Origin: an uncultured Candidatus Saccharibacteria bacterium
GTDB taxonomy: Bacteria > Patescibacteriota > Minisyncoccia > Minisyncoccales > Staskawiczbacteraceae
Direction: 5' to 3'
Length of the DNA: 64,000 bases
Assembly: GCA_964479955.1 (NCBI GenBank)
Contig: CAYZNK010000003.1
Coordinates: 66,329 to 130,328, forward strand
Shown: piece by piece, positions 1-64,000 of the stretch
Layout of the letters: the number at the start of each line of letters is the position of its first letter
How positions within the stretch are numbered: the first letter of the stretch is position 1
Notes under the pieces: model-generated
The model's input: the letters and a program-made list of their open reading frames with translations, nothing else
The model's database searches: none
Told to the model about the DNA's origin: nothing
Program-made: the position numbers and the translations under genes

Positions 1-134
1 ATGTGATAGTTATTGTTAGTAAAAAATTGTATAATCAATATAATGGAGTCGCATTATTTAATAGATAGAGATTTAAAAGATGATTATTTTGAGTTAGAAT
101 CATAGTTCCGCAGGGCGGGACACGTATAAATTTT

Positions 135-1196
135 ATGGATTTTAGCATAATTTTCAAATTAAGAAACAAAAAAATTTGGTGGCTTGATTTGATTTTTTAT
201 TTTGCGATGTCTTTGCTGGTGGCAACCGTTCTTTGTTATATTGTTTTTATAATTAAAAATAATATACAAAAACAGCAGATTGCAGAGATAGAAACAGCGA
301 TGCTATCGGTGGGTACGCAAGAACAAAAAGAACAAGAAAGCGAGGTTCTTTTGTATAAAAAAAAGATAAGCGACTTTGCTGATTTGATAAAAAATCACCA
401 GTTTATTTCAAACATTTTTGTTTTTCTGGAAAATGAAACAGTAGTAAATGTCTGGTTTAAACAGTTTAGTTTGGGAGGAAAAAGTGACCAAATACAGCTT
501 ACGGGAGAAGCCGAAGATATGGATGCTTTTAGCAGGCAAACCAACATCTTTGAAAATAACGAATATGTTACAAAATTAGATTCGTTGAGTTCTTCTTTGG
601 GAACTACGGGCGGCGTTGATTTTAACTTAAGCGTATCGGTTGACCCCAAAATATATGCTTATATAGAAAATTCAAAAAATAAGGAAGTTGAGCCGAAGAC
701 GCAGGAAATAACCCCCGTCACAAGCACTATTTCCCAGGTTACGGATTTGACAGAAGATAAAGAGATTAAAGAAGCCGCAGAAACAGAACCTCAGAAAAGC
801 GCCGAAAAATTAATATATTCTTTTGATATTCAGGTGGAACCTGAGATTGTCGGCGCGATAGATTATGAAAATCATGCAATTTTTTTGGATGTGCCGTTTT
901 CTTCAGATATCACCAATCTGATTCCTTCAATAATAATATCTGAAAAGGCAAAAATTTCCCCTGAATCTGGAACACCACAGGATTTTTCCAATACAATTTC
1001 CTATATTGTCACCGCAGAAGACGGCTCGTCTCAAGAATATTTAGTAACAGCGGCAATTACAAAAACAGGGGAAATAGAAAAGGGATTTGTTTCAACGTGG
1101 ATTATAATTTTCTTAGGAATTGCTCTTTTTTCGTTTTTAATAATTGTTATTTTAATAATATTCCTGATTATAAAAAGAAGAATCAAAATAAAATAA
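135..1196 (+). CDS. PilN-like pilus assembly membrane protein with extra C-terminal domain and C-terminal TM anchor (tentative)
   Basis: The ORF has an N-terminal TM helix, a Q/E-rich coiled-coil-like segment and a beta-rich region, as in PilN-type proteins. It lies directly upstream of a PilO-like ORF and pilB. The extra C-terminal domain and the terminal hydrophobic helix (WIIIFLGIALFSFLIIVILIIFLII) are atypical for PilN. Confidence 0.4.
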   Translation: MDFSIIFKLRNKKIWWLDLIFYFAMSLLVATVLCYIVFIIKNNIQKQQIAEIETAMLSVGTQEQKEQESEVLLYKKKISDFADLIKNHQFISNIFVFLENETVVNVWFKQFSLGGKSDQIQLTGEAEDMDAFSRQTNIFENNEYVTKLDSLSSSLGTTGGVDFNLSVSVDPKIYAYIENSKNKEVEPKTQEITPVTSTISQVTDLTEDKEIKEAAETEPQKSAEKLIYSFDIQVEPEIVGAIDYENHAIFLDVPFSSDITNLIPSIIISEKAKISPESGTPQDFSNTISYIVTAEDGSSQEYLVTAAITKTGEIEKGFVSTWIIIFLGIALFSFLIIVILIIFLIIKRRIKIK

Positions 1197-1199
1197 TCT

Positions 1200-1751
1200 A
1201 TGCATATTGATAAACCAATTATTATTGTCTTAACAATATTTATCATTTTACTTTTGATTTTCTTTTTAGTTTCCCCGGAGTACAGAAATTTTAAGACTCT
1301 GCAATTGGAATTAGGAGTAAAAAAAGCAGAATACAACGCAGAATACGAATATTATTCCCAAATAACTCAAAATTATTATAATATTCAAAACAATTCAGAA
1401 AAAATTAAAAAAATTGATATTGCTTTGCCATCAGACCCTGTTTTAGGAGACTTGGTTTATTATGTGCAGGATGAAGCTTTAAAAAACGGTCTCATATTAA
1501 AAAGCATATTTTTAACAAAAGTCCCCTCTGCTTCTGATGAAGAAAAGATAAAAGATATAGGGTTTTCTTTAAGTCTACTTGGGAATTATAAAGCATTAGA
1601 AAGTTTCCTGAATTCATTGGAAAAATCATCCCGATTGTTTGAAATAAACGGCATTTCATTTGGCGCTGGAAGTGGTTCAAGCCAGTCAACGCAGTTTCAG
1701 TCTCAGGATGTCTTTCAATTCAGCATGCAAATAACAACACACGCATATTAA
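1200..1751 (+). CDS. PilO-like pilus assembly protein (tentative)
   Basis: The ORF starts 4 nt after the previous stop. It has a single N-terminal TM helix, a coiled-coil segment and a C-terminal alpha/beta region (LGNYKALESFLNSLEKSSRLFEINGISF), which is typical of PilO. It sits in the pilus operon. Confidence 0.45.
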   Translation: MHIDKPIIIVLTIFIILLLIFFLVSPEYRNFKTLQLELGVKKAEYNAEYEYYSQITQNYYNIQNNSEKIKKIDIALPSDPVLGDLVYYVQDEALKNGLILKSIFLTKVPSASDEEKIKDIGFSLSLLGNYKALESFLNSLEKSSRLFEINGISFGAGSGSSQSTQFQSQDVFQFSMQITTHAY

Positions 1752-1759
1752 AAAATAAA

Positions 1760-2197
1760 ATGGCAGTAGTTTTTATATCTCCAAAACAAAAGCAAAAAAT
1801 GTTTTTAACCGGCATTATTTCCGGAGTTACTTTGATTTTTATTATTGTTGCTCTTCTTATAATGTTTTCAAAGCCAAAAGAGACTTATAATGAGTTTATG
1901 TTTAATAAACCTAAGGTTACTATTGATTTTTCTGTTTTTGATTCAGAACAATTTAAGAATTTAGAGCCATTTTCAGGGCTGAAGATACAATTTTTTTACA
2001 AAGCACGGATAAACAACGAAGAAAAAGAAGGAATGATTTCTGCCGGGTCTATAGAAGATGCTAAAAAAGAATTGGAAGATTTAGGATACACTGTAATTCT
2101 TATTGAAGAAACAGAAATCGGTCGAGATAATCCGTTTGAGGATTATGACAGCTCTCTGCCAGTGGAATTGCAGGAGCTTCTTGAAATAAGCGAATAA
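1760..2197 (+). CDS. small TM-anchored protein with a GspF/PilC N-terminal-like motif
   Basis: It has an N-terminal TM helix. The C-terminal segment FFYKARINNEEKEGMISAGSIEDAKKELEDLGYTVILIEE resembles the start of PilC in this window (YIYQARSKEGKLETGTVEASTKEAAAFLLQKYNIFVTSIKEE). Confidence 0.3.
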   Translation: MAVVFISPKQKQKMFLTGIISGVTLIFIIVALLIMFSKPKETYNEFMFNKPKVTIDFSVFDSEQFKNLEPFSGLKIQFFYKARINNEEKEGMISAGSIEDAKKELEDLGYTVILIEETEIGRDNPFEDYDSSLPVELQELLEISE

Positions 2198-2241
2198 ATT
2201 TTAATATAAAATTAGAAATTAAAATTTAAAAATTTCGTTAT

Positions 2242-3966
2242 ATGGTTTTACTGCAAGAATTATACGCAAACGGAATACTTTCTGACAGTAGAAAAGAAGA
2301 ACTGGAAAAGGAAATTTTGAGTACCGGAAAAAAAGAAGAAGAGGTTATTTTAGGCCAAAAGATTATATCAGAGGCTGCTTTGTTTGAGCTGAAAAGCAGA
2401 GTTTTAAGGATACCGCTAAAAAAGATCAAGCCAGAAGACATATCTTCTGATGCTTTAGAATTGATTCCCGAAGAAGCATCTGCTAATTACAAAATGATTT
2501 CTTTTTCCAAAGCAGAAAATTTTGTTCAGGTGGCAATGGTTTATCCTGAAGATATATCTGCCCAAAACGCACTTAGGTTTTTGGCAAGTCAGGAAAAATT
2601 TAATTATCAGGTTTACTTGATAACCCCTGAGAATTTTAGTGAATTGCAAAAACAAAGAAAAACAATAGGGAGGGAAGCTCAAAAAGTCTTGGAGGAATTA
2701 AGCAAGGAAAAAGAAGATATTTTGGGAACTTTAAGCCAGAAAATATCTGCAGCGGAGGTTATAACAGACGACGCTCCGATTATAAAAATGGTTTTGGCAA
2801 TAGTAAGGCACGCCATTGAGGGCAAGGCGTCTGACATACATATAGAGCCAGGACGAGAGAAATTAAATGTAAGGTTTAGGATAAACGGAGTTTTAAAATC
2901 AGACCTTTTGCTTCCATTAAAAGTGCATCCCTCCATTGCTGCCAGAATAAAGATTTTATCAGGATTAAAAATAGATGAGAACAGGATTCCGCAAGATGGA
3001 AGATTTTCAGCGAGAATAAATGACAGGGACTTAGATTTTAGGGTTGCGACTTTTCCAACTCTTTATGGAGAAAAAATTGAGCTCAGGGTATTGGATCCGT
3101 CCGCAGGATCAAAAACTTTTGATGATTTAGGTCTAACTGGAAAAAATTTAGAATTGGTAAAAGAAGCAATAAAAAAACCTTATGGATTAATCCTGTTTAC
3201 GGGTCCTACTGGCTCAGGAAAAACAACAACCCAGTATGCAATATTGAGAATTTTAAATCAAGAAGGAGTTAATATAGTGACTGTTGAAGACCCTATTGAA
3301 TATTCCATATCAGGGATAAATCAGTCTCAAATAAGACCGGAAATTGGTTATACATTTGCCAGTGGACTCCGTCAAATTTTAAGGCAAGATCCCAATATAA
3401 TTATGGTTGGAGAAGTTCGAGACGAAGAAACAGCAAGTCTTGTTATGAACGCCGCCTTGACGGGGCACGTTGTCCTTTCTACGTTGCATACTAATTCTTC
3501 TGTCGGGGTTGTTGCTAGATTGATGGATATGGGGGTAAGGTCTTTTTTGATTCCTTCAACATTAAGAATTGTAATTTCTCAAAGGCTTGTAAGGACTTTA
3601 TGCAGTAATTGCAAGATAAAAACAAAACCAAGCCTCAAAGTAAAAGATTTTATTTTAGACAAGATTAAAGACCTTCCAGAGCATGCAAAAGCAAACCTTA
3701 AACTTCCCGACCCTTTGTTTATATACTCGGCAAAAGGTTGCGACCAATGCAAAAATACCGGATATTCGGGCAGAGCAGGCTTGTTTGAAGTTTTTTCCAT
3801 GAATGATCAAATTGCCCAATTGATTCTCAAAGACCCTACGGAACAGTCAATTTTTAGAGAAGCAGTAAAACAGGGGATGGTTACAATGGAGCAGGAGGGA
3901 ATATTAAAAGTTTTATCCGGCCAGACAACTATGGAAGAGATAACCCGTGTTACAACCGAAAGATAG
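2242..3966 (+). CDS. pilB: type IV pilus assembly ATPase PilB (GspE family)
   Basis: The 574-aa ORF has Walker A GPTGSGKTTT, a VGEVRDEETA Asp box, a LSTLHTN His box and a tetracysteine motif (CSNC...CDQC). Confidence 0.9.
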   Translation: MVLLQELYANGILSDSRKEELEKEILSTGKKEEEVILGQKIISEAALFELKSRVLRIPLKKIKPEDISSDALELIPEEASANYKMISFSKAENFVQVAMVYPEDISAQNALRFLASQEKFNYQVYLITPENFSELQKQRKTIGREAQKVLEELSKEKEDILGTLSQKISAAEVITDDAPIIKMVLAIVRHAIEGKASDIHIEPGREKLNVRFRINGVLKSDLLLPLKVHPSIAARIKILSGLKIDENRIPQDGRFSARINDRDLDFRVATFPTLYGEKIELRVLDPSAGSKTFDDLGLTGKNLELVKEAIKKPYGLILFTGPTGSGKTTTQYAILRILNQEGVNIVTVEDPIEYSISGINQSQIRPEIGYTFASGLRQILRQDPNIIMVGEVRDEETASLVMNAALTGHVVLSTLHTNSSVGVVARLMDMGVRSFLIPSTLRIVISQRLVRTLCSNCKIKTKPSLKVKDFILDKIKDLPEHAKANLKLPDPLFIYSAKGCDQCKNTGYSGRAGLFEVFSMNDQIAQLILKDPTEQSIFREAVKQGMVTMEQEGILKVLSGQTTMEEITRVTTER

Positions 3967-4098
3967 CAAAACGAATTTCTAATTCCTGCCTGTGGCGGGC
4001 AGGTTCATTAAATTCTTAATGAAATAACTTATAAATACTTAGAAATTGAGACATGGATATTTAATAGAAATTAATAATTAGAAATTAAATAAAAAGTA

Positions 4099-5163
4099 AT
4101 GGATTATTTATCATATTTTAAAAAGATTTTAGAGATAGCTGTTAAACAAGAAGCTTCTGATATAGATATTTCAGTGAACTATGTTCCGCACATAAGAATT
4201 ACCGGCCAGCTTGTGCCCCTAGGTCAAGAGAAAACAATTTTGCCAAAAGATTCTGAGGGCCTTGCTTTTGCAATAATGTCAGAAGAGCAGAAAAATAAAT
4301 TTTTAAAAGAAAAAGAAATAGATTTTTCTTACGAATTTGAAGACAAAGGCAGATTCAGGGTTAATATTTTTTACCAGCGCGGTAGTATAAGCCTGGCTTT
4401 AAGATTTGTACCCTCTAAAATCAGAACTATTGAAGAATTAAACCTTCCACAGATTTTGCACGAATTCACTTCAAGGCCGCAAGGACTTGTTTTGGTGACA
4501 GGCGCTTCAAGTCAGGGAAAATCAACAACCCTTGCCGCTATTTTGGATGAAATAAACCATACAAGGCCCGTGCATATAATAACAATTGAAGACCCGATAG
4601 AATACACATACCCTGTGAGCAGAGCAATAGTTGACCAAAGGGAAGTCGGAATAGATACACTTTCTTTTCCAAGGGCATTAAGAGAGGTTTTGCGGCAAAA
4701 TCCGGATGTTATAATGGTTGGAGAGATGAGGGACTTGGAAACTATTTCAACTGCAATAACGGCAGCTGAAACCGGGCATTTGGTTTTTGCCACTTTACAT
4801 ACAAACGGAGCGGCTCAGGCAATTCATAGAATGGTTGACGTTTTTTCTGCTGAACAGCAAAACCAGATAAGGCTTCAGTTGGCGTCTTCTTTGCTGGGTA
4901 TAGTTTCGCAAAGGCTTATACCAAGAATCCAGGGAGGGTTTATTCCTGTTTGCGAAGTCATGCTTTGTAATAACGCAATTTCAACCTTGATAAGGGAAAA
5001 CAAAACCCACGAAATTGCAGCTGTTATAGAAACATCTTCAAAAGAAGGAATGATTTCTTTAAGCAGGGCATTGGTTGACTTAGTGAGAAGAAAAGAAATA
5101 TCCCTGAAAAATGCAACAGATTACGCGCTGGACCCTAACGAAGTAAAAAACCTATTACGTTAA
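4099..5163 (+). CDS. pilT: twitching motility/retraction ATPase PilT
   Basis: The 354-aa ORF has Walker A GASSQGKST and the motifs ITIEDPIEY, MVGEMRDLETI and FATLHTN. The size is typical of PilT. Confidence 0.9.
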   Translation: MDYLSYFKKILEIAVKQEASDIDISVNYVPHIRITGQLVPLGQEKTILPKDSEGLAFAIMSEEQKNKFLKEKEIDFSYEFEDKGRFRVNIFYQRGSISLALRFVPSKIRTIEELNLPQILHEFTSRPQGLVLVTGASSQGKSTTLAAILDEINHTRPVHIITIEDPIEYTYPVSRAIVDQREVGIDTLSFPRALREVLRQNPDVIMVGEMRDLETISTAITAAETGHLVFATLHTNGAAQAIHRMVDVFSAEQQNQIRLQLASSLLGIVSQRLIPRIQGGFIPVCEVMLCNNAISTLIRENKTHEIAAVIETSSKEGMISLSRALVDLVRRKEISLKNATDYALDPNEVKNLLR

Positions 5164-5296
5164 TTATCAATTATCAATTTTCAATTATCAACCAATTTCA
5201 AAATTATCCAATTATCAAACAATGGCATTATTGTCATTGATAATTGATAAATTGATAATTTATTGAAGATTGGCTATTGAAAATTGAAAATTCGTA

Positions 5297-6505
5297 ATGA
5301 AATATATTTATCAGGCAAGGTCAAAAGAAGGAAAGCTTGAAACTGGAACAGTTGAAGCTTCTACAAAAGAAGCGGCGGCTTTTCTTTTGCAGAAATACAA
5401 CATTTTTGTAACATCAATAAAGGAAGAGAAGATATCTTTTGACAAGCTTAAGAATATGCCCCTTTTCGAAAAGGTTTCAAAAAAGGATTTGGCAATATTT
5501 TCAAGGCAGTTGGCTGTTTTAATGGAGTCTAGGGTACCGGTGACACAAGGATTAAAATCTTTAGCTCTTCAGACAAAAAAACAGGGGTTTAAAGAAAAAA
5601 TAATAAAAATATCCCAATTGGTTGAAGAAGGAAACCCCTTATCCGCTGCATTTGGTGAATATCCGGAAGTTTTTAATATTTTCTTTATAAGCTTGGTGAA
5701 GACAGGGGAAGCGTCGGGTAAAATTTCGGAAACCCTTTATTATATATCAGACCATTTGGAAAGAGAGGCGGACATATCTGCAAAAATAAAAGGGGCCATG
5801 ATATATCCGGCATTCGTCATCGGCGTTTTATTTGTTGTTATTCTGGTGATTATGTTTTTTGTAATGCCGAGAATAACGACTCTCTTAAAAGAAACAACAA
5901 ACGAACCGCCCATGATGACCAAAATAATGATAAGTTTCTATGAATTTTTATTTCATTACGGATGGGTGTTAGTTGTGGCTTTTTTTTCGTTAATTGTTTT
6001 TATAATTTATTATATGACAACCAAAGCAGGGAAAAAAACTTATGATAAAATTTTATTAAAATTGCCGGTTTTAAAAGATTTTTTTAAAAAAATCTTTCTT
6101 ATTAGGTTTGCAGAAAATATTGCAACTTTAATTTCAGCCGGCCTTTCAATAAATAATGCGCTTAAAATAACAAAAGATACTGTGGATAATGTGGTTTACA
6201 AAGAGATTATTTCTGAGATAGAAAAAAAGGTTTCAGAGGGAGAAAAAATGAGTTCGGTTTTGGCAAAGTATCCAGAATATGCCCCGCCTTTTGTGGTGCA
6301 AATGATACAGGTGGGTGAAGACACTGGAAAATTAGATAAAAATTTGAACGAAATAGTTAATTTTTTTCAAAAAGAAGTTGCAAGAACGGTTGAGGTATTC
6401 ACAGCTCTTTTGGAGCCGATTTTAATAATTGTTTTGGGTATTATTGTTGCATTGATGGCAGTTACCATTTTAGAGCCATTATACGGGTCATTAAGCGCGA
6501 TTTAA
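5297..6505 (+). CDS. pilC: type IV pilus platform protein PilC (GspF family)
   Basis: The 402-aa ORF has two T2SF-type repeats with three TM segments. Motifs include FSRQLAVLMESRVPV and FVVQMIQVGEDTGKLD. Confidence 0.9.
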   Translation: MKYIYQARSKEGKLETGTVEASTKEAAAFLLQKYNIFVTSIKEEKISFDKLKNMPLFEKVSKKDLAIFSRQLAVLMESRVPVTQGLKSLALQTKKQGFKEKIIKISQLVEEGNPLSAAFGEYPEVFNIFFISLVKTGEASGKISETLYYISDHLEREADISAKIKGAMIYPAFVIGVLFVVILVIMFFVMPRITTLLKETTNEPPMMTKIMISFYEFLFHYGWVLVVAFFSLIVFIIYYMTTKAGKKTYDKILLKLPVLKDFFKKIFLIRFAENIATLISAGLSINNALKITKDTVDNVVYKEIISEIEKKVSEGEKMSSVLAKYPEYAPPFVVQMIQVGEDTGKLDKNLNEIVNFFQKEVARTVEVFTALLEPILIIVLGIIVALMAVTILEPLYGSLSAI

Positions 6506-7024
6506 ATGTTTTTAAGCAGCAAAAAAATAATTAAACGTTGGCATTACATTGGACTGTTTATTTTATTGTTTGGCTTATTAAGATATTTTTTTGATTATGA
6601 TTTATCTAAAAATAGCAACATGTGGGATTTTTTTTGGGTGTGCCACATAACTTCAGTTTTAGCTGGAATTATTATTTTGTCCCGCGATAAATTTTTAATA
6701 TCAGGAGTTTTAGTGTGGATAATATTGGGTCCATTATTAGCTATTCTTTTTAATATAAATGGAGTTTTGTCTTTAACTGGGTTTCATCATATAACAACTG
6801 CGCTGGCTTTGCCTGTAATATTGTTTTATTATAAAGAAACATGGAGCTCTGAAGGATTTGCATTCGGAGTAATAAGTTTCTATGCCTATATGTCAATAAC
6901 TGCAAACCTAAGCGATGGAGCAATAAATTTATTAAATAATATGCCCTTGTGGGTAGGCTTGTTTTTAGCTATGGTTTCTTTGTTGATGATTTTTCAAAAT
7001 AAGTTCCTTAAATATCAAATATAA
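6506..7024 (+). CDS. polytopic membrane protein of unknown function in the pilus operon
   Basis: The start ATG abuts the pilC stop (TAAATG). The ORF has about 5 hydrophobic segments. I recognise no family. Confidence 0.45.
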   Translation: MFLSSKKIIKRWHYIGLFILLFGLLRYFFDYDLSKNSNMWDFFWVCHITSVLAGIIILSRDKFLISGVLVWIILGPLLAILFNINGVLSLTGFHHITTALALPVILFYYKETWSSEGFAFGVISFYAYMSITANLSDGAINLLNNMPLWVGLFLAMVSLLMIFQNKFLKYQI

Positions 7025-7037
7025 AAATTAACTGTTT

Positions 7038-7517
7038 ATGAAAAATATCTTAGAAAAATCAAGGATTTATTTATACCAAGCCGGTTTTACGGTTATAGAA
7101 TTGGTTGTAGTTGTTGCAATAATGGCTGTTTTATCCACGATTGTTGCAGCTAATATTATGTCATATTTATCTAAAGGAAAAGATGCGGCCATAAAAGGAA
7201 ATATGCATTCTATTGCCAGTAGCGCCACTGTATTTTTCGATAAAGAAAAAGAATGGAATAATGTTTTTAATCCGGTAAATAACCCTTCCATACTTGTAGT
7301 TATGGATGCCATTAATAAAATAACAGCCCCAAATGCGGTGTGGCGCCGTTTAAGTTCCGATAATTCATCTTGGTGTGTTTGCTCTTTTCTTACGCAGATA
7401 GTTGGTGCTTCGGGGACGTCAAACACATATTGTATTGATAGTTCAGGTTATAGAAAAGAAACCACAAATCATTGTTCTCTTCGTTGTACAAATACCACCG
7501 GGTCTTGTTTAGATTAA
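7038..7517 (+). CDS. type IV pilin (paralog 1)
   Basis: It carries the prepilin leader and class III signal QAG/FTVIELVVVVAIMAVL. It has the C-terminal Cys-containing motif WCVC...TYCIDSSGYRKET shared with the two following pilins. Confidence 0.8.
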   Translation: MKNILEKSRIYLYQAGFTVIELVVVVAIMAVLSTIVAANIMSYLSKGKDAAIKGNMHSIASSATVFFDKEKEWNNVFNPVNNPSILVVMDAINKITAPNAVWRRLSSDNSSWCVCSFLTQIVGASGTSNTYCIDSSGYRKETTNHCSLRCTNTTGSCLD

Positions 7518-7540
7518 ATGCAAATTGGTATAATAAAAAT

Positions 7541-7987
7541 ATGCAAAACAGGAAAAAAGGTTTTAAAAATACACTTTTGGCAGGTTTTACATTTATTGAA
7601 TTATTGGTAGCAGTTGCGATAATCGCAGTTTTATCGGCTATAATTTTGTTTACAATCATTCAATATATAGATAAGGGAAAAGACGCAAATGTGAAGGGAA
7701 ATTTGGCAGTTTTAATTTCGTCGGGAGAGGTTTATTATAATAGTAATCAAAATATAAACGGGACAGGATATGACGGATATTGCGATTCAAGCGTTGTTGC
7801 AACAGCCCAAAGCGAAATTCCAAAACATGAAGATATTGGGATTTATTGTTCAGATAATAAAAGCGAATGGGCCGCATGCGCCCAGTTGTTTCTGGATGAC
7901 AGATATGCATATTGCGTTGATAGTAGGGGAGTAAAAAAGGAAATTGACAACGATGACTGTGTAGCAGATATGGTGCAATGCCCCTAA
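7541..7987 (+). CDS. type IV pilin (paralog 2)
   Basis: The track ORF is 7472..7987. I prefer the internal ATG at 7541, which gives MQNRKKGFKNTLLAG/FTFIELLVAVAIIAVL. The C-terminal motif is WAACAQL...AYCVDSRG. Confidence 0.8.
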   Translation: MQNRKKGFKNTLLAGFTFIELLVAVAIIAVLSAIILFTIIQYIDKGKDANVKGNLAVLISSGEVYYNSNQNINGTGYDGYCDSSVVATAQSEIPKHEDIGIYCSDNKSEWAACAQLFLDDRYAYCVDSRGVKKEIDNDDCVADMVQCP

Positions 7988-8222
7988 TTGCTTTACCTGT
8001 GGATTTCTTATTTGATATTTTTTCTGGATAATTTATAATAAGATAAGTGCAATATTATTTATATTTTAAAGGTCGGCTCCAAAGAAAGAATAATTCAACA
8101 ATAAAAAAAATTCGTCTCCGCCAGTTGGCGGACGGCGGGAAAAATAATTAATAACGGACAAGTTTTTGCTATTTGCAATTTAAAGAGCAATATAGCTATT
8201 AATTGTTCGTTTAGTTTAAATC

Positions 8223-8660
8223 ATGCAAAGACAAAAAGGTTTTACAATTATTGAATTGATTGTGGTTATAGCAATTATTGCTGTCTTGGCTACAATCGTG
8301 ATGGTAAACGTTGTCCAATACATTGGAAAATCAAAGGACGCTGCAATAAAGGGGAACATGCAAACAATTGCAAGCACTGCGGCTGGAATTTTTGATACAT
8401 ATAAAGCATATAATAACGGAGCAACAACTTCTGCAGTAGGAAATCCGACAGCAGCAAATGCGATAGCCCAGATAAACACCCTGAGCAGTAATGCGACCAA
8501 TACAGCTGCTCATAATAATAGTTCAAACTGGTGTGTTTGCGCTCAGCTTACAGGAAATTCCGCCAATACGTATTGCGTTGACAGCACAGGATACAAGAAT
8601 GAAACAGCAACAGCTTGCGGAACCAGATGCAGCGCCACATCACAAGCCTGTGCAAACTAA
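8223..8660 (+). CDS. type IV pilin (paralog 3, likely major pilin)
   Basis: It has a short leader, MQRQKG/FTIIELIVVIAIIAVL. The C-terminal motif is WCVCAQL...TYCVDSTGYKNET. A strong hairpin terminator follows. Confidence 0.85.
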   Translation: MQRQKGFTIIELIVVIAIIAVLATIVMVNVVQYIGKSKDAAIKGNMQTIASTAAGIFDTYKAYNNGATTSAVGNPTAANAIAQINTLSSNATNTAAHNNSSNWCVCAQLTGNSANTYCVDSTGYKNETATACGTRCSATSQACAN

Positions 8661-8669
8661 AATTTAAGG

Positions 8670-8712
8670 CCAAACAGAAACCCCTCTTTTTATGTGCGGG
8701 GTTTTTGTTTGG
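8670..8712 (+). terminator. intrinsic terminator after pilin 3
   Basis: CCAAACAGAAACCCC (8670-8684) pairs with GGGGTTTTTGTTTGG (8698-8712) as a 15-bp stem with 1 mismatch. The 3' side is T-rich. Confidence 0.7.
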
Positions 8713-8755
8713 CTGGTTTGCATAAAAACGTTTTTGCAGTTATCATAAATTTAAT

Positions 8756-11242
8756 ATGGAAATTAGACTGGATTTGCTTAAAACATTGCTTAAGAGATCT
8801 TGGGTTCCCTTTTGCTTAATTTTAATATTTTTAACGGCGTTTTTTATCCGGGTGTTTTTTTCTTGGGACTCCGTATTTTCAGACCCCATAAAATATTCTG
8901 CTGACGATGGGATATACCATATGCGTCTTGTGGAAAATATGCTTTTGGGAGGGCATTTCCCATTTAGGATTTATTTTGACCCGTTCACCAATTTTCCTTA
9001 TGGAACTTATATCCATTTTACACCATTATATGACTGGCTTCTGGCTTTGATAATTTGGATAATATCTTTTGGAAAACCAACATTGGAAATAATAAACAAA
9101 ATCGCCCCGTTTTATCCTGCCGTAATGGGGGCATTATTAATATTTGTTATTTATTTTATAACCAAAATTCTTTTTAAAAATAGAGGAATTGCTATCTTAG
9201 CTTCGTTTTTATCTGGAATTTCGCCCTCATTCTTATACAGGTCTACATTGGGAAACACCGACCATCATGTTGCAGAAGTTTTGTTTTCAACGCTTTTTAT
9301 AATGTTCTTTATGATGGTTTTGCAAAACAGCAGGAACTCGTTTAGTTCTCTGAAATTTTGGATTTTTGCAGTATTATCCGGTTTTTCTTTGGGGCTTTAT
9401 TTTTTAGCATGGACAGGAGCTATAATGTTTTTGTTTCTAATATTCTGTTTTATTGTGCTGTATTATTTAATAGAATATTTTTTGGGAAATCGGAAAAATT
9501 GGATTTTATATGCGGGAATTATTATTTTTTTGACTTCATTTTTGATGATTTTGCCGTTTTTCGGGCACCCTGACCTTTTTAATACCTATATGTATAATAT
9601 TTTGCACCTGGAATCTTTTTTGCTTGGGATATTGGTTTTTATAATTTTACTTTTATTTGACAGGTTATTTTTAAAAAAGAATATCAGCTCTAAACTAATG
9701 CCGATTTTTTTGGCTTGCACGATTTTTTTGGTATTAAGTTTATTTAAAATATTTTTACCGGATCTGTTTTTTTACTTAATATCCGGAGCAAAAGAAGTTA
9801 ATACTGGAATGGTTGAATATCCCTTGGCCCGCGAATTAGTAGGAGAAATGGCTCCAGTTTCTTTTAACGGGCTTGTTGGAAATTTTTATGCAGTTTTTAT
9901 AGTGTCCTTAATATCACTTGGAATAATTTTTTATAAATTTTTAAAAAATAGAAAACCGGAATATCTTCTGATTATTTTGTGGGCTGTTTTTATGATGTTA
10001 ATGTCTGGCATCATACCGTATTTTGGGCAAGTGAGGTTCTCTTATTATCTATCCCCCATTTTCTCAATTTTGTTTTCGTTTACAGTATTTTCTGCAATAA
10101 TATTTGGATGGGAGGGATTGCAAAAATCAAAAGAATTGGATGAATCAAACACTTTCAAAAAATATATTTTAATCGGTTCAGTTGTCATGATTTTTAATGG
10201 AATTTATTTTTTGTTTTATCCGTTTCCTTTTAACGCCGGAGCTGATTTTCCGAAAAGCTTGCCATACATTATTGGTGATATTTTTTATAACGCAAAAATG
10301 TCTCCAGCAGAAGAGGATAGATACGAAGTTGTAGAATGGCTGAAAAATAATACGCCCGACACAGGAATTGATTATTATGAACTTTATAAAGAGCCTGGGA
10401 TTAATAATGATACTGGAAAAGTTAATGCTTATGCTTATCCGGAATCAGCTTATGGTATTTTGGCGGTTTGGGATTTTGGCCACATGATAACTTATTATGG
10501 CCACAGGATTCCCGTTTCAAACCCTTTTCAACAGGGAATAGGCAGAAAAAACAAAGACGGGTCAATACGCCCCGGATATGCTACATTTTTTCTGGAAAGA
10601 GATGAAAATGCGGCCACAGGTTATCTGGAACAGCTAAAAACAAGATATGTGATTTCAGATAGCGCATCTGTAAATTCTGACGGCGTTTTTCAGCAGATGA
10701 TAAAATGGGCCCAGGATGATTATGACGGATATTTAGAGGAAAATTCAGAAAATTTGGACTTAAATAAATATTACGATTCAATGATCACCAGGCTTCATTT
10801 GTTTGATGGCAGACAAACTGAATTTACCGCAAAAATAAGCGAAGAAGACAGGGATTTTGAAATCAAGCCATTAAGCCGGTTCAGATTGCTTTATGAATCC
10901 GACACAACCGGATTTACTTTGAAAATTGATGCAAAAAATGATGTTAAAAATTTTAAAGTTTTTCAATATGTTAAAGGGGCTGTGATAAAAGGATTTGCGC
11001 CTTTGGGAGCGGAAGTTGAGGTTTCAGTAAAAATAACAACCAATCAGGATAGGGAGTTTACATATAAAAATACCGCTGAGTCAAAAAACGGAAGCTTTAA
11101 AATTACGGTTCCTTATTCAACTGGGTTTCAAAAGAACTCTGAAACAAAAGCTGAAAAATATATGATTAAAATTGGAAACTATACAAAAGAGGTAGAGGTT
11201 TCCGAGCAAGATATTTTAAACGGAAAAATAATAAACATATGA
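8756..11242 (+). CDS. STT3/AglB/PglB-family oligosaccharyltransferase
   Basis: The 828-aa ORF has a ~480-aa polytopic N-terminus and a soluble C-terminal domain. It carries a WDFGH motif (VWDFGHMITYYG) at the position of the catalytic WWDYG motif. The first loop has ADDGIYHMR and YFDPFTNFPYG, resembling the DxD...YH.R and FDP.FN. loop motifs of AglB/STT3. Confidence 0.7.
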   Translation: MEIRLDLLKTLLKRSWVPFCLILIFLTAFFIRVFFSWDSVFSDPIKYSADDGIYHMRLVENMLLGGHFPFRIYFDPFTNFPYGTYIHFTPLYDWLLALIIWIISFGKPTLEIINKIAPFYPAVMGALLIFVIYFITKILFKNRGIAILASFLSGISPSFLYRSTLGNTDHHVAEVLFSTLFIMFFMMVLQNSRNSFSSLKFWIFAVLSGFSLGLYFLAWTGAIMFLFLIFCFIVLYYLIEYFLGNRKNWILYAGIIIFLTSFLMILPFFGHPDLFNTYMYNILHLESFLLGILVFIILLLFDRLFLKKNISSKLMPIFLACTIFLVLSLFKIFLPDLFFYLISGAKEVNTGMVEYPLARELVGEMAPVSFNGLVGNFYAVFIVSLISLGIIFYKFLKNRKPEYLLIILWAVFMMLMSGIIPYFGQVRFSYYLSPIFSILFSFTVFSAIIFGWEGLQKSKELDESNTFKKYILIGSVVMIFNGIYFLFYPFPFNAGADFPKSLPYIIGDIFYNAKMSPAEEDRYEVVEWLKNNTPDTGIDYYELYKEPGINNDTGKVNAYAYPESAYGILAVWDFGHMITYYGHRIPVSNPFQQGIGRKNKDGSIRPGYATFFLERDENAATGYLEQLKTRYVISDSASVNSDGVFQQMIKWAQDDYDGYLEENSENLDLNKYYDSMITRLHLFDGRQTEFTAKISEEDRDFEIKPLSRFRLLYESDTTGFTLKIDAKNDVKNFKVFQYVKGAVIKGFAPLGAEVEVSVKITTNQDREFTYKNTAESKNGSFKITVPYSTGFQKNSETKAEKYMIKIGNYTKEVEVSEQDILNGKIINI

Positions 11243-11922
11243 AGCTTTCTATAATAGTTCCTGCCTATAATGAAGAAAGAACAATCTCTGAAATTTTAAA
11301 AAAAGTTGATGCTGTTTTATTGCCCGGATTTGAAAAAGAAATAATCATTATTGATGATAAATCTTCGGACGGAACATTGGGGGTTTTGGAAAAAATAAAG
11401 AGTATGCATGATTTTATTTTATTGAATCATCCGCGGAACATGGGGAAGGGAGCTGCAATCAGGACAGGAATAAAAAAAGCAACGGGGGATTTTGTTATTA
11501 TTCAAGACGCTGACTTGGAATATGATCCTAATGATTATAAAAAACTTTTAGTTCCGTTTTTGGAACAAGGGGCTGAAGTTGTTTATGGGTCTCGCATTTT
11601 AGGTTCAAAAAAGCGAGGAAAATTAAGTTTTTATTTGGGAGGCAGGTTTATGACTATTGCTACAAATTTAATACATGGAATAAATATTACAGACGAGCCG
11701 ACTTGTTATAAGGTTTTTAAAAGGGATTTGATAAATTCTTTGGATTTGAAAAGCAACGGTTTTGAATTTTGTCCCGAAGTTACAGCAAAAATAGCCAGGC
11801 GAGGAATAAAAATATACGAAGTGCCGATATCTTATTTTCCAAGGGGTAAATCAGAGGGGAAAAAGATAAAATGGAGAGACGGAGTTATAGCCCTGTGGAC
11901 TTTGCTTAAATATAGGTTTTAA
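11239..11922 (+). CDS. GT2 glycosyltransferase, polyprenol-phosphate sugar synthase-like (DPM1/dolichyl-P-glucose synthase type)
   Basis: Motifs are IIVPAYNEE, IIIIDDKSSDGT, RNMGKGAAIRTG and IIQDADLEYDP (DxD). Its start overlaps the OST stop (ATGA), implying translational coupling. Confidence 0.8.
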   Translation: MKLSIIVPAYNEERTISEILKKVDAVLLPGFEKEIIIIDDKSSDGTLGVLEKIKSMHDFILLNHPRNMGKGAAIRTGIKKATGDFVIIQDADLEYDPNDYKKLLVPFLEQGAEVVYGSRILGSKKRGKLSFYLGGRFMTIATNLIHGINITDEPTCYKVFKRDLINSLDLKSNGFEFCPEVTAKIARRGIKIYEVPISYFPRGKSEGKKIKWRDGVIALWTLLKYRF

Positions 11923-11930
11923 AATTATTT

Positions 11931-12713
11931 ATGGACTTTATTTTACTTTTATTGTATTTGTTCATCTCTGTTTTTGGCCTTTGTATCGGGAGTTTTTTAA
12001 ATTGCGTGATTTATAGGCTGGAAACGGAAAGAAGCCTAAAAGGAAGATCTTTTTGCCCTAAATGCAAAAACCAACTGAAATGGATAGACCTTGTCCCTGT
12101 TTTTAGTTTTTTGTTTTTAAAAGGCAGGTGCCGCTATTGTAAAAAAGGTATATCTTGGCAATACCCTGCGATAGAAATATTAACAGGATTGATATTCTTA
12201 CTAATTTTCCTTGCTTGCCGGCAGGCAGGAATTTTAAATTTACTGTTTTGGTTTTACATCTCGTCTGCGGTGATAGTCATTTTTGTTTATGACCTAAAAC
12301 ATTATGAAATTCCAGACAAAATTTTGATGCCGGCAATCTTAATTACCTTAATATACGATATTTTTATTTTGTGCCAGCCGTTTTCTCTGATATGTTCAAT
12401 AAATTATATTTTTGCCGCATTGATTGGTTCTGGTTTTTTTCTTTCCATATTTTTAATTTCAAAAGGATTATGGATGGGGTTTGGGGATGTAAAGTTTGCA
12501 GTTTTAATGGGTTTACTACTGGGATTTCCCAATATCCTGTTGGCTTTGTTTTTATCGTTCTTTTTTGGTGCTATAATAGGAATAATATTAATGGTTTTTA
12601 AAAAGAAAGGAATTAAAAGCGAGATCCCTTTTGCCCCGTTTTTAATAGTGGGAACATTTTTAACCGTTTTTTGGGGGGAGCAAATAATAAGTTGGTATTT
12701 ATCTTTAATTTGA
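11931..12713 (+). CDS. pilD: prepilin peptidase PilD (A24 family)
   Basis: It has an N-terminal zinc motif (CPKCKN...CRYCKK), the catalytic Asp motif GFGDVKFAVLMG and a polytopic membrane profile. Confidence 0.9.
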   Translation: MDFILLLLYLFISVFGLCIGSFLNCVIYRLETERSLKGRSFCPKCKNQLKWIDLVPVFSFLFLKGRCRYCKKGISWQYPAIEILTGLIFLLIFLACRQAGILNLLFWFYISSAVIVIFVYDLKHYEIPDKILMPAILITLIYDIFILCQPFSLICSINYIFAALIGSGFFLSIFLISKGLWMGFGDVKFAVLMGLLLGFPNILLALFLSFFFGAIIGIILMVFKKKGIKSEIPFAPFLIVGTFLTVFWGEQIISWYLSLI

Positions 12714-12720
12714 TTTTAAA

Positions 12721-13338
12721 TTGTTCAAAGATTTTAGATTTAAAATTTTAAATAAAAAACAAGGGATAACACTTGTTGAGATTGCAGTCTCTGTTTTTAT
12801 CATTGCCATATTTTCCCTTATGGTTATTAGCAATTTTCCAAGAATACAAAGACAGTTTGCTCTTTCTCAAGCGACACATAAAATAGCTCAGGATATAAGA
12901 AAAGCGGAAGATTTGGGATTTTCGGGTGCCCAAGTTTCAGAAGATTTTGATGCAAAAGGATATGGTGTCTTTATTACTTTTACAGAAGTGGGTGGTATTT
13001 ATCCTACACATTGGTATATATATGCTGATACTAACGAACCAGCCGATAAGAAATATACTTCGGAAGATTATATTATTGAGAATGTCAGTATTCTTGATTC
13101 TGGAGTCTTTATTAAAAAAGCTTATGATATTGATAACCCCAGTATTAACGTTAGTCATTTGAGCATAAACTTTAATCCTCCTAATCCCGATGTGACAATA
13201 ATGGCCAACTATGAACCTAGCCTAGAAAATTTTATAGTTATTGAGAAGGGTGTAAGAATTGTGATGAGTTTGATACAGGATCCGTCAATGGAAAAAACTG
13301 TTTTTATAAATTCATCCGGCTTAATAGAGGTTGAGTAA
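12721..13338 (+). CDS. minor pilin / pseudopilin
   Basis: It carries the class III signal KKQG/ITLVEIAVSVFIIAIFSL. The start appears to be TTG, with no in-frame ATG before the signal. Confidence 0.6.
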   Translation: MFKDFRFKILNKKQGITLVEIAVSVFIIAIFSLMVISNFPRIQRQFALSQATHKIAQDIRKAEDLGFSGAQVSEDFDAKGYGVFITFTEVGGIYPTHWYIYADTNEPADKKYTSEDYIIENVSILDSGVFIKKAYDIDNPSINVSHLSINFNPPNPDVTIMANYEPSLENFIVIEKGVRIVMSLIQDPSMEKTVFINSSGLIEVE

Positions 13339-13345
13339 AATTTCA

Positions 13346-13924
13346 ATGAAAAATTTATTGTTTTTTAAAAAAAATAAAGGGTTTACAATAATAGAGCTGT
13401 CTGTTGCTATTTTTATTTTATCAATTGCCATAATTGGGGCATATAATGCTTTTACAACAATGGATAAATTAACTTCTAATTCTTCAGACCGGTTTGTAGC
13501 CGCATATTTAGCTCAAGAAGGATTGGAGATAATAAGAAATATAAGAGACAGCAACTGGTTAAGAATGGATACTGATCCTTCAATAACTTGGGTATCAGGG
13601 ATTTCAGACCAAGATACTGATTGCACTATAGGTTGTGAAGTTGATTATAAAACATTAGGTACTGCTGACTCACCGTTATATCCATGGACAGGAAGATATT
13701 TTTATATCAATGAAGAGGGATTTTATACATATAACCAGGAATCTGCAACAAAAACAAAATTCAAGAGAAAAATAACAATCACCCCCTTGGAAACAGCAGA
13801 AGGCGTTTATGATGTAATAAAGATTACAGTTCAAGTTTTTTGGGATGAAAAATCAAATATTTTGCACAATGAAGAAACAGAGGATTATATTACAGCAGAA
13901 GAGTATCTTTATAATTGGTACTAA
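13346..13924 (+). CDS. minor pilin (PilV-like)
   Basis: The signal is KKNKG/FTIIELSVAIFILSIAIIG. I chose the ATG at 13346 within track ORF 13331..13924. Confidence 0.65.
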   Translation: MKNLLFFKKNKGFTIIELSVAIFILSIAIIGAYNAFTTMDKLTSNSSDRFVAAYLAQEGLEIIRNIRDSNWLRMDTDPSITWVSGISDQDTDCTIGCEVDYKTLGTADSPLYPWTGRYFYINEEGFYTYNQESATKTKFKRKITITPLETAEGVYDVIKITVQVFWDEKSNILHNEETEDYITAEEYLYNWY

Positions 13925-14020
13925 GTTAATTTTAAAAATTTTGAGTGTTAAGAAAATATTTTAATAAATTTTTAATTTTCAACCATGGCACACACTGGGG
14001 TTTCAAATTCAGTCCGTCGA

Positions 14021-14681
14021 ATGGCGGAAAAAATTCAAAATTCTAACAGAGGTCTTACAATGGTTGAGCTTATTGTTGTTATAGCTGTTTTTATGTTGGT
14101 TGTTAGTGTGGCTATAGTTATTTTTGTATCCATTATTGATAGCCAGAGAATAATTTTGTCTCGCGAGCGGTTATTGAGCCAAGTTAGCTACGCTACAGAA
14201 TATATGTCAAAAGCCTTAAGAATGGCCTCAAAAGACATAGGCGGAGATTGTCTTGTATATACAGATGTTAATTATAATATTACAGATACGTTTCCGGGAT
14301 ATATCTATTTATATACAAGGCCGAATAGTTGGTATGAGGGGATAAAGTTTATAAATGAATCTAACAATGAAGCATGTCAAGAATTTTATTTAGCCGAAGC
14401 AGGAGGAAACGTACTAAAAGAAAAAAGAATAAATTTCCCGTATGACCAAGTTACTGATGAAAATTCAGTATCCTTAATTTCTGATAAGTTTAGTATCAAT
14501 TATTTAAGGTTTAGCATAAATGGAACAAGCGGATTGGAGGCTGATTTAATATATGGAGCATCAGAGGATGATGACCCTCCGCAGCAGCCAAGAGTTACTA
14601 TTATTATGGGAGTTCAGTCTCCGGAAGACCCATTGCAATCTGAAATAAAAATACAAACCACGATTTCTCAAAGAAATTTAA

Positions 14682-14692
<11 letters not shown>
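14021..14692 (+). CDS. minor pilin (PilW-like)
   Basis: The signal is NSNRG/LTMVELIVVIAVFMLVV. I prefer the ATG at 14021, which gives an 11-aa leader. The alternative start is 13985. Confidence 0.6.
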
Positions 14693-18686
<3,994 letters not shown>

Positions 18687-18805
18687 TTTGTTACTGAATG
18701 AATTACTGAATTTATTCAGTAATTCAAGACGCAATATATTAGAATTAAAAACCAGGTTTGTCGTGCCCGCTTGTTAGCCAAGAATCAGGAATTTGTTTCA
18801 AGGGG

Positions 18806-18834
18806 TTGACAGTTTTTAAAAAAAAGAATAATAT
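18806..18834 (+). promoter_or_regulatory. sigma70-like promoter candidate in the long gap upstream of rpoB
   Basis: TTGACA lies at 18806-18811, followed by a 17-nt spacer and TAATAT at 18829-18834. Confidence 0.4.
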
Positions 18835-19003
18835 AAAATCATATTGGGTCCACTTGATCAATGGACCATTTTAAAAAAATAAGTGGCTACTTTACTCTAA
18901 AAAATGAACGCCCTTGCCCCGTATTTTTTTATGCGCCAAAAATAAAAAAATTAGGGCAAAGGGAGATACCCTAAAACCAGTAGGGTATTTTGTGTTTTTA
19001 ACT

Positions 19004-19100
19004 AAACCAAAAATCAAAAACCAAAAAGCAAAACCACAAACCAAAAATAAAAAAGTTTTTAGTCTAATTTTTTTCTGTATTTTTGGTTTTTGAGTTTTGG
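19004..19100. repeat. class C low-complexity hairpin element (AACCAAAAA arm / TTTTTGGTT arm), copy 1
   Basis: An A/C-rich arm (19004-19055) is complementary to a T/G-rich arm (19080-19100). Positions 19015-19047 are identical to 46860-46892. Confidence 0.7.
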
Positions 19101-19120
19101 ATTTTAATTTATCAAAATCT

Positions 19121-22100
19121 ATGGCTGAGATTATAAAAAAGGTAAAAAATTTCTCAAAATCAAAACTGTCCTATCCCACGCCTCATCTTCTGACTATGCA
19201 GAAAGAAACATGGGAAGACCTTTGGCAGTTTAAAATGAAAGAGCTTTTTGAGGAAATTTCTCCGATAAAAGACTATACCGGGAAAGAATTTGAGCTTTGG
19301 TTTGATGACTACCAGCTTGGCAAGCCAAATTATAAAAACGGCTTGGAGGCGAAAAAGAACAATGATTCTCTTGAGGCTCCGCTGAGGGTAAAAGTCAGAT
19401 TGGTTAACCTTAAAACCAAAGAAATAAAAGAACAGGAAGTTTTTTTGGCTGATTTTCCGATAATGACAGAACGCGGAACTTTTATAGTCAACGGAGTTGA
19501 AAGAGTTGTTGTTTCCCAGCTTATCAGGTCTCCGGGAGCTTTTTTTACATCAAGGTCATGGAGGGGTAGAGATTATTTTGGGGCTAAGATTATTCCAAAC
19601 AGGGGAGCTTGGCTTGAGTTTGAAACAGAAGACTCCGGCTTTATTGGCGTTAAGATAAACAGAAAAAGAAAGGTCCCTGCAACAACCTTGCTTATGGCTT
19701 TAGGTTTGGATAATGTTGAAAAAGTTGAAAAAGCTTTTGCTGATGTGGATACAGGGGAAATCAGATACATAAAGGAAACTTTAAAAAGAGACACCTGTAA
19801 AGACCAAAAAGAGGCATTAGTGGAAGTTTATAGGAGATTGAGGCCGGGAGATTTGGTTACTCCTGACGCCGCTCAAGATTTGATTTTTAATATGTTTTTT
19901 AATTTTAATAGGTATGACTTGTCAAAGGTTGGAAGATGGAAAACATTGCAGAGATTGCCGCAGTTAGCTGAAAAGAAAAAATCAAAAAATAGCGACGAGG
20001 AAATCATAAAAGAACAGAGAACTCTTAAAATAGAAGATATAATAGAGGTTGTAAAAGAAGTTATTAGGTTGAATAACGATCCTTTAGCAAAACCAGATCA
20101 GGTTGATCACCTGGGAAACAGAAGAGTAAGAACATTGTCAGAGCTTATACAAAACAGAATGAGGGTTGGAATGATGAGGATGGAAAGGATTATAAGAGAT
20201 AAAATGTCTACTTTAGAAGAGGATACAATAACTCCTTTGCAGCTTATAAACCCAAGGCCATTGATGGCTGTTATAAAAGAATTTTATACGGCTTCCCAGT
20301 TTTCCCAATTCATGGACAATGAAAATCCGCTTGCCGAATTGGAACACAAAAGAAGGCTTACAACAACAGGCCCAGGAGGACTTACAAGAGAAAGGGCTGG
20401 TTTTGAAGTAAGGGATGTTCAGCCTTCGCACTATGGAAGAATTTGTCCAATAGAAACTCCGGAAGGCCCAAATGTCGGATTGGTGGGGCATTTAGCATCT
20501 TTTGCAAAGGTAAATCGTTATGGATTTATTGAGGCCCCTTATTTTAAAGTTAAAAACGGAAAAATCACAGATGAAGTCTGTTATCTTTCAGCCCAAGAAG
20601 AAGAAAGGCACACAATTGCGCCCGCTTCTGTTGCTTTAGACGAAAAAACAGGTAGAATTTTACCAGAAATTATGCCCGACAAAGTTGAGGCAAGGGTAAA
20701 AGGCGAGCCGGAAGAAGCTGAAATTTCAGAAGTTGACTACATTGATGTTTCTTCAAAACAGTTTATTTCTGTTGCAACGTCTTTGATTCCTTTTTTGCAG
20801 AATGACGACGCATCCAGAGCCTTGATGGGCTCAAACATGCAAAGGCAGGCTGTGCCATTGATAAAGGCAGAGCCTCCGTTAGTTGGCACAGGAACCGAAA
20901 GAACGGTTGCCAGGGATTCCGGGCAGGTTATTTTAGCAAGGGCAAACGGAATTGTAAAAGAATCTGATTCCCAGCATATAAAGGTACAGTATGATATTTC
21001 AGGAAAAAAGGTGGAAGAAAATTATGAGCTTCAGACATTTGTAAGAACAAACCAGTATTCATGTTTTCATCAAAAGCCGATTGTACAAAAAGGAGAAACA
21101 ATCAAAAAGGGAGATGTTTTGGCTGACGGAGCCTCAATTTCACAGGGAAGGCTTGCTTTGGGAAGGAATGTTTTGGTTTGTTTTCTGCCGTTAAGAGGAG
21201 GAGGTTTTGAGGACTCAATGATTATTTCCCAAAAATTGGCAAAGCAAGATGAGTTTACTTCAATTCATATAGAGGATTTTACATGCGACGTCAGAGAGAC
21301 AAAATTGGGAGACGAAGTTACAACTTCAGATATTCCAAATGTTGGAGAAGAAAAACTAAGGGATTTAGATGAGGAAGGTATTGTAAGGGTTGGAGCTGAA
21401 GTGGGACCCAATGACATTTTAGTTGGTAAAATTTCTCCAAAAGGAGAGGCAGAATTAACTCCAGAAGAAAGATTATTAAGGGCCATTTTTGGAGACAAGG
21501 CAAAAGATGTCAAAGATACATCTTTAAGAATGGAGCACGGGAAAAATGGAAAAGTAATCAATGTAAAAATATTTTCAAGGGAATTAGGGCACAAATTGGA
21601 GCCGGGAGTTATAAAGAGAATTCAAGTTGAAGTTGCTGAAACCAGAAAAGCAAAAGTTGGAGATAAGCTTGTTGGAAGGCATGGAAACAAGGGAGTTGTT
21701 TCAAAAATTTTAGCAGAAGAGGAAATGCCGTTTTTAACTGATGGCACTCCGGTTGATTTGGTGATTTCTCCATTGTCTGTTCCCTCCCGTATGAACATAG
21801 GGCAGATTTTGGAAACACATTTGGGATGGGCTGCCCATAAATTGGGGTATCTTGCAATTACGCCTGCTCTGCTGGGAGCAAACCAAAGCGATGTTAAAGA
21901 GGAATTAAGAGAAGCAGGTTTGCCCGAATCGGGCCAGACAACAATTTATGATGGAAGGACCGGTTTGCCGTTTCCAAGGCCAATCACAGTAGGATATATG
22001 TATGTTATGAAGCTTATCCACATGGTTGACGACAAAGTTCACGCAAGGTCAATTGGTCCTTATTCATTAATTACTCAACAGCCATTGGGAGGAAAGGCTC

Positions 22101-22378
22101 AATTTGGAGGACAGAGATTTGGGGAAATGGAAGTCTGGGCGTTAGAAGGTTATGGAGCGGCTCACACTTTGCAGGAAATGCTGACAATAAAATCAGATGA
22201 TGTGCAGGGAAGAGCGGCAACTTATGAGGCAATTTTGAAAGGCGAACCAATTAGGCACCCAAATATTCCCGCATCCTTTAATTTATTGGTGGCCGAATTA
22301 AAATCTTTGGGAATGGCAATTGAAGTAAAAGAAAAGCCACGCGAATTGCGCGAAGACAAAACAGAAGATAAAAAATAA
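19121..22378 (+). CDS. rpoB: DNA-directed RNA polymerase beta subunit
   Basis: Beta-subunit motifs are unmistakable (e.g. GNRRVRT, NMQRQAVP, GRHGNKGVVSKI, GGQRFGEMEVWALE). The start is moved to the ATG at 19121. Confidence 0.97.
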   Translation: MAEIIKKVKNFSKSKLSYPTPHLLTMQKETWEDLWQFKMKELFEEISPIKDYTGKEFELWFDDYQLGKPNYKNGLEAKKNNDSLEAPLRVKVRLVNLKTKEIKEQEVFLADFPIMTERGTFIVNGVERVVVSQLIRSPGAFFTSRSWRGRDYFGAKIIPNRGAWLEFETEDSGFIGVKINRKRKVPATTLLMALGLDNVEKVEKAFADVDTGEIRYIKETLKRDTCKDQKEALVEVYRRLRPGDLVTPDAAQDLIFNMFFNFNRYDLSKVGRWKTLQRLPQLAEKKKSKNSDEEIIKEQRTLKIEDIIEVVKEVIRLNNDPLAKPDQVDHLGNRRVRTLSELIQNRMRVGMMRMERIIRDKMSTLEEDTITPLQLINPRPLMAVIKEFYTASQFSQFMDNENPLAELEHKRRLTTTGPGGLTRERAGFEVRDVQPSHYGRICPIETPEGPNVGLVGHLASFAKVNRYGFIEAPYFKVKNGKITDEVCYLSAQEEERHTIAPASVALDEKTGRILPEIMPDKVEARVKGEPEEAEISEVDYIDVSSKQFISVATSLIPFLQNDDASRALMGSNMQRQAVPLIKAEPPLVGTGTERTVARDSGQVILARANGIVKESDSQHIKVQYDISGKKVEENYELQTFVRTNQYSCFHQKPIVQKGETIKKGDVLADGASISQGRLALGRNVLVCFLPLRGGGFEDSMIISQKLAKQDEFTSIHIEDFTCDVRETKLGDEVTTSDIPNVGEEKLRDLDEEGIVRVGAEVGPNDILVGKISPKGEAELTPEERLLRAIFGDKAKDVKDTSLRMEHGKNGKVINVKIFSRELGHKLEPGVIKRIQVEVAETRKAKVGDKLVGRHGNKGVVSKILAEEEMPFLTDGTPVDLVISPLSVPSRMNIGQILETHLGWAAHKLGYLAITPALLGANQSDVKEELREAGLPESGQTTIYDGRTGLPFPRPITVGYMYVMKLIHMVDDKVHARSIGPYSLITQQPLGGKAQFGGQRFGEMEVWALEGYGAAHTLQEMLTIKSDDVQGRAATYEAILKGEPIRHPNIPASFNLLVAELKSLGMAIEVKEKPRELREDKTEDKK

Positions 22379-22491
22379 CAATTAGTTATTTTATCACAAG
22401 AATTTTTAAATATTTAAACAAATAATTAAAAGAAAAAGGTTATCCTTCGCCTTGTGGGGCTCAGGATGATTTGTTCATAAACTCACAAATC

Positions 22492-25400
22492 ATGCGAGTA
22501 TTAGACTTAGAATCAATAAGAATCAAGCTTGCGTCGCCCGAGGATATTATGTCCTGGTCTCACGGCGAAATTACCAAGCCAGAAACAATCAATTACAGAA
22601 CCCAGAAGCCTGAAAAGGATGGACTTTTTGATGAAAGAATTTTTGGTCCTGAAAAAGACTATGAGTGCGCTTGTGGAAAATACAAAAGAATAAGATATAA
22701 AGGGGTTGTTTGCGACAGATGTGGAGTTGAGGTTACAAAGTCTTCTGTAAGAAGGGAGAGAATGGGGCATATAAAATTGAATGCGCCTGTTTCGCATATT
22801 TGGTTTTTAAGGGGGGTGCCCTCAAGAATGGGCTTGGTTTTGGACAAAAGTTTTCAGCAATTGGAGAAAGTTGTTTATTTTTCTTCATATATAATCACAA
22901 AAGTTGACGCAGAGGCCCGAGACAGAATCATAGAGGCAATTGAACAGGAATACAAGTCAAAAGTTAAAAAAGAAACAACAGAAGCCGGAAAAACAGAGTT
23001 AAAGTCAGCAAGAGAAAAAGCAAAAGAAGAAGTTCTGGAAATTAAAGAGCTAAAAATTTTATCTGAAGTTGTTTATCATACCCTTTCTTTAAAATACGGC
23101 GAAATGTTTGAGGCAGGCACAGGAGCTGAAACAGTAAGGGAAATTTTTTCAAAAATTGATTTAAAAGAAAAAGTTGCAGAACTAGAAAAAGAAGCAAAGG
23201 AAGCTCCACCCGCAACAAAGAAAAAAGTTTTGAGAAGATTAAAGCTTTTTCAGGGAATGTTAAAAGCTGGAGTAAGGCCGGAGTGGATGTTTATGGAAGT
23301 TTTGCCTGTTTTGCCTCCTGACTTAAGGCCAATGGTCCAGTTGGACGGAGGCAGATACGCATCTTCTGATTTAAACGACCTTTATAGAAGGGTTATTAAC
23401 AGAAACAATAGACTGCAATATTTGTTGGAAATCTCAGCTCCGCCGGTTATTGTAAGAAATGAAAAAAGAATGTTGCAGGAAGCAGTTGACGCTTTGATTG
23501 ACAACGAAATGAGAAAGGGAGTCACAACAACAGCAACAACCGGAGGAAAGAGATTGCTGAAATCTTTGGCTGCAATGTTGGCCGGAAAGCAAGGAAGGTT
23601 CAGGCAAAATCTTTTGGGAAAGCGCGTGGACTATTCGGGAAGGTCTGTTATTGCCGTTGGCCCTGAATTAAGTTTTTCGCAGTGTGGATTGCCAAAAACT
23701 CTGGCATTGGAAATTTTCAAGCCGTTTGTTATCAAGAAAATTTTGGAAAAAGAAATGGCTTATAATATCAGAGGAGCTGCCAGACTGATTGAAGAAAAAA
23801 CTCCTGTATGGGGAATTTTAGAAGAAATTATCAAAGATAAATTGGTTCTTTTAAACAGAGCTCCAACTTTGCACAGGCTTGGAATTCAAGCATTTAAACC
23901 CCTTTTAACAGAAGGTGAAACAATAAAATTGCATCCTTTGGTTTGCGAATCGTTTAATGCTGACTTTGATGGAGATCAGATGGCGGTTTACTTACCTTTG
24001 TCAGAAGAAGCTCAGACAGAAGCGAGGGAAATAATGCTTTCAACATTGAATCTTATAAGACCGGCAACAGGAATGCCTGTGATGGGTCCTTTTAGAGACA
24101 TTGCTTTGGGATGTTATTTTTTGACAAGATTAAATGCAAAACAAGATACAAAGGAGATGAAAGTTTATTCTTCGGATGTTGAAGCTAAAATGGCTTATGA
24201 ATACGGATTTTTAGGGATTAATGATTTAATTAAGGTGCCGCATCCAAAAATGTCGGACCAGGATAACTCTAAAAACAAAAACACTCTGGAACTTATAGAA
24301 ACAACTGTTGGGAGGCTGATTTTAAACGCTGTTTTTCCAAACGATTACCCATATATTAATAAATTAATTGACAACAAAGGATTGAAAGGCCTGGTCAGAG
24401 AAGTTATTGAAAAATATACTAATGAAGAAGCAGTTGCCATTTTAGACAATGTAAAACTTCTTGGTTTTGAATACTGTACATTGTCGGGAATAAGCTGGGG
24501 AATGGACGACCTTATAGTTCCAAAAGAAAAGCCGGCGTTAATAGAGCAGGCAGAAAAAGAAATAAAGCAAATAGACACTCATTTTGAAAAAGGACTTTTG
24601 TCATTGGAAGAAAAAACATCCCAGAAAATTTTAGTTTGGCAGACAGTAAAGTCAAAAATAGAAGCTTTATTAAAAGAAACCTTGCCTCCTGATGGGCCTG
24701 TTATGTCAATTATAGGTTCTGGTTCAAGGGGAACATGGGCTCAGCCTGTTCAGATGGCTGGCATGAAGGGTTTGGTTAACAATCCTGCAGGAGACATTAT
24801 TGAGTTGCCGGTTAAATCTTCATTTACAGAAGGTTTTAATGTTTTGGAATACTTTATTTCAACTCACGGAGCCAGAAAAGGAACAGCTGACACCGCATTG
24901 AGAACTTCTTCTGCCGGATATTTGACAAGAAGACTGGTTGATGTGGCTCATGATATTATTGTCACAGAAGAAGATTGCGGAGACAAAACAGGATTTACTG
25001 TTTACAGAAAAGATGCCGATGCTATTGAACAGGATTTTATTTTCAAAATAGTTGGCAGGACTGTTTTGGAAAATGTTGAGCACGGTAAAAAAACTTTTGT
25101 TAAAAAGGGACAAATTATTGATTGGCAGACAGCAAAGGCAATTGCAGAAGAGTCCGGGATTGAAAGGGTTATTGTTCGCTCTCCTTTGACTTGTAAGGCG
25201 GCTTTGGGGGTTTGTCAAAAATGTTATGGATGGGATTTGGGAAGAAACAATTTGGTAAAACTTGGAGAATCTGTTGGAGTTGTTGCCGCCCAGGCAATAG
25301 GAGAGCCGGGAACTCAGCTTACTTTGAGAACTCACCACTTGGGAGGAATTGCGGGAGCGGGCGATATTACTCAGGGTTTGCCAAGAATTGAAGAAATTTT

Positions 25401-26115
25401 TGAGTCAAGGACTCCAAAAGGAGAGGCAATTATGTCTTTGACAGAAGGAAAAGTAGTTGACATTGATGAAGAAAAAAGGATTGTAAAAATCCAGCCGGTT
25501 GCTTCGTTAAAGAAGGGAGAATCAGCAGACAAAAAATCATCAAAGAAAGAAATAATGGAATACAAGATTCCAAACAGAATTGGAATCTTAGTGCAAAAAG
25601 GCCAGGAAATAAAAGAGAATCAGCCTTTGTGCGAGGGAAGTTTAGACCTTAAAAAGCTTTATAAGTCTTCAGGAGTGGAGCTTACCCAAAGGTATATTTT
25701 GCAAGAAGTTCAAAGAATTTATTCTTCACAGGGAGTTGATATTCACGATAAACACATTGAAATAATAATCCAGAAAATGTTTTCCAGGATAAAAATTAAG
25801 GAAGAGGGGGACAGCAATTGGATAAAAGGGGAAATCGTTGAAAAAACCGTTTTTGATGAAGAAGTAGAAAGCCTTAAAAAAGCTAAAAAGGATGTTCCAT
25901 CCGGCACTCAAATATTGCTTGGAATATCTGAAGTTTCTCTAAACTCAGAGTCATGGCTTTCATCAGCTTCTTTCCAGCAAACATCCAGGATATTGATTAA
26001 GGCTTCCCTTGAAGGCAAAGAAGATAAATTAAGAGGATTGAAAGAAAATGTCATTATCGGAAAACTTATTCCGGTAGGAACTGGCTTTGAGCCAAAAGTA
26101 AAGGAAAAGAAATAA
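22492..26115 (+). CDS. rpoC: DNA-directed RNA polymerase beta-prime subunit
   Basis: It has a Zn motif ([23 protein letters not shown]), the catalytic [11 protein letters not shown] and [13 protein letters not shown]. The start is moved to the ATG at 22492. Confidence 0.97.
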
Positions 26116-26138
26116 TAACAGATTACATAAATAAAAAA

Positions 26139-26165
26139 CGGCAACGTCCGACGTTGCCCGACTAT
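26139..26165 (+). terminator. hairpin after rpoC
   Basis: GGCAACGT (26140-26147) pairs with ACGTTGCC (26151-26158). Nearly the same hairpin recurs after groEL at 48631. The T tract is weak. Confidence 0.45.
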
Positions 26166-26194
26166 TTTACAAACTAATTAGCAAATCGCAGTTT

Positions 26195-26225
26195 AAAAAC
26201 TCCGCCAGAACCAGCGGAGTTTTTA
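26195..26225. terminator. bidirectional-looking intrinsic terminator
   Basis: AAAAACTCCGC (26195-26205) pairs with GCGGAGTTTTT (26215-26225). An A tract lies 5' and a T tract 3'. Confidence 0.65.
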
Positions 26226-26387
26226 AGTGTGTAGGGGGATTTTAAATGTACAAAATTAAATTCATGTCTCACAATTTTTAAATCTCTGTTTATTATTTCC
26301 GACAAAAAAAGGAAAAAGCAATTTTTATAACATTGTTGTGATGCGTAAAGTCTTATGACGAGTTAAAAACATCATATTATGCTGTGC

Positions 26388-26415
26388 TTGACATACTTTT
26401 GCGGGGGGGTATTAT
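26388..26415 (+). promoter_or_regulatory. sigma70-like promoter candidate with a G7 tract in the spacer
   Basis: TTGACA lies at 26388-26393 and TATTAT at 26410-26415, with a 16-nt spacer. The spacer ends in GGGGGGG (26403-26409). Confidence 0.4.
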
Positions 26416-26506
26416 TAAACAAATAGGAATAATCAACTAATATTTTACAAGTTTTTACAGCAAAAAATAAATTTTTGTTTTTAAATTTGCAAAATAAAAA
26501 TTAAGT

Positions 26507-28483
26507 ATGAAAATTAAGCACTTCATAGCAATAGCTGTTCTTATAACAGCGTTTTTAGGTTTTGGACAAAACGCAAGCGCTGTTACAATAGAAGAACTAT
26601 TGGCTCAGATAGCCCAATTGCAAGCGCAAATACAAGCATTGCAAGCCCAGTTGAATACAGGAACCTCTGCAACTGCTGCGTGGTGCTACACTTTTAATAC
26701 TAATATGGGATACGGGGCAACAGGCGCTGATTTTGAAGCTTTGATAACAGCTTTAGATAAGGAAGGTATAATGGAATTTATTTCTGTTAATAAGCCTTCA
26801 GAGTATAACGAAGTTATTGGAAGCGGAGTTGTTGAATTTCAGAAAAAATATGCCTCCGAAGTTTTAACTCCATACGGTTTAAAAAACGGTACAGGATATG
26901 TTGGAAAATCAACCAGAGCAAAATTAAATAAAATTTATGGGTGTAGCACAACACCAGTTTGCACCCCAAGCTGGATTTGCGGTAGCTGGAGCACTTGCGC
27001 AAATGGACAACAAACAAGAACCTGTTCAGATGAAAACAGCTGTGGAGTTACAACAAATAAACCAGCGGTAATTCAAACTTGCAGTTCCACTCAGCCCTCC
27101 ATCACCGTCACCTCGCCCAACGGAGGGGAAACGTGGAAAGTAGGCTCGTTGCAGAAAGTGACATGGACTTCAGCTAATGTTCCAACTTCTAATATGACAA
27201 TAGTTTCCTTGATTGACCCGAATAACAATCCAACAATAAATATGACCACAGTGACAAATAAAAACGGACAGGCGTATTTTATAGTTCCTTCCACTGTTAT
27301 AGCAGGTCAATACAAAGCTCACATAAAAACCGTTGTTAACGGAGTTTCCTACATAGACACAAGCGATGGATATATCACTGTTTCCTCAGCAACCTCAACC
27401 TGCACCCCAAGCTGGATTTGCGGTAGCTGGAGCACTTGCGCAAATGGACAACAAACAAGAACCTGTTCAGATGAAAACAGCTGTGGAGTTACAATAGACA
27501 AACCGGCGATAACGCAAGTGTGTGAAACACCTTCTATTATAGCTTATCCAACAACAGGTACTTTAATGGATTCTTCCCCTACTTTATGGGTTGATTTTGT
27601 TGTGAGTAATTATACTCCAAATGGAACAGAGAAGGTAGACTTTGGTGATGGGACAGTAAGTATTCTTGGATATACCACTGCGTACAATAGTAGACACGAC
27701 TATCATTCTGCTGGGATATATACAGTAAAATTACTTGCTGGCGCAACTATACTTGCAACTACGCAAGTAACAGTAACCTCCTCCACCCAGTCTTCCATCA
27801 CCGTCACTTCTGCTGGAGGGTCGGATATTCCTGGGCATAATCTTACTTTTTCCTGGACAGCAAGCGGTGTGAGTACTGTTGACCTTAGTTTAAAAAATTC
27901 ATCAAATATTTACGTTCTAGCAACAGGCGTGTCTGCAAGCGCCGGCTCTTATAGCGTCAGGATTCCTGCTGACGCTGTTCTGGGAACATATTCTATGGTT
28001 GTGAGCTCAGGCTCCACAGTTACTTATGGAGGACAATTTAGCATAGTGGCTCCAACAGCTGCAACAATTACCGTAACCTCGCCAAACGGAGAAGAGCTTT
28101 GGATAGTTGAGAATTTGCAGACAGTCAGATTTATGAATACAGGGGTTACAGGAACCGCTTGGATTTATTTGGATAAATACTCCGGAAGCACCATTACGAA
28201 AAGTGTTTTAGTGGGCGCTTTTCCACTTAGCACAAGCAAACAGTCGGAAGTACATAGTTTTAGTCTTTCCAGAAGCCTTGTAAATTCTATGGGCGGGCCA
28301 GGAAACCGTTTTAAAATCCGCGTTTTAAGCAATGCCTCAGGAACTCCGCAAGACACAAGTGATAACTATTTTACTATTGCCGACCCATTAGCAAGTTCTG
28401 ATATGCATCAGAACAACCTTGCATCAATCTCTGATGCAGTTTCAAAATTGGCAGAACAGATAAAATCTTTGCTTTCAAAATAA
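26507..28483 (+). CDS. secreted multidomain cell-surface protein
   Basis: It has a signal peptide (FLGFGQNASA), a Q/A coiled coil and a peptidoglycan-binding-like segment (VVEFQKKYASE...GYVGKSTRAKLNKIY). It has two identical Cys-rich modules (CTPSWICGSWSTCANGQQTRTCSDENSCGVT), three ITVTSP-type Ig-like modules and a PKD-like segment (VDFGDGT...YHSAGIYTVKL). Confidence 0.7.
   Translation: MKIKHFIAIAVLITAFLGFGQNASAVTIEELLAQIAQLQAQIQALQAQLNTGTSATAAWCYTFNTNMGYGATGADFEALITALDKEGIMEFISVNKPSEYNEVIGSGVVEFQKKYASEVLTPYGLKNGTGYVGKSTRAKLNKIYGCSTTPVCTPSWICGSWSTCANGQQTRTCSDENSCGVTTNKPAVIQTCSSTQPSITVTSPNGGETWKVGSLQKVTWTSANVPTSNMTIVSLIDPNNNPTINMTTVTNKNGQAYFIVPSTVIAGQYKAHIKTVVNGVSYIDTSDGYITVSSATSTCTPSWICGSWSTCANGQQTRTCSDENSCGVTIDKPAITQVCETPSIIAYPTTGTLMDSSPTLWVDFVVSNYTPNGTEKVDFGDGTVSILGYTTAYNSRHDYHSAGIYTVKLLAGATILATTQVTVTSSTQSSITVTSAGGSDIPGHNLTFSWTASGVSTVDLSLKNSSNIYVLATGVSASAGSYSVRIPADAVLGTYSMVVSSGSTVTYGGQFSIVAPTAATITVTSPNGEELWIVENLQTVRFMNTGVTGTAWIYLDKYSGSTITKSVLVGAFPLSTSKQSEVHSFSLSRSLVNSMGGPGNRFKIRVLSNASGTPQDTSDNYFTIADPLASSDMHQNNLASISDAVSKLAEQIKSLLSK
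26960..27053 (+). repeat. 94-nt exact intragenic duplicate, copy 1 (copy 2 at 27401..27494)
   Basis: TGCACCCCAAGCTGGATTTGCGG...GTGGAGTTACAA is identical at both positions by direct reading. Confidence 0.85.
27401..27494 (+). repeat. 94-nt exact intragenic duplicate, copy 2
   Basis: It is identical to 26960..27053. Confidence 0.85.
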
Positions 28484-28493
28484 AATAGGTTTT

Positions 28494-28524
28494 AAAAACT
28501 CCGCCAAAAATCAGCGGAGTTTTT
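28494..28524. terminator. intrinsic terminator after the surface protein gene
   Basis: AAAAACTCCGC (28494-28504) pairs with GCGGAGTTTTT (28514-28524). The stems are the same as in the terminator at 26195. Confidence 0.7.
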
Positions 28525-28570
28525 AATTGTTTAATAAAATTTATTGTATTCTTATTATCTCAAAATCTCA

Positions 28571-28614
28571 AAAATGTCGGAAAATTTCACGGCCGTGAAA
28601 TTTTCCGACATTTT
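28571..28614. repeat. 44-nt perfect palindrome
   Basis: AAAATGTCGGAAAATTTCACGG|CCGTGAAATTTTCCGACATTTT. The 36-nt core is identical to 42102-42137 inside uvrC. Confidence 0.9.
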
Positions 28615-28790
28615 TAAATCAAATAGCCAAATAGTCGAATAGCCGAACAATCAGATGGCTGGATATATTTAAAATAACATTTTTAGTTCTTCGATGTTTT
28701 TTAGCGCTTTTTGGCGTATATAAGTCATTATTTGGTTGAATTTGAATAAATATATGCAAATGTTATAATAGATTAATTTAGTGTAGAAAT

Positions 28791-31022
28791 ATGGCAAAAA
28801 AGAACAATCTTAAAAACGGGAAAAATGCGAACGTAAAAATAAAGGAAAAGCCAAAGGACTCAATTTTAAGCTCCTGGGCAAGAAGGTGGATAAAAGCCAC
28901 ATTGATGTTTTTGTTGGCGATAATTGTTGTTTTGTCGTTCCCTTATTTTAATAAAGCCGGAAAAACAGGAGAATATTTTATTGTGGTTGTTAATTTTTTG
29001 GTTGGCAAAGCTTTTTATACAATACCGTTTTTCCTGTTCGTGGCAGGAATGATTTTTTTAAAAACCCGCAAAAAAGGCAAGAATCTGGCAATGTTTCTGG
29101 CTGTCATTGTTTCAATTATAGGAATAGCGGGCATATTAGCAGCAAAAGATTTGAACGTAAATCCGGCGCCAGGCGGAGGCGGATGGATAGGATTTTTGTT
29201 GGCAAGGCTGTTTGCTGGCCTTTTTGGACTTTTGGTCGCCAATATTATATTTGCAACCATTTTATTAATAGGAGCATTTATTTTTTTACAGTTTGTCTGG
29301 TCAGAAGTCCAACTTGAAAAAGAAAAGAAAAAAGAAGAAAAGCAGTCTTATGTATTAAATAAACAGGAAGAAGAAAATATAAAAATAAAAGGTGTTTTAC
29401 CGGAAAAACAGGAGAAAAAACAGCCGGTAAACTCCAAAATGTCTTTATTTAAAAAAGGGAAGGAAGAAGAGCCGGAAAAAATAAAATTAAAAAAATCGGA
29501 AGACGAAAAAGCAAAAAGCGATTATATTTTGCCGCCCTTGGATTTGCTGTCAAAGAATGAATCAGCCCCAACATCAGGAAATATAAAAGAGAATTCAATG
29601 ATAATTAAGAATACTTTGGAAAACTTTGGAATTTCTGTTGAAATGGCAGAGGTAAACGTGGGTCCAACAGTAACGCAGTATGCTTTTAAGCCGGCAGAAG
29701 GGGTAAAACTTTCAAAAATTACAACCTTATCAAATAATTTAGCATTGGCATTGGCAGCCCATCCTATTAGAATTGAAGCCCCTATTCCCGGAAAATCATT
29801 GGTTGGAATTGAAGTGCCAAACAAAGTAAGGTCTATTGTCACATTAAGGAATTTGATTGCCCATGGAAATTATCAAAATTCCGCCAGCCCTTTGCTTATT
29901 GCTTTAGGGCGAAATGTTTCCGGTTCTCCTGTTTATGCTGATATTGCAGAAGGCCCCCATATGTTGGTTGCGGGAGCTACTGGAACAGGAAAAACAATCT
30001 TTTTGAACAGTCTAATTTTAAGCTTGTTGTATAAATATACTCCGGAGAATTTAAGGATGATTATGGTTGACCCTAAAAGGGTTGAATTTCAGCACTACAA
30101 TGATATTCCACATCTTTTGTGCCCCGTAATTTACGACGCAACAAAAACAATAAACGCTTTGCAGTGGCTGATACGGGAAATGGAAAGAAGGTTTGAAATA
30201 TTTTCAGAGGTGCCTGCAAGAAATATCGGGAGTTATAATGCAAATAAAACAGTGATTTCAAACGGAGCACAGTTGCCGTATATTGTTTTTGTGGTTGATG
30301 AATTAGCAGACTTAATGGCTGCAAAAGGTAGGGAGCTTGAAGCTGGAATTGTAAGGCTGGCGCAAATGGCAAGAGCAACCGGAATACATTTGGTATTGGC
30401 AACACAGAGGCCGTCTGTTGAAGTTATTACAGGACTTATTAAAGCAAATGTTCCTACGCGTATTACTTTCCAGGTTTCTTCGCAGGTTGATTCAAGAACA
30501 GTTATAGATACATCCGGAGCAGAAAAATTATTGGGAGCAGGAGATATGCTGTTTTTATCAGCGAAATCCGCAAAATTGGGCAGAATTCAAGGTCCGTATG
30601 TTTCTGAAAAAGAAGTTAAAAAAGTTGCTGATTTTGTTTCAGACCAGAAAGGGGGACTTGAAGATTTACAGACCGTTTTGTCCCAAAATCTAAAAGATGC
30701 ATTAGAGGCTCCTGACCCAAAAGAAGCTAAAGAAAACGGAGATTTTTTTGGAGATGATGACCCGCTATTTGAAGAAGTAAAAAAAATTGTTTTGGAAACT
30801 CAAAAAGCTTCCGCATCATTTTTACAAAGGCGTTTAAGAATTGGATATTCAAGGGCAGCCAGATTAATTGATATGTTGGAGGATAAAGGCATTGTGGGGC
30901 CTGCTGATGGCGCAAAACCGCGCGAAGTATATGCAGACAGGGGAGAATCGGCCACAGCCCAATTAATTCCCGGGGGAGGGCCGGATGAATCAGAAGAAGA
31001 TACAGAATGGAAAAAGGTTTAA
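28791..31022 (+). CDS. ftsK: DNA translocase FtsK/SpoIIIE
   Basis: It has N-terminal TM segments, a K/E-rich linker, Walker A GATGTGKT, Walker B VVDELADLM and a C-terminal winged-helix gamma-like domain (LQRRLRIGYSRAARLIDMLE). Confidence 0.9.
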   Translation: MAKKNNLKNGKNANVKIKEKPKDSILSSWARRWIKATLMFLLAIIVVLSFPYFNKAGKTGEYFIVVVNFLVGKAFYTIPFFLFVAGMIFLKTRKKGKNLAMFLAVIVSIIGIAGILAAKDLNVNPAPGGGGWIGFLLARLFAGLFGLLVANIIFATILLIGAFIFLQFVWSEVQLEKEKKKEEKQSYVLNKQEEENIKIKGVLPEKQEKKQPVNSKMSLFKKGKEEEPEKIKLKKSEDEKAKSDYILPPLDLLSKNESAPTSGNIKENSMIIKNTLENFGISVEMAEVNVGPTVTQYAFKPAEGVKLSKITTLSNNLALALAAHPIRIEAPIPGKSLVGIEVPNKVRSIVTLRNLIAHGNYQNSASPLLIALGRNVSGSPVYADIAEGPHMLVAGATGTGKTIFLNSLILSLLYKYTPENLRMIMVDPKRVEFQHYNDIPHLLCPVIYDATKTINALQWLIREMERRFEIFSEVPARNIGSYNANKTVISNGAQLPYIVFVVDELADLMAAKGRELEAGIVRLAQMARATGIHLVLATQRPSVEVITGLIKANVPTRITFQVSSQVDSRTVIDTSGAEKLLGAGDMLFLSAKSAKLGRIQGPYVSEKEVKKVADFVSDQKGGLEDLQTVLSQNLKDALEAPDPKEAKENGDFFGDDDPLFEEVKKIVLETQKASASFLQRRLRIGYSRAARLIDMLEDKGIVGPADGAKPREVYADRGESATAQLIPGGGPDESEEDTEWKKV

Positions 31023-31032
31023 GCAAAAAATA

Positions 31033-31191
31033 ATGCCAGGTAGTGAAAATTCGACAGTTCGTCATAATTTTCAAAGTTTGAAAATTATGACGAATAAAAG
31101 AAATCGCCATCTTGGCACAAGAAAATCAAGATAAAATATAATTATCCAGCAGAAAATCGATTTTTAAAGTCGAATTTCTACTACCTGGCAT
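31033..31191. repeat. ~160-bp TIR-bounded cassette ending at the recA start codon (copy 1)
   Basis: The 23-nt terminal inverted repeats are ATGCCAGGTAGTGAAAATTCGAC (31033-31055) and GTCGAATTTCTACTACCTGGCAT (31169-31191), matching at 21/23. A 37-nt perfect internal palindrome lies at 31058-31094. Positions 31112-31192 are 79/81 identical to 57484-57564. Confidence 0.8.
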
Positions 31192-32218
31192 GGTAAAACC
31201 AAAAAAAGAAAAATCGTTATCTTCAGGAACAGAAAATAAGGCTTTAATGCATGCCTTAGATGAAATTAAAGAGAGGTTTGGAGAAGGGGCAATAATGAAA
31301 ATGAGAGAAATCCAGGCCGTTAATGTTGATTCTGTCCCAACAGGCTCTATTGCAATGGATTTGGCTTTGGGAGTTGGCGGAATGCCGCGGGGCAGGATTA
31401 TTGAAATTTATGGAGGAGAGTCTTCCGGAAAAACAACCCTGTCTTTGCATGTTGTGGCCGAAGCTCAAAAAAAAGGTGGAACATGCGCTTTTGTGGATGC
31501 AGAACACGCAATGGACCCTGACTATGCCAGAAGAATAGGGGTAAATACTGACGACCTTTTAATTTCTCAGCCTGATTCTGGAGAGCAAGCGTTGCAGATT
31601 GTGGAAACTCTTGTAAAAACAGGGGATATTGATGTAATTGTTGTTGATTCTGTTGCCGCTTTAACACCCCAGCGGGAAATTGAAGGAGAGATTGGTGACC
31701 AGCATATTGGTTTGCAGGCGCGCATGATGTCACAAGCAATGAGAAAACTTGCTGGAATAATGGCAAAAACAAAAACAATTGTTATTTTTATAAACCAAAC
31801 AAGACAGAAAGTGGGAATGGTTTTTGGAAACCCGGAAACAACCCCAGGTGGATTAGCATTGAAATTTTATGCTTCAGTAAGAGTCAACTTGACAAGGACA
31901 GCCCAGATAAAATCCGGAGATGAAATAATTGGAAACCGTGTAAAGGCTAAAATAGTCAAAAATAAAGTAGCGGCCCCTTTTAGGACAGCTGAATTTGATA
32001 TTTATTATAACGAGGGAATTTCAAAATCAGGTGATGCTTTAAGGACAGGGCTGAACAGCGGGTTGATAAAACAATCTGGAGCGTTTTTCTCTTTTGACGG
32101 CCAAAAAATCGGACAGGGAACGGAAGCGTCAAAGTCATGGCTAAAAGAACATCCAGAAGCAATAGAAAAAATCAAAACAGAGGCAATGAAAACAGCCGGC
32201 GCGCCGTCAGAAGAATAA
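31190..32218 (+). CDS. recA: recombinase RecA
   Basis: It has Walker A GGESSGKTT and the motifs FVDAEHA, VVDSVAAL and FINQTRQKVG. Confidence 0.97.
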   Translation: MVKPKKEKSLSSGTENKALMHALDEIKERFGEGAIMKMREIQAVNVDSVPTGSIAMDLALGVGGMPRGRIIEIYGGESSGKTTLSLHVVAEAQKKGGTCAFVDAEHAMDPDYARRIGVNTDDLLISQPDSGEQALQIVETLVKTGDIDVIVVDSVAALTPQREIEGEIGDQHIGLQARMMSQAMRKLAGIMAKTKTIVIFINQTRQKVGMVFGNPETTPGGLALKFYASVRVNLTRTAQIKSGDEIIGNRVKAKIVKNKVAAPFRTAEFDIYYNEGISKSGDALRTGLNSGLIKQSGAFFSFDGQKIGQGTEASKSWLKEHPEAIEKIKTEAMKTAGAPSEE

Positions 32219-32232
32219 CATTATAAAAGATA

Positions 32233-32256
32233 AAAAGCCCCATTTGGGGCTTTTTT
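32233..32256 (+). terminator. intrinsic terminator after recA
   Basis: AAAAGCCCC-ATTT-GGGGCTTTT is followed by Ts. Confidence 0.8.
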
Positions 32257-32286
32257 GGTGATTACTGTAGGGCGTTAACTAACTTT

Positions 32287-32481
32287 TTATTTTGGGGTAT
32301 ATGGAAGCAGTCCCATTTGTCGGGCTCTTTTTATTGCTGTTGCAATTTTTTTTTGATGATGAGAACACAGATTAGTTTTTTTTCTTGGTTTTATTTTATA
32401 AAAACCGGAAACATACTGAGAAAGCAATTCTGTATTTTTAAAATCAACATCATTTATATTTTTTTGGCAAAAATAACACAT
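32287..32481 (-). CDS. rpsR: 30S ribosomal protein S18
   Basis: The 64-aa ORF has the motifs CYFC...IDFKN..LL..YVS...KI.PR..T..C..HQ..IA.AIKRAR..GLLPY. Confidence 0.9.
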   Translation of the reverse strand: MCYFCQKNINDVDFKNTELLSQYVSGFYKIKPRKKTNLCSHHQKKIATAIKRARQMGLLPYTPK

Positions 32482-32576
32482 GAATTTTTCGAATAAAATG
32501 AGAAAAATTCATCCCGAGCCCTTTGAGGGCGAGGGATATTCCCTCATTGATAATTGATAATTGGTAAATTGATTAT

Positions 32577-33101
32577 TTAGAATGGTATATCTTTTACATC
32601 TATTTCTTCTGCTGAGTTATCTTCAAAAGAAACTCCTTTTGAGCTGTTTTCATCCTCTGGCGCTGGCGGGTAATCTTCTTGTATTATTGGAATTTCCTGA
32701 TTGGAAGCAAAGTGTGCTGTATCTGGTTCTGGGGAGGAAAATGGCTTGCTATAATTTGAACTTCCTGAGCCAGAATTTTTTGGGCCAAGTTGGAGGTTTT
32801 CTGCAATAACTTCTGTTCTGTATTGCTTTATTCCTTGATTGTTAACCCAATTTCTTGTTTTTATCCTTCCTTCTATTAAAACCAAAGACCCTTTATTTAA
32901 ATATCTTGAGCTTATGTCAGCCAGCTTTCCAAAACAGACAATATTGTGGAATTCGGTTTCCTGCTTTTTTTCACCTGTTCCGGATGTGTAGAACCTATTT
33001 GTTGCCAATCCAAAACTTGTTACTTGTTGTCCTGACGGCAAAGACCTTACTTCGGGGTCGCGGGTTACATTTCCTAAAACAAAGATTTTATTAAAATTCA
33101 T
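32577..33101 (-). CDS. ssb: single-stranded DNA-binding protein
   Basis: It has an OB-fold N-terminus (MNFNKIFVLGNVTRDPEVR...TEFHNIVCFGKLA) and an acidic tail ending DIPF. Confidence 0.9.
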   Translation of the reverse strand: MNFNKIFVLGNVTRDPEVRSLPSGQQVTSFGLATNRFYTSGTGEKKQETEFHNIVCFGKLADISSRYLNKGSLVLIEGRIKTRNWVNNQGIKQYRTEVIAENLQLGPKNSGSGSSNYSKPFSSPEPDTAHFASNQEIPIIQEDYPPAPEDENSSKGVSFEDNSAEEIDVKDIPF

Positions 33102-33132
33102 AGCTCTTTAAATTTTAGTTAATTATTTAAGA

Positions 33133-33591
33133 TTATTCTCCTAAAATTTCGTCTAATTTTTGTTCTATGTCTTTTAATTCAACTTTCTTTGAAGGAATAG
33201 GGGCTTCTTCAGCTACATTTTTTTCTTGCATATTGTTCTCCGCCGGAATTTCTTTACCGGGTTCAATAACCCTATTTTTTTTGCCCCTGATTTTCCCTAT
33301 TTTAACAGGATTTTTTATTATAATCATATGGCGATTTATCTTTCCGTCTTTATTCAGGGTTTCTTTTAGCTCTAAAAGATGTTCTGTTTCCAGTTGAAAT
33401 TCTAAAGTCCCGATAAAGCCTGACATATGCTTTTTTATCGGGTAGGATAGAGTTTTTGCAATAGGAATTGACCTATTCAAAACAGAGCCCTCTTTTTTGG
33501 AAATAAAATCTTCCATTTCTCTTGAAAAAGCCTCCGCTTCTTCTGAGGTTATCTCGGGAGAAATTATATAAGTTAATTCGTATGTCTTCAT
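33133..33591 (-). CDS. rpsF: 30S ribosomal protein S6 with C-terminal extension
   Basis: The N-terminus MKTYELTYIISPEI is typical of S6, and the gene sits in the canonical rpsF-ssb-rpsR order. The start is moved to 33591. Confidence 0.85.
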   Translation of the reverse strand: MKTYELTYIISPEITSEEAEAFSREMEDFISKKEGSVLNRSIPIAKTLSYPIKKHMSGFIGTLEFQLETEHLLELKETLNKDGKINRHMIIIKNPVKIGKIRGKKNRVIEPGKEIPAENNMQEKNVAEEAPIPSKKVELKDIEQKLDEILGE

Positions 33592-33764
33592 TTTTTTTTG
33601 AATATGAAGTCCTGGCATATTTTAACACCAAGGCGTCTGAATGCTTTTTGTGGGCAGCCAGTCGCATGGAAAATCATACTCTATTAAGTTTGGTATTATT
33701 ATATCAGTTTATGGTAAAAAATCAAGTATTTATTTATTTTTAGGTTTCTGTATAATAAAAGCAT

Positions 33765-35120
33765 ATGAAGATAAACTCGGCAATTTTTAAGTCTTACGAT
33801 ATTAGGGGGATTTACCCTTCTGAAATAAACGAGCAGGCGGCTTTTGGTATAGGCAAGGCTTTTGGGAAACATACTAAGGCAAAAAATATGGTTATATGTC
33901 ATGATGCCCGTATTTCATGCCCTGAGCTCAAAAAAGGCTTTTTGGAAGGGTTTTCCTTGGAGTCCGCAAAAATATACGATATAGGCCAGCTCCCCACAGA
34001 ATGCCTTTATTTCGCTGTAGGATTTTACGATTTTTCAGCAGGGATTATGACAACCGCCAGCCATAATCCAAAAGAATACAATGGTTTTAAAATGATTAAA
34101 AAGTCAGAAAATGGCAGCATAGAGATTATAAGGGGAAAAGATTTATTGCCCGTTGTTGAGAATGAAAATTTAGAGAAAGCAGAAACCGCACAGGATAAAA
34201 ATATTGATGTCATTAAAAAAGATATTTTAAAAGATTATATTAATCATATTTTATCTTTTATTGACCTTAGCGAAATCTCTCCCCTAAAAGTTGTTATTGA
34301 CGCTTCAAATGGGGTTGCAGGAAAAATAATTTCAGAAATTAAAGACAAACTCCCCATTGAGATAATTGAGCTTAATTTTGAGCCTGACGGAAACTTTCCA
34401 AATCATTCTCCTAACCCTTTGGCTCAGGGTTCTTCAGAGCAAATAAGCAAGGCAATAAAAGAGCAAAAAGCCGACTTTGGCTTGATTTTTGACGGAGACG
34501 CAGACAGGGTTTTTCTTGCAGATGAAAACGGAGATATGGTAAAGGCAGATGTTACTCTATTGATGCTGGCAAGATATTTTTTGCATAATAATTCGGGGTC
34601 TGCCGTGGCTTATAACGCCATATGTTCAAAGGCTGTTCCGGAGTTTATTGAAAAATGGTCAGGAAAGCCGATAAGAACGCAGGTGGGGTTTGTGAATGTA
34701 AGAAACGGAATGTTGGAAAATAACGGCATAATGGGGGGAGAGCTTTCCGGGCATTATTGTTTTCGCGATAATTTTTATCTTGATTCAGGCATGATTGCAA
34801 TGCTTGTTTTGTTGCAGGTAATATCTAATGACACAAGAAAAGTTTCAGAGATTGTTAAAGAGTTATCTCCTTACGCAAAATCAGCTGAAATTAATTTTGA
34901 GGTTGAAAATAAAGACAATATTTTGGAGAAAATAAGGCAAAAATATGCAGATGCCAAGCAGGATTTTTTGGACGGGATAACAGCAGAGTACAAAGACTGG
35001 TGGTTTAATGTAAGACCTTCAAACACAGAACCGTTTTTAAGGCTTACAGTTGAGGCAGACACAGAAGAGCTTTTGCAGGAAAAACAAAAAGAATTAGCAT
35101 TATTTATTGAAAATATATAA
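33765..35120 (+). CDS. phosphomannomutase/phosphoglucomutase
   Basis: It has FKSYDIRG, the active-site loop TASHNPKEYNGFK, the metal-binding FDGDADR and GGELSGH. Confidence 0.85.
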   Translation: MKINSAIFKSYDIRGIYPSEINEQAAFGIGKAFGKHTKAKNMVICHDARISCPELKKGFLEGFSLESAKIYDIGQLPTECLYFAVGFYDFSAGIMTTASHNPKEYNGFKMIKKSENGSIEIIRGKDLLPVVENENLEKAETAQDKNIDVIKKDILKDYINHILSFIDLSEISPLKVVIDASNGVAGKIISEIKDKLPIEIIELNFEPDGNFPNHSPNPLAQGSSEQISKAIKEQKADFGLIFDGDADRVFLADENGDMVKADVTLLMLARYFLHNNSGSAVAYNAICSKAVPEFIEKWSGKPIRTQVGFVNVRNGMLENNGIMGGELSGHYCFRDNFYLDSGMIAMLVLLQVISNDTRKVSEIVKELSPYAKSAEINFEVENKDNILEKIRQKYADAKQDFLDGITAEYKDWWFNVRPSNTEPFLRLTVEADTEELLQEKQKELALFIENI

Positions 35121-35204
35121 TAAATATAATAAATCTACAACACAGCTTTGTATGAGGCTGTTTTTTGTTCTATGAGTGATATAAAACTCTGGTTCAGTAA
35201 GAAA

Positions 35205-35247
35205 ACAAAAAACCCGATTAGCGTTTGGCTATTCGGGTTCTTTTTTT
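35205..35247. terminator. bidirectional terminator between PMM/PGM and trpS
   Basis: AACCCGA (35211-35217) pairs with TCGGGTT (35233-35239). It is flanked by an A tract and a T tract. Confidence 0.55.
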
Positions 35248-35266
35248 AAGTTAAAAACGTGAAATT

Positions 35267-36247
35267 TTAATTGAGGCCCATTTTTTCTTTGGCTTCCTGC
35301 ATTGTTTCCTTTGCTATTATTTCAGCCCGTGATTTTCCGCTTTTTAAAATTTCGTCAACATAAACTTCTCTTGTCTGGAGCTCTTTTTGTTTTCTGCGGA
35401 AAGGCTCCAAATAATTTATAACAAGTTCAGCCAAAGATTTTTTAAATTCTCCGTATCCTTTTCCCTTAAATTCTTTTTCAATTTCCTTTGTGGATTTTTT
35501 GGTTATCAAGCTGTAAATTGTAAGCAAGTTTGAGATGCCCGGCTTTTTAGTTATATTGTAAATTATGTCTTTGCCAGAGTCTGTTTCAGCTGACATAATT
35601 TTTTTCTGTATTGCCTCTGGCTCGTCAAAAAGAGAGACGTAGCTTTTTGGGTCGTCTGACTTTGACATTTTCTTTTTTGGGTTTGTCAAAGACATTATTC
35701 TTGCCCCGGATTCTGGTAAAATAACTTTTGGTTCAGGAAATAGTTCCCCGAATTTTTGGTTAAATTTTCTTGCAATTGTCCTTGCCAATTCAACATGCTG
35801 AGTTTGGTCTTCTCCAACCGGCACGCCCTGGGCCTTATACAAAAGTATGTCTGAAGCCATTAAAACAGGATAATTGAACAGTCCGGCGTTTATGTAGTCT
35901 TTGTGCTGTTTTGACTTTTCCTTGAACTGCGTCATTCTGTTTAATTCTCCCATTGGGGTAATAGAGCCCAAAAGCCAGGCAAGCTCTGCATGCTCTTTTA
36001 CCTGCGACTGCACAAAAATGATTGATTTGTCCGGGTTCACGCCGGCGGCCAGATAAATTGAAGCTGCCTCCAGTATGTTTTTTTTCATTTCTAAAGGCTC
36101 ATAGGGTGTTGTTATTGCATGCAAGTCAACAATGCAAAAAATACATTCATTTTTTTCCTGAAGCTCTATCCACTGCTTTAATGCTCCCAAATAATTTCCC
36201 AAATGTATGTTGCCCGTTGGCCTTATGCCTGAAAAAATTCTTGCCAT
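35267..36247 (-). CDS. trpS: tryptophanyl-tRNA synthetase
   Basis: It has the HIGH-type motif TGNIHLGNYLGA and the KMSKS motif (KKKMSKSD). The 326-aa size fits. Confidence 0.93.
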   Translation of the reverse strand: MARIFSGIRPTGNIHLGNYLGALKQWIELQEKNECIFCIVDLHAITTPYEPLEMKKNILEAASIYLAAGVNPDKSIIFVQSQVKEHAELAWLLGSITPMGELNRMTQFKEKSKQHKDYINAGLFNYPVLMASDILLYKAQGVPVGEDQTQHVELARTIARKFNQKFGELFPEPKVILPESGARIMSLTNPKKKMSKSDDPKSYVSLFDEPEAIQKKIMSAETDSGKDIIYNITKKPGISNLLTIYSLITKKSTKEIEKEFKGKGYGEFKKSLAELVINYLEPFRRKQKELQTREVYVDEILKSGKSRAEIIAKETMQEAKEKMGLN

Positions 36248-36310
36248 AGTCTTTTTATATTATTTTATCATTTTTATAAAAAAATTACAGATAAAAATAA
36301 TGGAGTTATT

Positions 36311-38065
36311 TTATACTTCAATTATTACGGGCAAAACCATTGGCCTTCTGGATGTTTTTGACCCCAAAAAGTCTCCGACTTTGTTCCTGACCTCGTCTTT
36401 TATATATGTCCAGTTTACAGCCCCGTCTTTTACGGCTGTTTTATTTATAATTTCAATCACTTTTTTGCGCGTTTGTGAAAGCAAATCTTTTGATTCCCTT
36501 AAATAAACAAATCCGCGCGATATTATGTCCGGGGAGCCCTTGACTTGGCCTGTTCTTTTATCAACTATTGCAACAATTACAAACATTCCGTCTGCGGCCA
36601 ACATTTGCCTGTCTCTTAAAACAATTTCTCCAACATCTCCAACCCCAAGACCGTCAACAAAAATATGATTTGAGGGGACTTTTTCTTTTAGAATTTCTCC
36701 GCCCATGTTGGTAAATTTTATAATAGAGCCGTTATCTGGCACAAAAATTCTATTTTTGGGAAAACCCATTTGCCAAGCGATTTTAGCGGCTTCTTTAAGA
36801 AAATAATGATTGGCATAAACAGGAATAAAATATGTTGGCTTTACGCTTTTTAGCATGTGTTTTATTCCCTCTATATTGCTATGCCCTGAAGCGTGCACAT
36901 CAATTATTTCTGAATGGTAAACATTATCAGAAAGCCTGTATAAATTATCCTTAAGCCTTTGGACAGTCCTTTCGTTTCCGGGAATTACAGAAGATGAAAA
37001 GATAACAGTATCTTCTTTTTTGATTTTTATATGCTTGTGGTTTCCCGCAACAATTCTGGAAAGGGCCGCCATTTCTTCTCCTTGCGCTCCTGTGCAGATT
37101 ATAACCACTTTGTTATCGGGATATGTTTGAGTTTTGTCCGTTGGAACTATCACCCCTTTTGGGATTTTTATATACCCTAACTTTTGGGCAATTTCAATAT
37201 TCAGTTTCATTGAAAACCCGTCCAGAGCAACTTTTCTATTTGTTTTTGAAGCAAACTCCAGTATTTGTTTTATTCTTTCAATTTGTGAAGAAAATGTTGC
37301 GATAATTGTTCTTCCCGGGGCATTTGCAATAAGATTGTAAAGATTGTTTAACATTTCTTCTTCTGTGACAGGGATTTTGGCGTTTGTTGAGCCCAGTGAT
37401 TCTAACATTAAAATTGTTGGCCTTTTTATTTTTGAAAGATGGGTGTAATCTATTACTTTTCTGCCAATGGGGCTTTTTTCAATTGTCCAGTCTCCCGGGT
37501 GGATTATTGTTGCAACAGGAGTTTCTAAGATTACGCCAACAGCGTCCATTATGGCATGGTCAACCTGGAAAAATTTCAATGTAAACCCGCCAAGCGAAAT
37601 CTTTTGGTTTAAATCCTTTATGTAATTGGTTTTCAGCTTTTTGGTCTCTCCTCTGTATAAATCTTCAACTCTGTGTTTTACCATTTCTATTGTCAAAGGC
37701 CTGCCGATTATTTGCGGATAGTTAAGTTTTTTTAACAATATGGGGGCTGCTCCAATATGGTCCAAATGCCCGTGGGAAAATATTACTCCGCGGATATTTT
37801 TTTCTTTGCCTTTTAAATATTCAACGTTTGGAATAACATAGTCAATTCCGGGCATGTCTTCTTCCGGAAACTGCAACCCCATATCCAAAATCACAATATC
37901 ATTTCCATATTCAAAACAGGTCATATTCCTTCCAACCTCTTCACATCCGCCAAGCGGGATTATTTTCAGGTTCTTTTTTTGGGGAACCCTTATCCGGTTG
38001 AACGTTTTTTCTTGCGGCAAAACTTCAGTTTCTCCGGATTTAACCGGATTTATTTTATTTTCCAT
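36311..38065 (-). CDS. rnj: ribonuclease J
   Basis: It has the metallo-beta-lactamase motif SHGHLDHIG, a beta-CASP region and a C-terminal domain. The 584-aa size fits. Confidence 0.88.
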   Translation of the reverse strand: MENKINPVKSGETEVLPQEKTFNRIRVPQKKNLKIIPLGGCEEVGRNMTCFEYGNDIVILDMGLQFPEEDMPGIDYVIPNVEYLKGKEKNIRGVIFSHGHLDHIGAAPILLKKLNYPQIIGRPLTIEMVKHRVEDLYRGETKKLKTNYIKDLNQKISLGGFTLKFFQVDHAIMDAVGVILETPVATIIHPGDWTIEKSPIGRKVIDYTHLSKIKRPTILMLESLGSTNAKIPVTEEEMLNNLYNLIANAPGRTIIATFSSQIERIKQILEFASKTNRKVALDGFSMKLNIEIAQKLGYIKIPKGVIVPTDKTQTYPDNKVVIICTGAQGEEMAALSRIVAGNHKHIKIKKEDTVIFSSSVIPGNERTVQRLKDNLYRLSDNVYHSEIIDVHASGHSNIEGIKHMLKSVKPTYFIPVYANHYFLKEAAKIAWQMGFPKNRIFVPDNGSIIKFTNMGGEILKEKVPSNHIFVDGLGVGDVGEIVLRDRQMLAADGMFVIVAIVDKRTGQVKGSPDIISRGFVYLRESKDLLSQTRKKVIEIINKTAVKDGAVNWTYIKDEVRNKVGDFLGSKTSRRPMVLPVIIEV

Positions 38066-38080
38066 AAATTTGTTTGATTA

Positions 38081-38104
38081 TTTACGTAATTTTTTACGTA
38101 ATTT
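38081..38104. promoter_or_regulatory. tandem TTTACGTAATTT x2 upstream of rnj (candidate operator)
   Basis: A perfect 12-mer is repeated head to tail, and each copy contains the palindrome TTACGTAA. It lies 16-39 nt upstream of the rnj start codon on the minus strand. Confidence 0.35.
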
Positions 38105-38159
38105 AATTATATTATTGTCCGCATAGCATATTTAGGCATGCGGCTTGAGAATTTATTTG

Positions 38160-38241
38160 TGCCGCGGGAGGGAGTTGAACCCTCAAGCCTTGCGGCATAC
38201 GCTCCTGAAGCGTACGTGTTTGCCAATTTCACCACCGCGGC
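38160..38241 (-). tRNA. tRNA-Leu (anticodon CAG)
   Basis: The reverse complement folds as a class II tRNA. The acceptor is GCCGCGG/CCGCGGC and the anticodon stem is TACGC/GCGTA with loop TTCAGGA. It has a long variable arm (GCC-GCAA-GGC) and a T arm GAGGG-TTCAACT-CCCTC. No CCA is encoded. Confidence 0.85.
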
Positions 38242-38246
38242 ATTTT

Positions 38247-38831
38247 TTATCTTAAAAAACTTAAATCTTCTGGCAGGGATTTTAACGGCTCTTCAAAGCG
38301 GAGCTCCGGAGCATCTTTATAATTTTCATTTTTAATCCAGCCCTGTTCTGTATAATAATAGCAGGCTCCCTGCATTTTCTCAAAAAAAGAATAATCGCTT
38401 TTACACTCTCCGGAAATCCAGTTTGCCATTTTTAACTCTTCTGATTTTGATGGATTTATTGTCACGTGGCCGTAGCCCGACGGAATTATAACAGAATCTC
38501 CTTTTTTAGCCATAACCGCATAAACATCTTCAACTGCCTCTTCTTTTAATTTCTGCATCAAGTAAATTGCTTCTCCCTCCAAAACAGTGTAAGTCTCCTG
38601 TGTACTCCCAATGTGAAAATGACCTTTTGTTTTGTTAAATTCTTTTCCTATCATTATTGCCGGAACAACCGTGATGTCATATCTTAATCCGTCTTTTTTC
38701 TCCAGACCCCTGTACATATAATAAATATCAAAATCACCTGCGTTTTCCAGCCATTTCTGGTCATATACAACGCTTTTTATGTCGCTTAATTTGCGAATAT
38801 CGGGAGTTAACTTTGAAAGGTCAAAATTCAT
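38247..38831 (-). CDS. cupin-type glucose-6-phosphate isomerase (archaeal-like cPGI), tentative
   Basis: It has cupin metal-binding motifs TKGHFH....QETY.VLEG and SGYGHVTINP. The 194-aa size fits. Confidence 0.5.
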   Translation of the reverse strand: MNFDLSKLTPDIRKLSDIKSVVYDQKWLENAGDFDIYYMYRGLEKKDGLRYDITVVPAIMIGKEFNKTKGHFHIGSTQETYTVLEGEAIYLMQKLKEEAVEDVYAVMAKKGDSVIIPSGYGHVTINPSKSEELKMANWISGECKSDYSFFEKMQGACYYYTEQGWIKNENYKDAPELRFEEPLKSLPEDLSFLR

Positions 38832-38847
38832 GTTATAAAATTTAAAT

Positions 38848-40839
38848 TTATTTAAGGATTCTTTTTGCGTTTATATACCAATTTTTTATATTTGAAAATC
38901 TTTTTGCGGGGTCAATTATTTTTGTTGTTTCAATTCCCTTTATCTTTTCTGAAACCCAATACATATAATTGGGATTGTACAAAAATAGGGCAGGTGCTGA
39001 AATCAATATTTTGTCTTGCAGAGTTTCGTATTTTTGCGCTTTTGCATCTTTATCCATTGATTCTCTGGCTTCTTTTAAAAGTTGGTCCGCATCTTTGTTC
39101 TGGAATTCAGAAAGATTTAATCCGGGATCTTTTATCTGCGAAGAATGCCAGAAGGGATATAAATCCGGTTCTGCTCCAAGCGCCTGGCCGTAAAGCAGGG
39201 CGTCATAATCCCTGTTTTTAATAATGTCTTTTAGTTCAGAAAGTTCCACTGCTTTTATTTGCGCAAAAACCCCAATTTCCGCCCAATAGCTTAATAAATT
39301 TTCACAAGCCTTTATTAGTTGAGGCTGGTTTATTGTTGTTATTGTAAAACTAAGCGGCACAGAATCATTTTGAGAAGAAAAACATAGTTCATTTAGTTTT
39401 TTTCTTGTTGAGGTTCCCACTTCTCCTGTTGGTTCCAGATCAGAAAGGTATTTTTCTTGGAAAGCTGTTACGGCTTTTTCTGTGCCAGAGCCGTATCTTC
39501 CGCTGACTTCATCTGCCAGCAAATTTTTAAAATTTTCATCCAGTTTTGCAAGACATCTTTGCAATTCAGCCACTTCGGTGCCAGACGACTTGCCTGACAA
39601 ATAATTTTTAAATTGAAAGGCGGCCGTTTTGCTTACAGGTTTTACCCTTTGCCCATTATTGTCAATTTTAAATCCTGATTTATCTAACAAAGCTTCTGCT
39701 GTTTGCTTGTCATACGCATACGAAACAGAAGGTTCTGAATATCCGTAGTATCCGGGCAGAATAGGTGAATTTACAATAAAAATATCCTCTTTTGTGCCGG
39801 TCTTTATATTGTCTACAAGCTCTTTTTTGTTAACAGCATAGTTTAGTGCTTGGGTTATATTAGTGTCAGAAAAAATGCTTTCGTCTTTGGCGTTGAAAAA
39901 AACGGCAAAATATCTTGGCAAAGAAAAAGAGTAGACATCAAATTTTTCAGAAGAAAGCCAGCTTTGTTTTTCTTTTTCCTCAAGGTATTGTATGTTGTCC
40001 AAAGAATCAATAGAGAATCCGTCAATTGTTTTTTGATTGGCGGCTTTTACTAAATCGTCTTCTCTTTCAAAAAAATAAAAAGATATTTTTGGTATGTATG
40101 GCTTTTTATCGTGATATTTTGGATTTGATTTTAAATCTATGCTCTTTATAAATCCCGTGCTTGTCTGACGTAAGTCAGACACCAAATAGGGGCCAGATCC
40201 AACCGGCTGAAGATTGTATGAAGAAAGCGCAAAATTTTCGGGCAGTATGTTTTTCCAGATATGTTTTGGGATTATTTTTACAGTGCAGTTTTCCAAAAAA
40301 GAGCTGTAGGGGGACATTAAAGACAAAATAAAAGAAAGGTCGGATTTCTTTTTTATTTCAACATCAAGCCAGTTTGCCCTTAAAGGGCTTTTGTAGTCTG
40401 AATTTTGAATTGTTTGTATTGTATAAACAACATCGTCTGCTGTAATTGGAACTCCGTCCTGCCAGTAAAGGTTATCTTTTAACTGAAATGTATATGTTTT
40501 TCCGTCTTCTGAAATCTGCCAGTTTTCTGCCAAGTCGGTTGCAAGGTTTCCGTCTTTGTCATAGGTCATCAAGCCAGAATAAATCAAATCAATCAATGTC
40601 CTGTCAACATCGTTTGTGTCTCCGTAAATGGGGTTTATAAACCTTGGCTGTCCAACAATGCCTTCAACATAACTGCCCCCAAAAGCAGGCGACAGCTTTG
40701 TTATATTTGCGTAAAAGTAAATTAAAAAATACAAAAAGGATATTAAAAACAGGGAAAGTAAAACCAAAAACCATTTTTTTTCAGTTTTTGATAATACTTT
40801 AAAAATTTGTTTCCACTGAGAAAACTTAGGAAATTTCAT
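38848..40839 (-). CDS. ABC transporter substrate-binding protein, family 5 (peptide/nickel type) with inserted peptidoglycan-binding-like domain
   Basis: It has an N-terminal TM anchor and SBP_bac_5-like regions (LMTYDKDGNLATDLAENWQISEDGKTYTFQLKDNLYWQDG). The insert GTEVAELQRCLAKL...GRYGSGTEKAVTAFQEKY...TGEVGTSTRKKLNELC resembles PG_binding_1. Confidence 0.7.
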   Translation of the reverse strand: MKFPKFSQWKQIFKVLSKTEKKWFLVLLSLFLISFLYFLIYFYANITKLSPAFGGSYVEGIVGQPRFINPIYGDTNDVDRTLIDLIYSGLMTYDKDGNLATDLAENWQISEDGKTYTFQLKDNLYWQDGVPITADDVVYTIQTIQNSDYKSPLRANWLDVEIKKKSDLSFILSLMSPYSSFLENCTVKIIPKHIWKNILPENFALSSYNLQPVGSGPYLVSDLRQTSTGFIKSIDLKSNPKYHDKKPYIPKISFYFFEREDDLVKAANQKTIDGFSIDSLDNIQYLEEKEKQSWLSSEKFDVYSFSLPRYFAVFFNAKDESIFSDTNITQALNYAVNKKELVDNIKTGTKEDIFIVNSPILPGYYGYSEPSVSYAYDKQTAEALLDKSGFKIDNNGQRVKPVSKTAAFQFKNYLSGKSSGTEVAELQRCLAKLDENFKNLLADEVSGRYGSGTEKAVTAFQEKYLSDLEPTGEVGTSTRKKLNELCFSSQNDSVPLSFTITTINQPQLIKACENLLSYWAEIGVFAQIKAVELSELKDIIKNRDYDALLYGQALGAEPDLYPFWHSSQIKDPGLNLSEFQNKDADQLLKEARESMDKDAKAQKYETLQDKILISAPALFLYNPNYMYWVSEKIKGIETTKIIDPAKRFSNIKNWYINAKRILK

Positions 40840-40868
40840 TTATATTTTTAGGCTTAGAGCCGGCAGTT

Positions 40869-41087
40869 TTAGCTTATTGCAATGTTTAATACTCCCAAAA
40901 CAAGAAAGGCGGCCGCAAAAGCAATTGTAAGATAATGAAGCTTTTTTTGGATTCCGCGCTTTGCAGAATAAACTTCACTGCTTCCGCCAAAACCAGCCCC
41001 AAGGGCTGTGCCTCTTTGCTGCAAAACTATAAGCGTGATTAAAACCACTGACACTAAAATTTGAGAATAAAATAATATGGTATTCAT
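40869..41087 (-). CDS. secG: preprotein translocase subunit SecG
   Basis: The 72-aa ORF has two TM helices and the central motif LLQQRGTALGAGFGGS. Confidence 0.75.
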   Translation of the reverse strand: MNTILFYSQILVSVVLITLIVLQQRGTALGAGFGGSSEVYSAKRGIQKKLHYLTIAFAAAFLVLGVLNIAIS

Positions 41088-41099
41088 TTTAAAATTATG

Positions 41100-41495
41100 C
41101 TAATCTTCTTCTTTTTTTACTAATATTTTATTGAGTATAATATTAAATATCCCTATAATCAATGTTGTGTACAGCAATGGTAATATTAAGGGTATTGACA
41201 CTTCGTCAAATATCAAATCCAAAAACCATAGCAGGCCCATATTTATCAGTATGTTGAACAATCCAAGGGTCACAATTCTTAATGGAAGCGTAATTGTTTT
41301 TAATATCGGGCCTATAAAATAATTAAGAAGCCCCAGCGTAATTGCCAAAACCAACAGCATTTGCCATTGGGCATTTATTGGAATCCCAAAAAAGCTTGAG
41401 TCGGCGTAAAAAGTCACAACAACTTTGTCAATAAAAGAAGACGCCAGCCAAAGCCCCAAATATGCAGCTGCAATTTGAGAGAGGATTTTTCTCAT
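41100..41495 (-). CDS. small 4-TM membrane protein, phage holin family IV-like (YvlD-type)
   Basis: The 131-aa ORF has four hydrophobic helices. The motif pattern is GLFNILINMGLLWFLDLIF. Confidence 0.5.
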   Translation of the reverse strand: MRKILSQIAAAYLGLWLASSFIDKVVVTFYADSSFFGIPINAQWQMLLVLAITLGLLNYFIGPILKTITLPLRIVTLGLFNILINMGLLWFLDLIFDEVSIPLILPLLYTTLIIGIFNIILNKILVKKEED

Positions 41496-41553
41496 CGTTT
41501 TAAGTATAGCAAATTATTTAGGCAAAAACAATAGTATTATGTTAAGTCGGCAA

Positions 41554-42996
41554 TTATTTTAATAGATTCTCTTTTCTTATTTTTTTATGAAAAGCAATTG
41601 CAAATCTGTGGGCCTCGTCATCAAGATACAAAATAAGGTTATAAACTTCTCTTGGCAAAGTTTTCAATAAAATTGGCTTTTTTTTGCCTTCCACAAATAA
41701 CTCTTTGTTTCTTTTTGCAATTGAAATTGCTTTAATATCTTTGGTTTTTGGTTTTTGGTCTTTGGTTTTTATTGCTATATTCAATTGGGCTTTTCCGCCG
41801 TCAATTAAAATAACCTGCGGATATTCCCATTCTTTGTGCGCAAATCTTCTTTGTAAAACTTCTCTTAGCATTGCAATGTCGTTTGGCTTTCCTGAAATTT
41901 TTATTTTGAATTTTCTGTATTTTGACTTGTCCGGTTTTCCTGCAGTAAAAACAGCCATTGAACCTGTTGCAAAATTTCCCTGGATATTTGAAACGTCATA
42001 GCATTCAATTCTGTTGATGTTTTTAATTCCCAAAATCCCAGCCAAAATTTCCCTTCCGCCTGGGGAAGGAAAGAATATTGCGGGGGATTGTTTTAATTTT
42101 TTGTCGGAAAATTTCACGGCCGTGAAATTTTCCGACAAATTTGACAAATTTGAATCTTTTTTTATTGTGATGTCCGACTCTTCTCTTGCTATGTCCGACT
42201 TTTCTCTTGCGAGGTCCGACCTCGCAAGAAATTCTTGGTTTATAACAGAGCTGTGGGACATTATGTTTTGCAAAGCGTAAATTTTATCCCTAACTTTTCC
42301 GGCTTCTTCAAATCTGCTGGCTTTTGACAGGGTTTGCATTTCTTTTCTCAAAGACTTTAAAACAGACTTGCTTTTTCCTCTTAAAACCAAAACCAGTTTT
42401 TTTATGTTGTTTTTATATTCGTAAAGCTTGCTTTGTGTCCTGAGAGTAGTCGAAGGGCTTAACAATTCCCCGTAAGGCCCTGGGCATAAATCCAGGTGGC
42501 ACCATGTGCATTTTAATTTTGAGTGGGTTTTGTTGGTGTAATATGGAAATACCTTGCGTAAAAATCTTATTGTTTTTTTAAGGGATGCCCCCTCAACAAA
42601 CGGGCCTATATATTGCGCGTTTTTTGTTTCCGTTGGCTGATGAGTGATAAAAACATAAGGAATTTTATTTTTATTTTCAATGATTGCGATATAAAAATAA
42701 TTTTTGTCGTCCCTCCAGACAATATTGAATTTTGGCTGGTATTTTTTTATTAAGTTTGCCTCTAAAATTAACGCTTCAATTTCTGACTTTGTTTCAATAA
42801 ACCCAATTTTGTTTACTTTGCTTACAAAAAATTTGTCTTTGTAAGATGGCTGGAAAAAATGATTTTTGACGCGGTTTTTAATGTTTATTGCCTTGCCAAT
42901 GTATAAAAGCTCTTTTTTGTTGTAGAAAAAATAAACTCCGCTGGTTTTTGGGAGGCTTTCAAAAGTTTTTTCTTTGATAAATCTTATTTTTTCCAT
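41554..42996 (-). CDS. uvrC: excinuclease ABC subunit C (short form with in-frame repeat insertion)
   Basis: It has a GIY-YIG N-terminus (GVYFFYNKKELLYIGKAINIKNRV), a UVR-like helix and an endonuclease domain (RIECYDVSNIQG). I see no C-terminal (HhH)2 domain. The linker contains palindromic DNA repeats at 42100-42230. Confidence 0.85.
   Translation of the reverse strand: MEKIRFIKEKTFESLPKTSGVYFFYNKKELLYIGKAINIKNRVKNHFFQPSYKDKFFVSKVNKIGFIETKSEIEALILEANLIKKYQPKFNIVWRDDKNYFYIAIIENKNKIPYVFITHQPTETKNAQYIGPFVEGASLKKTIRFLRKVFPYYTNKTHSKLKCTWCHLDLCPGPYGELLSPSTTLRTQSKLYEYKNNIKKLVLVLRGKSKSVLKSLRKEMQTLSKASRFEEAGKVRDKIYALQNIMSHSSVINQEFLARSDLAREKSDIAREESDITIKKDSNLSNLSENFTAVKFSDKKLKQSPAIFFPSPGGREILAGILGIKNINRIECYDVSNIQGNFATGSMAVFTAGKPDKSKYRKFKIKISGKPNDIAMLREVLQRRFAHKEWEYPQVILIDGGKAQLNIAIKTKDQKPKTKDIKAISIAKRNKELFVEGKKKPILLKTLPREVYNLILYLDDEAHRFAIAFHKKIRKENLLK
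42100..42139. repeat. 40-nt perfect palindrome inside uvrC
   Basis: TTTGTCGGAAAATTTCACGG|CCGTGAAATTTTCCGACAAA. Its core is identical to the intergenic palindrome at 28571-28614. It translates as SENFTAVKFSD on both strands. Confidence 0.9.
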
Positions 42997-43041
42997 TATT
43001 AAATTAAACCACAAAACAGGTTATTTTTCAAGATTTATAAA

Positions 43042-43070
43042 TTGACAGAATGCCTAAAACAAGGTAATAT
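43042..43070 (+). promoter_or_regulatory. sigma70-like promoter candidate for acpP
   Basis: TTGACA lies at 43042-43047, followed by a 17-nt spacer and TAATAT at 43065-43070. Confidence 0.5.
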
Positions 43071-43118
43071 TAGTTTACGTATTTTTGTTCTTTAACATCC
43101 TTAGGAAAGGAGCCTATT

Positions 43119-43388
43119 ATGGTTGCCAACGCCTTGCCAAGAGAAAAGACAGTTGAAGAAAAAGTGATTGAGATTGTTGCTGAACAGTTGGGCTTAAATC
43201 CAATGATAATCAAAAAGGATTTTTGGATCGGCCGCGATTTGGGCGCAGACTCTCTTGAGCTTATGGAGTTGGCCATTGAGTTGGAGGAGGAATTTGATAT
43301 TGATTGTTTATCCGATGACTCAATTTTTGACAACGACCTTACTGTCCAGACAATAATTGACCGAATAATAGGGCAAAGAGTCAACTAA
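43119..43388 (+). CDS. acpP: acyl carrier protein
   Basis: It has the phosphopantetheine attachment motif LGADSLELMELAIELEEEF. The 89-aa size fits. Confidence 0.8.
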   Translation: MVANALPREKTVEEKVIEIVAEQLGLNPMIIKKDFWIGRDLGADSLELMELAIELEEEFDIDCLSDDSIFDNDLTVQTIIDRIIGQRVN

Positions 43389-43403
43389 ACAGTCGCTCCT
43401 CAT

Positions 43404-43432
43404 AATCCCCGCTAAAATGGGGATTTTTGTTT
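43404..43432 (+). terminator. intrinsic terminator after acpP
   Basis: AATCCCC (43404-43410) pairs with GGGGATT (43419-43425), followed by TTTTGTTTT. Confidence 0.7.
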
Positions 43433-43444
43433 TAGTAAAAAGCC

Positions 43445-43473
43445 TTGCACAAGGAAAAATAAAATAGTATAAT
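43445..43473 (+). promoter_or_regulatory. sigma70-like promoter candidate for uvrA
   Basis: TTGCAC lies at 43445-43450, followed by a 17-nt spacer and TATAAT at 43468-43473. Confidence 0.5.
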
Positions 43474-43542
43474 AACATACCTTGAATTGCAAAATAAACT
43501 AAAAATGAATAAAAATTTTATATCGCTGCGCTAAAATTATAT

Positions 43543-46410
43543 ATGCAACAAAATGAATATATAAAAATAAAAGGGGCCAGGGTGCACAATCTTAAAAATA
43601 TAGATGTGGAAATCCCCAAAAACAAACTGGTGGTTATAACTGGGCTTTCGGGCTCCGGAAAGTCATCATTGGCTTTTGATACTTTGTATGCAGAAGGCCA
43701 AAGAAGATATGTTGAGTCTTTGTCAGCTTATGCCAGGCAGTTTTTGGGTGTAATGGATAAGCCGGATGTTGATAAAATAGACGGAATTTCTCCGGCAATT
43801 TCAATTGACCAAAGAAAATCAACCCACAACCCAAGGTCAACAGTTGGGACAACCACGGAAATATACGATTACCTTAGGCTTTTGTTTGCAAGAATAGGAA
43901 AGCCGCATTGTCCTATCTGCGGAAAATTAATTTGGCGCCAGACAATTGACCAGATTGTTGAGCAAGCAATGAGAATCAAAAAAGATTCTGAATTTATGGT
44001 TTTGGGGCCTGTGATACGCTCTAAAAAGGGAGAGCATAGGGCGGTCTTGGAGGAAATTCAGAGAAACGGTTTTGTCAGGGCAAGGATTGACGGCTCAATC
44101 CATATGATTGATGAATTTTTGGAAAATTTTGCAGACAGTTTAGACAAGCAAAAAAAGCATAATATTGAGGTTGTTGTTGACAGATTGGTTTTAAACAAAG
44201 ATTTGGACCGTTCCAGATTAGTTGATTCTTTGGAAACAGCATTGAAGCTTGGCAAAGGTATTGTAATAATAAGCGTTAAAAAAAACAAAGACGAATTAGA
44301 AGATTTGGTTTTCAGCGAGCATTTTGCGTGCGAAGAATGTTCTGTTTCTTTGCCAGAACTTGAGCCAAGGCTTTTTTCTTTTAACAATCCTTACGGGGCA
44401 TGCCCCGAGTGCACCGGGCTTGGGGAAAAATTGGAGGTTGACCCAGAGCTTGTAATTCCAAATAAAAATTTGACGCTTGCAGAAGGCGCAATTTGGCCGT
44501 GGTCTAGAGCTTCTCACAAAGTTGGCAGACAGGGATATTATTATTCAAAGCTTTTGGAATTATCGGAAAAATATAATTTTTCGCTGGATGAAGAGGTAAA
44601 AAATCTTCCGCAAAAAATTATTGACATTATTTTATACGGAGATAAAACAGGAGGCTTTGAGGGAGTTGTTTCAAATTTGGAAAGAAGATACCACGAAACA
44701 GACTCTGATTGGACACGCCAGGAAATTGAGCAGTACATGGTTATAAAAATTTGTCCCAAGTGCCATGGCAAGAGGTTAAGGCAGGAAATTTTGGCTGTCA
44801 CAATAGGAGATGATGCGCGTAAAAATTCAAGCGCCAAAGGAACTTCAATAGATGAAATTTCTGAAATGCCCGTTGATAAAGTAAAAGATTTTTTTAAAAA
44901 TTTATCAGAAAGGTTGAGTCCTGCTGATTTAAAAGTCAGCCATTTGATAATAAAAGAAATTGTTGACAGGATTCAGTTTTTAAATGATGTTGGGTTAGGA
45001 TACTTAACTTTGGCAAGGAAAGCAGGAACATTGTCCGGGGGAGAAGAACAAAGAATAAGGCTTGCAACCCAGATAGGCTCAAAACTTTCCGGAGTTTTAT
45101 ATATTTTAGACGAGCCCTCGGTTGGCTTGCATGCAAGAGACCAACACAAACTTATTGATACATTAATAAGGCTTAAAGAACTGGGCAACAGCGTGGTTGT
45201 TGTGGAACACGACCCCCAGACAATGCAGGCAGCCGACTGGATTATTGATATTGGCCCAGGGGCCGGAAAACATGGCGGAAAAGTTATTTTTCAGGGAACA
45301 TATAAACAGCTTTTAAAATCTGACAGTTTAACCGGAAAATATTTATCAGGAAGGTTATCTATAAAATCCCAAAACCAATCCGCTAGCCGGCGGACCAAAA
45401 ACCAAACCCCAAAAAATAAAGAGCAAAAGTTTTTGCAGGTAAAAGGAGCAAGAGAGCACAATTTAAAAGATATTGATGTTAAAATTCCTTTGGAAAGATT
45501 TGTGTGCGTAAGCGGAGTTTCCGGTTCTGGAAAATCTTCTTTGATAAATGACATTTTGGCAAAAGCTTTGCTTAAAAAGTTTTATAGGGCAAAGGAAGAG
45601 CCGGGATTGCACAAAGAAATTTTGGGAATTGAAAATATAAACAAGGTGGTTTTAGTTGACCAGTCGCCAATTGGCAGAACTCCAAGGTCAAATCCGGCAA
45701 CTTATACGGGAGCATTTTCCCATATAAGGGAAATTTTTTCAAAAACAAAAGAAGCCCGCATCAGGGGATATTCTGCGGGCAGATTTAGTTTTAATGTAAA
45801 AGGCGGAAGGTGCGAGGCTTGCGAAGGCCAGGGCCAGAAAAAAGTTGAAATGTACTTTTTGCCCGATATTTATGTTGAATGTGAAGAATGCCACAGAAAA
45901 AGATATAACAAAGAAGTTTTGGAGATAGATTACAAGGGCAAAAACATTGCAGACATATTGTCTATGACAATTGAAGAGGCTTTGGAATTTTTTAAAAATA
46001 TTCCGGGCCTTTATGAAAAATTAAAGACGCTTAAAGATGTTGGGTTGTCCTATCTTGAGTTGGGACAATCAGCCACTTCGTTGTCGGGAGGCGAGGCGCA
46101 AAGAATAAAATTAGCATCAGAACTTTCAAGAAAAGGTACTGGCAGGACATTATATATTTTAGACGAGCCTACAACTGGTCTTCATTTTGATGACATTAAA
46201 AAATTGGTTTCTGTTTTAAGAAGCCTTGTTGATAAACAAAATACCGTTTTAGTTATTGAGCATAACACGGATTTTATAGGGTCTGCTGATTATATAATTG
46301 ACTTGGGTCCTGAAGGCGGAGACAAGGGCGGACAAATTATTGCAGAAGGTTCTCCAAAAGAGATTTCACAAAACAAAAACAGTTATACCGGAAAATATCT
46401 GAAAAAATAA
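43543..46410 (+). CDS. uvrA: excinuclease ABC subunit A
   Basis: It has two ABC ATPase halves (GLSGSGKSS and GVSGSGKSS; LSGGEEQR and LSGGEAQR) and Zn modules ([22 protein letters not shown]...CEECH). Confidence 0.97.
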
Positions 46411-46424
46411 TTATTCTGCAGGTG

Positions 46425-46452
46425 TTGACAATGCGTATTTTTTGAATAGAAT
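46425..46452 (+). promoter_or_regulatory. sigma70-like promoter candidate for groES-groEL
   Basis: TTGACA lies at 46425-46430, followed by a 16-nt spacer and TAGAAT at 46447-46452. Confidence 0.55.
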
Positions 46453-46463
46453 AAAATATCAAC

Positions 46464-46547
46464 GGAATCCCCAAATCCCGAAATCCAAATCCCAATTAAG
46501 TTCTAATCAAATTTTGTTGGGCATTGGGCTTTGGTCATTGGGATTTT
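46464..46547. repeat. class B low-complexity hairpin element (AAATCCCAA arm / TTGGGATTT arm), copy 1, in the groES 5' UTR
   Basis: The left arm GGAATCCCCAAATCCCGAAATCCAAATCCCAA is imperfectly complementary to the right arm TTGGGCATTGGGCTTTGGTCATTGGGATTTT. Confidence 0.65.
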
Positions 46548-46556
46548 ATAAAAATT

Positions 46557-46850
46557 ATGCAAATAAAACCAATTAGGGATCATATTTTAATAGAACCTAT
46601 TAAAGAAGAAGAAAAAACAAAGGCGGGAATTTTTTTGCCCGACACTGTTTCAAAAGAAAAGTCCGAGCAGGGAAAAGTAATTGCAATAGGACAGGGAAAA
46701 AAGACTGACGACGGAAAGATAATTCCACTTTCAATAAAGCCAGGAGACACTGTTTTGTTTTCAAAATACGGACCTACTGAAATAAAAGTTGACGGAAAAG
46801 AATATTTGATAGCAACAGAATCAGATATACTCGCTATTATTGAAAATTAA
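46557..46850 (+). CDS. groES: co-chaperonin GroES
   Basis: MQIKPIRDHILIEP..EEKTKAGIFLPDT is classic GroES. The start is moved to the ATG at 46557. Confidence 0.93.
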   Translation: MQIKPIRDHILIEPIKEEEKTKAGIFLPDTVSKEKSEQGKVIAIGQGKKTDDGKIIPLSIKPGDTVLFSKYGPTEIKVDGKEYLIATESDILAIIEN

Positions 46851-46960
46851 ACCAAAAAACAAAAACCAAAAAGCAAAACCACAAACCAAAAAACAAAAAG
46901 ATGTTTAGTCTAGTCTTTTCTATAATAATATTTTTGGTTTTTGGTATTTAGTTTTTGGTC
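46850..46960. repeat. class C low-complexity hairpin element, copy 2, between groES and groEL
   Basis: An A/C-rich arm is complementary to a T/G-rich arm (TTTTTGGTTTTTGGTATTTAGTTTTTGGTC). Positions 46860-46892 are identical to 19015-19047. Confidence 0.7.
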
Positions 46961-46963
46961 TAA

Positions 46964-48604
<1,641 letters not shown>

Positions 48605-48630
48605 AACTAACAAAATAACAAATTTTGAAT

Positions 48631-48667
48631 GGGCAACGTCGGACGTTGCCCGTTTATTTTTTTGAAG
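48631..48667 (+). terminator. intrinsic terminator after groEL
   Basis: GGGCAACGTC (48631-48640) pairs with GACGTTGCCC (48642-48651), followed by GTTTATTTTTTT. Confidence 0.8.
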
Positions 48668-48743
48668 TGTGGATAAATTAGTTTGAATGTACCTTTTATA
48701 TTGTTTATAATTAAAAAATATTTTAATAAACATATTTTGCTCT

Positions 48744-51131
48744 ATGTTCATAGAAAATTTGCAAAACAAAATTAAAAATTTTTTACAAAAAGAAATTGTG
48801 TTTTTCAAAAAAGGGGATTTTATCTTTTCTGTCAAACCTCTTCCGGCTTTGCAGGGAATTTTACTGGTTTCGGTTTTTTTGTTTCTTTTTATTTTTACCC
48901 ACATTCCTCCTGGTCCAGAGAAAATAAACCAGTCTCTGGTTATTTCTGAATTTGCAACAAAAACCCGCGCTGTTGCCGGAAAAACTTCAGAACACATTGT
49001 TTTAATCAAAAAAAGCGAAATTACAAAAAATAATTATTATTTAAAACTTCCAAAAACAGCTGAAAATATTAAAATATCAAGCGTTTCATCCCAGACAGCA
49101 AAAATAGCTTTGCAGGATTACAGTACAACCCCTTTGGTTTTGCCCGAAGAAAGAAAAGTTTTTGCAAAAAAAGAGAAAAGTTCCATATTTGCAGGGATTT
49201 CCAGTTTATTTTCTCAAAGCATGGCTGACTTAAGCGAAGCCGTTTTGGATATTATGGAAAATTCAGATAACAGCCAAATAAATGTTCCAATAACAGAACA
49301 GGAAGATTCTATTTATGTTGACTTGTCCTCTGAATCAGAGGAAACTGTCCAACCAGAAGAGTTGACACAAGAAACATCCGTTGCCGAAACGCCAGCACAA
49401 GAGCCTGTTGATGAAGCAACAGCTGAAATACCTGCTGATGAGGTTTTAACAGACAAAGAACAACATAAAGCCAGCAAAACCGAGCAGGAATTAAATAAGG
49501 CAGACAAAGAAAAACAAACTAAAGAAAAAACATCCAAACAGGACCAGGAATCTGACTTGCCATCTGAATCACAGGAAACTGTCCAGCCAGAAGAGCCAGC
49601 AGAAGAACCGCCCGCCATTGAACCGCCCGCAGAAGAACTGCCCGTTGATGAACCGCCCGCAGAAACACCAACAGAGGAAACTCCATCAGATAGCCCGGAA
49701 ACAGAATTAACAGAAGCCGTGCCAGAAGAGCAAAAAACAGTTGACAGCGGAGTTTCTGAACAAGAATATGTTCAGATAACCTATGAAACTCCTGCTCCGG
49801 AAATAACAGAGCAAGAAACAGACACAGGAAAACTCATAACCGTTTTGGCAGACGATGAAGGTTTGCCAGAGCCCATATCAAATGTTGTTGCATATACTGC
49901 AATCCCTGAAATCTACAAAGTTGGCCAGGAATCCAAAATAAAGCTTAAATGGAAAAACCAGGGCGACCAGGAAGTTGAATTTCACGCCTATGACACAGAC
50001 AACAACGGAAAGCTTGATTATGTTGAGTGGACAATCCCGCATTTGTCAGAACAGATTTTTGAAATCATCTTCATTTCCAAAGCCTTCAGGTTAGATGAAA
50101 ACAAGGAAATCACAGAAGATATTTACGAATATGTTCAGGCAAAAGACAGCAACTGGGTCACATTAAACAGCAAAGAATATATCAGAGTAACTTTTGAGCA
50201 AATCTTAGACAATACAAAAGACATAACCGTTTACGCAAAGCCAACAGGAGAATCAGCAGGGACAATACAGGTTTATGAGCAGGGAACAGACACGCTAATA
50301 GTTGAGTTTCCTGCAATAAACGCAGAAAACACATACAAAGTTTTGCTGACAAACCTGCAAAACCCGTCAGATGTTTTTGACCTTAAAATCACAGGCAATA
50401 TTGATTTTGATTATATTGTTGACCCTACGGTAAGCGACAGTTTTAGTGATGAAACAAAAATCGGGGCAGGCACAACTTATGTCCAGCTTAGTAGCGGAGT
50501 ATTAATTCAACCTTGTTATGTTCCAAATCCATCATGGACAAAAATTGCAGACACTTTGGTAAGGGATATTGCCGGAGCATACAACTCCACAATAGCAAAA
50601 GATATTTACTGCGATGACAGCAACTGCATTTTGTGGACAGACGGGGCAGAAGCCCCAGGCACAGTCTGCATTGCAACAGACGCAAATGTTTACGCAAATA
50701 TTTTGTGGTCAAAAACAGATGTGTCAGGAACACAAACATGGTCAGACACAAATTTTGACTTGTACGGGGGTGACATAGGCGGGACACATTCCACAATAGG
50801 GGTTGGAAATGGAAATACTGCTGTTGGAACAAAAAATTGGCTTGAAAGATATTACAGCAATTCTGCTTCCGGAACTTTCAACGCAATGGATGCCTGTAAG
50901 GCAAAAGGAATTGGCTGGAGACTGCCAACAATTGTGGAATTAGACAGCATAAGGGACCAGGCAAAAGGAAGCTCGCCATATTCCAGGTTGCCTAATATTG
51001 TTGCGATCGGCTATTGGTCGTCTTCCGAGTATTCCACGACTAACGCCTACAGCTTGTACTTCGGCAGTGGCAATGTGCTCAACCTCGCTAAGTCTAGCAG
51101 CTACTACGTGCGCTGCGTCCGAGGGTATTAA
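48744..51131 (+). CDS. DGR target (variable) protein: N-terminally anchored surface protein with C-terminal DUF1566/C-type-lectin-fold-like variable domain
   Basis: It has an N-terminal TM segment and an acidic P/E-rich repeat region. The C-terminus GWRLPTIVELDSI...YWSSSEY...YYVRCVRGY contains the VR. Confidence 0.85.
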   Translation: MFIENLQNKIKNFLQKEIVFFKKGDFIFSVKPLPALQGILLVSVFLFLFIFTHIPPGPEKINQSLVISEFATKTRAVAGKTSEHIVLIKKSEITKNNYYLKLPKTAENIKISSVSSQTAKIALQDYSTTPLVLPEERKVFAKKEKSSIFAGISSLFSQSMADLSEAVLDIMENSDNSQINVPITEQEDSIYVDLSSESEETVQPEELTQETSVAETPAQEPVDEATAEIPADEVLTDKEQHKASKTEQELNKADKEKQTKEKTSKQDQESDLPSESQETVQPEEPAEEPPAIEPPAEELPVDEPPAETPTEETPSDSPETELTEAVPEEQKTVDSGVSEQEYVQITYETPAPEITEQETDTGKLITVLADDEGLPEPISNVVAYTAIPEIYKVGQESKIKLKWKNQGDQEVEFHAYDTDNNGKLDYVEWTIPHLSEQIFEIIFISKAFRLDENKEITEDIYEYVQAKDSNWVTLNSKEYIRVTFEQILDNTKDITVYAKPTGESAGTIQVYEQGTDTLIVEFPAINAENTYKVLLTNLQNPSDVFDLKITGNIDFDYIVDPTVSDSFSDETKIGAGTTYVQLSSGVLIQPCYVPNPSWTKIADTLVRDIAGAYNSTIAKDIYCDDSNCILWTDGAEAPGTVCIATDANVYANILWSKTDVSGTQTWSDTNFDLYGGDIGGTHSTIGVGNGNTAVGTKNWLERYYSNSASGTFNAMDACKAKGIGWRLPTIVELDSIRDQAKGSSPYSRLPNIVAIGYWSSSEYSTTNAYSLYFGSGNVLNLAKSSSYYVRCVRGY
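50997..51125 (+). repeat. DGR variable repeat (VR)
   Basis: It aligns gap-free with 51356-51484 over 129 nt. All 15 mismatches are at positions where the TR has A. Confidence 0.9.
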
Positions 51132-51355
51132 TTCAATTAAATTTTCAATATGTAAAGATAATTTAAAATTTGGAATTTCACGCGCCGCCCGATTCTTACA
51201 AAGCTCGCCACGTATTGGCATAAAGCTTGTAAAGAGAGTGCGCAAGAATATTAAATACGACTCCTGTCGCGCATAGGAACAAGTCATGCGCATCGATTGT
51301 CAGAAAGTTTCTTTTAAATTTAAACTTTCGGAGAAATGATTCGTGCGGGAGAAAA

Positions 51356-51484
51356 ATTGTTGCGAACAACTATTGGTCGTCTTCCGAGAATTCCACGACT
51401 AACGCCTACAACTTGAACTTCAACAATGGCAATGTGAACAACAACGCTAAGTCTAACAGCAACTACGTGCGCTGCGTCCGAGGG
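51356..51484 (+). repeat. DGR template repeat (TR)
   Basis: This noncoding copy is rich in AAC/AAT triplets. It is identical to the VR except at 15 adenines. The 3' 23 nt are GC-rich and invariant (IMH-like). Confidence 0.9.
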
Positions 51485-51530
51485 CACTTAATATTCAGCC
51501 AAAATTTTTTGCGGCGTAAAAATTTAAAAA

Positions 51531-51893
51531 ATGTATAACTTAGAACATCTTCCAATTTATTTAAAAATTTACCGGTTTATAAAATTTTTATATGAAGTAG
51601 TCAAAAATTTTCCAAAGCAATATAAATACACATTAGGAGAAGATATTTTAAAAATTGCATGGGAATGTCTGGATGAAGCCATAGAAGCCAACTCTTTGCC
51701 GAACGATAAGAAGTTTCTAAAAATTCAGGCTTTAAGTGTAAGTTTTGATAAACTAAAAATAAGAATGAGAATGGCCCATGAAATAGAAGCGATATCTTTG
51801 GGTCAGTTCTCACACATGAATGTTTTTTATACAAAAGAAATCGGAGAAATGGTCGGAGGATGGCTTGCGTGGGCAAAATCTTATAAATTATGA
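51531..51893 (+). CDS. avd: DGR accessory variability determinant (Avd-like four-helix-bundle protein)
   Basis: The 120-aa ORF is predicted helical. It lies between the TR and the RT, and its stop overlaps the RT start (ATGA at 51890-51893). Confidence 0.8.
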   Translation: MYNLEHLPIYLKIYRFIKFLYEVVKNFPKQYKYTLGEDILKIAWECLDEAIEANSLPNDKKFLKIQALSVSFDKLKIRMRMAHEIEAISLGQFSHMNVFYTKEIGEMVGGWLAWAKSYKL

Positions 51894-53053
51894 GTTCTAA
51901 AATTTTTACTTTTGAAAAAATTTATAAAGCCTATCTTGATTGCCGCAAAACAAAAAGAAAGACAATCAATGCCCTTAAATTTGAATTTTGTTTTGAAAAA
52001 AATATATTCTTGCTAATGGAAGAATTAAAAAATAAAACATACAAGCCCGGTCGTTCAGTCTGTTTTGTTGTAAAAAATCCTTCACCAAGGGAAATATTTG
52101 CGGCAAATTTTAAAGACAGAGTTGTTCATCATATTTTAATAAGAGAAATTGAAAAAATAGGAGAACGAAAACTTATTTATGACACGTTTTCCTGCAGAAA
52201 AAGAAAAGGAACACATCTTGCTGTTAAGAGATTAAAAAGCTTTATAAAAAAAGCTACAGAAAACCACACAAAAGAAGCGTTTTATATACAAATGGATATC
52301 TCGGGTTTTTTTATGGCAATAGACCACAATATTTTGTATTCAATTTTTGAAAAAATAATTTTAAAGCAAAAAAAGACCCGAATATGGAAAGATGATATTT
52401 TATGGCTGGCAAAAACAATTATTTTTTCAAAACCAACTGAAAATTATCTAATTAAGGGTCAGCGTTCTTTGTTTAATATTTTGCCAAAAAGAAAATCTCT
52501 TTTTTATTCTGACAGCAATAAAGGCCTGCCTATTGGAAATTATTCTTCACAATTTTTTGCCAATCTTTATTTGAATAAATTAGACCAATTTATAAAAAGA
52601 GAGTTAAAATGCAAATATTATGCAAGATATGTTGATGATTTTATATTGATTGACAGAGATAAAAACAAACTTATTGAAGCAGAAAATAAGGTGAATAATT
52701 TTTTGAAAACAGAACTTGACATGAGCCTTAATCCGAATAAAACAAAATTGAAATCGTTAGATAGCGGAATTGAATTTTTGGGATATTTTATAAAACCCCT
52801 TTGCATTTTAACCAAACAAGGGGTGGTAAAAAGGGCAAAAGAAAAAATATACAGATTCAATCAATTGGAAAATTTAAATATTGATAAAGTTATATCCGTA
52901 TTAAATTCTTATTACGGACACTTTAACCACGCTAATACATTTAATTTAAGAAAGTCAATTTTTGAAAACTGCGTGGGGGGGGGGGGCTTAAAGGGAAAGA
53001 TTTTAGTTTCAGCAGATTATAAAAAAATAATTTTGAAAAAAATCAATGCATAA
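51890..53053 (+). CDS. DGR reverse transcriptase
   Basis: RT motifs are QMDISGFFMAIDH, LPIGNYSSQFFANLYLN, YARYVDDFILI, LNPNKTKL and IEFLGYFI. Confidence 0.9.
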   Translation: MSSKIFTFEKIYKAYLDCRKTKRKTINALKFEFCFEKNIFLLMEELKNKTYKPGRSVCFVVKNPSPREIFAANFKDRVVHHILIREIEKIGERKLIYDTFSCRKRKGTHLAVKRLKSFIKKATENHTKEAFYIQMDISGFFMAIDHNILYSIFEKIILKQKKTRIWKDDILWLAKTIIFSKPTENYLIKGQRSLFNILPKRKSLFYSDSNKGLPIGNYSSQFFANLYLNKLDQFIKRELKCKYYARYVDDFILIDRDKNKLIEAENKVNNFLKTELDMSLNPNKTKLKSLDSGIEFLGYFIKPLCILTKQGVVKRAKEKIYRFNQLENLNIDKVISVLNSYYGHFNHANTFNLRKSIFENCVGGGGLKGKILVSADYKKIILKKINA

Positions 53054-53109
53054 AAAATCAGTTAAAATTTCCTTATTTAACAATTAATTGCAGTCTTTTG
53101 TGGTAGAAT

Positions 53110-53643
53110 ATGGGCATAAAACAAAATAAAGTTAAAATATATATTGACGGAGCAAATATATTTTATACTCAAAAAAGGTTGGGTTGGTTTATTGATTGGC
53201 TAAAGATAAAAAATATTATTGAAAAGGAAAAAGAAGTTGCAGAATGGAAATATTATGTTGGCGTAAAAGACGGAGATGAAAAAATGATGGATTATATAAA
53301 ATATCTTAATAATATTGGTTTTTATACAGTAACAAAATCATTGAAAAAGATTAAAGTTATCAAAGATAAAATTTCCCCCAAAACGCAAGAAAGGGAATTT
53401 ATTTATAAGGCGAATTTTGATGTGGAAATGACAGCAGATATTTTGTTGGATAAATCCAAACTGGATGAGATTATAATTTTTAGCGGCGATAGCGATTTTA
53501 GATATTTGGTTAAAAAATTAAAGGATGCAGGGATTAAAACAATGGTTTATTCATCTAGAAAAACAATATCGTGGGAATTGAAGTTAGAAATTTCAAAAAT
53601 TGTTTATTTTGAAGATATTAAAGATGAAATATTAAGGCAATAA
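53110..53643 (+). CDS. NYN-domain (LabA/DUF88-like, PIN-related) putative ribonuclease
   Basis: Motifs are KIYIDGANIFY and IIIFSGDSDFRYLVKKLKDAGIKTMVY. It is co-oriented 57 nt downstream of the RT and is followed by a hairpin. Confidence 0.75.
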   Translation: MGIKQNKVKIYIDGANIFYTQKRLGWFIDWLKIKNIIEKEKEVAEWKYYVGVKDGDEKMMDYIKYLNNIGFYTVTKSLKKIKVIKDKISPKTQEREFIYKANFDVEMTADILLDKSKLDEIIIFSGDSDFRYLVKKLKDAGIKTMVYSSRKTISWELKLEISKIVYFEDIKDEILRQ

Positions 53644-53644
53644 A

Positions 53645-53676
53645 AACCCACTCTAGCTTTCGCCAGAGTGGTTCTG
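53645..53676 (+). terminator. hairpin after the NYN gene
   Basis: CCACTCT (53648-53654) pairs with AGAGTGG (53665-53671). The T tract is weak. Confidence 0.45.
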
Positions 53677-53710
53677 TTAAACTAATTTAATTATAGCAAA
53701 TTAAAAAACC

Positions 53711-56700
53711 TTGTCAACAGCAAAAACAAAAATTAAAAGTTGGTTTTCAAAGGCAATCATTGTTGTTGCGGTTTTGCTTTATGTTTTTGGAATTGCCTTA
53801 ATTTATGCTGAAACTTATTATTCTTCGGCAATTTTGGTTTCAACAAATTTATTGTCGGGATTAACAATAAACAGCGTTGATTATTTTGGATATAATTGCA
53901 GTATTCTGGCAAACACTACATTGAAGGTTCAGTTTAGCCAGGACGGGGATTCCTGGTATTCTGCAAGCCATGTTGCAGATACATGGACGGATTTGTCAGA
54001 CGGAAGCCATCTTGATTCAGGCTCCGGGGCTATAGCTTTGTCCGGGTTTGATATTGATACGCCTAATCCTGAATTTTATTACAAAATACAGCTTAGCACA
54101 TCTGATACAGCAACAACTCCCAATTTCATTTCTGTAAATTTAATTTACAATACAGGTTCTTACGCAACCGCAACAACACAAGCCGCATCCGGAGTCTTGG
54201 CGCTCACTGCCACAGGCAACGGAAATATCACAGGCGCAGGAAGCTCAACAATAACAAAAAGAGGGTTTCAGTATGGCATAAGCCAGACAGCAAATTTAAG
54301 GGAAGTTTCTGAAACAGGAACATTTGGAACAGGGGCATTCTCATTGGAGCTTACATATTTATACGCCGGAAAAACACATTATGTGAGGTCATTTGCGCAA
54401 AACTCAGAAGGAAGGGCTTACGGAGACTGGCAGGAGTTTACAGCGCTTGATAATTATTATTATTCTTCGGCTGTTGGGGTTTCCTCAAATTTATTATCAG
54501 GACAGACAGTAAACAGCATAAACGGGTTTTTTGCCACAACAAGCATTCCTTCGGGAACAGGAATTACAGCGCAATTTAGCCAGGATAATTCTTCTTGGTA
54601 TTCGGCAGGAGGAACATTGGACGGAACAACATCTTTGTCTAACGGGGAAAACCAAATTGATTTGACAGGTCTTGGATGGTCGGGAGCCAATTTTTACTAC
54701 AAGGTTGCTTTAAGCGCTGACAGCGGAAGATTGGAAACTCCTGTGTTGCAGTCTGTTTATTTAAATTACAATGTTCCGATTGAGTCTTCGGGACCTTCAG
54801 ACAGTGGCTCTTCTGCGTCAAATCCAACACTTTCGGGAAGCGATATTGATTTTTCAATAACTGCCACTGATTCAGAGTCTGATAATTATTATCTTGCAGT
54901 CTGCAAAACAAATTCAATCACAGCCAACAATGAAGCCGTCCCAACTTGCGGGGGCGGAAATTGGTGCATTTCTGACTCAACTGTTTCTGCAAGCCAGGCT
55001 TCCTGCAGTTATACAACATCTGGCACAGATGAGGGGGATAATAGTTGGTATGCTTTTGTTTGTGACCATAATGCAGAATCTGCTTGCTCTGTTGCTATGC
55101 AGGGAACAGGGGATAATGGCTCTCCTTTTTCAGTTTACATTGACTCAACAGCTCCAACCACAACAGCAGACGCAGGAAGCTATGTTTTTGGAAATTGGTC
55201 AAAGGAAAATGTTGAAGTCTCTTTGTCCTGCGATGACGGGTCGGGTTCCGGATGCGCAACTACAAAATACTGCACAGACACAGACAACACCTGCACTCCA
55301 ACCACAGATTACACAACTGCCGTCACAATTTCCACAGAAGGCACAAGCTACATCAGGTATCTTTCAACTGACAATGCAACCAACGAGGAAACAGCCAAAA
55401 GTTCAACCGTCAAGGTTGATAAGACAGCTCCAACCACAACAGCAGACGCAGGAAGCTATGTTTTTGGAGAAACATCAACATCAGCAATCACAGTCACCTT
55501 GGTCTGTTCAGATGGTTCGGGTTCCGGATGCCTGTCCACACTTTATTGTACAGACACAGACAACACCTGCACGCCTGCAACAAGCTATACAACTGCCGTC
55601 ACAATTTCCACAGAAGGCACAAGCTACATCAGGTATCTTTCAACTGACAATGCAACCAACGAGGAAACAGCCAATTCAGAAACAATTGTAATACAAACAT
55701 CAACTTCCACTCCGTCTACAGGAGGGGGGTCTATGTGGCTTCCTATTGGTCAGCAGGAAGCAGAAGACAACAATAAACAAGAGGATGATAAAAAGCCTGC
55801 TTTAGAGATTGATAAAAACATTATTTTACAGATAGGCCAACAATTAAAAGACATGGCAGATGGAGCAATGGAATTTTTCTTTGGTAAACAGCAAACTGCG
55901 GTTTCAGAAATAACTATTCCAGAAGAAACTCCCGAGGCTTTTGAGAATATAGAGATTATGGGGGAACTGCCCGCAGAAAGTTTAGAAATTTCATTTATAG
56001 GGGACAATATCAGTTTTTTCTCCGGAAAATTGCCGGATTTCTCACAGACAATGCAGGATTTAGGAATAAATGATTTAAATAATTTAAGGGAATTGGGCGG
56101 AGCAGAATTTATTTTGCCCGGAATTGCTTCTTTTGTTGGCGTAGAAGTTGGGGATGTTGAAGTTGGCTTGAATATACCTGTAGTTTCTATTGCTAATATG
56201 AACCGGGAAGAAAAGGACAAAATTCCAACAGACATTATTTTTGCAAGAACAGCAGCAGAATCAATAGAGCATAATATGGCAATTTCAGTCAGCGATTCCG
56301 GGGATGTTGAACAGAGAATTTCATTGATAGCAAGCCAAAAAGTTGAACTGATAATAAAGCCGCAAAACACAGCCAAAAGAATAACTGGAATAGTTATTTT
56401 AAAGAATAAGCCCGAAGCAAAACTAAATCCATTTTCTGACCTGTGGAGATATTTTTCGGCTGCCTTAAGCGGGTATAACACAGACGAAGAAAATTTGGAA
56501 ACATACGGTTTGCTTTTGGATAAGTTTGAATATTTTTACGAAGGTGACGGAATTTATAAAGCAGAATTTAAGGCTCCTGTAAATGAGGGAGAATATGAAA
56601 TAATAACAATTATTGAATACGAAGAAAGCAGTTTGCGTTCAAAGGGAATAAAATTAATTGCCGCAGTTGACCCTGAGGGATATATTTTTAGGAAACTTCC

Positions 56701-57094
56701 ACAGGGAGAGCTTAGGGTGAGGGATGCATTGGTGTCAATTTATTGGCTTAATTCTGAAACCGGAGAATACGAACTTTGGCCGGCTAAAAAATATTTTCAG
56801 GAAAATCCGCAGACAACCGATGATACGGGAAGATATGTTTTTTTGGTGCCAGAGGGAATATATTACCTTAAAGTTGAAGCTAAAGGATACCACACTTATG
56901 AGGGCAGTCCGTTTTCAGTGGTCAAAGATATCGGTGTGCACAAAAATATTGAATTAAAAAAGAAGGCGGAGTGGAAAGAGTGGCTTGATTGGAAAATTTG
57001 GATAATAATAATTCTGGGCATTGTTATTGCTTTAATTGTTTATAAATACATTAAAAATTTAATTTCAAAAAATGGAACAGAAAAAAATATTTAA
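53711..57094 (+). CDS. very large surface protein with internal repeats and C-terminal TM anchor
   Basis: The start is TTG. It has an N-terminal hydrophobic segment, two ~110-aa related modules (SSA..VS.NLLSG.T.NS...QFSQD..SWYSA) and two tandem 92-aa Cys-containing modules. It also has a CarboxypepD_reg-like segment (GRYVFLVPEGIYYLKVEAKGY) and a C-terminal TM helix. Confidence 0.7.
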   Translation: MSTAKTKIKSWFSKAIIVVAVLLYVFGIALIYAETYYSSAILVSTNLLSGLTINSVDYFGYNCSILANTTLKVQFSQDGDSWYSASHVADTWTDLSDGSHLDSGSGAIALSGFDIDTPNPEFYYKIQLSTSDTATTPNFISVNLIYNTGSYATATTQAASGVLALTATGNGNITGAGSSTITKRGFQYGISQTANLREVSETGTFGTGAFSLELTYLYAGKTHYVRSFAQNSEGRAYGDWQEFTALDNYYYSSAVGVSSNLLSGQTVNSINGFFATTSIPSGTGITAQFSQDNSSWYSAGGTLDGTTSLSNGENQIDLTGLGWSGANFYYKVALSADSGRLETPVLQSVYLNYNVPIESSGPSDSGSSASNPTLSGSDIDFSITATDSESDNYYLAVCKTNSITANNEAVPTCGGGNWCISDSTVSASQASCSYTTSGTDEGDNSWYAFVCDHNAESACSVAMQGTGDNGSPFSVYIDSTAPTTTADAGSYVFGNWSKENVEVSLSCDDGSGSGCATTKYCTDTDNTCTPTTDYTTAVTISTEGTSYIRYLSTDNATNEETAKSSTVKVDKTAPTTTADAGSYVFGETSTSAITVTLVCSDGSGSGCLSTLYCTDTDNTCTPATSYTTAVTISTEGTSYIRYLSTDNATNEETANSETIVIQTSTSTPSTGGGSMWLPIGQQEAEDNNKQEDDKKPALEIDKNIILQIGQQLKDMADGAMEFFFGKQQTAVSEITIPEETPEAFENIEIMGELPAESLEISFIGDNISFFSGKLPDFSQTMQDLGINDLNNLRELGGAEFILPGIASFVGVEVGDVEVGLNIPVVSIANMNREEKDKIPTDIIFARTAAESIEHNMAISVSDSGDVEQRISLIASQKVELIIKPQNTAKRITGIVILKNKPEAKLNPFSDLWRYFSAALSGYNTDEENLETYGLLLDKFEYFYEGDGIYKAEFKAPVNEGEYEIITIIEYEESSLRSKGIKLIAAVDPEGYIFRKLPQGELRVRDALVSIYWLNSETGEYELWPAKKYFQENPQTTDDTGRYVFLVPEGIYYLKVEAKGYHTYEGSPFSVVKDIGVHKNIELKKKAEWKEWLDWKIWIIIILGIVIALIVYKYIKNLISKNGTEKNI
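55148..55699 (+). repeat. tandem 276-nt (92-codon) intragenic repeat x2
   Basis: ACAGCTCCAACCACAACAGCAGACGCAGGAAGCTATGTTTTTGGA starts at 55148 and again at 55424. A long identical stretch, ACAACTGCCGTCACAATTTCCACAGAAGGCACAAGCTACATCAGG...GAAACAGCCAA, is present in both units. Confidence 0.85.
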
Positions 57095-57431
57095 AATAGT
57101 GCTTATTTCAATATTGTGCGTTTCTTTGGCGGCAAATGCAGCCTTGCTGTTTTTGGGCGTTAAAATGTATAAAGAGCTATCGTCTGCCAGAGATTCAAAA
57201 CAGCAGAATTCAAAGATGCTGTCGTTTGCAAATATTTTTATTGAAAAGATTCTGCTGGCGGAATCTGACATTGATTTTGATACAAGGCTTGAATTGGAAA
57301 CGCGCGTAAGGTCTCTAAATGACAGCGAGATACTGAGCCAATGGCAAAAGTTTACAAAATCAGACAGCCTTAATGCAAGCAGAGAAGCAAAATATCTTTT
57401 GAATTTGCTTGTAAAAAAATCAATAAACTGA
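57072..57431 (+). CDS. small membrane-anchored hypothetical protein
   Basis: The ORF has an N-terminal hydrophobic helix. I recognise no family. Confidence 0.4.
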   Translation: MEQKKIFKIVLISILCVSLAANAALLFLGVKMYKELSSARDSKQQNSKMLSFANIFIEKILLAESDIDFDTRLELETRVRSLNDSEILSQWQKFTKSDSLNASREAKYLLNLLVKKSIN

Positions 57432-57440
57432 TAGATTTAA

Positions 57441-57563
57441 TATAGTGGAAATTAGACAGCGTTCTATCAGAAAATTATCACTTTTGGCACAAGAAAATCA
57501 AAATAAAATATAATTATCCAGCAGAAAATCGATTTTTAAAGTCGAATTTCTACTACCTGGTAT
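57441..57563. repeat. TIR-bounded cassette, copy 2 (shorter, degenerate left end)
   Basis: Positions 57484-57564 are 79/81 identical to 31112-31192 and end at the start codon of the next gene. The left end, TAGTGGAAATTAGACAG, resembles 31041-31057. Confidence 0.75.
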
Positions 57564-58092
57564 GAATTGCCCAAACGATAACGAAGAATTAGAAAAAATT
57601 TTATTCCACAACGTGGAGGTTGATTTTTGCCCTTTGTGTCTGGGAATGTGGTTTGATGACGATGAATTGAGATTGGCGAAAGACAACAAAGATAAAAATT
57701 TGAATTGGGTGGATGTTGACTTATGGAGAGACAGGGGAAGGTTTGAGGTTTTAAAAATAAGCAAGCATTGCCCTGTTTGCAGGGTGGGATTGCAGGAAAT
57801 AAAATATGACGGGTCAAAAACAAAAGTTGATTTTTGCAAAAAATGCAGAGGCGTTTGGCTGGATAGGGGAGAATTCAAGCAAATAATAAATTATTTGAAA
57901 AATAAGTCAGATTACGGAATTCTGCATAATTATACAGAAAATTTATTATCAGAATTATGGGAAGTTTTTTCGGGACCAGAAACTTTTAGGAGTGAATTGG
58001 CGGATTTTCTAACTCTTTTGAAACTATTAAATTACAAGTTTGTTGTTCAGCATCCGCACATAAACGAGCTGATTGATAAACTGCCAAAATAA
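57562..58092 (+). CDS. double zinc-ribbon protein (TFIIB-type zf domain x2)
   Basis: CPNDNEEL...VDFCPLCLGMWFDDDEL and CPVCRVGL...VDFCKKCRGVWLDRGEF match the zf-TFIIB-like pattern C..C...C..C.G.W.D..E. Confidence 0.6.
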   Translation: MNCPNDNEELEKILFHNVEVDFCPLCLGMWFDDDELRLAKDNKDKNLNWVDVDLWRDRGRFEVLKISKHCPVCRVGLQEIKYDGSKTKVDFCKKCRGVWLDRGEFKQIINYLKNKSDYGILHNYTENLLSELWEVFSGPETFRSELADFLTLLKLLNYKFVVQHPHINELIDKLPK

Positions 58093-58096
58093 TTAT

Positions 58097-58228
58097 AAAA
58101 TCCCAAATCCCAAAATCCAAATCCCAACCAAATCCTAATTCCGCCATCCAGCGGACTAAATCCCAAAACGTTTTGGGATTTGATACTTAGAGTTTTGTTG
58201 GTCATTGGGGATTGGTCATTGGGGATTT
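58097..58228. repeat. class B low-complexity hairpin element, copy 2, with nested small hairpins
   Basis: The left arm is AAAATCCCAAATCCCAAAATCCAAATCCCAACC and the right arm is TTGGTCATTGGGGATTGGTCATTGGGGATTT. Nested inside are TCCGC-CATCCA-GCGGA (58140-58156) and the perfect palindrome AAATCCCAAAACGTTTTGGGATTT (58158-58181). Confidence 0.7.
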
Positions 58229-58238
58229 CAAAAGAATC

Positions 58239-58793
58239 ATGACTACACTTTTTTATATCATATTGGCAATAATAGCAGCCGTTGCCTTTTGGCTAGTTCT
58301 TGTTTTTAATGGCTTTGTTGTTTTAAAAAACAGGGCAAAGGAGGCTTTATCTGATATTGATGTGCAGTTAAAAAGAAGGTACGACTTAATTCCAAACCTT
58401 GTTGAAACAGTAAAAGGATATGCAACGCACGAAAAAGAGATTTTTGAAAAAGTTACATTGGCAAGGGCTTCTGCAATGTCGGCCCAAGGAATGAAAAACA
58501 GGGCAGTTGCCGAAAACCAATTGTCTGAAACCTTAAAAAGTCTGTTTGCTGTTGCAGAAAATTATCCTGATTTAAAAGCTTCGCATAATTTTTTGGAGTT
58601 GCAAAGAGAAATTACTGATACGGAAGACAAAATTCAGGCCGCCCGCAGGTTTTATAACACAAATGCAAGGGATTTGAACATAAAAGTTGAAAGTTTTCCG
58701 GATAATATTATTGCGAAGTCTTTTGGATTTTCTCAAATGGAATTGTTTGAGGCAGATGCAAATGAAAAACAGCCTGTCAATGTAAAGTTCTAA
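58239..58793 (+). CDS. lemA: LemA family protein
   Basis: It has an N-terminal TM helix and the motifs DVQLKRRYDLIPNLVETVKGYA..E and ENYPDLKA...F..LQ.E...TE..I...R..YN. The start is moved to 58239. Confidence 0.85.
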   Translation: MTTLFYIILAIIAAVAFWLVLVFNGFVVLKNRAKEALSDIDVQLKRRYDLIPNLVETVKGYATHEKEIFEKVTLARASAMSAQGMKNRAVAENQLSETLKSLFAVAENYPDLKASHNFLELQREITDTEDKIQAARRFYNTNARDLNIKVESFPDNIIAKSFGFSQMELFEADANEKQPVNVKF

Positions 58794-58848
58794 TCGTTCA
58801 AGTTGTTCTAATCGTTCAAGTCGTTCAAGTTGTTCAAAGCGTTATGCG
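58794..58848. repeat. class D repeat, left arm (CGTTCAAGTTGTTC-type units) upstream of the four-helix-bundle gene
   Basis: TCGTTCAAGTTGTTCTAATCGTTCAAGTCGTTCAAGTTGTTCAAAGCGTT is imperfectly complementary to 59211-59256, largely once G:U pairs are allowed. Confidence 0.65.
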
Positions 58849-58851
58849 AAA

Positions 58852-59205
58852 ATGCAATTTAATTTTGAAAAATTAGAAGTTTGGCAATTAGGGATGCAGG
58901 TTGTTAATAGTGTTTATTCTATTGTCAAAAAATTTCCAGCAAGCGAAAGATTTGAATTAACGTCTCAAATCAAAAGAGCAGCGGTTTCAATAGTATTAAA
59001 TATTGCTGAAGGAAGCGGAAGAAAAACAAAAAAAGATTTTTGTCATTTTATCAGAATTGCAATAGGGTCTAGTCTAGAGGTGGTCACTTGTATAAAGATA
59101 GCGTTGCGGGAAAATTTTATTTCAAAACAAGAATCCGAAGAGATAATTGGTTCTATAGAAAAGATATATTTTAAATTAGTGGCCCTTGAAAAATCAATAA
59201 ACTAA
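58852..59205 (+). CDS. four-helix-bundle protein (23S rRNA intervening-sequence protein / Avd-like family)
   Basis: The motifs FEKLEVWQ......V..I...FP..ERF.L.SQI.RAA.SI..NIAEG.GR....DF..F...A.GS..E are characteristic of this family. Confidence 0.8.
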   Translation: MQFNFEKLEVWQLGMQVVNSVYSIVKKFPASERFELTSQIKRAAVSIVLNIAEGSGRKTKKDFCHFIRIAIGSSLEVVTCIKIALRENFISKQESEEIIGSIEKIYFKLVALEKSIN

Positions 59206-59210
59206 CTTTT

Positions 59211-59256
59211 AGGGAATCGTTTTGAACAAATTAAACATTTAGAACGGTTTGAACAT
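59211..59256. repeat. class D repeat, right arm downstream of the four-helix-bundle gene
   Basis: The reverse complement of AGGGAATCGTTTTGAACAAATTAAACATTTAGAACGGTTTGAACAT aligns to the left arm. Confidence 0.65.
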
Positions 59257-59261
59257 ATATT

Positions 59262-60164
59262 ATGCCAAGCATATATACGCAAGCAGATTCAAACACAAGA
59301 AAAACCTGGTTTTTATTAACTGGGTTTTTGGTCTTCATCATAGTAATAGGCTGGCTTTTCAGCTATATTTTAGACGATACTGCCATTTTATACATTGCAA
59401 TAATTTTCAGCATTTTTTCTTCTTTTGGAAGTTATTGGTGGTCAGATAAAATTGTTTTATCAATGTATAGGGCAAAGCCAGTAGAGCATAATGATAATCC
59501 GGAACTTTATCATATTGTTGAAAATCTTTGCATTACAGCAGGTCTTCCTGTTCCAAAGATTTATATTCTGCCCGAGCTTCAGCCAAATGCTTTCGCAACA
59601 GGCAGAGACGCAAAGCACGCTGTTATTGCTGTTACCCAGGGGCTTTTAAACAAACTTAACAAAACAGAGCTTCAGGGGGTTATTGCCCATGAATTATCGC
59701 ATATAGGAAATAGAGATATGCTTTTGGCAACAGTTGTGGCCATTTTGGCAGGCGTTATTGCAATGCTGGCAAACTTTTTTATGAGAATCAGTTTTTGGGG
59801 AGGCAGAAGAAATTCAGATGACAACAAAGGAGCAAATGCTTTGATTTTGGTTTTAGGGGTTGTTGCAGCACTTTTGGCTCCAATAGCAGCTAGTTTAATA
59901 CAGCTTGCAATTTCAAGAAAAAGAGAATTTTTAGCAGATGCGGATGGAGCGCTTTTAACAAGATACCCGGAAGGACTGGCGTCTGCTTTAGAAAAAATTT
60001 CATCTGACCCAACCTCAATGAGAGTTAAAAATGATGCAGCAAGCTCTTTGTTTATTGATTCCCCATACAAGGGTAAGCAAAAAACGAGTTGGTTTGTAAA
60101 ACTTTTTTTAACTCATCCTCCTGTTGAAGAGCGTATTTCCGCTCTTCGCGATATGAGTATGTAA
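59262..60164 (+). CDS. htpX: zinc metalloprotease HtpX (M48 family)
   Basis: It has the HELSHI zinc motif, TM helices and the C-terminal THPPVEERI. Confidence 0.9.
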   Translation: MPSIYTQADSNTRKTWFLLTGFLVFIIVIGWLFSYILDDTAILYIAIIFSIFSSFGSYWWSDKIVLSMYRAKPVEHNDNPELYHIVENLCITAGLPVPKIYILPELQPNAFATGRDAKHAVIAVTQGLLNKLNKTELQGVIAHELSHIGNRDMLLATVVAILAGVIAMLANFFMRISFWGGRRNSDDNKGANALILVLGVVAALLAPIAASLIQLAISRKREFLADADGALLTRYPEGLASALEKISSDPTSMRVKNDAASSLFIDSPYKGKQKTSWFVKLFLTHPPVEERISALRDMSM

Positions 60165-60168
60165 ATTT

Positions 60169-60411
60169 ATGGCAAGAATAAATAAGGAAAAATTAAATGA
60201 GCTATTAAAAGCCATTCCCGATATTTCACCAGAGGAAAGGCAGTATTTGATGAAAGAATTTGAAAAGCCGTTGGTTGACGGCTTGTCTGAATATAAATTT
60301 GAGGAAAAAGCAAAGCAATTGTTAAATAATAGAAAAGACATTATTGACGACTTTGAATTAAGAAAAGTTAAAGAAAAAATATCAGAAGAATTCAAAAAAG
60401 ACAAAAAATGA
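60169..60411 (+). CDS. hypothetical small helical protein
   Basis: This is an ORF only, K/E-rich. It overlaps the next ORF by ATGA. Confidence 0.35.
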   Translation: MARINKEKLNELLKAIPDISPEERQYLMKEFEKPLVDGLSEYKFEEKAKQLLNNRKDIIDDFELRKVKEKISEEFKKDKK

Positions 60412-60749
60412 AAATTGTAAAAGACCAAAAAGTTGATATAGCGGAGTTAAAAGAAATGGCCCAGAAAATGTTTGGGAGTTTGGTAAAAGGGATGGTTGAT
60501 GTTGAAAAAGAAATTATGGCTGTTGACGCGCCAATGCATTCTGATTTACTTGAATTTTTAATGAAAGAGGAAAATTGTAATCCAAAAGATGTTTGGGGTA
60601 TAAATATTTATCCTGAAAAATCAGGTGAAGATTTTATAGAGTTCGATTCGGTTATGAACTTAAAGCCCGCGTTTAACAATAAGTCCCGAGGTATAGAAGA
60701 TGCAGAAATAAGGGAAAAAATAATAAAAATAGTTCAAAAATTAACTTAA
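60408..60749 (+). CDS. hypothetical protein
   Basis: The ORF is translationally coupled to the previous one. I cannot assign a family confidently. Confidence 0.4.
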   Translation: MKIVKDQKVDIAELKEMAQKMFGSLVKGMVDVEKEIMAVDAPMHSDLLEFLMKEENCNPKDVWGINIYPEKSGEDFIEFDSVMNLKPAFNNKSRGIEDAEIREKIIKIVQKLT

Positions 60750-60753
60750 AATA

Positions 60754-61047
60754 ATGTATTTTCATAAAGACCTAACGCAAGAGCAATGGGAAGACATGGA
60801 TTTTTTTAGACAGATGGCAAATATGGGAGCTGAATTTGGCAGGGCAGAAAATTGGATATTAAAAGATAAAAAGATTAGCGAAGCAGCTTTTTTCAGAGGG
60901 GTTGAATTATTAGACGCAACTATTTTGGATTCTAAAAATAGAAAACATTTAAAAGAGCTTTGCAGATTACGCGAAGCGATTGGTTCTGATCTAAAAGATT
61001 GGGATAAATACTTTTTGCCGTTTAATTATGCATCAATTGAAAAATAA
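60754..61047 (+). CDS. hypothetical protein
   Basis: This is an ORF only. Confidence 0.4.
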   Translation: MYFHKDLTQEQWEDMDFFRQMANMGAEFGRAENWILKDKKISEAAFFRGVELLDATILDSKNRKHLKELCRLREAIGSDLKDWDKYFLPFNYASIEK

Positions 61048-61050
61048 TTT

Positions 61051-61134
61051 GGAGGAGTCGCATAGTGGCCATTGCAACGGCTTGGAAAGCCGTGACCTTC
61101 ACGGGTCTCGTGGGTTCGAGTCCCACCTCCTCCG
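61051..61134 (+). tRNA. tRNA-Ser (anticodon GGA)
   Basis: The acceptor is GGAGGAG/CTCCTCC and the anticodon stem is ACGGC/GCCGT with loop TTGGAAA. It has a long variable arm and a T arm GTGGG-TTCGAGT-CCCAC. The discriminator is G and no CCA is encoded. Confidence 0.85.
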
Positions 61135-61139
61135 CTTGT

Positions 61140-61176
61140 AAACTAAAAGCACCCTAAGAGGTGTTTTTAGTTTGGC
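61140..61176 (+). terminator. intrinsic terminator after tRNA-Ser
   Basis: AAACTAAAAGCACC (61140-61153) pairs with GGTGTTTTTAGTTT (61160-61173) as a 14-bp stem with one G:U. Confidence 0.7.
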
Positions 61177-61253
61177 TATTGACAGTGATGTTAGAATAAT
61201 ATAACATTAAGATGTCGCAGTAAAAAATAAAATAATAAGTATGTTTCTAAAAT

Positions 61254-61634
61254 ATGCAGTTAACATTAAAACAATACAAAATAATAAGAATAATAGCGGC
61301 ATTTGTAATAGCTTTTGCCATAAGCCAATCAATAGTTTTCAAAAATTTTTTTGCTCCGGTTATATTGGTTGCAACAGGCTCTTTTTTGTTGATGTATTTT
61401 AAAAGAAAGGTAAAAGACGTAATAGCAGATGAAAGAGATTGGGCAACGGGAGGAAAGGCCGCTCTCTTCGCAATTCAAATATATTCTTGGATATCGGTTA
61501 TATTCATGTTTTTCTTTTATGCTATTGCTGACAAAAACATATTCTACCAGCCGATTGCAATGACTTTGGCTTTTTCTGTTTGCGGTTTGATGATTATGTA
61601 CAGTATAATTTTTCGTTATCTAAACAAAAAATGA
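61254..61634 (+). CDS. small 4-TM membrane protein (DUF2178-like, tentative)
   Basis: It has four hydrophobic helices. It lies directly upstream of a small XRE regulator, which is the common pairing for this family. Confidence 0.45.
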
Positions 61635-61638
61635 ACTT

Positions 61639-61830
61639 ATGAAAAATAGAATTAAAGAGCTGAGGTTAAAGATAAATATTACGCAAGAAGAATTGGCGCA
61701 AAGGGCCGGCGTAAGAAGGGAAACTATTGTTTTTTTAGAACAAGGGAAATATAATCCTTCATTAAATTTAGCATACGAGGTTGCAAAAGCTTTAAAGTCT
61801 TCAATTGATAAGGTTTTCATATTTGAATAA
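61639..61830 (+). CDS. XRE-family helix-turn-helix transcriptional regulator
   Basis: The motif is [48 protein letters not shown]. Confidence 0.8.
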
Positions 61831-61959
61831 AAAATGTATGGGACAGCTGGTATTTTTAAATTGAAAGAAGTATAATGGCAGTATAAAAAATTAAATAAGG
61901 CAGGCGCTGGATTGCCCCAAACATGGGATGGGTCGGTTTGGCAGCTTGTTTTTTAAACA

Positions 61960-62730
61960 ATGGAAATGGAAACAGAACAAAAAAGATTTGATTTATCAAA
62001 CAGGTTTTTTGCTATCATAGCTTTGCTAGTTGTTGCAATTTGTCTGTATTTGGCGTCTGAACTGGTTTTGGGTTTTAAAACGCTTAATTTACAAAATCAA
62101 AACCAGATTACCGTGGCAGGGGAAGGAAAAGTTTATGCTGTTCCGGATATTGCAACAGTAACTTTGGGGATTGAAACAAACGGCAATTCGGTTAGCGAGA
62201 TAACCCAAAAAAATGTTTCTGCAATGAATAAGATAATACAGGAGCTTAAAAATTTAGGTATTGAAGACAAAGATTTACAGACAACCCAGTATTCTGTTAG
62301 TCCTCAGTATAATTGGACCCAAAAGGAGGGCAGAATACCAGACGGATACACAATAAGCCAAAATATTGAAGTAAAAATAAGAGATTTTAATAAAATCAGC
62401 AATATTTTAACAGTGGGGACTGAAAATGGAGCTAATATTGTAAATAGTCTGCAGTTTGAAATTGACGATGCAGAGCAATTTAAGGCAAATGCAAGAGCAA
62501 AGGCAATAGCGCAGGCAAAGGAAAAAGCAAGAGTTTTGGCTGAGCAGTCGGGCATAAAACTGGGAGATATAATCAATGTTTATGAAAACAGCTATTACAG
62601 TCCGGTTTCTTCATATTCCACAAAAGCAGTAGGAATGGGGGGAGCCGTAGAAGATTCTGTCTCCCCGCAAATTCAGACAGGAGAGCAGGAAATTAGGGCA
62701 ACCGTTAATTTGGTTTATAAAATAAAATAA
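61960..62730 (+). CDS. SIMPL-domain (DUF541) protein
   Basis: It has an N-terminal TM helix and the motifs ITVAGEGKVYAVPDIATVTLGIET and ARAKAIAQAKEKARVLAEQSGIKLG. Confidence 0.75.
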   Translation: MEMETEQKRFDLSNRFFAIIALLVVAICLYLASELVLGFKTLNLQNQNQITVAGEGKVYAVPDIATVTLGIETNGNSVSEITQKNVSAMNKIIQELKNLGIEDKDLQTTQYSVSPQYNWTQKEGRIPDGYTISQNIEVKIRDFNKISNILTVGTENGANIVNSLQFEIDDAEQFKANARAKAIAQAKEKARVLAEQSGIKLGDIINVYENSYYSPVSSYSTKAVGMGGAVEDSVSPQIQTGEQEIRATVNLVYKIK

Positions 62731-62745
62731 TTTATTAACAATATT

Positions 62746-63198
62746 ATGGATAATTGCGTTTTTTGCAAAATTATAAAGGGAGAAATTGATTCTGCCAAAA
62801 TATGGGAAGATGAAAACTTTGTTGCCATATTGGACATGAATCCAAATACAAGGGGAATGAGCCTTGTTCTGCCAAAGTCTCATTTTGAATCTTATGTTTT
62901 TTCAATGCCAGACGAAATTTACCAAAAATTGATGATGGCTTCAAAAACAGTGGGAAATATTTTAGAAAAATCTTTAGGGGCCAAAAGAGTAGCTATGGTA
63001 ATGGAGGGAATGGGGGTTAATCATGCCCATATAAAACTTTATCCAATGTATGGATTAGATGATGAGTTCAAGCAAATAGTTGCAAAAGATAGATTGTTTT
63101 TTGAAAAGTATCCGGGCTACGTAACCACACTTATGGGCCCCCAGGCAGACCTTAAATCCTTAAAAGAGCTGGCAGAAGAAATAAGGGTGAAGTCATAG
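62746..63198 (+). CDS. HIT family hydrolase
   Basis: It has an N-terminal CVFCKII and the histidine triad region GVNHAHIKLYP. Confidence 0.85.
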   Translation: MDNCVFCKIIKGEIDSAKIWEDENFVAILDMNPNTRGMSLVLPKSHFESYVFSMPDEIYQKLMMASKTVGNILEKSLGAKRVAMVMEGMGVNHAHIKLYPMYGLDDEFKQIVAKDRLFFEKYPGYVTTLMGPQADLKSLKELAEEIRVKS

Positions 63199-63303
63199 AT
63201 TGCTTTGTTGTTGTAAAGTCGCATTAACTCATCTTTGAATGCCGGTGTTTTTTTTGGCTATGAATTTTTTACGCAAATTTTTTAAATATCAAATATTTTA
63301 AAA

Positions 63304-64000
63304 ATGGACTCGCAAATAGAAGAAATAAAAAACAAACTGGATATAGTTGATGTTGTGGGTTCTTATGTAAAACTAACCAGGACGGGTATCAACTACAGGG
63401 GGATTTGTCCATTTCATTCTGAAAAGGGGCCGTCTTTTTTTGTCTCTCCTGCAAGGCAAATGTGGCATTGTTTTGGATGCGGGCTTGGAGGGTCTATTTT
63501 TGACTTTATGATGAAAATTGACGGCGTTGAGTTTGGAGATGCTTTGAGAACCTTGGCAAAAAAAGCAGGCGTTGAATTAAAAAAAGAAAATCCGCAGTTA
63601 AGGACAGAGCGTCAGAGGCTGTATGAAATCTGCGAATTGTCAGCTTCTTTTTTTGAAAAACAACTATCAGCCAGCGATTGGGGTAAAAAGGCAAAAGATT
63701 ATCTTTTAAAAAGGGGAATTTTGGAAGAAACAATTAAAAAGTGGAGGCTGGGATACTCTCCTGATACATGGCAGGGACTGTCTGATTTTCTTGTTGGAAG
63801 GGGATATAACAGGGATGAAATAATAAAAGCAGGCCTGGCTGTTATGTCAGAAAAAGGAGGTTCAAATTTGGGCAGAACCTATGACAGGTTTAGGGGCAGG
63901 ATTATTTTTCCAATTTTTGATATAAGTTCGCAGGTAATCGGTTTTGGCGCAAGGATTTTTAAGGAAAACGATAAAAATAATCCAATAGCGGGCGGAGCAA
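63304..64000 (+). CDS. dnaG: DNA primase DnaG (5' partial, runs off the window)
   Basis: This ORF is not in the track because it is open to the window end. My translation from the ATG at 63304 gives [24 protein letters not shown]...[28 protein letters not shown] (CHC2 zinc finger) and ...[23 protein letters not shown]. Confidence 0.9.

What the first reader, a model, noticed from the sequence alone, without database searches (positions are those of the whole stretch)
8756..11922. Archaeal/eukaryotic-type oligosaccharyltransferase (STT3/AglB-like) plus a polyprenol-phosphate GT2 embedded in a bacterial type IV pilus operon
The operon order is three pilins, then OST (828 aa), GT2 (227 aa), pilD and the minor pilins. 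The OST has a polytopic N-terminus and a soluble C-terminal domain with WDFGH at the place of the catalytic WWDYG motif. Its first-loop motifs (ADDGIYHMR; YFDPFTNFPYG) look like those of AglB/STT3. The GT2 start overlaps the OST stop (ATGA). The GT2 looks like the DPM1-type enzymes that charge polyprenol phosphate with a sugar. In archaea, AglB N-glycosylates archaellins and type IV pilins. Bacterial type IV pilins are classically O-glycosylated by PglL/PilO-type enzymes instead. All three pilins carry N-x-S/T sequons: pilin 3 has NAT, NNS, NSS and NET; pilin 1 has NSS and NTT; pilin 2 has NGT and NKS. The placement suggests a dedicated N-glycosylation module for pili in this bacterium.
Basis: partly seen in the sequence, partly recalled or inferred. 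Interest (0 to 1): 0.7.

Follow-up and report, generated by a model that had tools for sequence, protein, structure and literature searches.

The report
Archaeal-type N-glycosylation cassette in pilus operon
A tiny uncultured (CPR/Patescibacteria) bacterium carries, inside its type IV pilus operon, an archaeal-type enzyme pair that most likely attaches sugars to asparagines of its pilins, a modification not described for bacterial pili.

Summary
ORF 8756-11242 is a full-length AglB-L-type oligosaccharyltransferase: TIGR04154 at 560 bits (cutoff 450), A. fulgidus AglB at E 2e-74, and model TM 0.81 to 7E9S against 0.46 for PglB and less for ArnT/PMT. The metal and catalytic residues are conserved (D51, D169, H171, E364, R427).

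ORF 11239-11922 overlaps its stop codon (ATGA). It is a short GT2 whose best solved relatives are Dol-P-Man synthase, ArnC and GtrB.

The pair sits between three prepilins and pilD. This slot is conserved in at least 12 further CPR assemblies (OST 44-87% identical) and is empty in many related pilus operons, so the pair behaves as a two-gene cassette.

- **Monophyly:** the CPR enzymes form one clade; the nearest relatives are Methanoperedens/Methanosarcinales AglB at about 30% identity.
- **Motif change:** the whole clade has lost the first Trp and the Tyr of WWDYG (A-x-W-D-x-G-H) and the DK lysine.
- **Sequon counts:** total sequons in the pilins are not enriched over their Asn-rich composition.
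- **Sequon position:** one N-x-S/T just before a conserved W-x-x-C occurs in 14/23 pilins of OST-containing operons (3 expected) against 2/14 where the OST is absent.

N-glycosylation of pilins is the best reading, but it is inferred, not shown. No publication on this was found.

The parts
135..1196 (+). DUF5018-domain protein at the head of the pilus gene cluster
   Evidence: Pfam DUF5018. Syntenic in L001, L003, L008, L013, L059 and L060.
1200..1751 (+). PilO-like pilus assembly protein
   Evidence: Pfam PilO, E 1.4e-6.
2242..3966 (+). PilB-type assembly ATPase
   Evidence: Pfam T2SSE E 1e-127, plus MshEN.
4099..5163 (+). PilT-type retraction ATPase
   Evidence: Pfam T2SSE E 4e-47.
5297..6505 (+). 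PilC platform protein
   Evidence: Pfam T2SSF, two repeats.
6506..7024 (+). 172-aa polytopic membrane protein of unknown family, directly after pilC
   Evidence: No Pfam or NCBIfam hit. Found only in the closest relatives L001, L002 and L096. Its role, a flippase included, is untested.
7038..7517 (+). Prepilin 1; hot-spot sequon DNSSWCVC at nt 7359-7382
   Evidence: N_methyl motif. Sequons NSS and NTT. Hot-spot position.
7541..7987 (+). Prepilin 2; hot-spot sequon DNKSEWAAC at nt 7853-7879
   Evidence: N_methyl motif. Sequons NGT and NKS. Hot-spot position.
8012..8039 (+). Promoter-like site upstream of pilin 3 (TTGATA-16-TATAAT)
   Evidence: 11 of 12 consensus matches, the best in the scanned region. 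A consensus match only.
8223..8660 (+). Prepilin 3, the probable major pilin; hot-spot sequon HNNSSNWCVC at nt 8511-8540
   Evidence: N_methyl E 5e-9. It has its own promoter-like site and terminator hairpin. Sequons NAT, NNS, NSS and NET. In the AF2 model (pLDDT 68) the hot spot lies in the turn between strands 95-98 and 103-108.
8668..8714 (+). Strong hairpin after pilin 3, terminator-like
   Evidence: MFE -28.5 kcal/mol, z -7.0 against shuffles.
8756..11242 (+). AglB-L-type oligosaccharyltransferase (GT-C/STT3 family), divergent CPR subclade with VWDFGH
   Evidence: TIGR04154 560 bits against cutoff 450. Pfam STT3 + AglB_core-like + AglB_L1. 3WAJ E 2e-74. AF2 pLDDT 86.8 and TM 0.81 to 7E9S. 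D51, D169, H171 and E364 are invariant and R427 nearly invariant.
11239..11922 (+). Short GT2 of the polyprenyl-phosphate glycosyltransferase class, translationally coupled to the OST (ATGA)
   Evidence: PF00535 E 2e-33. Best NCBIfam hits AglJ, PpgS and ArnC, all below equivalog cutoffs. Best PDB hits 5MLZ Dol-P-Man synthase E 3e-22, then ArnC and GtrB. DAD motif at residues 90-92. ATGA overlap.
11931..12713 (+). PilD prepilin peptidase / N-methyltransferase
   Evidence: Pfam A24_N_bact E 9e-33 and Peptidase_A24 E 5e-15.
12721..15599 (+). Four minor-pilin-like genes (12721-13338, 13331-13924, 13985-14692, 14682-15599)
   Evidence: N_methyl motifs in the first three. Syntenic in relatives.

Best explanation
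The two genes form a compact, archaeal-derived N-glycosylation cassette inserted into the type IV pilus operon of a CPR/Patescibacteria bacterium.

**Proposed mechanism**
1. On the cytoplasmic face, the 227-aa GT2 charges a polyprenyl monophosphate with a sugar from a nucleotide sugar. In a bacterium the carrier is presumably undecaprenyl phosphate.
2. The lipid-linked sugar is flipped by an unidentified flippase, possibly after extension by enzymes encoded elsewhere.
3. The AglB-type OST has its catalytic site on the outer face. It transfers the glycan to Asn side chains of membrane-anchored prepilins or pilins, chiefly at an N-x-S/T in the hairpin turn just before the conserved W-x-x-C strand.
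4. The modified pilins are processed by PilD and polymerised by PilB/PilC.

**Shown**
- The identity, fold and catalytic residues of the OST.
- The class of the GT2.
- The conserved cassette and its fixed slot in the pilus operon.
- The positional sequon hot spot.

**Inferred**
- Enzymatic activity, the lipid carrier, the size and type of the glycan, the flippase, and that pilins are the substrates.

**Sub-confidences**
- The OST is a genuine AglB homologue: about 0.97.
- The GT2 makes a polyprenyl-P-sugar: about 0.8.
- Pilins are N-glycosylated by it: about 0.55.
- The donor is a monophosphate-linked mono- or short saccharide: about 0.35.
For: **OST identity**
- TIGR04154 matches end to end at 560 bits.
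- Pfam finds STT3, AglB_core-like and AglB_L1.
- AfAglB-L matches at E 2e-74.
- The predicted structure (pLDDT 86.8) matches 7E9S/3WAK at TM 0.8, STT3 at about 0.6, PglB at 0.46 and ArnT/PMT far lower.

**Catalytic residues**
- The residues equivalent to AfAglB D47, D161, H163, E360 and R426 (roles from PMC8342417) are D51, D169, H171, E364 and R427. The first four are invariant and R427 nearly invariant across 28 sequences.

**GT2 class**
- The best solved relatives are all polyprenyl-phosphate glycosyltransferases, and the DAD motif is kept.
- Euryarchaeal AglBs use monophosphate-linked donors (PMC8342417). That is the kind of product this class of GT2 makes.

**Cassette behaviour**
- OST and GT2 are adjacent in 15 of 16 assessable CPR loci.
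- Their identities to the window co-vary: 87/86, 74/77, 60/72, 49/60, 47/51 %.
- The start/stop overlap recurs in relatives.

**Link to pili**
- The pair lies between pilins and pilD in the window, L001, L003, L004, L006-L009, L013, L059, L060, L062 and L117, and next to pilD in L014.
- A PilC-seeded sample of pilus operons includes about 25 in which pilins abut pilD directly. Some of these are close relatives (L064, L068, L069).

**Sequon hot spot**
- An N-x-S/T lies within 8 residues before the conserved aromatic-x-x-C in 14/23 pilins of OST+ operons. Shuffling predicts 3.0 (binomial 1e-7, uncorrected for shared ancestry).
- The figure is 2/14 in close OST- operons (Fisher p = 0.006).
- The x residue and the S/T vary (NSS, NKS, NNS, NGS, NAS, NGT, NTT, NDS, NAT) while the flanks diverge.

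**Precedent**
- Archaeal AglB glycosylates archaellins and pilins (PMC5131992, abstract).
Against: - There is no direct evidence of glycosylation.
- Total sequon counts in the pilins are no higher than shuffles of the same composition predict (ratio 1.16 in OST+ operons, 1.18 in OST- operons).
- At the operon level the hot-spot association is weak (8/10 against 2/6, p = 0.09). Pilins within and between operons are related, so the pilin-level p-values are inflated.
- OST- operons may have an OST elsewhere in the genome.
- The Ser/Thr-binding pocket is not canonical. The first Trp and the Tyr of WWDYG are replaced throughout the clade. Single sequences also lose the second Trp (L003, RCDVGH) or the Asp (P0022, P0067, P0017). 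The DK lysine is replaced too.
- In the sister subclade the OST is not in a pilus operon.
- No flippase or further glycosyltransferases are identified in the window.
- The GT2 is below every equivalog cutoff, so its sugar is unknown.
Confidence: 0.58

Rival explanations
1. The cassette is a general cell-surface N-glycosylation system of these bacteria. On this view pilins are only one substrate among many, or not a substrate at all, and the position in the pilus operon reflects co-expression with envelope genes or a convenient insertion site rather than dedication to pili.
For: - In the sister CPR subclade the OST lies next to other genes. One context is a radical-SAM / split-transketolase / GT2 / heptose-type sugar cluster followed by signal peptidase I (L005, L010, L040, L139). 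Another is a spermine-synthase-like membrane protein with three paralogous secreted proteins (L011, L140). A third is a >2300-aa Kelch-repeat surface protein (L141).
- Archaeal AglBs are broad-spectrum enzymes (established knowledge; PMC5131992 abstract).
- Total pilin sequons are not enriched.
Against: - The slot between the major pilins and pilD is conserved over OST divergence down to about 44% identity.
- The positionally conserved sequon is largely confined to OST+ operons.
- Even in L005 the OST is followed by prepilin-like genes.
- This rival does not exclude the main explanation. It differs only in breadth.
Confidence: 0.25
2. The CPR enzyme is an active GT-C transferase with changed acceptor specificity. 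With the WWD/DK Ser/Thr pocket remodelled, it may read a non-canonical site with no +2 Ser/Thr requirement, or a different residue. It may even act on a non-protein acceptor such as a cell-wall polymer, with the GT2 supplying the lipid-linked sugar as in GtrB/GtrC-type or ArnC/ArnT-type three-component systems.
For: - The first Trp and the Tyr of WWDYG are lost across the clade, the positions that replace them vary, and the DK lysine is lost.
- WWDYG plus DK/MI form the Ser/Thr pocket (PMC8342417).
- A polyprenyl-P GT2 next to a GT-C enzyme is the layout of the Gtr and Arn systems (established knowledge; structural relatives).
- Nine of 23 pilins in OST+ operons lack the hot-spot sequon.
Against: - The second Trp, the Asp, the Gly and the following His are kept in nearly all members.
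- The TIXE Glu, which pairs with the sequon backbone, is invariant.
- The fold is far closer to AglB/STT3 than to ArnT or PMT.
- The hot spot is specifically N-x-S/T, with x and S/T interchanging. This is what +2 hydroxyl recognition would predict.
Confidence: 0.14
3. The association is an artefact: an archaeal gene wrongly joined to, or binned with, bacterial DNA.
For: Some archaeal-type homologues in public MAGs carry implausible bacterial labels. For example, L019 ('Tenericutes') gives the same match as the Methanoperedenaceae contig L021 from the same study.
Against: - In the window the OST lies on one contiguous stretch between bacterial pilins and pilD, and its stop overlaps the next gene.
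- GC content is uniform across the cassette.
- The same arrangement recurs in more than 12 independent assemblies, including contigs of 234 kb and 694 kb.
- The CPR sequences form their own clade, about 30% identical to any archaeal sequence.
Confidence: 0.01

Closest known systems
Archaeoglobus fulgidus AglB-L (PDB 3WAJ/3WAK/5GMY/7E9S) and the TIGR04154 'archaeosortase A-associated' AglB subfamily of Euryarchaeota
   Same: - Same three-part architecture: a 13-TM STT3 domain, the AglB core domain and the AglB_L1 peripheral domain.
- About 25% identity, E 2e-74, TM 0.81.
- Conserved first DXD Asp, D-H-H, TIXE Glu, phosphate-site Arg and the NPFQ stretch.
- Scores above the NCBIfam trusted cutoff.
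   Different: - The host is a bacterium.
- The motif is A-x-W-D-x-G-H instead of S-W-W-D-Y-G-H, and the DK lysine is replaced.
- TIXE reads L/V-x-G/S-E-M.
- The gene sits in a bacterial type IV pilus operon rather than with archaeal agl genes or an archaeosortase.
- The lipid carrier cannot be dolichol unless the host makes it.
Archaeal N-glycosylation of archaellins and type IV pilins by AglB (Methanococcus, Haloferax, Sulfolobus), with AglJ-type Dol-P hexosyltransferase
   Same: - An AglB-type OST acts on type IV pilin-like proteins that carry class III signal peptides.
- A GT2 of the AglJ/DPM1 class loads the first sugar on a monophosphate carrier. The best NCBIfam hit of the window GT2 is AglJ.
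   Different: - The pilus machinery here is the bacterial PilB/PilT/PilC/PilD type with bacterial-type pilins.
- The GT2 scores 108 bits against the AglJ cutoff of 325, so it is not an AglJ orthologue.
- No further agl glycosyltransferases or flippase lie nearby.
Bacterial N-OST PglB (Campylobacter lari 3RCE/6GXC; Desulfovibrio and deep-sea vent homologues)
   Same: It is a single-subunit STT3-family OST in a bacterium. By published phylogeny it too was acquired from Euryarchaeota (PMC4973528).
   Different: - Only about 13% identity and TM 0.46.
- PglB has WWDYG plus an MI motif, uses Und-PP-linked glycans built by a pgl cluster, and needs D/E-x-N-x-S/T.
- None of these features is seen here. 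The CPR clade is a separate acquisition.
Bacterial pilin O-oligosaccharyltransferases (PilO/TfpO, PglL, TfpW, PglS, TfpM)
   Same: The gene is placed next to the major pilin gene, and the presumed role is decoration of type IV pili with lipid-linked glycans (PMC9829042 and PMC1976384, abstracts).
   Different: Those enzymes belong to the Wzy_C/O-antigen-ligase or other GT-C families and modify Ser/Thr. The enzyme here is an STT3/AglB homologue, predicted to modify Asn.
Three-component polyprenyl-P-sugar systems (GtrA/GtrB/GtrC; ArnC/ArnT; DPM1 with PMT/ALG enzymes)
   Same: A GT2 makes a polyprenyl-P-monosaccharide that a GT-C enzyme uses on the outer face. GtrB and ArnC are among the GT2's closest solved relatives.
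   Different: - The GT-C partner is an N-OST rather than a GtrC, ArnT or PMT.
- No GtrA-like flippase is recognisable.
- The GT2 lacks the C-terminal transmembrane helices of GtrB and P. furiosus DPMS (227 aa against 341-374 aa).

Membership tests
STT3/AglB/PglB oligosaccharyltransferases (GT-C, CAZy GT66) | Multi-span N-terminal domain plus C-terminal globular domain with the OST fold | tested here: met
   AF2 model pLDDT 86.8, pTM 0.85. Foldseek TM 0.81 to AfAglB 7E9S, about 0.6 to STT3, 0.46 to PglB, at most 0.34 to ArnT/PMT.
STT3/AglB/PglB oligosaccharyltransferases (GT-C, CAZy GT66) | First DXD acidic residue and second DXD (D-x-H/D) metal ligands in the TM domain | tested here: met
   D50-D51 aligns with N46-D47, and D169-H170-H171 with D161-H162-H163. 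D51, D169 and H171 are invariant in 28 sequences.
STT3/AglB/PglB oligosaccharyltransferases (GT-C, CAZy GT66) | TIXE/SVSE motif Glu in external loop 5, and the phosphate-site Arg | tested here: met
   E364 is invariant (the motif reads LVGE here), and R427 is nearly invariant (GQVRF against GQNRF).
STT3/AglB/PglB oligosaccharyltransferases (GT-C, CAZy GT66) | Canonical WWDYG motif (Ser/Thr pocket) | tested here: not met
   The window has V571-W-D-F-G575. All CPR-clade members read A-x-W-D-x-G-H. L003 has RCDVGH, P0022 EWGVGH and P0017 NWEIGH. All archaeal relatives keep SWWDYGH. The W-D-G core is retained, so I file the protein as a divergent homologue, not as a canonical OST.
STT3/AglB/PglB oligosaccharyltransferases (GT-C, CAZy GT66) | DK (D-x-x-K-x-x-x-M/I) or MI (M-x-x-I) motif completing the Ser/Thr pocket | tested here: not met
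   The aligned segment is D-G-V-F-Q-Q-M. The Lys position holds V/I/G/S/A/E across the clade, and only the trailing M/hydrophobic residue and Trp are kept.
STT3/AglB/PglB oligosaccharyltransferases (GT-C, CAZy GT66) | Transfer of a lipid-linked glycan to Asn of N-x-S/T | not testable with these tools
   The only evidence is indirect: the sequon hot spot in adjacent pilins.
NCBIfam TIGR04154 (AglB, archaeosortase A system-associated subfamily) | Full-length HMM score above the curated cutoff | tested here: met
   560.2 bits against cutoff 450, residues 20-823 on model positions 3-831/831. The association with an archaeosortase was not tested, and none is expected in a bacterium.
Polyprenyl-phosphate glycosyltransferases of GT2 (DPM1/DPMS, AglJ, GtrB, ArnC, PpgS) | GT-A catalytic domain with a DxD motif, and closest similarity to enzymes acting on polyprenyl phosphate | tested here: met
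   PF00535 E 2e-33. DAD at residues 90-92 aligns with the DAD of P. furiosus DPMS. The top PDB hits are DPMS, ArnC and GtrB.
Polyprenyl-phosphate glycosyltransferases of GT2 (DPM1/DPMS, AglJ, GtrB, ArnC, PpgS) | Orthology to a characterised enzyme, which would fix the sugar specificity | tested here: not met
   All equivalog models are far below cutoff: AglJ 108/325, PpgS 66/370, ArnC 64/529, haloarchaeal Dol-P-hexose transferase 53/375.
Polyprenyl-phosphate glycosyltransferases of GT2 (DPM1/DPMS, AglJ, GtrB, ArnC, PpgS) | Membrane anchoring by interface and transmembrane helices | tested here: inconclusive
   The protein ends at residue 227 with an amphipathic-looking segment (WRDGVIALWTLLKYRF) that is conserved in orthologues. 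It has no C-terminal TM helices, and no structure was predicted for it.
Bacterial type IV pilus gene cluster | PilB, PilT, PilC, PilD, an alignment protein and prepilins with the G|F-T-x-x-E motif | tested here: met
   Pfam and NCBIfam hits. A PilM-like gene lies upstream in L001.
Pilin O-oligosaccharyltransferases (PilO/PglL, Wzy_C family) | Wzy_C / O-antigen ligase domain | tested here: not met
   No such Pfam hit on any gene of the operon.

The most novel reading that the evidence does not exclude
A large clade of CPR/Patescibacteria acquired a euryarchaeal AglB once. Its Ser/Thr pocket was then remodelled (x-W-D-x-G, no DK lysine). The enzyme is now used with a single polyprenyl-P glycosyltransferase as a minimal two-gene system that N-glycosylates bacterial type IV pilins at a conserved hairpin sequon. 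This would be the first N-glycosylated bacterial type IV pili and the first functional AglB-type OST in Bacteria. The modification could tune pilus-mediated attachment of these episymbionts to their hosts, some of which are methanogenic archaea. It would also offer a naturally minimal single-subunit OST with unusual acceptor recognition for glycoengineering.
Probability: 0.4. Interest if true: 0.85.

Novelty: new variant of a known kind. Interest (0 to 1): 0.7.

Why it matters
Bacterial type IV pili are known to be O-glycosylated. Bacterial N-linked glycosylation through an STT3-family enzyme is known essentially only for PglB of Campylobacterota and a few Desulfobacterota.

An AglB-type enzyme that is monophyletic, widespread in CPR bacteria and wired into the pilus operon would have three consequences:
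- It would add a third, independent archaea-to-bacteria transfer of the OST.
- It would extend N-glycosylation to bacterial pilins.
- It would bear on how these ultrasmall episymbionts recognise and attach to hosts, since type IV pili are their main attachment organelle (PMC13293708).

The clade-wide change of the WWDYG and DK motifs makes a structural question directly testable: how much of the Ser/Thr pocket does sequon reading need?

The OST + GT2 pair is also small enough to be moved into E. coli as a candidate minimal N-glycosylation module.

Tried and rejected
- **Global sequon enrichment.** I counted N-x-S/T in the globular part of 105 pilins against 500 shuffles each. There was no enrichment beyond composition in OST+ operons (57 observed, 49 expected) or OST- operons (79 observed, 67 expected). 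OST+ pilins are simply richer in Asn (10.4% against 6.4%). Global enrichment is therefore dropped as evidence.
- **Regex anchoring of the hot spot.** A regex-anchored version of the test mis-anchored four pilins. I replaced it with an alignment-column definition.
- **Non-OST GT-C enzyme (ArnT/PMT-like).** Rejected on HMM, sequence and fold evidence.
- **PglB-type system.** Rejected: 13% identity, TM 0.46, and no acidic residue at -2 of the hot-spot sequons.
- **Assembly or binning artefact.** Rejected.
- **Literature.** Eight full-text searches combined CPR/Patescibacteria/Parcubacteria/Nealsonbacteria terms with oligosaccharyltransferase/AglB/STT3/N-glycosylation/pilin. I also read five candidate papers for glyco-terms. 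None describes this system. A 2026 preprint on a CPR pilus does not mention glycosylation. The library holds open-access papers only, so absence is not proof.
- **The 172-aa membrane protein after pilC.** I considered it as a flippase candidate. It has no family hit and occurs only in the closest relatives, so no claim is made.
- **Not done.** I did not run a broad representative-library search or a wider AglB phylogeny with named archaeal references. The tree is a neighbour-joining tree with midpoint rooting on 49 sequences, and it is indicative only.

Full report
**1. What is in the sequence**

The window is a low-GC (about 35%) bacterial genome segment. It carries NAD-dependent DNA ligase, FtsW/RodA, RpoB, RecA, UvrA/C and GroEL.

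From 135 to 15599 it encodes a complete type IV pilus cluster on the + strand:
- a DUF5018 protein, a PilO-like protein, PilB, PilT and PilC;
- a 172-aa membrane protein of no known family;
- three prepilins;
- the 828-aa ORF 8756-11242 and the 227-aa ORF 11239-11922;
- PilD and four minor-pilin-like genes.

The stop codon of the 828-aa ORF overlaps the start of the next gene as ATGA.

**2. The 828-aa protein is a genuine AglB-type oligosaccharyltransferase**

- It matches NCBIfam TIGR04154 end to end at 560 bits, above the 450 cutoff.
- It has the three Pfam domains of the long archaeal enzyme: STT3, AglB_core-like and AglB_L1.
- It matches A. fulgidus AglB-L at E 2e-74.
- An AlphaFold2 model built from 28 homologues (pLDDT 86.8, pTM 0.85) superposes on AfAglB (7E9S, 3WAK) with TM 0.8.
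- The model matches eukaryotic STT3 at about 0.6 and PglB at 0.46, and ArnT, PMT and other GT-C enzymes only weakly.

Taguchi et al. 2021 (PMC8342417) define the functional residues of AfAglB. They map as follows:

| AfAglB residue | Window OST | Conservation in 28 sequences |
|---|---|---|
| D47 | D51 | invariant |
| D161 / H163 | D169 / H171 | invariant |
| E360 (TIXE) | E364 | invariant |
| R426 | R427 | nearly invariant |

The catalytic machinery is intact.

**3. The acceptor-recognition motifs are not canonical, and this is a clade property**

WWDYG is VWDFG in the window. In every CPR homologue examined the motif is A-x-W-D-x-G-H, with variable residues where the first Trp and the Tyr should be.

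Single members go further:
- L003 has RCDVGH and lacks the second Trp.
- P0022, P0067 and P0017 replace the Asp with G, S and E respectively.

All archaeal relatives keep SWWDYGH. The lysine of the DK motif is replaced by small or hydrophobic residues, and no MI motif is present.

WWDYG and DK/MI together form the pocket for the +2 Ser/Thr (PMC8342417). Sequon reading by these enzymes therefore cannot be taken for granted.

**4. The 227-aa protein is a polyprenyl-phosphate glycosyltransferase-type GT2**

- It hits Pfam PF00535 at E 2e-33.
- Its best NCBIfam models are AglJ, PpgS, ArnC and the haloarchaeal Dol-P-hexose transferase. All score far below the equivalog cutoffs.
- Its best solved relatives are P. 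furiosus Dol-P-Man synthase (E 3e-22), ArnC and GtrB, and the DAD motif is conserved.
- It lacks the C-terminal transmembrane helices of those enzymes. It ends in a conserved segment that looks amphipathic.
- The sugar it transfers cannot be inferred.

**5. Distribution and origin**

The large protein database holds about 100 clusters at 38-98% identity. Every named one is from Patescibacteria: Nealsonbacteria, Paceibacterota, Minisyncoccia or 'Patescibacteria group'. Identity then drops to about 30-35% for archaeal proteins.

A scan of one genome per species gave 13 CPR loci at 43-60% identity. About 40 further loci at about 30% identity are almost all Methanoperedens or Methanosarcinales.

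A neighbour-joining tree puts all CPR sequences in one clade, separate from all WWDYG-bearing sequences. This points to a single old acquisition from a euryarchaeon. The uniform GC of the cassette agrees with an old transfer.

Archaea-to-bacteria transfer of this gene is accepted for PglB (PMC4973528). The CPR clade is a separate event. Some Paceibacteria are episymbionts of methanogens (titles and abstracts), which makes a host-to-symbiont transfer plausible. I did not test that.

**6. A two-gene cassette in a fixed slot**

With OST-seeded loci, the order pilins - OST - GT2 - pilD - minor pilins - ligA - ftsW is kept in L001, L003, L004, L006, L007, L008, L009 and L013. In L014 the OST lies next to pilD in divergent orientation. 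OST identity across these loci runs from 87% down to 44%.

A methyltransferase is sometimes inserted between OST and GT2 (L006, L007). A metallophosphoesterase is sometimes inserted between GT2 and pilD (L003, L008).

I also took an independent sample of pilus operons seeded on PilC, 80 metagenome loci:
- **Cassette present:** it occupies the same slot in L059, L060, L062 and L117.
- **Cassette absent:** in about 25 operons, including close relatives with 68-70% identical PilC (L064, L068, L069), the pilins abut pilD directly.
- **One exception:** L063 has the GT2 but no OST before the contig ends.

OST and GT2 identities to the window co-vary across loci, and the start/stop overlap recurs. 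The pair therefore behaves as one mobile or deletable unit.

**7. Not only in pilus operons**

The tree has two CPR subclades.

Subclade B contains the window and holds the pilus-embedded copies.

In subclade A the OST sits in three other contexts:
- behind a conserved radical-SAM / split-transketolase / radical-SAM / GT2 / radical-SAM block. In L139 this follows heptose-type sugar-nucleotide genes and precedes signal peptidase I and a PilM-like gene. In L005 it precedes prepilin-like genes;
- next to a spermine-synthase-like membrane protein and three paralogous secreted proteins (L011, L140);
- with the GT2, upstream of a >2300-aa Kelch-repeat protein (L141).

A GT2 of the same class accompanies the OST in 15 of 16 assessable loci. 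The conserved core is therefore OST + polyprenyl-P GT2. The pilus association is a subclade feature.

**8. Are the pilins substrates?**

The global count says nothing. Sequons in the globular parts are 1.16 times the shuffle expectation in OST+ operons and 1.18 times in OST- operons. OST+ pilins are richer in Asn (10.4% against 6.4%).

The position does carry a signal. In an alignment of the related pilins, an N-x-S/T lies within eight residues before the conserved aromatic-x-x-Cys. In the window these are DNSSWCVC, DNKSEWAAC and HNNSSNWCVC.

| Group | Pilins with hot-spot sequon | Expected from shuffles |
|---|---|---|
| 10 OST+ operons (near-identical L001/L002 left out) | 14 of 23 | 3.0 |
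| 6 close OST- operons | 2 of 14 | 1.2 |

At the pilin level Fisher p = 0.006. At the operon level the figures are 8/10 against 2/6, p = 0.09.

The triplet varies (NSS, NKS, NNS, NGS, NAS, NGT, NTT, NDS, NAT) while the flanks diverge. This is the pattern expected if the sequon itself is under selection.

Three caveats apply:
- The pilins are paralogues and orthologues, so the tests overstate independence.
- OST- operons may have an OST elsewhere in the genome.
- Nine pilins in OST+ operons lack the hot-spot sequon.

A modest AF2 model of pilin 3 (pLDDT 68) places the hot spot in the turn between the first two beta-strands.

Pilin 3 has the best promoter-like site of the region (11/12) and a strong downstream hairpin (-28.5 kcal/mol, z -7). 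It is probably the major pilin.

**9. Most likely mechanism**

1. The GT2 loads a sugar on undecaprenyl phosphate at the inner face. Euryarchaeal AglBs use monophosphate-linked donors.
2. An unknown flippase moves the lipid-linked sugar across the membrane.
3. The AglB-type OST transfers the sugar to Asn of membrane-anchored pilins at the hot-spot sequon, and possibly at others.
4. PilD and the PilB/PilC machinery then process and assemble the glycosylated subunits.

Identity, architecture, catalytic residues, cassette behaviour and the hot spot are shown. Activity, carrier, glycan, flippase and substrate are inferred.

The rivals are a general surface-glycosylation system (0.25), a transferase with altered acceptor specificity (0.14) and an artefact (0.01).

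**10. Comparison with what is known, and novelty**

By homology the enzyme belongs to the AglB-L/TIGR04154 lineage. It fails two motif tests (canonical WWDYG, and DK/MI), so I file it as a divergent subclade and not as a canonical OST.

It is not a PglB and not a PilO/PglL-type O-oligosaccharyltransferase.

Automated annotation already names such proteins 'oligosaccharyl transferase, archaeosortase A system-associated' in Patescibacteria MAGs, so the gene's existence is not new.

I found no paper that discusses an AglB-type OST in CPR bacteria, its link to type IV pili or the motif change. The library searched holds open-access papers only.

I rate it a new variant of a known kind, with interest 0.7.

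Noticed in passing
window 48744-53053: A complete diversity-generating retroelement. The 795-aa target protein (48744-51131) has a C-terminal Lcl_C / C-type-lectin-like domain, and its last about 130 nt (50994-51125) form the variable repeat. The template repeat lies at 51353-51484 (88% identical). A small ORF at 51531-51893 and a reverse transcriptase at 51890-53053 follow. Every mismatch between the repeats falls on an adenine of the template copy, the DGR signature.
   Followed up: yes
window 6506-7024: A 172-aa polytopic membrane protein lies immediately after pilC and before pilin 1. It has no Pfam or NCBIfam family and occurs only in the closest relatives (L001, L002, L096). Its function is unknown. 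It could be looked at as a candidate flippase or pilus accessory protein.
   Followed up: partly
window 38247-38831 (-) and 33765-35120 (+): A cupin-type glucose-6-phosphate isomerase (PF06560, the type known mainly from archaea) and a phosphoglucomutase/phosphomannomutase. Together they are a possible supply route for the hexose phosphates needed for nucleotide sugars.
   Followed up: no
L005 4617-12499, L010, L040, L139 3712-10508: In a sister CPR subclade the OST follows a conserved block: radical SAM/SPASM, split transketolase (N and C halves), radical SAM, GT2, radical SAM. In L139 this block is preceded by HldE-, GmhA- and GmhB-like heptose genes and followed by signal peptidase I. It looks like a pathway for an unusual modified sugar feeding the same OST.
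   Followed up: partly
L011 4039-8448 and L140 10752-15808: Here the OST is followed by a 689-aa membrane protein with a spermine/spermidine-synthase domain. Three paralogous secreted proteins of about 240 aa, with no known family, come next. They share a DPGH-x-W-x-(D/E)-IG motif and are possible alternative substrates.
   Followed up: no
L019 versus L021; also L028, L042, L043, L014: Several public MAG contigs that carry archaeal-type or CPR-type OSTs have implausible taxon labels. Examples are a 'Tenericutes' contig giving the same match as a Methanoperedenaceae contig from the same study, 'Ratteibacteria', 'Pedobacter' and 'Dehalococcoidia' contigs with WWDYGH enzymes, and a 'Gammaproteobacteria' contig with a CPR-type OST next to pilD. 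These are probably binning errors.
   Followed up: no
window 53711-57094: A 1127-aa protein in a GC-rich stretch (0.43 at 54-56 kb against about 0.35 elsewhere). It contains internal 276-nt tandem-like repeats (55148-55674) and is probably a repetitive surface protein.
   Followed up: no
L003, L008, L013 and related pilins (mature positions about 23 and 35-39): Many paralogous pilins in related operons carry further recurrent sequons in the C-terminal half of the N-terminal helix: V-N-V-T-Q-Y at about position 23, and G-N-L/M-S/T or S-N-I-S at about positions 35-39. These occur in both OST+ and OST- operons, and the window pilins lack them.
   Followed up: no

Follow-up and report, generated by a model that had tools for sequence, protein, structure and literature searches.

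What is the sequence that precedes recA in this genome, ends on its start codon and recurs almost unchanged ahead of a second gene? Two copies lie within the window, by which we mean the whole 64-kb stretch of DNA analysed here. The original prediction held that positions 31112–31192 and 57484–57564 are nearly identical and that both copies end at an ATG, that of recA and that of a double zinc-ribbon ORF, respectively. The identity was reproduced at 79 of 81 positions, and a 31-nt subpattern of this repeat had 0 matches in shuffled sequence. Both ends were also confirmed: each ATG is the first possible start of its gene and lies one base past a 20-nt arm. Judged from its sequence, the feature is very probably a non-autonomous transposable element (a miniature inverted-repeat transposable element, MITE) of a large family found across the Patescibacteria. 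The two copies and their host genes comprise the following features.

31032–31035, plus strand: distal target-site duplication AATG, read from the sequence; its ATG (31033–31035) opens a 33-codon element-internal ORF
31036–31055, plus strand: gene-distal 20-nt arm CCAGGTAGTGAAAATTCGAC, of the 'GTGAAAA' type; the same arm occurs in at least 120 paired elements
31033–31134, plus strand: short ORF MPGSENSTVRHNFQSLKIMTNKRNRHLGTRKSR, up to its stop, running from the target-derived ATG through the distal arm
31058–31094, no strand: perfect 37-nt palindrome (18+1+18 nt), at the family hairpin position
31112–31117, plus strand: TTGGCA, −35-like, within the family internal box ACTAyCTGGyA; putative promoter role
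31137–31142, plus strand: TATAAT, −10-like, 19 nt after TTGGCA; no call by the sigma-70 scan
31151–31161, plus strand: internal box AGAAAATCGAT, which repeats the inner half of the distal arm
31169–31188, plus strand: gene-proximal 20-nt arm GTCGAATTTCTACTACCTGG, of the 'TTTCTAC' type, read from the sequence
31189–31192, plus strand: proximal target-site duplication CATG, whose ATG (31190–31192) is the recA start codon
31190–32218, plus strand: recA, the host gene (Pfam RecA, E=6e-129), with its start codon as the insertion target
57438–57457, plus strand: decayed distal arm of the second copy, TAATATAGTGGAAATTAGAC, a 14/20 match to the consensus
57484–57560, plus strand: retained right part of the second copy, with TTGGCA (57484–57489), TATAAT (57509–57514) and an intact proximal arm (57541–57560)
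57561–57564, plus strand: TATG adjoining that proximal arm; ATG 57562–57564 is the zinc-ribbon start
57562–58092, plus strand: double Zn_ribbon_TFIIB ORF, host gene of the second copy, with two Zn_ribbon_TFIIB domains

The cassette ahead of recA spans 31036–31188 (153 bp), is bounded by two 20-nt arms and lies intact in the gap that separates the ftsK stop from the recA ATG. The arm GTCGAATTTCTACTACCTGG was found exactly at 31169–31188 and 57541–57560, and inverted with two mismatches at 31036–31055, against a chance expectation of 0. Terminal inverted repeats of 23 nt had been proposed. The inverted repeat is real, but its true length is 20 nt (31036–31055 and 31169–31188, 18/20 complementary), and the outer 3 nt (ATG/CAT) belong to a 4-bp target-site duplication, which at recA is imperfect (AATG/CATG, 3/4 match). 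The two arms are inverted copies of each other save for an invariant swap of the central dinucleotide, GA versus AG. The predicted palindrome was likewise confirmed, and is unusually long and A+T-rich for the family hairpin position. The only ORF in the element is the 33-codon reading of arm and interior, which corresponds to the MPGSENST N-terminus of a nuclease encoded by full-length relatives. The family box ACTAyCTGGyA resembles the outer half of the proximal arm, GAAATTCGAt boxes recur among family members, and the box AGAAAATCGAT could base-pair with the proximal arm along its inner half (predicted fold of 31145–31215, z=−2.9). Two further likenesses of the arm, that of its AAUUUCUACU to the opening 10 nt of the crRNA repeat of Cas12a and that to CCUGGUAGU of 16S rRNA, were set aside as likely chance.

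Further copies, which the original prediction had proposed to look for, proved numerous. A scan for the arm pattern identified at least 118 stretches in about 45 assemblies, nearly all of Patescibacteria; among the matches listed, these include Parcubacteria lineages, Gottesmanbacteria and Berkelbacteria. At least 120 non-redundant paired elements share the same arms around variable interiors, with a modal length of 130–140 bp, and single genomes carry at least 17 (LBYG01), 21 (PEYL01) or 13 (MHMW01) loci. Non-coding forms of about 70–160 bp, including those of the window, have the same arms as full-length relatives. The arms are much better conserved than the interiors, although this is partly an ascertainment effect because the scan demanded one exact arm. 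By eye, the interiors of copies from the same genome are about 60% alike. The arms have diverged far less, and most insertions therefore look old; present-day activity is only a possibility. Among the matches listed, 42 of 55 family hairpins begin 0–2 nt after the distal arm, and 16 of 83 gene-associated copies have their arms in the reverse polarity around an interior that keeps its usual layout. Solo proximal arms persist beside start codons. Viral contigs contained no arm matches. We found no occurrence of the arm sequences in the literature searched, and no description of the element in work on Patescibacteria/CPR, MITEs, GIY-YIG nucleases, TIR/TSD or leaderless genes.

The search for target-site duplications, also suggested at the outset, was equally productive. 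Among the matches listed, identical 4-bp direct repeats flank 76 of 120 elements. They comprise at least ten sequences (CATA/TATG in 59, then TATA, CATG, AAAA, CAGG, TTGA, TAAA, TTCA, CGTA and others), with a strong preference for YATR. Three pairs of filled and empty orthologous sites were identified, with a single CATG at the empty site (L108 versus L033), with CTTG (L102 versus L103) and with CATG/CATA (L101 versus L049). We also observed nested insertions, in which short elements sit in the centre of the arm of another element and are flanked by AAAA or TTTT. Varied 4-bp duplications, filled and empty pairs and nesting together show transposition. The 153-bp element has the hallmarks of a MITE: it is short (below about 500 bp) and lacks an ORF of transposase length, it ends in 20-nt inverted repeats, its duplications are fixed in length (4 bp) and variable in sequence, and its many relatives occupy non-homologous loci with unrelated genes downstream. 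Insertion is polymorphic, both in the three ortholog pairs and at empty recA sites, and a longer coding element of 306–323 bp carries the same arms and duplications.

The family has a preferred address. Of the 120 elements among the matches listed, 85 have an ORF of 40 aa or more whose start codon lies one base past an arm, and by far the commonest insertion site is (T/C)ATG at a gene start codon, where the ATG itself is part of the duplication. Because this ATG is duplicated, the host gene retains a start codon one base after the proximal arm, and a second ATG is left ahead of the distal arm. Read by eye from their N-terminal sequences, the host genes are unrelated housekeeping genes, among them secA, rpoB/C, gyrB, dnaA and ribosomal protein genes, with recA as the example here. 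Among the matches listed, TANNNT is enriched 6–8 nt upstream of the distal ATG, and an SD-like motif precedes it in just 3 of 83. The empty L033 site reads TACAAT-N7-ATG, and an SD-like motif was found for 0 of 44 long ORFs in the window. The target ATG often lies 6–8 nt past a −10 box in these SD-poor genomes, the layout of leaderless genes.

The two copies in the window differ in age. The left end of the zinc-ribbon copy had been described as degenerate; it is a decayed distal arm (14/20), and homology still runs leftwards, with the family profile aligning to 57443–57570 in nhmmer (E=1.4e-13). This copy and its ortholog at L134 are identical at 125 of 130 positions (96%), compared with 78–82% at third codon positions (binomial p=3e-8). 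It predates the split from L134 and, on this comparison, is an older insertion, an immobilised fossil under purifying selection. A metagenome scan with a window-specific 23-mer returned the orthologous zinc-ribbon locus L134 as its sole match. Downstream of the zinc-ribbon ORF lie a LemA-family ORF and then an HtpX-like one, the latter named by eye from its translation. The recA copy, by comparison, is lineage-specific, because four relatives with RecA 88–92% identical lack the element, as does L004 (empty sites L129, L130, L132, L133 and L004). Exact-protein look-ups with RecA and the zinc-ribbon protein of the window found no identical record.

This history leaves room for a second account of the resemblance, which we regard as possible if not the probable one: the 98% identity of the right 81 nt could reflect recent local gene conversion or recombination of the promoter/leader part, and not two independent transpositions of one subfamily. 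The two copies match at 79/81 positions on the right, and on the left they are still homologous, with 36 of 46 aligned bases identical plus 30 nt of indels; the boundary between conserved and diverged parts is sharp and falls at TTGGCA. That one copy is older than the L134 split and the other absent from relatives also fits conversion. However, with two intact arms and a TSD-like flank the recA copy looks as a true insertion should, and selection on a promoter or leader could equally have kept the right parts alike.

The longer coding element bears on how the family moves. In full-length relatives of about 320 bp (306–323 bp), the arms enclose only an 88-aa GIY-YIG nuclease ORF (PF01541, E=1e-15, residues 3–69 of 88), which fills the interior in L039, L035, L066, L069 and L088. 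The ORF is usually (in at least half of the cluster representatives) in frame with the target-derived distal ATG across a fixed 7-nt spacer, giving the N-terminus MPGSENSTAI-M..., and the next (host) gene always begins 21 nt past its stop. One short element, L006, keeps a 21-aa C-terminal remnant of it. The nuclease family comprises at least 951 protein clusters at E<=1e-10, with lengths of 86–105 aa, and the arm-encoded MPGSENS.. start is present in 56 of 119 top cluster representatives, with variant spellings in a few more. Its best PDB sequence matches are UPF0213 BH0048 (1ZG2) and SLX1 (7WME); the group I intron endonuclease model TIGR01453 matches weakly, below cutoff, and the protein is without any DNA-binding domain. 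An identical nuclease copy (P0043) was considered as a sign of recent transposition and rejected, since all eight places encoding it are one locus. We suggest that the non-coding forms arose from the full-length element by internal deletion, that this element borrows a host promoter and start codon to express the nuclease, and that the nuclease, or another factor in trans, moves the arm-bearing elements.

Such a factor could be a conventional IS transposase sharing the 20-bp arms (for example IS5-, IS701- or IS1380-like), with the GIY-YIG ORF a passenger or an invading homing-endonuclease gene; we consider this somewhat unlikely. Inverted repeats of 20 bp with 4-bp duplications are typical of DDE elements, and the IS5, IS701 and IS1380 families make 4-bp duplications. 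MITEs of these families also share with the present elements inverted repeats of about 20 bp and a preference for a short palindromic target, YTAR for IS5 and YATR here. GIY-YIG enzymes are hydrolytic nucleases that are not known to catalyse strand transfer, and no GIY-YIG mechanism is documented that gives 4-bp duplications. These genomes also have small GIY-YIG genes in other settings, beside duplicated tRNA segments, so such genes move on their own. Yet no DDE transposase was found between the present arms, and the only coding form carries the GIY-YIG nuclease. About 800 kb of sequence (8-kb windows round the arm matches in about 45 genomes) held no larger ORF between arms 0.4–5 kb apart, the nuclease ORF fills the interior exactly, with a fixed spacer that maintains frame with the target ATG, and one MITE (L006) retains a fragment of it.

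The most far-reaching reading, which we advance tentatively and as a less than even prospect, is that the single-domain GIY-YIG nuclease of about 90 residues drives mobility by itself, which would make the element, about 320 bp long, a new class of prokaryotic transposon. It would have no promoter or start codon of its own, and would insert at the +1/ATG of genes, many of them leaderless, and duplicate the ATG. Such an element may recognise DNA that is melted or distorted, whether in a promoter open complex or at the mismatch in the middle of an extruded arm cruciform. The nuclease would be expressed from the host promoter and first ATG, the second ATG would keep the host gene alive, and MITE derivatives would have been exapted repeatedly as 5′ leaders of housekeeping genes across Patescibacteria.

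What might the element do where it now lies? In the window it may make up the entire 5′ leader of both host genes, and may supply a promoter, TTGGCA-N19-TATAAT. The promoter-like motifs originally noted are present, but their spacing is 19 nt, and a sigma-70 scan with a 16–18 nt spacer range, run with a terminator scan, did not call them. Nor did the family carry a positional −10/−35 signal inside the element: TANNNT did not peak at any fixed distance from the proximal arm or the YTGGYA box, with sense and antisense profiles alike, and an internal promoter was dropped as a family feature. The ORFs opened by the distal ATG stop where a control frame does (median 66 versus 70.5 nt). With no positional signal and stops like those of the control frame, internal promoter and translational coupling are both unsupported as family features. 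The best indirect support for a promoter role is the purifying selection on the fossil copy. The proposal of a mobile promoter/5′-UTR cassette therefore holds in part: the element is mobile and supplies the 5′ region and start context, as judged from at least 120 elements, their duplications, empty sites, nesting and coding parent, but its promoter is no more than a candidate.

The element might instead act as RNA. In transcripts begun upstream, a helix between the arms could mask the start codon until opened by ribosomes that enter at the distal ATG and translate the short ORF. We think it rather improbable that the element, whatever its origin, now serves as a structured RNA leader, in which an arm helix of 20–23 bp masks the start codon and expression is set by opening or cleavage of that helix, in the way that RNase III acts on Correia elements. 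The predicted fold of 31025–31215 does pair the arms and bury the AUG (−63 kcal/mol, z=−12.6), and the conservation of the arms far beyond the interiors, the retention of solo proximal arms beside start codons and the selection on the fossil copy all fit. But the 43 distinct hairpin stems among the matches listed contain 372 Watson–Crick, 6 G-T and 9 A-C pairs, and because the sense strand has no G-U excess, their palindromy is strand-neutral. The arms show 10 compensatory changes against 67 non-Watson–Crick cells, and on these two counts RNA-specific structure was rejected. Selection acts on the fossil copy although its distal arm is lost, and what that copy does can therefore not depend on the long helix. 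A whole-window Rfam scan at gathering scores found two tRNAs only, with no family on the element, and the best matches in a permissive scan of 30950–31260 were far under gathering scores.

Least credible by far is that the shared sequence is no mobile DNA but an ordinary cis-regulatory module, such as an operator or leader, through which recA and the zinc-ribbon gene belong to a common regulon, perhaps that of the DNA-damage response. Two genes of one genome with 98% identity over the upstream 81 nt ending at the ATG, and selection on the fossil copy, would suit it. But among the matches listed, from about 45 genomes, these arms stand ahead of many housekeeping genes with no relation to one another, which leaves no DNA-damage regulon, the sequence is missing at recA in L004 and in four close relatives, varied 4-bp duplications, empty sites and nested copies mark insertion, and no LexA box, with the consensus taken as the GAAC-N4-GTTC type, was seen on reading through the element. 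The functional linkage and conservation at orthologues that mark a shared operator are thus both missing.

Among known systems, a MITE on a start codon recalls the Correia elements of Neisseria (CREE/NEMIS), which have 26-bp inverted repeats and a TA duplication, have no coding parent and do not sit on start codons; RUP, BOX and ERIC are similar bacterial MITEs. Correia-type elements are co-transcribed, can form long mRNA hairpins and can alter expression. The present elements are likewise short (the Correia range is about 100–160 bp), bounded by inverted repeats, multi-copy and often just upstream of genes, but differ in their 4-bp YATR duplication, the ATG as target, a coding parent and an unrelated arm sequence (CCAGGTAGTGAAAATTCGAC). 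GIY-YIG homing genes such as I-TevI and the T4 Seg proteins offer another likeness, a selfish nuclease gene with minimal extra sequence. Homing, however, copies a gene into one cognate allele by homologous repair, with no inverted repeats, duplications or spread to many unrelated loci, all of which the present element has, and its protein is without a DNA-binding domain. REP/BIME-RAYT and IS200/IS605 systems resemble it in their high-copy short palindromes and a hairpin beside the element end, and their repeats depend on a small nuclease that recognises DNA secondary structure; they use HUH Y1 enzymes and have no duplication and no long inverted repeats.

The nearest published concept is Ssn/NTS, in which hairpin repeats (SRM) flank single-domain GIY-YIG nucleases that cut ssDNA site-specifically (Chenal et al. 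2025, PMC11893778), whose likeness to insertion sequences the paper itself remarks on. In both cases a single-domain GIY-YIG gene of about 90 aa has a short conserved repeat on either side, in the manner of an IS, and many ORF-less repeat copies lie beside genes; the present protein, with its PF01541 domain and lengths of 86–105 aa, falls in or near the size of about 90–100 aa that marks Ssn. Ssn proteins are assigned to CDD cd10448 (GIY-YIG_unchar_3) and cleave next to the repeat. SRM/NTS units are self-contained hairpins of 20–50 nt, whereas the flanks described here are halves of one inverted repeat, and we saw no mention there of target-site duplications, empty sites or a start-codon position for Ssn (PMC11893778). 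The SRM motif given there, HGTCWYN0-2YYVSBRHN0-5WNVSBRGN0-2RNCYNB, occurred in 0 of 83 elements on both strands.

If the MITE reading is right, streamlined Patescibacteria genomes bear dozens of copies of a mobile element exactly on the start codons of essential genes, a striking compromise between parasite and host where the host has almost no intergenic space. Hundreds of database entries named 'GIY-YIG nuclease family protein' would owe their MPGSENST... N-termini to translated transposon arms, and gene starts directly after ...CTACTACCTGG(Y)ATG could be called with confidence. The insertions would be natural experiments on initiation in SD-less, leaderless-prone CPR bacteria, turning genes from leaderless into ones with a structured leader of 130–150 nt. 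The family would point to a type of transposon whose sole gene is a minimal GIY-YIG nuclease with borrowed promoter and start codon, and would bear on the question, raised by Ssn/NTS, of how repeats tied to small GIY-YIG genes spread. Should the nuclease itself prove to be the mobility enzyme, the element of about 320 bp would be among the smallest conceivable autonomous elements.

Two stretches of the window, 31112-31192 and 57484-57564, are identical at 79 of 81 positions (family D6 in our repeat comparison). Exact copies of the 20-mer GTCGAATTTCTACTACCTGG lie at 31169-31188 and 57541-57560, and an inverted one with two mismatches lies at 31036-31055; the 20-mer had no match in any of 100 shuffles. 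Positions 31058-31094 form a perfect palindrome (18+1+18). The neighbouring genes are as follows.

31022, end of ftsK, 5' of the recA element
31190-32218, recA (Pfam E = 6e-129)
57562-58092, ORF with two Zn_ribbon_TFIIB domains, 3' of the second copy

The original prediction thus described the repeat accurately in its identity, arms, 37-nt palindrome and downstream ORFs. For both recA and the zinc-ribbon gene, the earliest possible start is the ATG one base past the arm. Homology between the copies extends further left (36 of 46 aligned bases identical, with 30 nt of indels), and the second copy therefore still has a decayed distal arm, the end away from the gene, at 57438-57457. Every base from the ftsK stop region to the recA ATG is supplied by the element, as are the 130 nt upstream of the zinc-ribbon gene, and the context of the ATG (…CTACTACCTGGY) is transposon arm. 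A family profile search of the window found no copies beyond these two.

Scanning one genome per species with the arm pattern GTCGAATTTYYACTACCTGG, we found at least 118 matching stretches in about 45 assemblies; a rough estimate of chance matches is about 4. The hosts include Parcubacteria lineages (Portnoy-, Yanofsky-, Lipton- and Nealsonbacteria), Gottesmanbacteria, Berkelbacteria and unclassified Patescibacteria MAGs, with other names on some automatically labelled MAGs. Single genomes carry many loci (at least 17 in LBYG01, 21 in PEYL01 and 13 in MHMW01). A solitary arm-like 20-mer in Massilia (L012, 4827-4846) is consistent with the chance expectation and is probably such a match. A MAG labelled Humimicrobiaceae (L044, 6061-6140) contains a 27-nt arm-to-arm stub and another arm preceding a gene; this occurrence outside Patescibacteria could reflect mis-binning or horizontal transfer.

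Among the matches listed, 120 non-redundant arm pairs have the window's configuration, and element length peaks at 130-140 bp, with one group of short members (67-78 bp) and another of long ones (306-323 bp). With the gene at right, the plan runs from (T/C)ATG through the distal arm CCAGGTAGTGAAAATTCGAC, 0-2 nt, a hairpin and an A-run to a box, ACTAyCTGGyA, that is similar to the proximal arm's outer half; then follow an A+T-rich segment that often includes GAAATTCGAt (duplicating the distal arm's inner half), the proximal arm GTCGAATTTCTACTACCTGG and the gene's (T/C)ATG. The recA copy matches this plan, with its palindrome in the hairpin slot, TTGGCA in the first box and AGAAAATCGAT (31151-31161) as the second. 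The hairpin is conserved in position and not in sequence: 42 of 55 begin no more than 2 nt from the arm, and 43 different stems occur. Stem pairs in these 55 are Watson-Crick in 372 cases, G-T in 6 and A-C in 9, so neither strand is favoured and the hairpin is a genuine palindrome at the DNA level. Eighteen positions of the arms are complementary; among the matches listed, positions 10 and 11 are non-complementary in 117-119 of 120 elements, which gives each element a GTGAAAA end and a GTAGAAA end. In 16 of 83 gene-associated elements (for example, L057 5477-5607, L081 5168-5304 and L073 2174-2315), these two end types stand the other way round with respect to the gene, yet the interior is unswapped and the hairpin still lies beside the distal arm. 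Paired arm changes also occur in L119 (GGAAGT/ACTTCC, TCGAT/ATCGA), and a variant subfamily with co-varying ends, CCCCGTAGTGAAATTTCGAC ... GTCGAAATTCTACTACGGGG, is nested within standard elements at these places.

L032, 958-977
L071, 2637-2656
L091, 4498-4517
L093, 4963-4982
L094, 2089-2108

The arm segment AATTTCTACT (31173-31182 in the window) equals the first ten bases of the Cas12a crRNA repeat, AAUUUCUACU; the rest has no match, and the likeness is probably chance.

Among the matches listed, 76 of 120 elements have the same four bases directly repeated on both sides, and about 19 others have a single mismatch between the two flanks. The flanking sequence is CATA/TATG in 59 cases, then TATA, CATG, AAAA, CAGG, TTGA, TAAA, TTCA and CGTA, among others; such variety is incompatible with a fixed recombination core and points to target cleavage with a 4-nt stagger and a preference for YATR. 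Filled and empty sites can be compared directly. L108 reads ...gaaaCATG-element-CATGatgagtattg... and its empty ortholog, L033, ...gaaaCATGttgaatattg...; L102 reads ...agcCTTG-element-CTTGaaataaaatg... and its empty ortholog, L103, ...accCTTGaaacaaaatg...; and L101 has CATG-element-CATA 5' of a gene named rpsB by eye, where the empty L049 has one CATA. Short elements are also nested precisely mid-arm within other elements, with AAAA or TTTT on either side, and measure about 71 nt where the host arm is GTGAAAA. A 20-nt perfect palindrome, CCTGCCTGCCGGCAGGCAGG, lies at the exact centre of the distal arm in L016 (about 1-100) and L034 (about 1110-1200); the nested elements use this spot too, which makes the arm centre a hot spot for insertion. 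At least 120 arm pairs, 4-bp target-site duplications, filled and empty sites and nested insertions thus bear out the proposal of a mobile, MITE-like element, and on sequence evidence we regard the family as mobile DNA.

An 88-aa GIY-YIG ORF (PF01541, E = 1e-15) takes up the whole interior of five long elements (L039, L035, L066, L069 and L088), and a 125-bp element in L006 retains the last 21 codons of this ORF. The protein family comprises at least 951 clusters at E <= 1e-10, the top 120 sharing 73-100% identity; cluster names, where any, say little beyond GIY-YIG nuclease or putative endonuclease (one is 'excinuclease ABC subunit C'), and the closest solved structures by sequence are UPF0213 BH0048 and SLX1. 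The N terminus MPGSENS(T/I)AI-M, present in 56 of 119 top representatives with nuclease motifs and, in variant spellings, in a few more, arises by translating through the target-derived ATG, the distal arm and a spacer fixed at 7 nt. In all genomic places examined, the nuclease reading frame closes with a stop codon that includes the proximal arm's first base, and the gene after it begins 21 nt on. The full-length element would thus have no expression signals of its own and use the promoter and first ATG of the host gene, which the duplicated ATG would keep intact. It is possible, if doubtful, that a DDE transposase works on the elements in trans; in the loci examined, no larger gene lay between a pair of arms. 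Other small GIY-YIG genes, about 35% identical (L041 5807-6043, L094 2367-2603 and L004 2007-2204), lie between duplicated tRNA-like segments or beside a tRNA-like 3' end and may be selfish insertions of a second GIY-YIG type within these genomes. Among published systems, Ssn/NTS comes closest in concept: small single-domain GIY-YIG ssDNA nucleases whose genes lie between hairpin repeats, in an arrangement resembling an insertion sequence (PMC11893778). The SRM motif given in that source has no match in our elements, and we found in it no report of target-site duplications or of start-codon targeting, both of which are present here.

The nearest RecA proteins (88-92% identical) come from four genomes related to Staskawiczbacteria (L129, L130, L132 and L133) that conserve the ftsK...recA-rpsR-ssb-rpsF neighbourhood. 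In all four, the sequence is absent upstream of recA, which counts against an ordinary leader shared by recA orthologues; upstream sequences there are short and A+T-rich. In L004, recA reads TAAATT-N7-ATG. It follows that the insertion at recA is particular to the lineage of the window. Between ftsK and recA, where the window has the element instead, these relatives have an extra ORF of 162-215 aa with no Pfam hits.

L129, 703-1191
L130, 96-743
L132, 584-1186
L133, 532-1179

A PemK-family toxin gene lies directly 3' of recA in L132. An orthologous zinc-ribbon locus, L134, holds the same fossil: the 130-nt intergenic region is identical at 125 of 130 positions, and the flanking ORFs are 88-89% identical (third codon positions, 78-82%; binomial p = 3e-8). 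These comparisons indicate that the zinc-ribbon copy is the older one. It is unable to transpose because its distal arm matches at just 14 of 20 positions, and it is held by selection and therefore exapted as the gene's upstream region. Identity between the window copies changes sharply at TTGGCA, being 98% to its right and diverged to its left, possibly through selection on a promoter or leader, or a local conversion event.

The predicted promoter-like TTGGCA...TATAAT, spaced by 19 nt, is intact in both window copies and in L134; a sigma-70 scan did not call the pair, and the family data gave no support for a conserved internal promoter or for stop-codon placement. Transcripts may begin at this pair, which would yield a leader of about 40 nt, without a Shine-Dalgarno motif and with a small predicted hairpin. 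Were transcription to start upstream, the arms could form a helix (predicted at about -63 kcal/mol) that buries the AUG and might be opened by ribosomes on a 33-codon ORF from 31033. We hold the internal promoter, AUG masking and ORF translation loosely. An RNA-leader function may exist alongside the transposon origin, but the selected fossil copy, without an intact distal arm, has no need of it.

An ORF of at least 40 aa begins one base past an arm in 85 of 120 elements among the matches listed, and its start ATG is part of the duplication. Host genes, named by eye from their N termini, include secA, rpoB/C, gyrB, dnaA, ndk, serS, argS, lon, ftsA, greA, eno, tpiA, murG and several ribosomal protein genes. 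By this reading they are unrelated housekeeping genes, which refutes a recA/zinc-ribbon regulon linked to DNA damage. The 44 window ORFs of 150 aa or more all lack a Shine-Dalgarno-like motif at -16 to -4, many have a -10-like hexamer a few bases 5' of the ATG, and T is the most frequent base at -1 (25 of 44); initiation in this organism appears to be leaderless or Shine-Dalgarno-independent. Control ORFs in the loci have such a motif in 16% of cases and a TANNNT peak 6 nt 5' of the ATG, the signature of leaderless genes. At the elements' distal ATG, TANNNT is enriched at spacers of 6-8 (Shine-Dalgarno-like motif, 3 of 83), and the empty L033 site reads TACAAT-N7-ATG; the preferred target is thus -1 to +3 of leaderless or short-leader genes.

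The window holds other dispersed repeats. A near-perfect palindrome of about 43 nt, TGTCGGAAAATTTCACGGCCGTGAAATTTTCCGACA (D19/I1), has two 95% identical copies (28568-28615 and 42102-42144) flanked by A- and T-runs and looks like a bidirectional terminator. The gene-end hairpin AAAAACTCCGCC...GGCGGAGTTTTT (D15/D18/I11) is a shared, terminator-like repeat at 26183-26233, 28483-28533, 42933-42963 and 47762-47787. Low-complexity intergenic repeats, TTTGGTTTTTGG / TTGGGATTTGG (D2, D9, D20, I2, I3 and I6), occur on both strands at four places.

19000-19116
41727-41781
46838-46967
58085-58233

As far as sequence can tell, the element is a MITE, a known kind of element, with every defining feature tested found in it. 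Among MITEs, Correia elements come nearest in function but differ in their ends, duplication and target. No description of the arm sequences or of such an element was found in the literature searched. The recA cassette is one member of a widespread, apparently undescribed family, unusual in inserting at start codons with duplication of the ATG and in having a minimal coding form with GIY-YIG only.

Follow-up and report, generated by a model that had tools for sequence, protein, structure and literature searches.

The locus at 48744-53053 of the window, the 64-kb stretch of DNA that we analysed, raises the question of whether what looks like a complete diversity-generating retroelement (DGR) is one, whether it still works, and how the RNA that would template its mutagenesis is built. 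We conclude that the interval is very probably a complete chromosomal DGR of the CPR (Patescibacteria) type, a reading that includes the proposed RNA-templated mutagenic homing. The components on which the first-pass annotation had based its claim of a complete DGR (adenine-only mismatches, Avd, a DGR-type reverse transcriptase (RT) and a DUF1566-like target) were each found. As a DGR it is a typical representative of an established class, the CPR DGRs. The new part is a conserved folded RNA that precedes TR and is absent from Rfam.

Host and layout of the locus

The GroEL protein of the host is 81-82% identical to that of Candidatus Staskawiczbacteria, and the chromosomal neighbours of the DGR are UvrA, UvrC and GroES/EL. 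These data support assignment of the host replicon as the chromosome of a Staskawiczbacteria-like CPR bacterium. CPR/Patescibacteria DGRs were reportedly the subject of a 2017 study by Paul et al. in Nat Microbiol.

The locus is ordered VR, 227-nt spacer, TR, avd, RT, with all features described below on the + strand. The same order was found in 60 TR/VR pairs among 164 related loci, a count that includes contigs repeating one element. The first-pass annotation noted neither the departure of this gene order from that of the prototype DGR nor the conserved structured RNA formed by the spacer.

VR differs from TR only at template adenines

We recounted the repeat alignment by script. VR (50997-51125), which comprises 43 sense codons of the target gene and ends one short of the last, aligns without gaps over 129 nt with the non-coding TR (51356-51484) at an offset of 359; the pair was also the top family in an independent repeat search. 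There are 15 mismatches, at exactly the positions listed previously, and the TR base is A in all 15, with no non-A mismatch. The earlier hand count of about 39 TR adenines proves exact (39 A, 34 C, 29 T and 27 G). Every mismatch is confined to codon position 1 or 2 of 11 TR AAC/AAT codons, which in VR have become ATC, GGC, TAT, AGC, TAC, GGC, AGT, CTC, CTC, AGC and TAC, and three AAY codons (at 51042, 51072 and 51081) are the same in VR and TR; the recount returned the same changed and unchanged triplets as before. The 14 AAY-templated VR codons, 11 now changed and 3 unchanged, correspond to target residues 755, 756, 763, 767, 770, 772, 774, 775, 777, 779, 780, 781, 785 and 787, none of which falls on a conserved column of the consensus of the family alignment.

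An ordinary duplication or gene-conversion tract whose adenine bias arose by chance would explain the existence of a direct repeat, and nothing beyond that. However, the probability that 15 of 15 mismatches fall by chance on the 39 A among 129 positions is about 1.7e-9, dozens of related loci with this gene set show the same pattern, and Avd and a DGR-type RT adjoin the repeat. This explanation is effectively refuted.

Extending the VR/TR match by 3 nt on the upstream side (50994/51353) gives a 16th difference, A-to-T, at 50996. Because the sister-strain locus carries the same T there, this position is perhaps not part of the homing tract. At the 3′ ends of the repeats the last 23 nt are identical and GC-rich, and divergence begins past GGG, where VR reads TAT TAA and TR reads CAC TTA. 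The description of these ends as IMH/IMH*-like is an analogy only, because the 3′ ends are identical and VR is followed by no conserved hairpin. Such a hairpin 3′ of VR was found neither in the window nor in relatives, and an IMH/IMH* difference between the VR and TR ends was likewise not found. To our knowledge, IMH/IMH* and the downstream hairpin/cruciform have been experimentally defined for BPP-1 only. A search of both strands of the 64-kb window for a second VR found none.

The target protein, Avd and RT

The target gene (48744..51131) encodes a protein of 795 aa. The first-pass annotation had described an N-terminally anchored, acidic/Pro-rich surface protein, and hydropathy places a hydrophobic N-terminal anchor at about aa 33-55, while aa 170-350 consist of 29% D+E and 11% P; no family match was found for the middle region. 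The C-terminal 243 aa form an Lcl_C/DUF1566 C-type-lectin-like domain, the class that had been proposed from a few sequence motifs. Residues 667-793 match Pfam Lcl_C (PF07603, formerly DUF1566) with 55.4 bits against a cut-off of 34.9. The best Foldseek match of the AlphaFold model of this domain (pLDDT 87) is the C-terminal domain of Legionella Lcl (8q4e_A; prob 1.0, TM 0.63 on target), after which come weak matches to C-type-lectin-like proteins. The same structure is the best sequence match of the variable domain (8q4e; E 7.9e-5, 22% identity). Homologues of the C-terminal part of the target are mostly 260-290 aa long.

The avd gene (51531..51893, 120 aa) and the intact RT gene (51890..53053, 387 aa) have the coordinates and the ATGA overlap originally assigned to them. 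Avd exceeds the cut-off of Pfam bAvd (PF22296; E 2.7e-18, 66.8 bits, cut-off 40), which bears out its identification as Avd-like, and falls just below that of NCBIfam DivGenRetAVD (77.5 bits, cut-off 80). The RT contains the IGNYSSQ and YVDD motifs, which are invariant across homologues. Its closest solved relative in a PDB search is the Bordetella phage (BPP-1) DGR RT (8ub7; E 2.7e-39, 139 bits), whereas group II intron RTs reach E 5e-10 and 42.6 bits; both results agree with the DGR-type RT first proposed. NCBIfam has no DGR-RT model and therefore returns only sub-threshold matches to other RT classes. The RT has 6742 homologues at E<=1e-10, and their named hosts are Staskawiczbacteria, Paceibacterota and Nealsonbacteria.

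A conserved structured RNA adjoins TR

The leader directly 5′ of TR (51180..51357) is described by a covariance model, R1, of 175 positions and 38 base pairs, which scores 117.4 bits (E 2e-32) at this site, its sole significant match in the window. No Rfam match for the leader was found, even at E<=10. RNAalifold identifies compensatory changes in 33 of the 38 pairs, and the leader columns are paired in 92% of cases, as against 78.5% in shuffles (0/500) and ~50% when slid. These comparisons show the predicted leader to be a conserved structured RNA with strong covariation. The conclusion rests on covariation and not on fold stability, the single-sequence fold being not unusually stable (z = -1.2).

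Three elements make up the leader, namely a hairpin domain (A), a single-stranded stretch that is conserved and a three-way junction with helix B as its closing stem. In domain A (51193..51236), helix A pairs 51193-51197 with 51232-51236 around an inner hairpin. The three-way junction (51261..51351, coordinates from the window fold) is made up of helix B and hairpins C and D. Helix B, formed by 51261-51267 (CTCCTGT) with 51345-51351 (GCGGGAG), is 98.7% paired, and five of its seven pairs covary; hairpin C (51269-51274 with 51286-51291) is 95.5% paired; and hairpin D (51303-51310 with 51322-51329) is 98% paired, with all nine of its pairs covarying. The 3′ strand of helix B stops 1-4 nt short of TR.

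Upstream, a promoter-like site (51142..51169; TTTTCA, 16 nt, TAAAAT) lies just past the target stop, and three 7-nt AATTTNN units (51160..51178; consensus in relatives AATTTGG x3) stand between the target stop and the leader. Relatives have both promoter-like hexamers at the same spacing (alignment A4), and the number of promoter-like sites in the region is not above that in shuffles. TTTTCA/TAAAAT might be a promoter, with the TR RNA perhaps starting near 51176.

The leader adjoins TR in about 60 related loci. A TR could be detected on the same strand for 64 R1 matches; 58 of these end between -15 and +60 nt from the TR start, and the matches beside TR include loci in which TR lies downstream of RT, on either strand.

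Long-range helices bracket TR

Two further helices, P1 and P2, join the leader to the tail (51485..51530), the segment between TR and avd that contains the P2 3′ strand, an AU hairpin and the P1 3′ strand. The AU hairpin is minimal in the window and larger and variable in relatives. P1 pairs the 5′ end of the leader (CGCCGC, 51183..51188) with the tail (GCGGCG, 51511-51516) and therefore brackets leader and TR. Its cognate duplex has -10.65 kcal/mol, compared with -6.81 kcal/mol for non-cognate duplexes (0/20000 permutations), and it is recovered in the MFE of the 374-nt RNA. In P2, whose 5′ strand is 51246..51258, GAATATTAA (51246-51254) pairs with TTAATATTC (51488-51496) in the tail, and the invariant C51258 pairs with G51484, the last TR base; the 2-nt linker G51259-A51260 joins this strand to helix B. 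P2 is 88.8% paired in alignment A5 (columns 174-190 with 551-567), with 8 pairs changed on both sides. None of 500 shuffles reaches this pairing, slid strands are 25-61% paired, and the cognate test gave 0/20000 permutations. The end of helix B (51351) coincides with the start of the VR/TR homology (51353-51356), and at the other end of the homology its last base, 51484, pairs with C51258 of P2.

The RNA at 51180-51351 could alternatively act in cis as a regulatory 5′ UTR, like an attenuator or a riboswitch, or be an independent small RNA that controls avd/RT expression, and not be an RT scaffold. Such a role would suit a leader that lies upstream of avd-RT in this clade and that has, in the Rfam motif RT-15, a counterpart without assigned function. 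However, the leader tracks TR and not avd or RT, since it abuts TR also where TR lies downstream of RT, on either strand. In addition, the long-range helices pair directly 3′ of TR, the closing helix abuts the TR 5′ end, and the layout fits templating and not the control of translation of a gene 180 nt downstream. A regulatory RNA is thus an unlikely reading, and we favour a scaffold for RT.

As an RT scaffold, the RNA invites a specific analogy with BPP-1, in which P2 (51246-51258 with 51484-51496) would be a cis-priming template:primer duplex and helix B the cDNA stop, and the whole would therefore be a permuted Bordetella phage TR-Sp RNA. We give this assignment about an even chance. In the proposed mechanism, RT and Avd would bind the RNA made up of leader (51180-51351), TR (51356-51484) and tail (51485-51530), and RT would copy TR to cDNA, misincorporating opposite adenines. 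The cDNA would then replace VR (50997-51125), re-randomising up to 14 Asn-templated codons (15^14 ~ 3e16 protein variants). The resulting variation would land on the ligand-binding face of the C-type-lectin-like Lcl_C domain, at the end of the membrane-anchored, acidic/Pro-rich surface protein.

VR diversification in the sister strain and other relatives

We compared the window with the locus of a sister strain (L001), the RT of which is 92% identical to the window RT. The two TRs differ by 23 substitutions, each of which is mirrored in the cognate VR (23/23). At the level of sequence, this shows that information has flowed from TR to VR since the window strain and the sister strain split.

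A second sample of the sister strain (L164) differs from L001 by 19 substitutions in the 4950 nt compared, all 19 of them in VR at A-templated sites. The other differences are a 3-nt VR insertion in AACAACAAC and one G of a poly-G run. Six contig pairs of relatives have 16-27 VR differences each, 126 of 127 at TR adenines; all six pairs are identical between the end of VR and a point 1200 nt beyond TR, and five of the six are also identical in up to 400 nt upstream. As judged from these comparisons, diversification that affects VR only is shown to be ongoing in the sister strain and in other relatives.

The window DGR could nevertheless be a relic, with genes that look intact in a strain in which homing has ceased and with 15 VR differences that are old. 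The exact RT and Avd proteins are on no other contig searched. Furthermore, relatives frequently have their RT tail shifted out of frame by the poly-G run, which differs in length among them and in the window is a G12 homopolymer (52975..52986) inside the RT 3′ end. In the window, however, the run keeps the conserved 21-aa tail in frame, the RT has its full length, and no RNA helix is disrupted. VR has taken up each of the 23 TR changes that date from after the sister split and shows no non-A mismatch, and the sister strain diversifies between samples. We consider a relic quite improbable; on the comparative data from the sister strain and relatives, the window DGR is apparently working.

Comparison with known systems

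In the BPP-1 RNA, a primer strand and a 2-nt linker are followed by a stop strand that pairs just 5′ of TR (Handa et al., bioRxiv 10.1101/2023.10.23.563531). The window DGR resembles that of BPP-1 in A-specific TR-to-VR mutagenic homing with Avd and an RT of one family, in a C-type-lectin-fold domain whose C-terminus holds VR and whose variable units are AAY codons, and in duplexes at the TR 3′ end and TR 5′ edge with a 2-nt linker on one strand. It differs in being chromosomal in a CPR bacterium, whereas the BPP-1 DGR is in a phage, and in having the order VR, leader, TR, avd, RT instead of VR, avd, TR, Sp, RT (mtd-avd-TR-Sp-brt). The structured RNA is 5′ of TR here and 3′ of TR in BPP-1, and where BPP-1 primes from A, the candidate here is C or G. 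Neither an IMH/IMH* difference nor a cruciform after VR, as in BPP-1, was found here, and the target is a 795-aa anchored cell-surface protein and not a tail fibre.

The window DGR is a member of the CPR DGRs ('DGR clade 2', Roux et al. 2021, PMC8144416; 'CPR set', Wu et al. 2018, PMC5758913), with which it has in common a cellular, Patescibacteria-restricted RT lineage. Targets in clade 2 are usually without recognisable domains (Roux et al. 2021, PMC8144416), whereas the window target has a clear Lcl_C match and a long N-terminal extension. We found no mention of the leader RNA in these two DGR surveys.

LdtA of Legionella pneumophila (DUF1566/CLec2 class, category 'd', Wu et al. 2018, PMC5758913) is likewise a surface-exposed target in which VR overlaps a DUF1566/Lcl_C-type C-terminal domain. 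However, its DGR has a different RT lineage and host, and LdtA is a lipoprotein, whereas in the window target a membrane anchor at the N-terminus is combined with an acidic/Pro-rich stalk. Relative to the Legionella Lcl C-terminal domain (8q4e), the window domain has an extra N-terminal Cys-rich half of ~110 aa; the literature searched contained no mention of Lcl as a DGR target.

The closest counterpart of the leader is RT-15 (Rfam RF03018), which was described together with RT-10, the BPP-1 Sp region (Weinberg et al. 2017, PMC5737381), and for which no assigned function was found in the literature searched. The RT-15 model matches two proteobacterial DGRs (L075 and L072, at 157 and 125 bits) directly 5′ of TR, in the position equivalent to the leader; the RTs of these DGRs are 36-41% identical to that of the window. 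The two RNAs are of one size class (192 nt for RT-15, 175 nt for the leader) and are built alike, with a hairpin domain at the 5′ end, a single strand that is conserved and a multibranch junction whose closing helix ends a few nt before TR. RT-15 has three inner hairpins and is located between avd and TR, whereas the window leader has two and is located between VR and TR. The RT-15 model, which has a gathering score of 82 bits, gave no match in 51100-51560 even at E<=10, and R1 gave none at L072 or L075. By position and layout, then, the window leader is like RT-15, but by covariance model it is not a member of that family.

Repeats, target and proteins of the retroelement

The first-pass annotation had recognized a diversity-generating retroelement (DGR) at 50997-53053 on the forward strand, which spans 48744-53053 with the whole target ORF, and both the finding and its interpretation proved right: adenine-only mismatches, an Lcl_C target, a bAvd protein and a DGR-type reverse transcriptase (RT) are all confirmed. 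A scripted recount reproduced, base for base, the gapless alignment at offset 359 between the variable repeat (VR, 50997-51125, at the 3' end of the target ORF) and the template repeat (TR, 51356-51484). It returned the same 15 mismatches at the same positions, with A as the TR base in 15 of 15, and 39 TR adenines, which the hand count had put at about that number; the probability that 15 of 15 mismatches would land on 39 A among 129 positions is P = 1.7e-9. As annotated, the mismatches fall at codon position 1 or 2 in 11 AAC or AAT codons, three more AAY codons are unaltered, and the final 23 nt are the same in both repeats, which begin to diverge past GGG. The pair was also the top direct repeat in an independent repeat search, and a scan of both strands of the whole window found no further VR-like copies. 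The match can be extended 3 nt upstream, adding one A-to-T difference at 50996, but this base probably lies outside the homing tract because the locus of a sister strain has the same T. A hairpin or cruciform after the VR, like that of the prototype DGR of Bordetella phage BPP-1, was not found or not conserved in the window and its relatives. The GC-rich palindromes of some relatives were rejected as candidates for such a hairpin; they resemble insertions or terminators.

The target ORF (48744-51131) encodes 795 aa, and its C terminus, previously likened to DUF1566, scores 55.4 bits with the Pfam family Lcl_C (formerly DUF1566), where the cut-off is 34.9. When the last 243 aa of the target were modelled with AlphaFold from 63 homologues, the pLDDT was 87 and the pTM 0.84. 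Among solved structures, 8q4e, the C-terminal domain of Legionella Lcl, matches this model best (Foldseek probability 1.0), followed by weak matches to snake C-type-lectin-like proteins. Most homologues of this domain are just 260-290 aa long, so the 795-aa target architecture is an extended version. The 550-aa N-terminal extension (residues 1-552, 48744-50400), absent from most variable-domain homologues, consists of an anchor, an acidic and Pro-rich repeat region, in which repeats with a 15-nt period lie at 49589-49660, and a middle part without a family match. The N terminus has one strongly hydrophobic segment, at aa 33-55, ahead of the acidic and Pro-rich stretch. The DGR suggests that an episymbiont-type host varies a stalked lectin-like surface protein, presumably for attachment.

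The Avd-like ORF (51531-51893) is a bAvd protein by its Pfam match (E = 2.7e-18), scoring 77.5 bits with NCBIfam DivGenRetAVD, under the cut-off of 80. The RT (51890-53053) is in frame and has the Bordetella phage DGR RT (8ub7, E = 2.7e-39) as by far its best solved relative, compared with E = 5e-10 for a group II intron RT. Motifs IGNYSSQ and YVDD are invariant across homologues, of which there are 6742 at E <= 1e-10; those with names come from Staskawiczbacteria, Paceibacterota and Nealsonbacteria. This RT lineage corresponds to 'DGR clade 2' of Roux et al. 2021, which is restricted to Patescibacteria (PMC8144416). The DGR lies among genes for UvrC, UvrA, GroES, GroEL, LemA and an M48 peptidase and is therefore carried on a cellular chromosome; the GroEL is 81-82% identical to Candidatus Staskawiczbacteria proteins. 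After the RT come an NYN-domain (RNase-like) gene (53110-53643) and a 1127-aa surface protein (53711-57094) with OmpL47-type beta-barrel and CarboxypepD_reg-like domains, in which no VR was found. Both were rejected as DGR accessories because they are syntenic only in the sister strain.

Evidence of homing from related loci

Searches with the exact RT and Avd sequences of the window matched no other contig, its proteins being singletons of one 135,663-nt NCBI contig. The sister strain (loci L001-L003, L164 and L166) is fully syntenic with the window, with 92% identity in the RT and 95% in GroEL. Its TR differs from that of the window at 23 positions, and at 23 of 23 each VR has the base of its own TR; the sister VR in turn differs from its TR at 18 positions, all at A. 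Because the TR differences are mirrored in the cognate VRs and the sister mismatches are all at A, these patterns indicate a transfer of information from TR to VR in each lineage after the split.

Two samples of the sister strain, L001 and L164, show just three kinds of difference over 4950 aligned nt: 19 substitutions, every one within the VR at TR-adenine positions, a 3-nt insertion within the VR's AACAACAAC run, and one base of a poly-G run, the sole difference outside the VR. The L164 VR (14027-14161 of that locus) has one codon more than its TR (14528-14659), within the AACAACAAC run, and this extra codon suggests that the RT or template slips during homing, such that both the length and the sequence of the VR would be variable. 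We also compared six contig pairs of more distant relatives, each pair identical between the end of the VR and a point 1200 nt beyond the TR. Five of the six are also identical in up to 400 nt upstream of the VR, and the sixth has 40 upstream differences. Between 16 and 27 VR positions differ in these pairs, with 126 of 127 differences at TR adenines. On the basis of these comparisons, the in-frame RT and the intact state of all RNA elements, the window copy is probably active.

Two further features were seen at these loci. Short GC-rich palindromes sharing GAGATAG...CTATCTC, at 600-690, 760-800 and 1150-1190 of L001, have been inserted into the VR-TR spacer and the TR-avd tail of the sister strain, and the window lacks them; they resemble a small family of REP/MITE-like repeats for which insertion between functional RNA blocks is tolerated. 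The poly-G run lies in the 3' end of the RT, as G12 at 52975-52986 of the window and as G8-G12 in relatives (L001 2660-2668, L164 at about 16226, L085-L092 and L135). After it, a conserved 21-aa RT tail is out of frame in 8 of 11 loci. The sister-strain samples have G9 (in frame) and G10 (out of frame), and L087 (G9) and L091 (G8) likewise differ in run length. Such differences could reflect phase variation of the RT, transcriptional slippage or homopolymer sequencing error.

A conserved leader RNA next to the template repeat

We compared each of 164 related loci with itself, and most yielded A-biased TR/VR pairs. Sixty pairs have the order VR, spacer, TR, avd, RT, some contigs repeating the same element; nearly all of the adjacent RTs are at least about 52% identical to the window RT, with one at 49%. 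Where the RT is more distant, the order is avd-TR-RT or the TR follows the RT.

The VR-TR spacer, 227 nt in the window, very rarely falls below 210 nt, and the spacers can be aligned with a conserved structure, for which RNAalifold predicted 38 pairs, 33 with compensatory changes, from 22 leaders. The pairing of relatives demonstrates that a conserved leader structure exists: 92% of pairs are standard compared with 78.5% in shuffles (0/500), cells changed on both sides number 160 compared with 53, and a shift of the partners by one column lowers pairing to about 50%. The folding energy of the leader as a single sequence is not significant (z = -1.2) and is not counted as evidence for the structure. 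R1, a covariance model of the leader, matches the window at 51180-51357 (117.4 bits, E = 2e-32) as its sole significant match there, and it has 87 instances in related loci. Of the 64 instances with a detectable same-strand TR, 58 have their end between -15 and +60 nt relative to the TR start, including loci with the TR downstream of the RT, on either strand. The leader therefore travels with the TR and not with avd or RT. A search of the leader region against Rfam gave no match at the gathering score or at E <= 10.

A promoter scan of the region was not above shuffles. The hexamers of a promoter-like site, TTTTCA-16-TAAAAT (51142-51169), recur in relatives, and from this site an RNA would start near 51176. 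Three conserved units with a 7-nt period (51160-51178, consensus of relatives AATTTGGAATTTGGAATTTG), located after the target stop codon and before the leader, overlap the promoter-like -10 and lie outside the RNA model; candidate roles are a promoter, a protein-binding site or a target-side homing signal.

Helices at both ends of the repeat homology

The leader pairs with the tail after the TR (51485-51530) through two helices, P1 (51183-51188 with 51511-51516) and P2 (51246-51254 plus C51258, with 51488-51496 plus G51484). Each is specific to the leader and tail of the same locus (0/20000 permutations for either helix), and the minimum-free-energy fold of the window's 374-nt RNA recovers both. 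With the alignment anchored at the TR end, pairing in P2 reaches 88.8%, and 8 of its pairs covary. Because variable hairpin insertions made the tail after the TR unalignable with MAFFT, P1 was tested by cognate versus non-cognate duplex energies and not by pair counts.

The cryo-EM description of the Bordetella RNP provides the RNA layout of BPP-1 (Handa et al., bioRxiv 10.1101/2023.10.23.563531). There, a primer strand of the spacer RNA (Sp47-56) pairs with the TR 3' end; two nucleotides on, Sp59-70 forms a polymerase-stopping duplex with the segment immediately 5' of the TR; next come a short stem-loop, the 'thumb ring', which is single-stranded, and a long stem-loop that binds the RT, and Avd binds a stem-loop immediately 3' of the TR. 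The final base of the window's P2 strand, C51258, is paired with G51484, the last TR base. After a two-nucleotide linker (51259-51260) comes helix B (51261-51267 with 51345-51351), which closes the leader's three-way junction and whose partner strand sits 1-4 nt ahead of the TR homology start. P2 and helix B thus coincide with the two ends of VR/TR homology. The 5' strand of helix B is followed by short hairpin C, a conserved single strand and longer hairpin D, and relatives have a variable hairpin 3' of the TR. The elements along the primer-side strand are also in the same order as in BPP-1. The connectivity differs, however: the segment corresponding to the BPP-1 RNA 3' end is joined to that upstream of the TR, and the chain is opened at BPP-1's link between Avd hairpin and primer strand, where P1 holds the ends together.

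In the established DGR cycle, the TR RNA is transcribed and bound by RT and Avd, cDNA synthesis is mutagenic at adenines and the VR is replaced; the window element would follow the same steps. Given helices at both homology ends, a BPP-1-like order of elements and changed connectivity, we propose a circularly permuted DGR RNA, in which cDNA would be cis-primed at or next to C51258/G51259 (C51258 is invariant) and its synthesis would terminate at helix B. We regard this proposal as evenly poised between right and wrong.

Comparison with known DGR RNAs

Weinberg et al. 2017 described motifs RT-1 to RT-19 near RT genes, of which RT-10 was placed in the BPP-1 TR-brt spacer and others were speculated to serve DGRs (PMC5737381). 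We found RT-15 (Rfam RF03018) directly 5' of the TR, between avd and TR, in two proteobacterial loci, at 5721-5903 of L075 (Cupriavidus) and 5698-5900 of L072 (Methylophilaceae). Searches of two more batches of related loci against Rfam matched RT-15 alone, in these two proteobacterial loci, and left other relatives unmatched. In L075 the conserved single strand of RT-15, AAUCUGG, is complementary to the TR 3' end (CAGAUU). This position directly 5' of the TR implies that RT-15 serves as the DGR RNA scaffold of both elements; our literature search found no paper linking RT-15 with DGRs.

More tentatively, and with somewhat less confidence than for the window RNA itself, we suggest that a permuted BPP-1-type RNA is lineage-wide, in CPR bacteria and probably in RT-15-bearing proteobacterial DGRs. 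Primer strand, stop strand and protein-binding hairpins would lie 5' of the TR, with cis-priming at C51258/G51259, a stop at helix B and P1 replacing the covalent link, and a slippage-prone poly-G run in the RT would perhaps switch diversification on and off. The leader of the clade defines an RNA (about 51176-51530) for in vitro reconstitution of a CPR DGR and gives testable predictions of priming and stop sites; reconstitution would show whether the RNP logic solved for one phage DGR applies, once permuted, throughout the largest cellular DGR lineage. R1 is also a means of finding TRs in fragmentary metagenomic contigs.

As a DGR, the element belongs to a well-known and very abundant class and is ordinary on that basis, one more intact copy of a class already known as abundant in CPR bacteria. 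What the analysis adds beyond the DGR itself is a TR-linked leader RNA common to the whole clade, with a predicted mechanistic meaning. This leader has the same gross layout as RT-15 in L075 and L072, the RT-15 model does not detect it, R1 detects neither of those two loci, and the leader has no match in Rfam; it is therefore best regarded as a relative or analogue of RT-15 that has yet to be catalogued.

Follow-up and report, generated by a model that had tools for sequence, protein, structure and literature searches.

Organisation of the locus

The window, a stretch of 64,000 nucleotides, contains a complete DGR directly upstream of a NYN-domain gene that we refer to as NYN-A. All parts of the cassette lie on the + strand. 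They consist of a target gene (48744-51131) whose product has Lcl_C at its C-terminus, a variable repeat (VR, 50994-51125) at the 3' end of this gene, a template repeat (TR, 51353-51484), avd (51531-51893) and the reverse transcriptase gene (RT, 51890-53053). The VR is 88% identical to the TR, and every one of the 16 mismatches in 132 nt is found at a TR adenine. Avd is recognized by bAvd PF22296 (E=2.7e-18), and its score against NCBIfam DivGenRetAVD (77.5 bits) is slightly below the 80-bit cut-off. The RT matches Pfam RVT_1, and its close homologues are DGR RTs with Avd. The RT gene also contains a homopolymer of 12 G residues at 52975-52986.

NYN-A occupies 53110-53643 on the + strand. As the initial annotation described, it is co-oriented with the RT and starts 57 nt past the RT stop at 53053, leaving an intergenic gap of 56 nt without a + strand terminator. 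Further downstream, a gene for a 1127-aa membrane or surface protein runs from an annotated TTG start at 53711 to 57094 (+ strand). In locus L167, which has no NYN gene, a homologue of this protein comes directly after the RT, and homologues adjoin RTs in 17 of the 80 GTDB loci that were surveyed. Since the gene directly follows the RT in relatives without NYN, it marks the right-hand side of an insertion.

NYN-A is a LabA-type nuclease gene

The open reading frame codes for 177 amino acids and includes both motifs quoted initially, KIYIDGANIFY and IIFSGDSDFRYLVKKLKDAGIKTMVY. Its NYN/LabA-type identity is borne out by Pfam, a PDB profile search and a predicted structure. The match to Pfam NYN PF01936 (E=7e-22) scores 78.9 bits against a cut-off of 24.2 and spans profile positions 1-139 of 145. 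The PDB profile search yields 2qip, to which NYN-A is only 24% identical, at E=2.4e-12. The AF2 model (pLDDT 90.9) has the PIN-like alpha/beta fold of solved NYN domains: Foldseek aligns it to 2qip with TM 0.77/0.84 (E=2.7e-11) and to the MARF1 NYN domains 5yaa and 6fdl at E of about 1e-5. Four acidic metal-binding residues are conserved among 38 homologues (D104, D127 and D129 invariant, D13 nearly so), the catalytic site being assigned by motif position. Judged by these comparisons, the gene is a genuine one for a NYN/LabA-type nuclease with predicted metal-dependent activity.

The nearest described relatives are the LabA-like NYN nucleases (PF01936; NYN.COG1432; 2qip, which is VPA0982). They resemble NYN-A in sequence, fold and acidic active-site residues and are likewise stand-alone, single-domain proteins of about 170 aa. 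The function of NYN.COG1432 is listed as unknown (Matelska et al. 2017, PMC5499597), and the family differs from NYN-A in that no small RNA (sRNA) partner or toxin-antitoxin (TA)-like role has been described for it.

An extended -10-like sequence, TGGTAGAAT (53101-53109, + strand), abuts the start codon. TGnTAnnnT occurs within 50 nt upstream of 23 out of 69 NYN-A genes, compared to 94 out of 625 control genes (p=5e-4). The copy in the window is too near the ATG for usual promoter service to NYN-A, and it may possibly be a remnant of the gene's own promoter.

A predicted convergent small RNA gene follows NYN-A

On the - strand, facing NYN-A, a consensus scan finds a perfect 12/12 sigma-70 promoter with TG (53717 to 53690). 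The -35 box TTGACA (53712-53717) overlaps the TTG start of the 1127-aa ORF and is separated by a 16-nt spacer from the extended -10 element TGcTATAAT (53690-53698). The strict promoter motif is present once in the 64-kb window and 0.4 to 1.5 times per 100 kb in control loci. Across homologous loci the consensus promoter is kept at proper spacing, as a true sRNA gene would require, and positions T5-C9 of the -35 box are invariant in 60 aligned loci.

The promoter would drive a predicted sRNA of about 44 nt (53640-53683, - strand), with ends placed by the geometry of promoter and terminator. It opens with a 12-nt single-stranded segment, AGUUUAACAGAA (53683-53672), which is nearly invariant in the alignment. 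After this leader come a covarying 10-bp hairpin with a GNRA loop (53648-53671) and, reaching into the NYN stop codon TAA (53641-53643), a U-tract (53646-53642). The predicted sRNA fold has an energy of -19 kcal/mol (z=-5.4). A covariance model, R1, finds a single copy in the window at 91 bits. Rfam contains no matching family; a permissive threshold gives matches at chance level only.

The hairpin had been regarded as the terminator of the avd-RT transcription unit. It is indeed present and GC-rich, and on the + strand no terminator-like site precedes it back to the groEL terminator (48626-48656), but the scan calls it a terminator on the - strand only. Its tail reads GTTTTTATTG on the - strand against TTCTGTT on the + strand, the stem read on the + strand contains one A.C mismatch, and the fold energy is -19.0 kcal/mol on the - strand versus -13.2 on the + strand. 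Moreover, NYN-A together with this hairpin is found ahead of atpG in three loci, an arrangement that speaks against strong + strand termination at the hairpin. It would instead be the intrinsic terminator of the sRNA and should not be taken as the end of the avd-RT operon.

Evolutionary evidence points in the same direction. On the - strand, 99.1% of 548 cells in the hairpin alignment are paired (slid controls: 29-51%), compensatory changes affect 8 of the 10 pairs, and there are 77 cells with double changes against 22 in shuffles. Read on the + strand the paired fraction falls to 88.9% and 56 G.U cells turn into A.C. Loops, in the - strand reading, are mostly GAAA or GCAA. This substitution pattern shows selection on the predicted hairpin as a minus-strand RNA.

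Three other interpretations of the 3' element were discarded. A + strand terminator combined with a promoter for the downstream gene does not agree with the promoter consensus, the G.U pairs, the GNRA loops and the U-tract, which fit the minus strand only. An integron attC site was considered, as GTTAAAC fits GTTRRRY; the motif, however, falls within the leader of an RNA predicted to be transcribed from its own promoter, and imperfect repeats of the attC kind are absent. Finally, a downstream gene starting within the TGTCAA box is seen in the window and in locus L172; the ATP synthase loci lack it, and thus it is no general feature.

NYN-A and the sRNA gene probably form an autonomous module

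Orthologues of NYN-A (54-93% identity) were found in about 60 other contexts in Patescibacteria. The next-closest ones (80-81% identity) are located between atpA and atpG. Some of the others are preceded by pheS or pilB-like genes, further ones adjoin surface-protein genes and HigBA modules, and the largest cluster of neighbouring genes around NYN-A comprises only 8 loci. No protein antitoxin gene is kept beside NYN-A across loci. Among 80 metagenomic NYN-A loci, an RT is the neighbour in a single lineage, that of the window itself. In the closest named relative (GCA_026395195.1) the RT and the NYN gene reside on separate contigs: contig 14 carries the RT (70% identity) with the gene for the large-protein homologue directly after it, and contig 59 carries NYN-A (80% identity) within the ATP synthase operon. 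Co-orientation with the RT is uninformative, because 83-88% of NYN-A neighbours are on the same strand in all contexts.

What does accompany the gene is the sRNA element. The arrangement TTGACA-N16/17-TGnTATAnT, AGTTTwACAGAAC, hairpin and T-run follows all 76 NYN-A genes with enough flanking sequence. In a blastn comparison of the window with 19 loci, similarity is limited to 53114-53738, and DNA similarity between loci stops at the -35 box of the sRNA element. These comparisons show that NYN-A and the predicted sRNA gene stay together as one conserved unit in all the genomic contexts covered. Given the constant presence of the element and the sharp limit of similarity, NYN-A and the sRNA gene (approximately 53110-53717, some 610 bp) very probably constitute an autonomous module rather than a part of the DGR. 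The initial annotation had allowed that the gene might be an unrelated neighbour; this is nearer to the truth, although an autonomous inserted module is the more precise description.

NYN genes and DGR cassettes

The alternative put forward initially is that of a DGR accessory nuclease, co-transcribed with avd-RT, which processes TR RNA or removes the template after cDNA synthesis, if only in the Staskawiczbacteria-type DGR clade. The short gap and the lack of a + strand terminator between RT and NYN-A are in line with this idea. Also, the known accessory genes of DGRs (Avd, HRDC, MSL and CH1; Wu et al. 2018, PMC5758913) include no nuclease, and like NYN-A they are small same-strand genes inside or abutting the cassette. 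To survey linkage we used 80 DGR RT loci at species level (GTDB; 652 kb) together with 80 RT loci from viruses (826 kb). NYN genes were sought in them by jackhmmer with three seeds, and relationships were derived by distance clustering. An HMM built from close NYN homologues alone gave zero linkage to other RTs, but such a model misses divergent NYN subfamilies.

None of these 160 loci has an adjacent NYN gene; two distant ones are situated within 6 kb. Results differ for the closest relatives of the RT in the window, as NYN-domain genes are found in or abutting the cassettes of 4 out of 11 lineages against 0 out of 80 adjacent in the species-level set. The enrichment persists if the lineage of the window is excluded (Fisher p of about 0.001). 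In terms of density there are 4 genes in about 64 kb of the close DGR clade versus 2 in 652 kb, a difference of about 20-fold. The window carries subfamily A; locus L170 has a subfamily B gene between avd and RT, L172 a subfamily C gene after the RT, and L261 two genes of type C; the subfamilies, at least three in number, are unrelated to each other. In the suggested survey of DGR loci, recurrence is seen at the level of the domain only, in these closest lineages; orthologues of NYN-A adjoin an RT in one lineage among 80 loci.

The repeated recruitment of NYN genes that are not orthologous could indicate a selected function. Nonetheless, several patterns speak against an accessory role. NYN-A orthologues are in non-DGR contexts at all of the other approximately 60 distinct loci, so its orthologues are not repeatedly linked to DGR RTs in different lineages, and adjacent NYN genes are missing from 7 of the 11 close lineages as well as from the broader RT loci. 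Those that are present do not follow the RT tree: subfamilies A, B and C share 22-25% mutual identity beside RTs that are 70-80% identical. Neither is their place fixed, since they occur at three junctions (VR|TR, avd|RT and RT|downstream). By comparison, Avd, HRDC, MSL and CH1 track RT clades and are defined by their recurrence in DGRs, whereas NYN-A is almost always away from DGRs and the NYN genes of related cassettes are non-orthologous and variable in position. Bro-N, GIY-YIG and PemK genes occur at the same junctions, as does a second avd. Each NYN gene has a convergent promoter or sRNA of its own. Complementarity of the sRNA leader to the TR region and the rest of the window is at chance level (11 matches, 9.2 expected), and in the literature searched no paper ties NYN to DGRs.

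An accessory nuclease is therefore very unlikely, and for the gene at 53110-53643 this interpretation does not hold: its orthologues are almost never beside an RT and bring their own convergent sRNA in every context. Most probably, the module does not belong to the machinery of mutagenic retrohoming. The cassette junctions look like cargo slots rather than places of dedicated accessory function. A neutral 'landing' model alone, however, does not explain the roughly 20-fold NYN density in the close DGR clade. It might be argued that NYN RNases leashed by sRNAs are repeatedly recruited into this clade because they act on DGR RNA, but we consider this highly improbable.

A proposed toxin-antitoxin-like system as the best explanation

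Overall, an autonomous module of NYN-A and sRNA that works as a TA-like system is our best explanation, with a probability of roughly 0.6. This figure is a compromise between a much higher confidence in the module and a lower one in the mechanism; by analogy with known systems, a TA-like mode of action is a tentative proposal to which we give slightly less than an even chance. In outline, the module would move between sites in Patescibacteria genomes and, in this lineage, would have been inserted after the DGR RT, ahead of the surface-protein gene that is the usual downstream neighbour of the RT. The system would be one of toxin-antitoxin or addiction, possibly of abortive infection, with the NYN RNase as the harmful component and the abundant sRNA restraining it. 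As the hairpin would terminate efficiently in the minus direction only, host operons could read through the module.

Support for such a role comes from other toxin genes. PemK/MazF-like toxin genes without an adjacent protein antitoxin (L170 and L103) have the same convergent promoter and hairpin RNA at their 3' end, from which a TA-like system with an RNA partner may be inferred. Also, NYN genes cluster with one another and with TA genes. The convergent promoter and hairpin RNA end HigB/HigA-type operons as well, including HigA-type antitoxin genes, where a protein antitoxin is already available. This suggests that the RNA may be a general cassette insulator or regulator and not an antitoxin.

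The sRNA could restrain the RNase by two routes. In the first, type I-like, base pairing would join it to the 3' end of the NYN transcript, to which it is complementary. Type I systems with 3'-overlapping antisense RNAs include txpA/RatA and bsrG/SR4, and enzymatic type I toxins are known from SymE/SymR and RalR/RalA. The likeness would consist of a protein gene with a convergent, strongly promoted small RNA, putatively antisense, a shared bidirectional terminator region and a compact, mobile design. There are differences too. Type I toxins are small (less than 60 aa), hydrophobic membrane peptides, whereas NYN-A is a predicted soluble PIN-like enzyme of 177 aa. The predicted RNA is only about 44 nt long and would overlap no more of the NYN mRNA than the stop codon and the 3' flank. 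Its leader is conserved in sequence, which pure antisense pairing does not need. We found no consistent target site for the leader in the NYN mRNA (-50 to stop, 62 loci); without a conserved pairing site in the 5' region or coding sequence, a classical type I block of translation is unsupported.

In the second route, type III-like, the NYN protein would bind the sRNA directly, and strict conservation of the 12-nt single-stranded leader suggests this kind of binding. In type III systems (ToxIN, CptIN and TenpIN) an endoribonuclease toxin is neutralised by a small structured RNA encoded adjacently. The module would similarly combine an RNase with a small structured RNA encoded alongside, which would explain the conserved RNA sequence. 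It does not have a toxin of the ToxN/AbiQ type or an upstream tandem-repeat RNA; its fold is NYN/PIN-like, and it encodes a single convergent RNA instead of upstream repeats on the same strand. VapBC and other type II systems with PIN domains would share with it a PIN-like, Mg-dependent RNase as the harmful partner and a scattered, multi-copy, island-associated distribution, but NYN-A has no conserved adjacent protein antitoxin.

The conservation of NYN-A is unusually high for a toxin and could mean that it is a beneficial cellular RNase. Such an enzyme would serve in RNA processing or turnover, tuned by the cis-antisense sRNA, and be a mere neighbour of the DGR; gene order would simply be fluid in small genomes and the convergent promoter-terminator would mainly act as a transcriptional insulator. 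By sequence, NYN-A is a tight subfamily specific to Patescibacteria, under strong purifying selection (60-80% identity across several candidate phyla) and with invariant catalytic residues. Housekeeping neighbours such as pheS and ATP synthase genes fit this explanation, and the convergent sRNA after HigA-type genes suggests a generic regulatory device. In addition, NYN.COG1432 has been linked to tRNA/rRNA processing neighbourhoods with no TA role described (PMC5499597). We nevertheless regard a cellular RNase as unlikely. NYN-A has no conserved neighbourhood, it was inserted inside the atpA-atpG junction, DNA similarity is restricted exactly to the gene and the sRNA, and the gene clusters with TA genes and other NYN paralogues. 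A database of 5.8 billion proteins returns only 553 close homologues against more than 6700 for the RT, which suggests, at the level of protein counts, a patchy distribution.

Anti-phage defence is a further possibility, in which NYN-A would be an abortive-infection gene sharing a variable island with the DGR, and the sRNA a sensor or antidote; on infection the sRNA would be lost and the RNase thereby set free. PADLOC matches NYN-A to its 'NYN' model (E=1.9e-15) and to HEC-09 (9e-7). Neighbours at other loci include Gp49/HTH, Bro-N, PemK and HepT/MNT, and variable slots between conserved genes resemble defence hotspots. The 'NYN' match, however, is confined to the generic NYN domain (positions 147-303 of the longer, 310-position model), relatives of NYN-A are absent from the IMG/VR viral contigs searched, and conservation is high for a defence gene; a PHROGs search gave nothing useful. 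Defence as such appears quite unlikely, and it overlaps the TA-like explanation rather than excluding it.

Implications

What the analysis says about DGRs is mainly negative, in that this NYN gene does not belong on the list of DGR accessory genes. Neither Rfam 15 nor the literature searched contains a report of a NYN/LabA nuclease invariably coupled to a convergent hairpin RNA of about 44 nt; on the present comparisons this pairing of gene and predicted RNA is widespread in Patescibacteria. For the LabA-like NYN proteins that stand alone in bacteria no function has been established, and a role as RNA-controlled toxin, if true, would supply one. RNA-antitoxin systems would then include PIN-like enzymes too, and apparently PemK/MazF homologues without a protein antitoxin. 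If, on the other hand, NYN proteins act on DGR RNA, they would be the first nucleases known to partner a DGR, and would themselves be under RNA control. In one CPR clade the DGR cassettes behave as hotspots, gathering such modules together with Bro-N and GIY-YIG genes at every intergenic junction, and these cargo-carrying cassettes bear on the maintenance and spread of DGRs in ultra-small genomes.

The NYN protein and its surroundings

The window region is an AT-rich, Patescibacteria-type locus with groES-groEL and uvrA upstream. The 177-aa ORF at 53110-53643 (+) is confirmed as an NYN gene by its match to Pfam NYN PF01936 (E=7e-22). A profile built from 38 homologues matches the LabA-like structure 2qip, and the AlphaFold model (pLDDT 90.9) overlays both 2qip and the NYN domains of MARF1. 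Three acidic residues, D104, D127 and D129, do not vary among these homologues, and D13 hardly does; judging by motif position, these four would make up a PIN-like metal site. The protein belongs to the LabA-like NYN cluster, which is without established function (PMC5499597).

The DGR upstream is complete: an Lcl_C-type target gene (48744-51131) with its VR (50994-51125), the TR (51353-51484, with all 16 VR/TR differences at TR adenines), avd (51531-51893) and the RT (51890-53053). The window holds no second VR. Between groEL and the target gene lie a strong plus-strand terminator (48626-48656) and a 10/12 promoter (48683-48711), likely the start of the transcription unit through the DGR. The initial annotation reported both the short RT-NYN gap, which is 56 nt, and a hairpin after the NYN stop codon, and both are as described there. 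It also proposed the gene as a candidate DGR accessory gene.

Linkage to DGR reverse transcriptases

Recurrent linkage to RTs was not observed for this gene's close orthologue family, here called NYN-A. An adjacent NYN gene occurs in 0/80 species-level DGR RT loci (RTs 39-70% identical to that of the window; at least 700 bp of downstream sequence in 66) and in 0/80 viral RT loci. A three-seed jackhmmer scan of the species-level loci covered 652 kb and yielded two NYN genes, 2.5-3.3 kb from an RT, a frequency that resembles background. Of the metagenomic NYN-A loci, 80 in number and 51 of them with at least 1.3 kb of upstream sequence, a single one, on a contig of the same lineage, contains an RT. 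In the Staskawiczbacteria MAG GCA_026395195.1, RT and NYN-A lie on separate contigs, and a homologue of the 1127-aa membrane/surface protein (the big protein) directly follows the RT.

The recurrent DGR neighbour is not NYN but the pair formed by this big protein (53711-57094) and an overlapping 119-aa TM protein (57072-57431). The pair is found near about 10/80 species-level RTs, plus close relatives (loci L027, L029, L034, L040, L041, L043, L046, L047, L057, L167 and L258), and N-terminal homologues of the big protein directly follow the RT in L007, L014, L016, L021, L012, L025 and L031.

Neighbourhood look-ups for RTs at least about 64% identical to the window RT gave 11 distinct lineages. 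The order is avd-RT-NYN(A)-big protein in the window lineage (L001), avd-RT-big protein in L167, RT-big protein in L176 and L007, and avd-avd-RT at the start of L168. L170 has avd-NYN(B)-RT-PemK, L172 avd-RT-NYN(C)-big protein and L261 target-NYN(C)-TR-avd-RT-NYN(C')-big protein. The remaining orders are avd-BroN-RT (L175), avd-GIY-YIG-RT-BroN (L174) and avd-BroN-GIY-YIG-RT-80aa-big protein (L258). NYN-domain genes are thus present in 4/11 lineages; leaving out the window, the count is 3/10 against 0/80 among the broader loci (Fisher p about 0.001), and this excess of NYN modules in the closest clade is real. The subfamilies A, B and C share 22-25% identity, the RTs beside them 70-80%. The NYN genes occupy three separate cassette junctions, and unrelated small genes fill the same ones, a pattern typical of slots for changing cargo.

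In related cassettes small Bro-N/GIY-YIG genes separate avd from RT or come immediately after RT (L174 968-1255 and 2450-3286; L175 1597-2439; L258 3356-4016). The two NYN-C-type genes of L261 (Staskawiczbacteria; 1279-1752 and 3702-4229, 46% identical) lie between VR and TR and after the RT, each with a convergent promoter downstream. All clade members checked (window, L001, L007, L167, L168, L170, L172, L174, L175, L176) carry a homopolymer of 9-12 G near the RT 3' end (window 52975-52986). As its length varies, the C-terminal frame shifts and the product comprises either 363-367 or 373-404 aa; this could reflect slipped-strand phase variation of the RT C-terminus or assembly noise.

Genomic contexts of NYN-A

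NYN-A has 553 close homologues (54-93% identity) under the names Staskawicz-, Doudna-, Jorgensen-, Uhr- and Nealsonbacteria. The 93%-identical copy shares the DGR context of the window gene. The next-closest copies (80-81%) sit at the atpA/atpG junction of the ATP synthase operon, and a 72%-identical copy follows pheS. The module lies between atpA and atpG in three loci (L004 2154-5661, L088 and L089), so transcription must pass through it there. Across the 80 metagenomic loci the neighbours vary widely (LamG and beta-helix surface proteins, HigB/HigA-type pairs, Bro-N, PilB-like ATPases, pheS, atpA), and the largest neighbour cluster covers 8 loci. Flanking genes share the NYN strand in 83-88% of cases, whatever their identity; a common orientation is the norm in these genomes. 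In L160, a 1.7-kb contig without RT, a bAvd-like four-helix-bundle gene (43-916) directly precedes NYN-A, and homologues of it lie two genes upstream in two other loci.

A predicted convergent small RNA gene

Alignment of downstream flanks shows that about 75 nt past the NYN-A stop codon are conserved across contexts. Read on the minus strand, the window has a -35 box TTGACA (53717-53712), a 16-nt spacer, an extended -10 TGcTATAAT (53698-53690), about 6 nt, the leader AGTTTAACAGAA (53683-53672), a 10-bp GC hairpin with a GAAA loop (53671-53648) and, overlapping the stop codon of NYN, the tail GTTTTTATT. A consensus scan listed the same element as a minus-strand 12/12 promoter plus minus-strand terminator. 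It lies 3' of 76/76 NYN-A genes with enough flank, and a covariance model finds one copy in the window (91 bits); no matching family was found in Rfam.

Across 60 aligned sequences the -35 box and leader show no or almost no variation. Hairpin cells are paired in 99.1% of cases (29-51% in slid controls), with compensatory changes at 8/10 pairs and 77 double-change cells against 22 in shuffles. Read on the plus strand, 56 G.U cells become A.C mismatches and pairing drops to 88.9% of cells; for the window hairpin the fold energy is -19.0 kcal/mol on the minus strand against -13.2 on the plus strand. The hairpin of the initial annotation is present, but its reading as terminator of the avd-RT unit is not supported, as promoter, pairing and fold energy all fit the minus strand.

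DNA similarity of the window to 19 other NYN-A loci is confined to one stretch, which begins at about 53114-53134 and ends at about 53698-53738. Therefore the conserved unit is NYN-A plus the predicted ~44-nt convergent sRNA gene, together roughly 610 bp. Where relatives lack NYN, the end of the RT gene adjoins or overlaps the big-protein start (L167); in the window the TTG start of that gene lies inside the sRNA -35 box. We conclude, with a probability of roughly 0.85, that NYN-A and its sRNA form an autonomous, apparently undescribed module rather than a part of the DGR.

The same design at other genes

Matches to the strict promoter motif are few, with 1 in the 64 kb of the window and densities of 1.5 per 100 kb for GTDB RT loci and 0.36 per 100 kb for viral loci, yet the motif is directed into the 3' end of 79/100 NYN ORFs from all subfamilies. 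NYN-B (L170), NYN-C (L172) and both L261 genes have their own convergent TTGACA-17-TGCTATACT promoter, followed by a hairpin and U-run in all except the second L261 gene. A convergent consensus promoter and hairpin sRNA also lie 3' of PemK/MazF-like toxin genes without an adjacent protein antitoxin (L170 2644-3128, L103 5381-5865). The same arrangement follows HigA-type genes closing HigB/HigA-like pairs and small unknown ORFs, including the 80-aa ORF right after the L258 RT (L110-L112 643-1014; L145 3632-4021; L101 404-933; L258 5368-5639). NYN genes cluster with one another. Second, divergent NYN genes are preceded, on their own strand, by a promoter, hairpin and U-run of similar kind (L089 2758-2845 (+), L139 4476-4560 (+)), which looks more like a leader or attenuator than like the convergent design.

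Possible mode of action

The sRNA is the sole conserved partner of NYN-A. By analogy with the PemK cases and PIN-domain toxins, a toxin-antitoxin-like mechanism has, in our estimate, slightly less than an even chance: a harmful NYN RNase would be restrained by an abundantly transcribed small RNA. A target site for the sRNA in NYN mRNA was sought and not found, and the leader is nearly invariant, which pure antisense pairing would not need. We therefore lean towards direct recognition of the sRNA by the protein, as in type III systems; a type I-like action, in which the sRNA would pair with read-through NYN transcripts at their complementary 3' end, is possible. Given the strand asymmetry of the hairpin and the position of the module upstream of atpG, we argue that host transcription reads through it. 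In the window the avd-RT transcript probably runs on through NYN into the 1127-aa gene. An extended -10 box stands just upstream of 23/69 NYN-A genes against 15% of control genes (p=5e-4). The one in the window, TGGTAGAAT, abuts the NYN ATG, too close to serve it conventionally, so that NYN expression here may depend on read-through from the RT.

Avd, HRDC, MSL and CH1 are DGR accessory genes (PMC5758913), and NYN-A is not one in their sense. The proposed accessory role is not supported for this gene, since NYN-A occurs elsewhere without an RT and keeps its own sRNA partner in all 76 cases checked; a DGR-coupled function appears very improbable. In the collection of papers searched, we looked for links between NYN and DGRs, and between NYN and RNA antitoxins in Patescibacteria, and found neither. 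The proposed mode of action resembles type I and type III toxin-antitoxin systems, but in toxin size and type, and in RNA arrangement, the module lacks the features by which either is defined. If the toxin-antitoxin-like reading is true, NYN-A and its sRNA fall among the RNA-partnered toxin-like modules.
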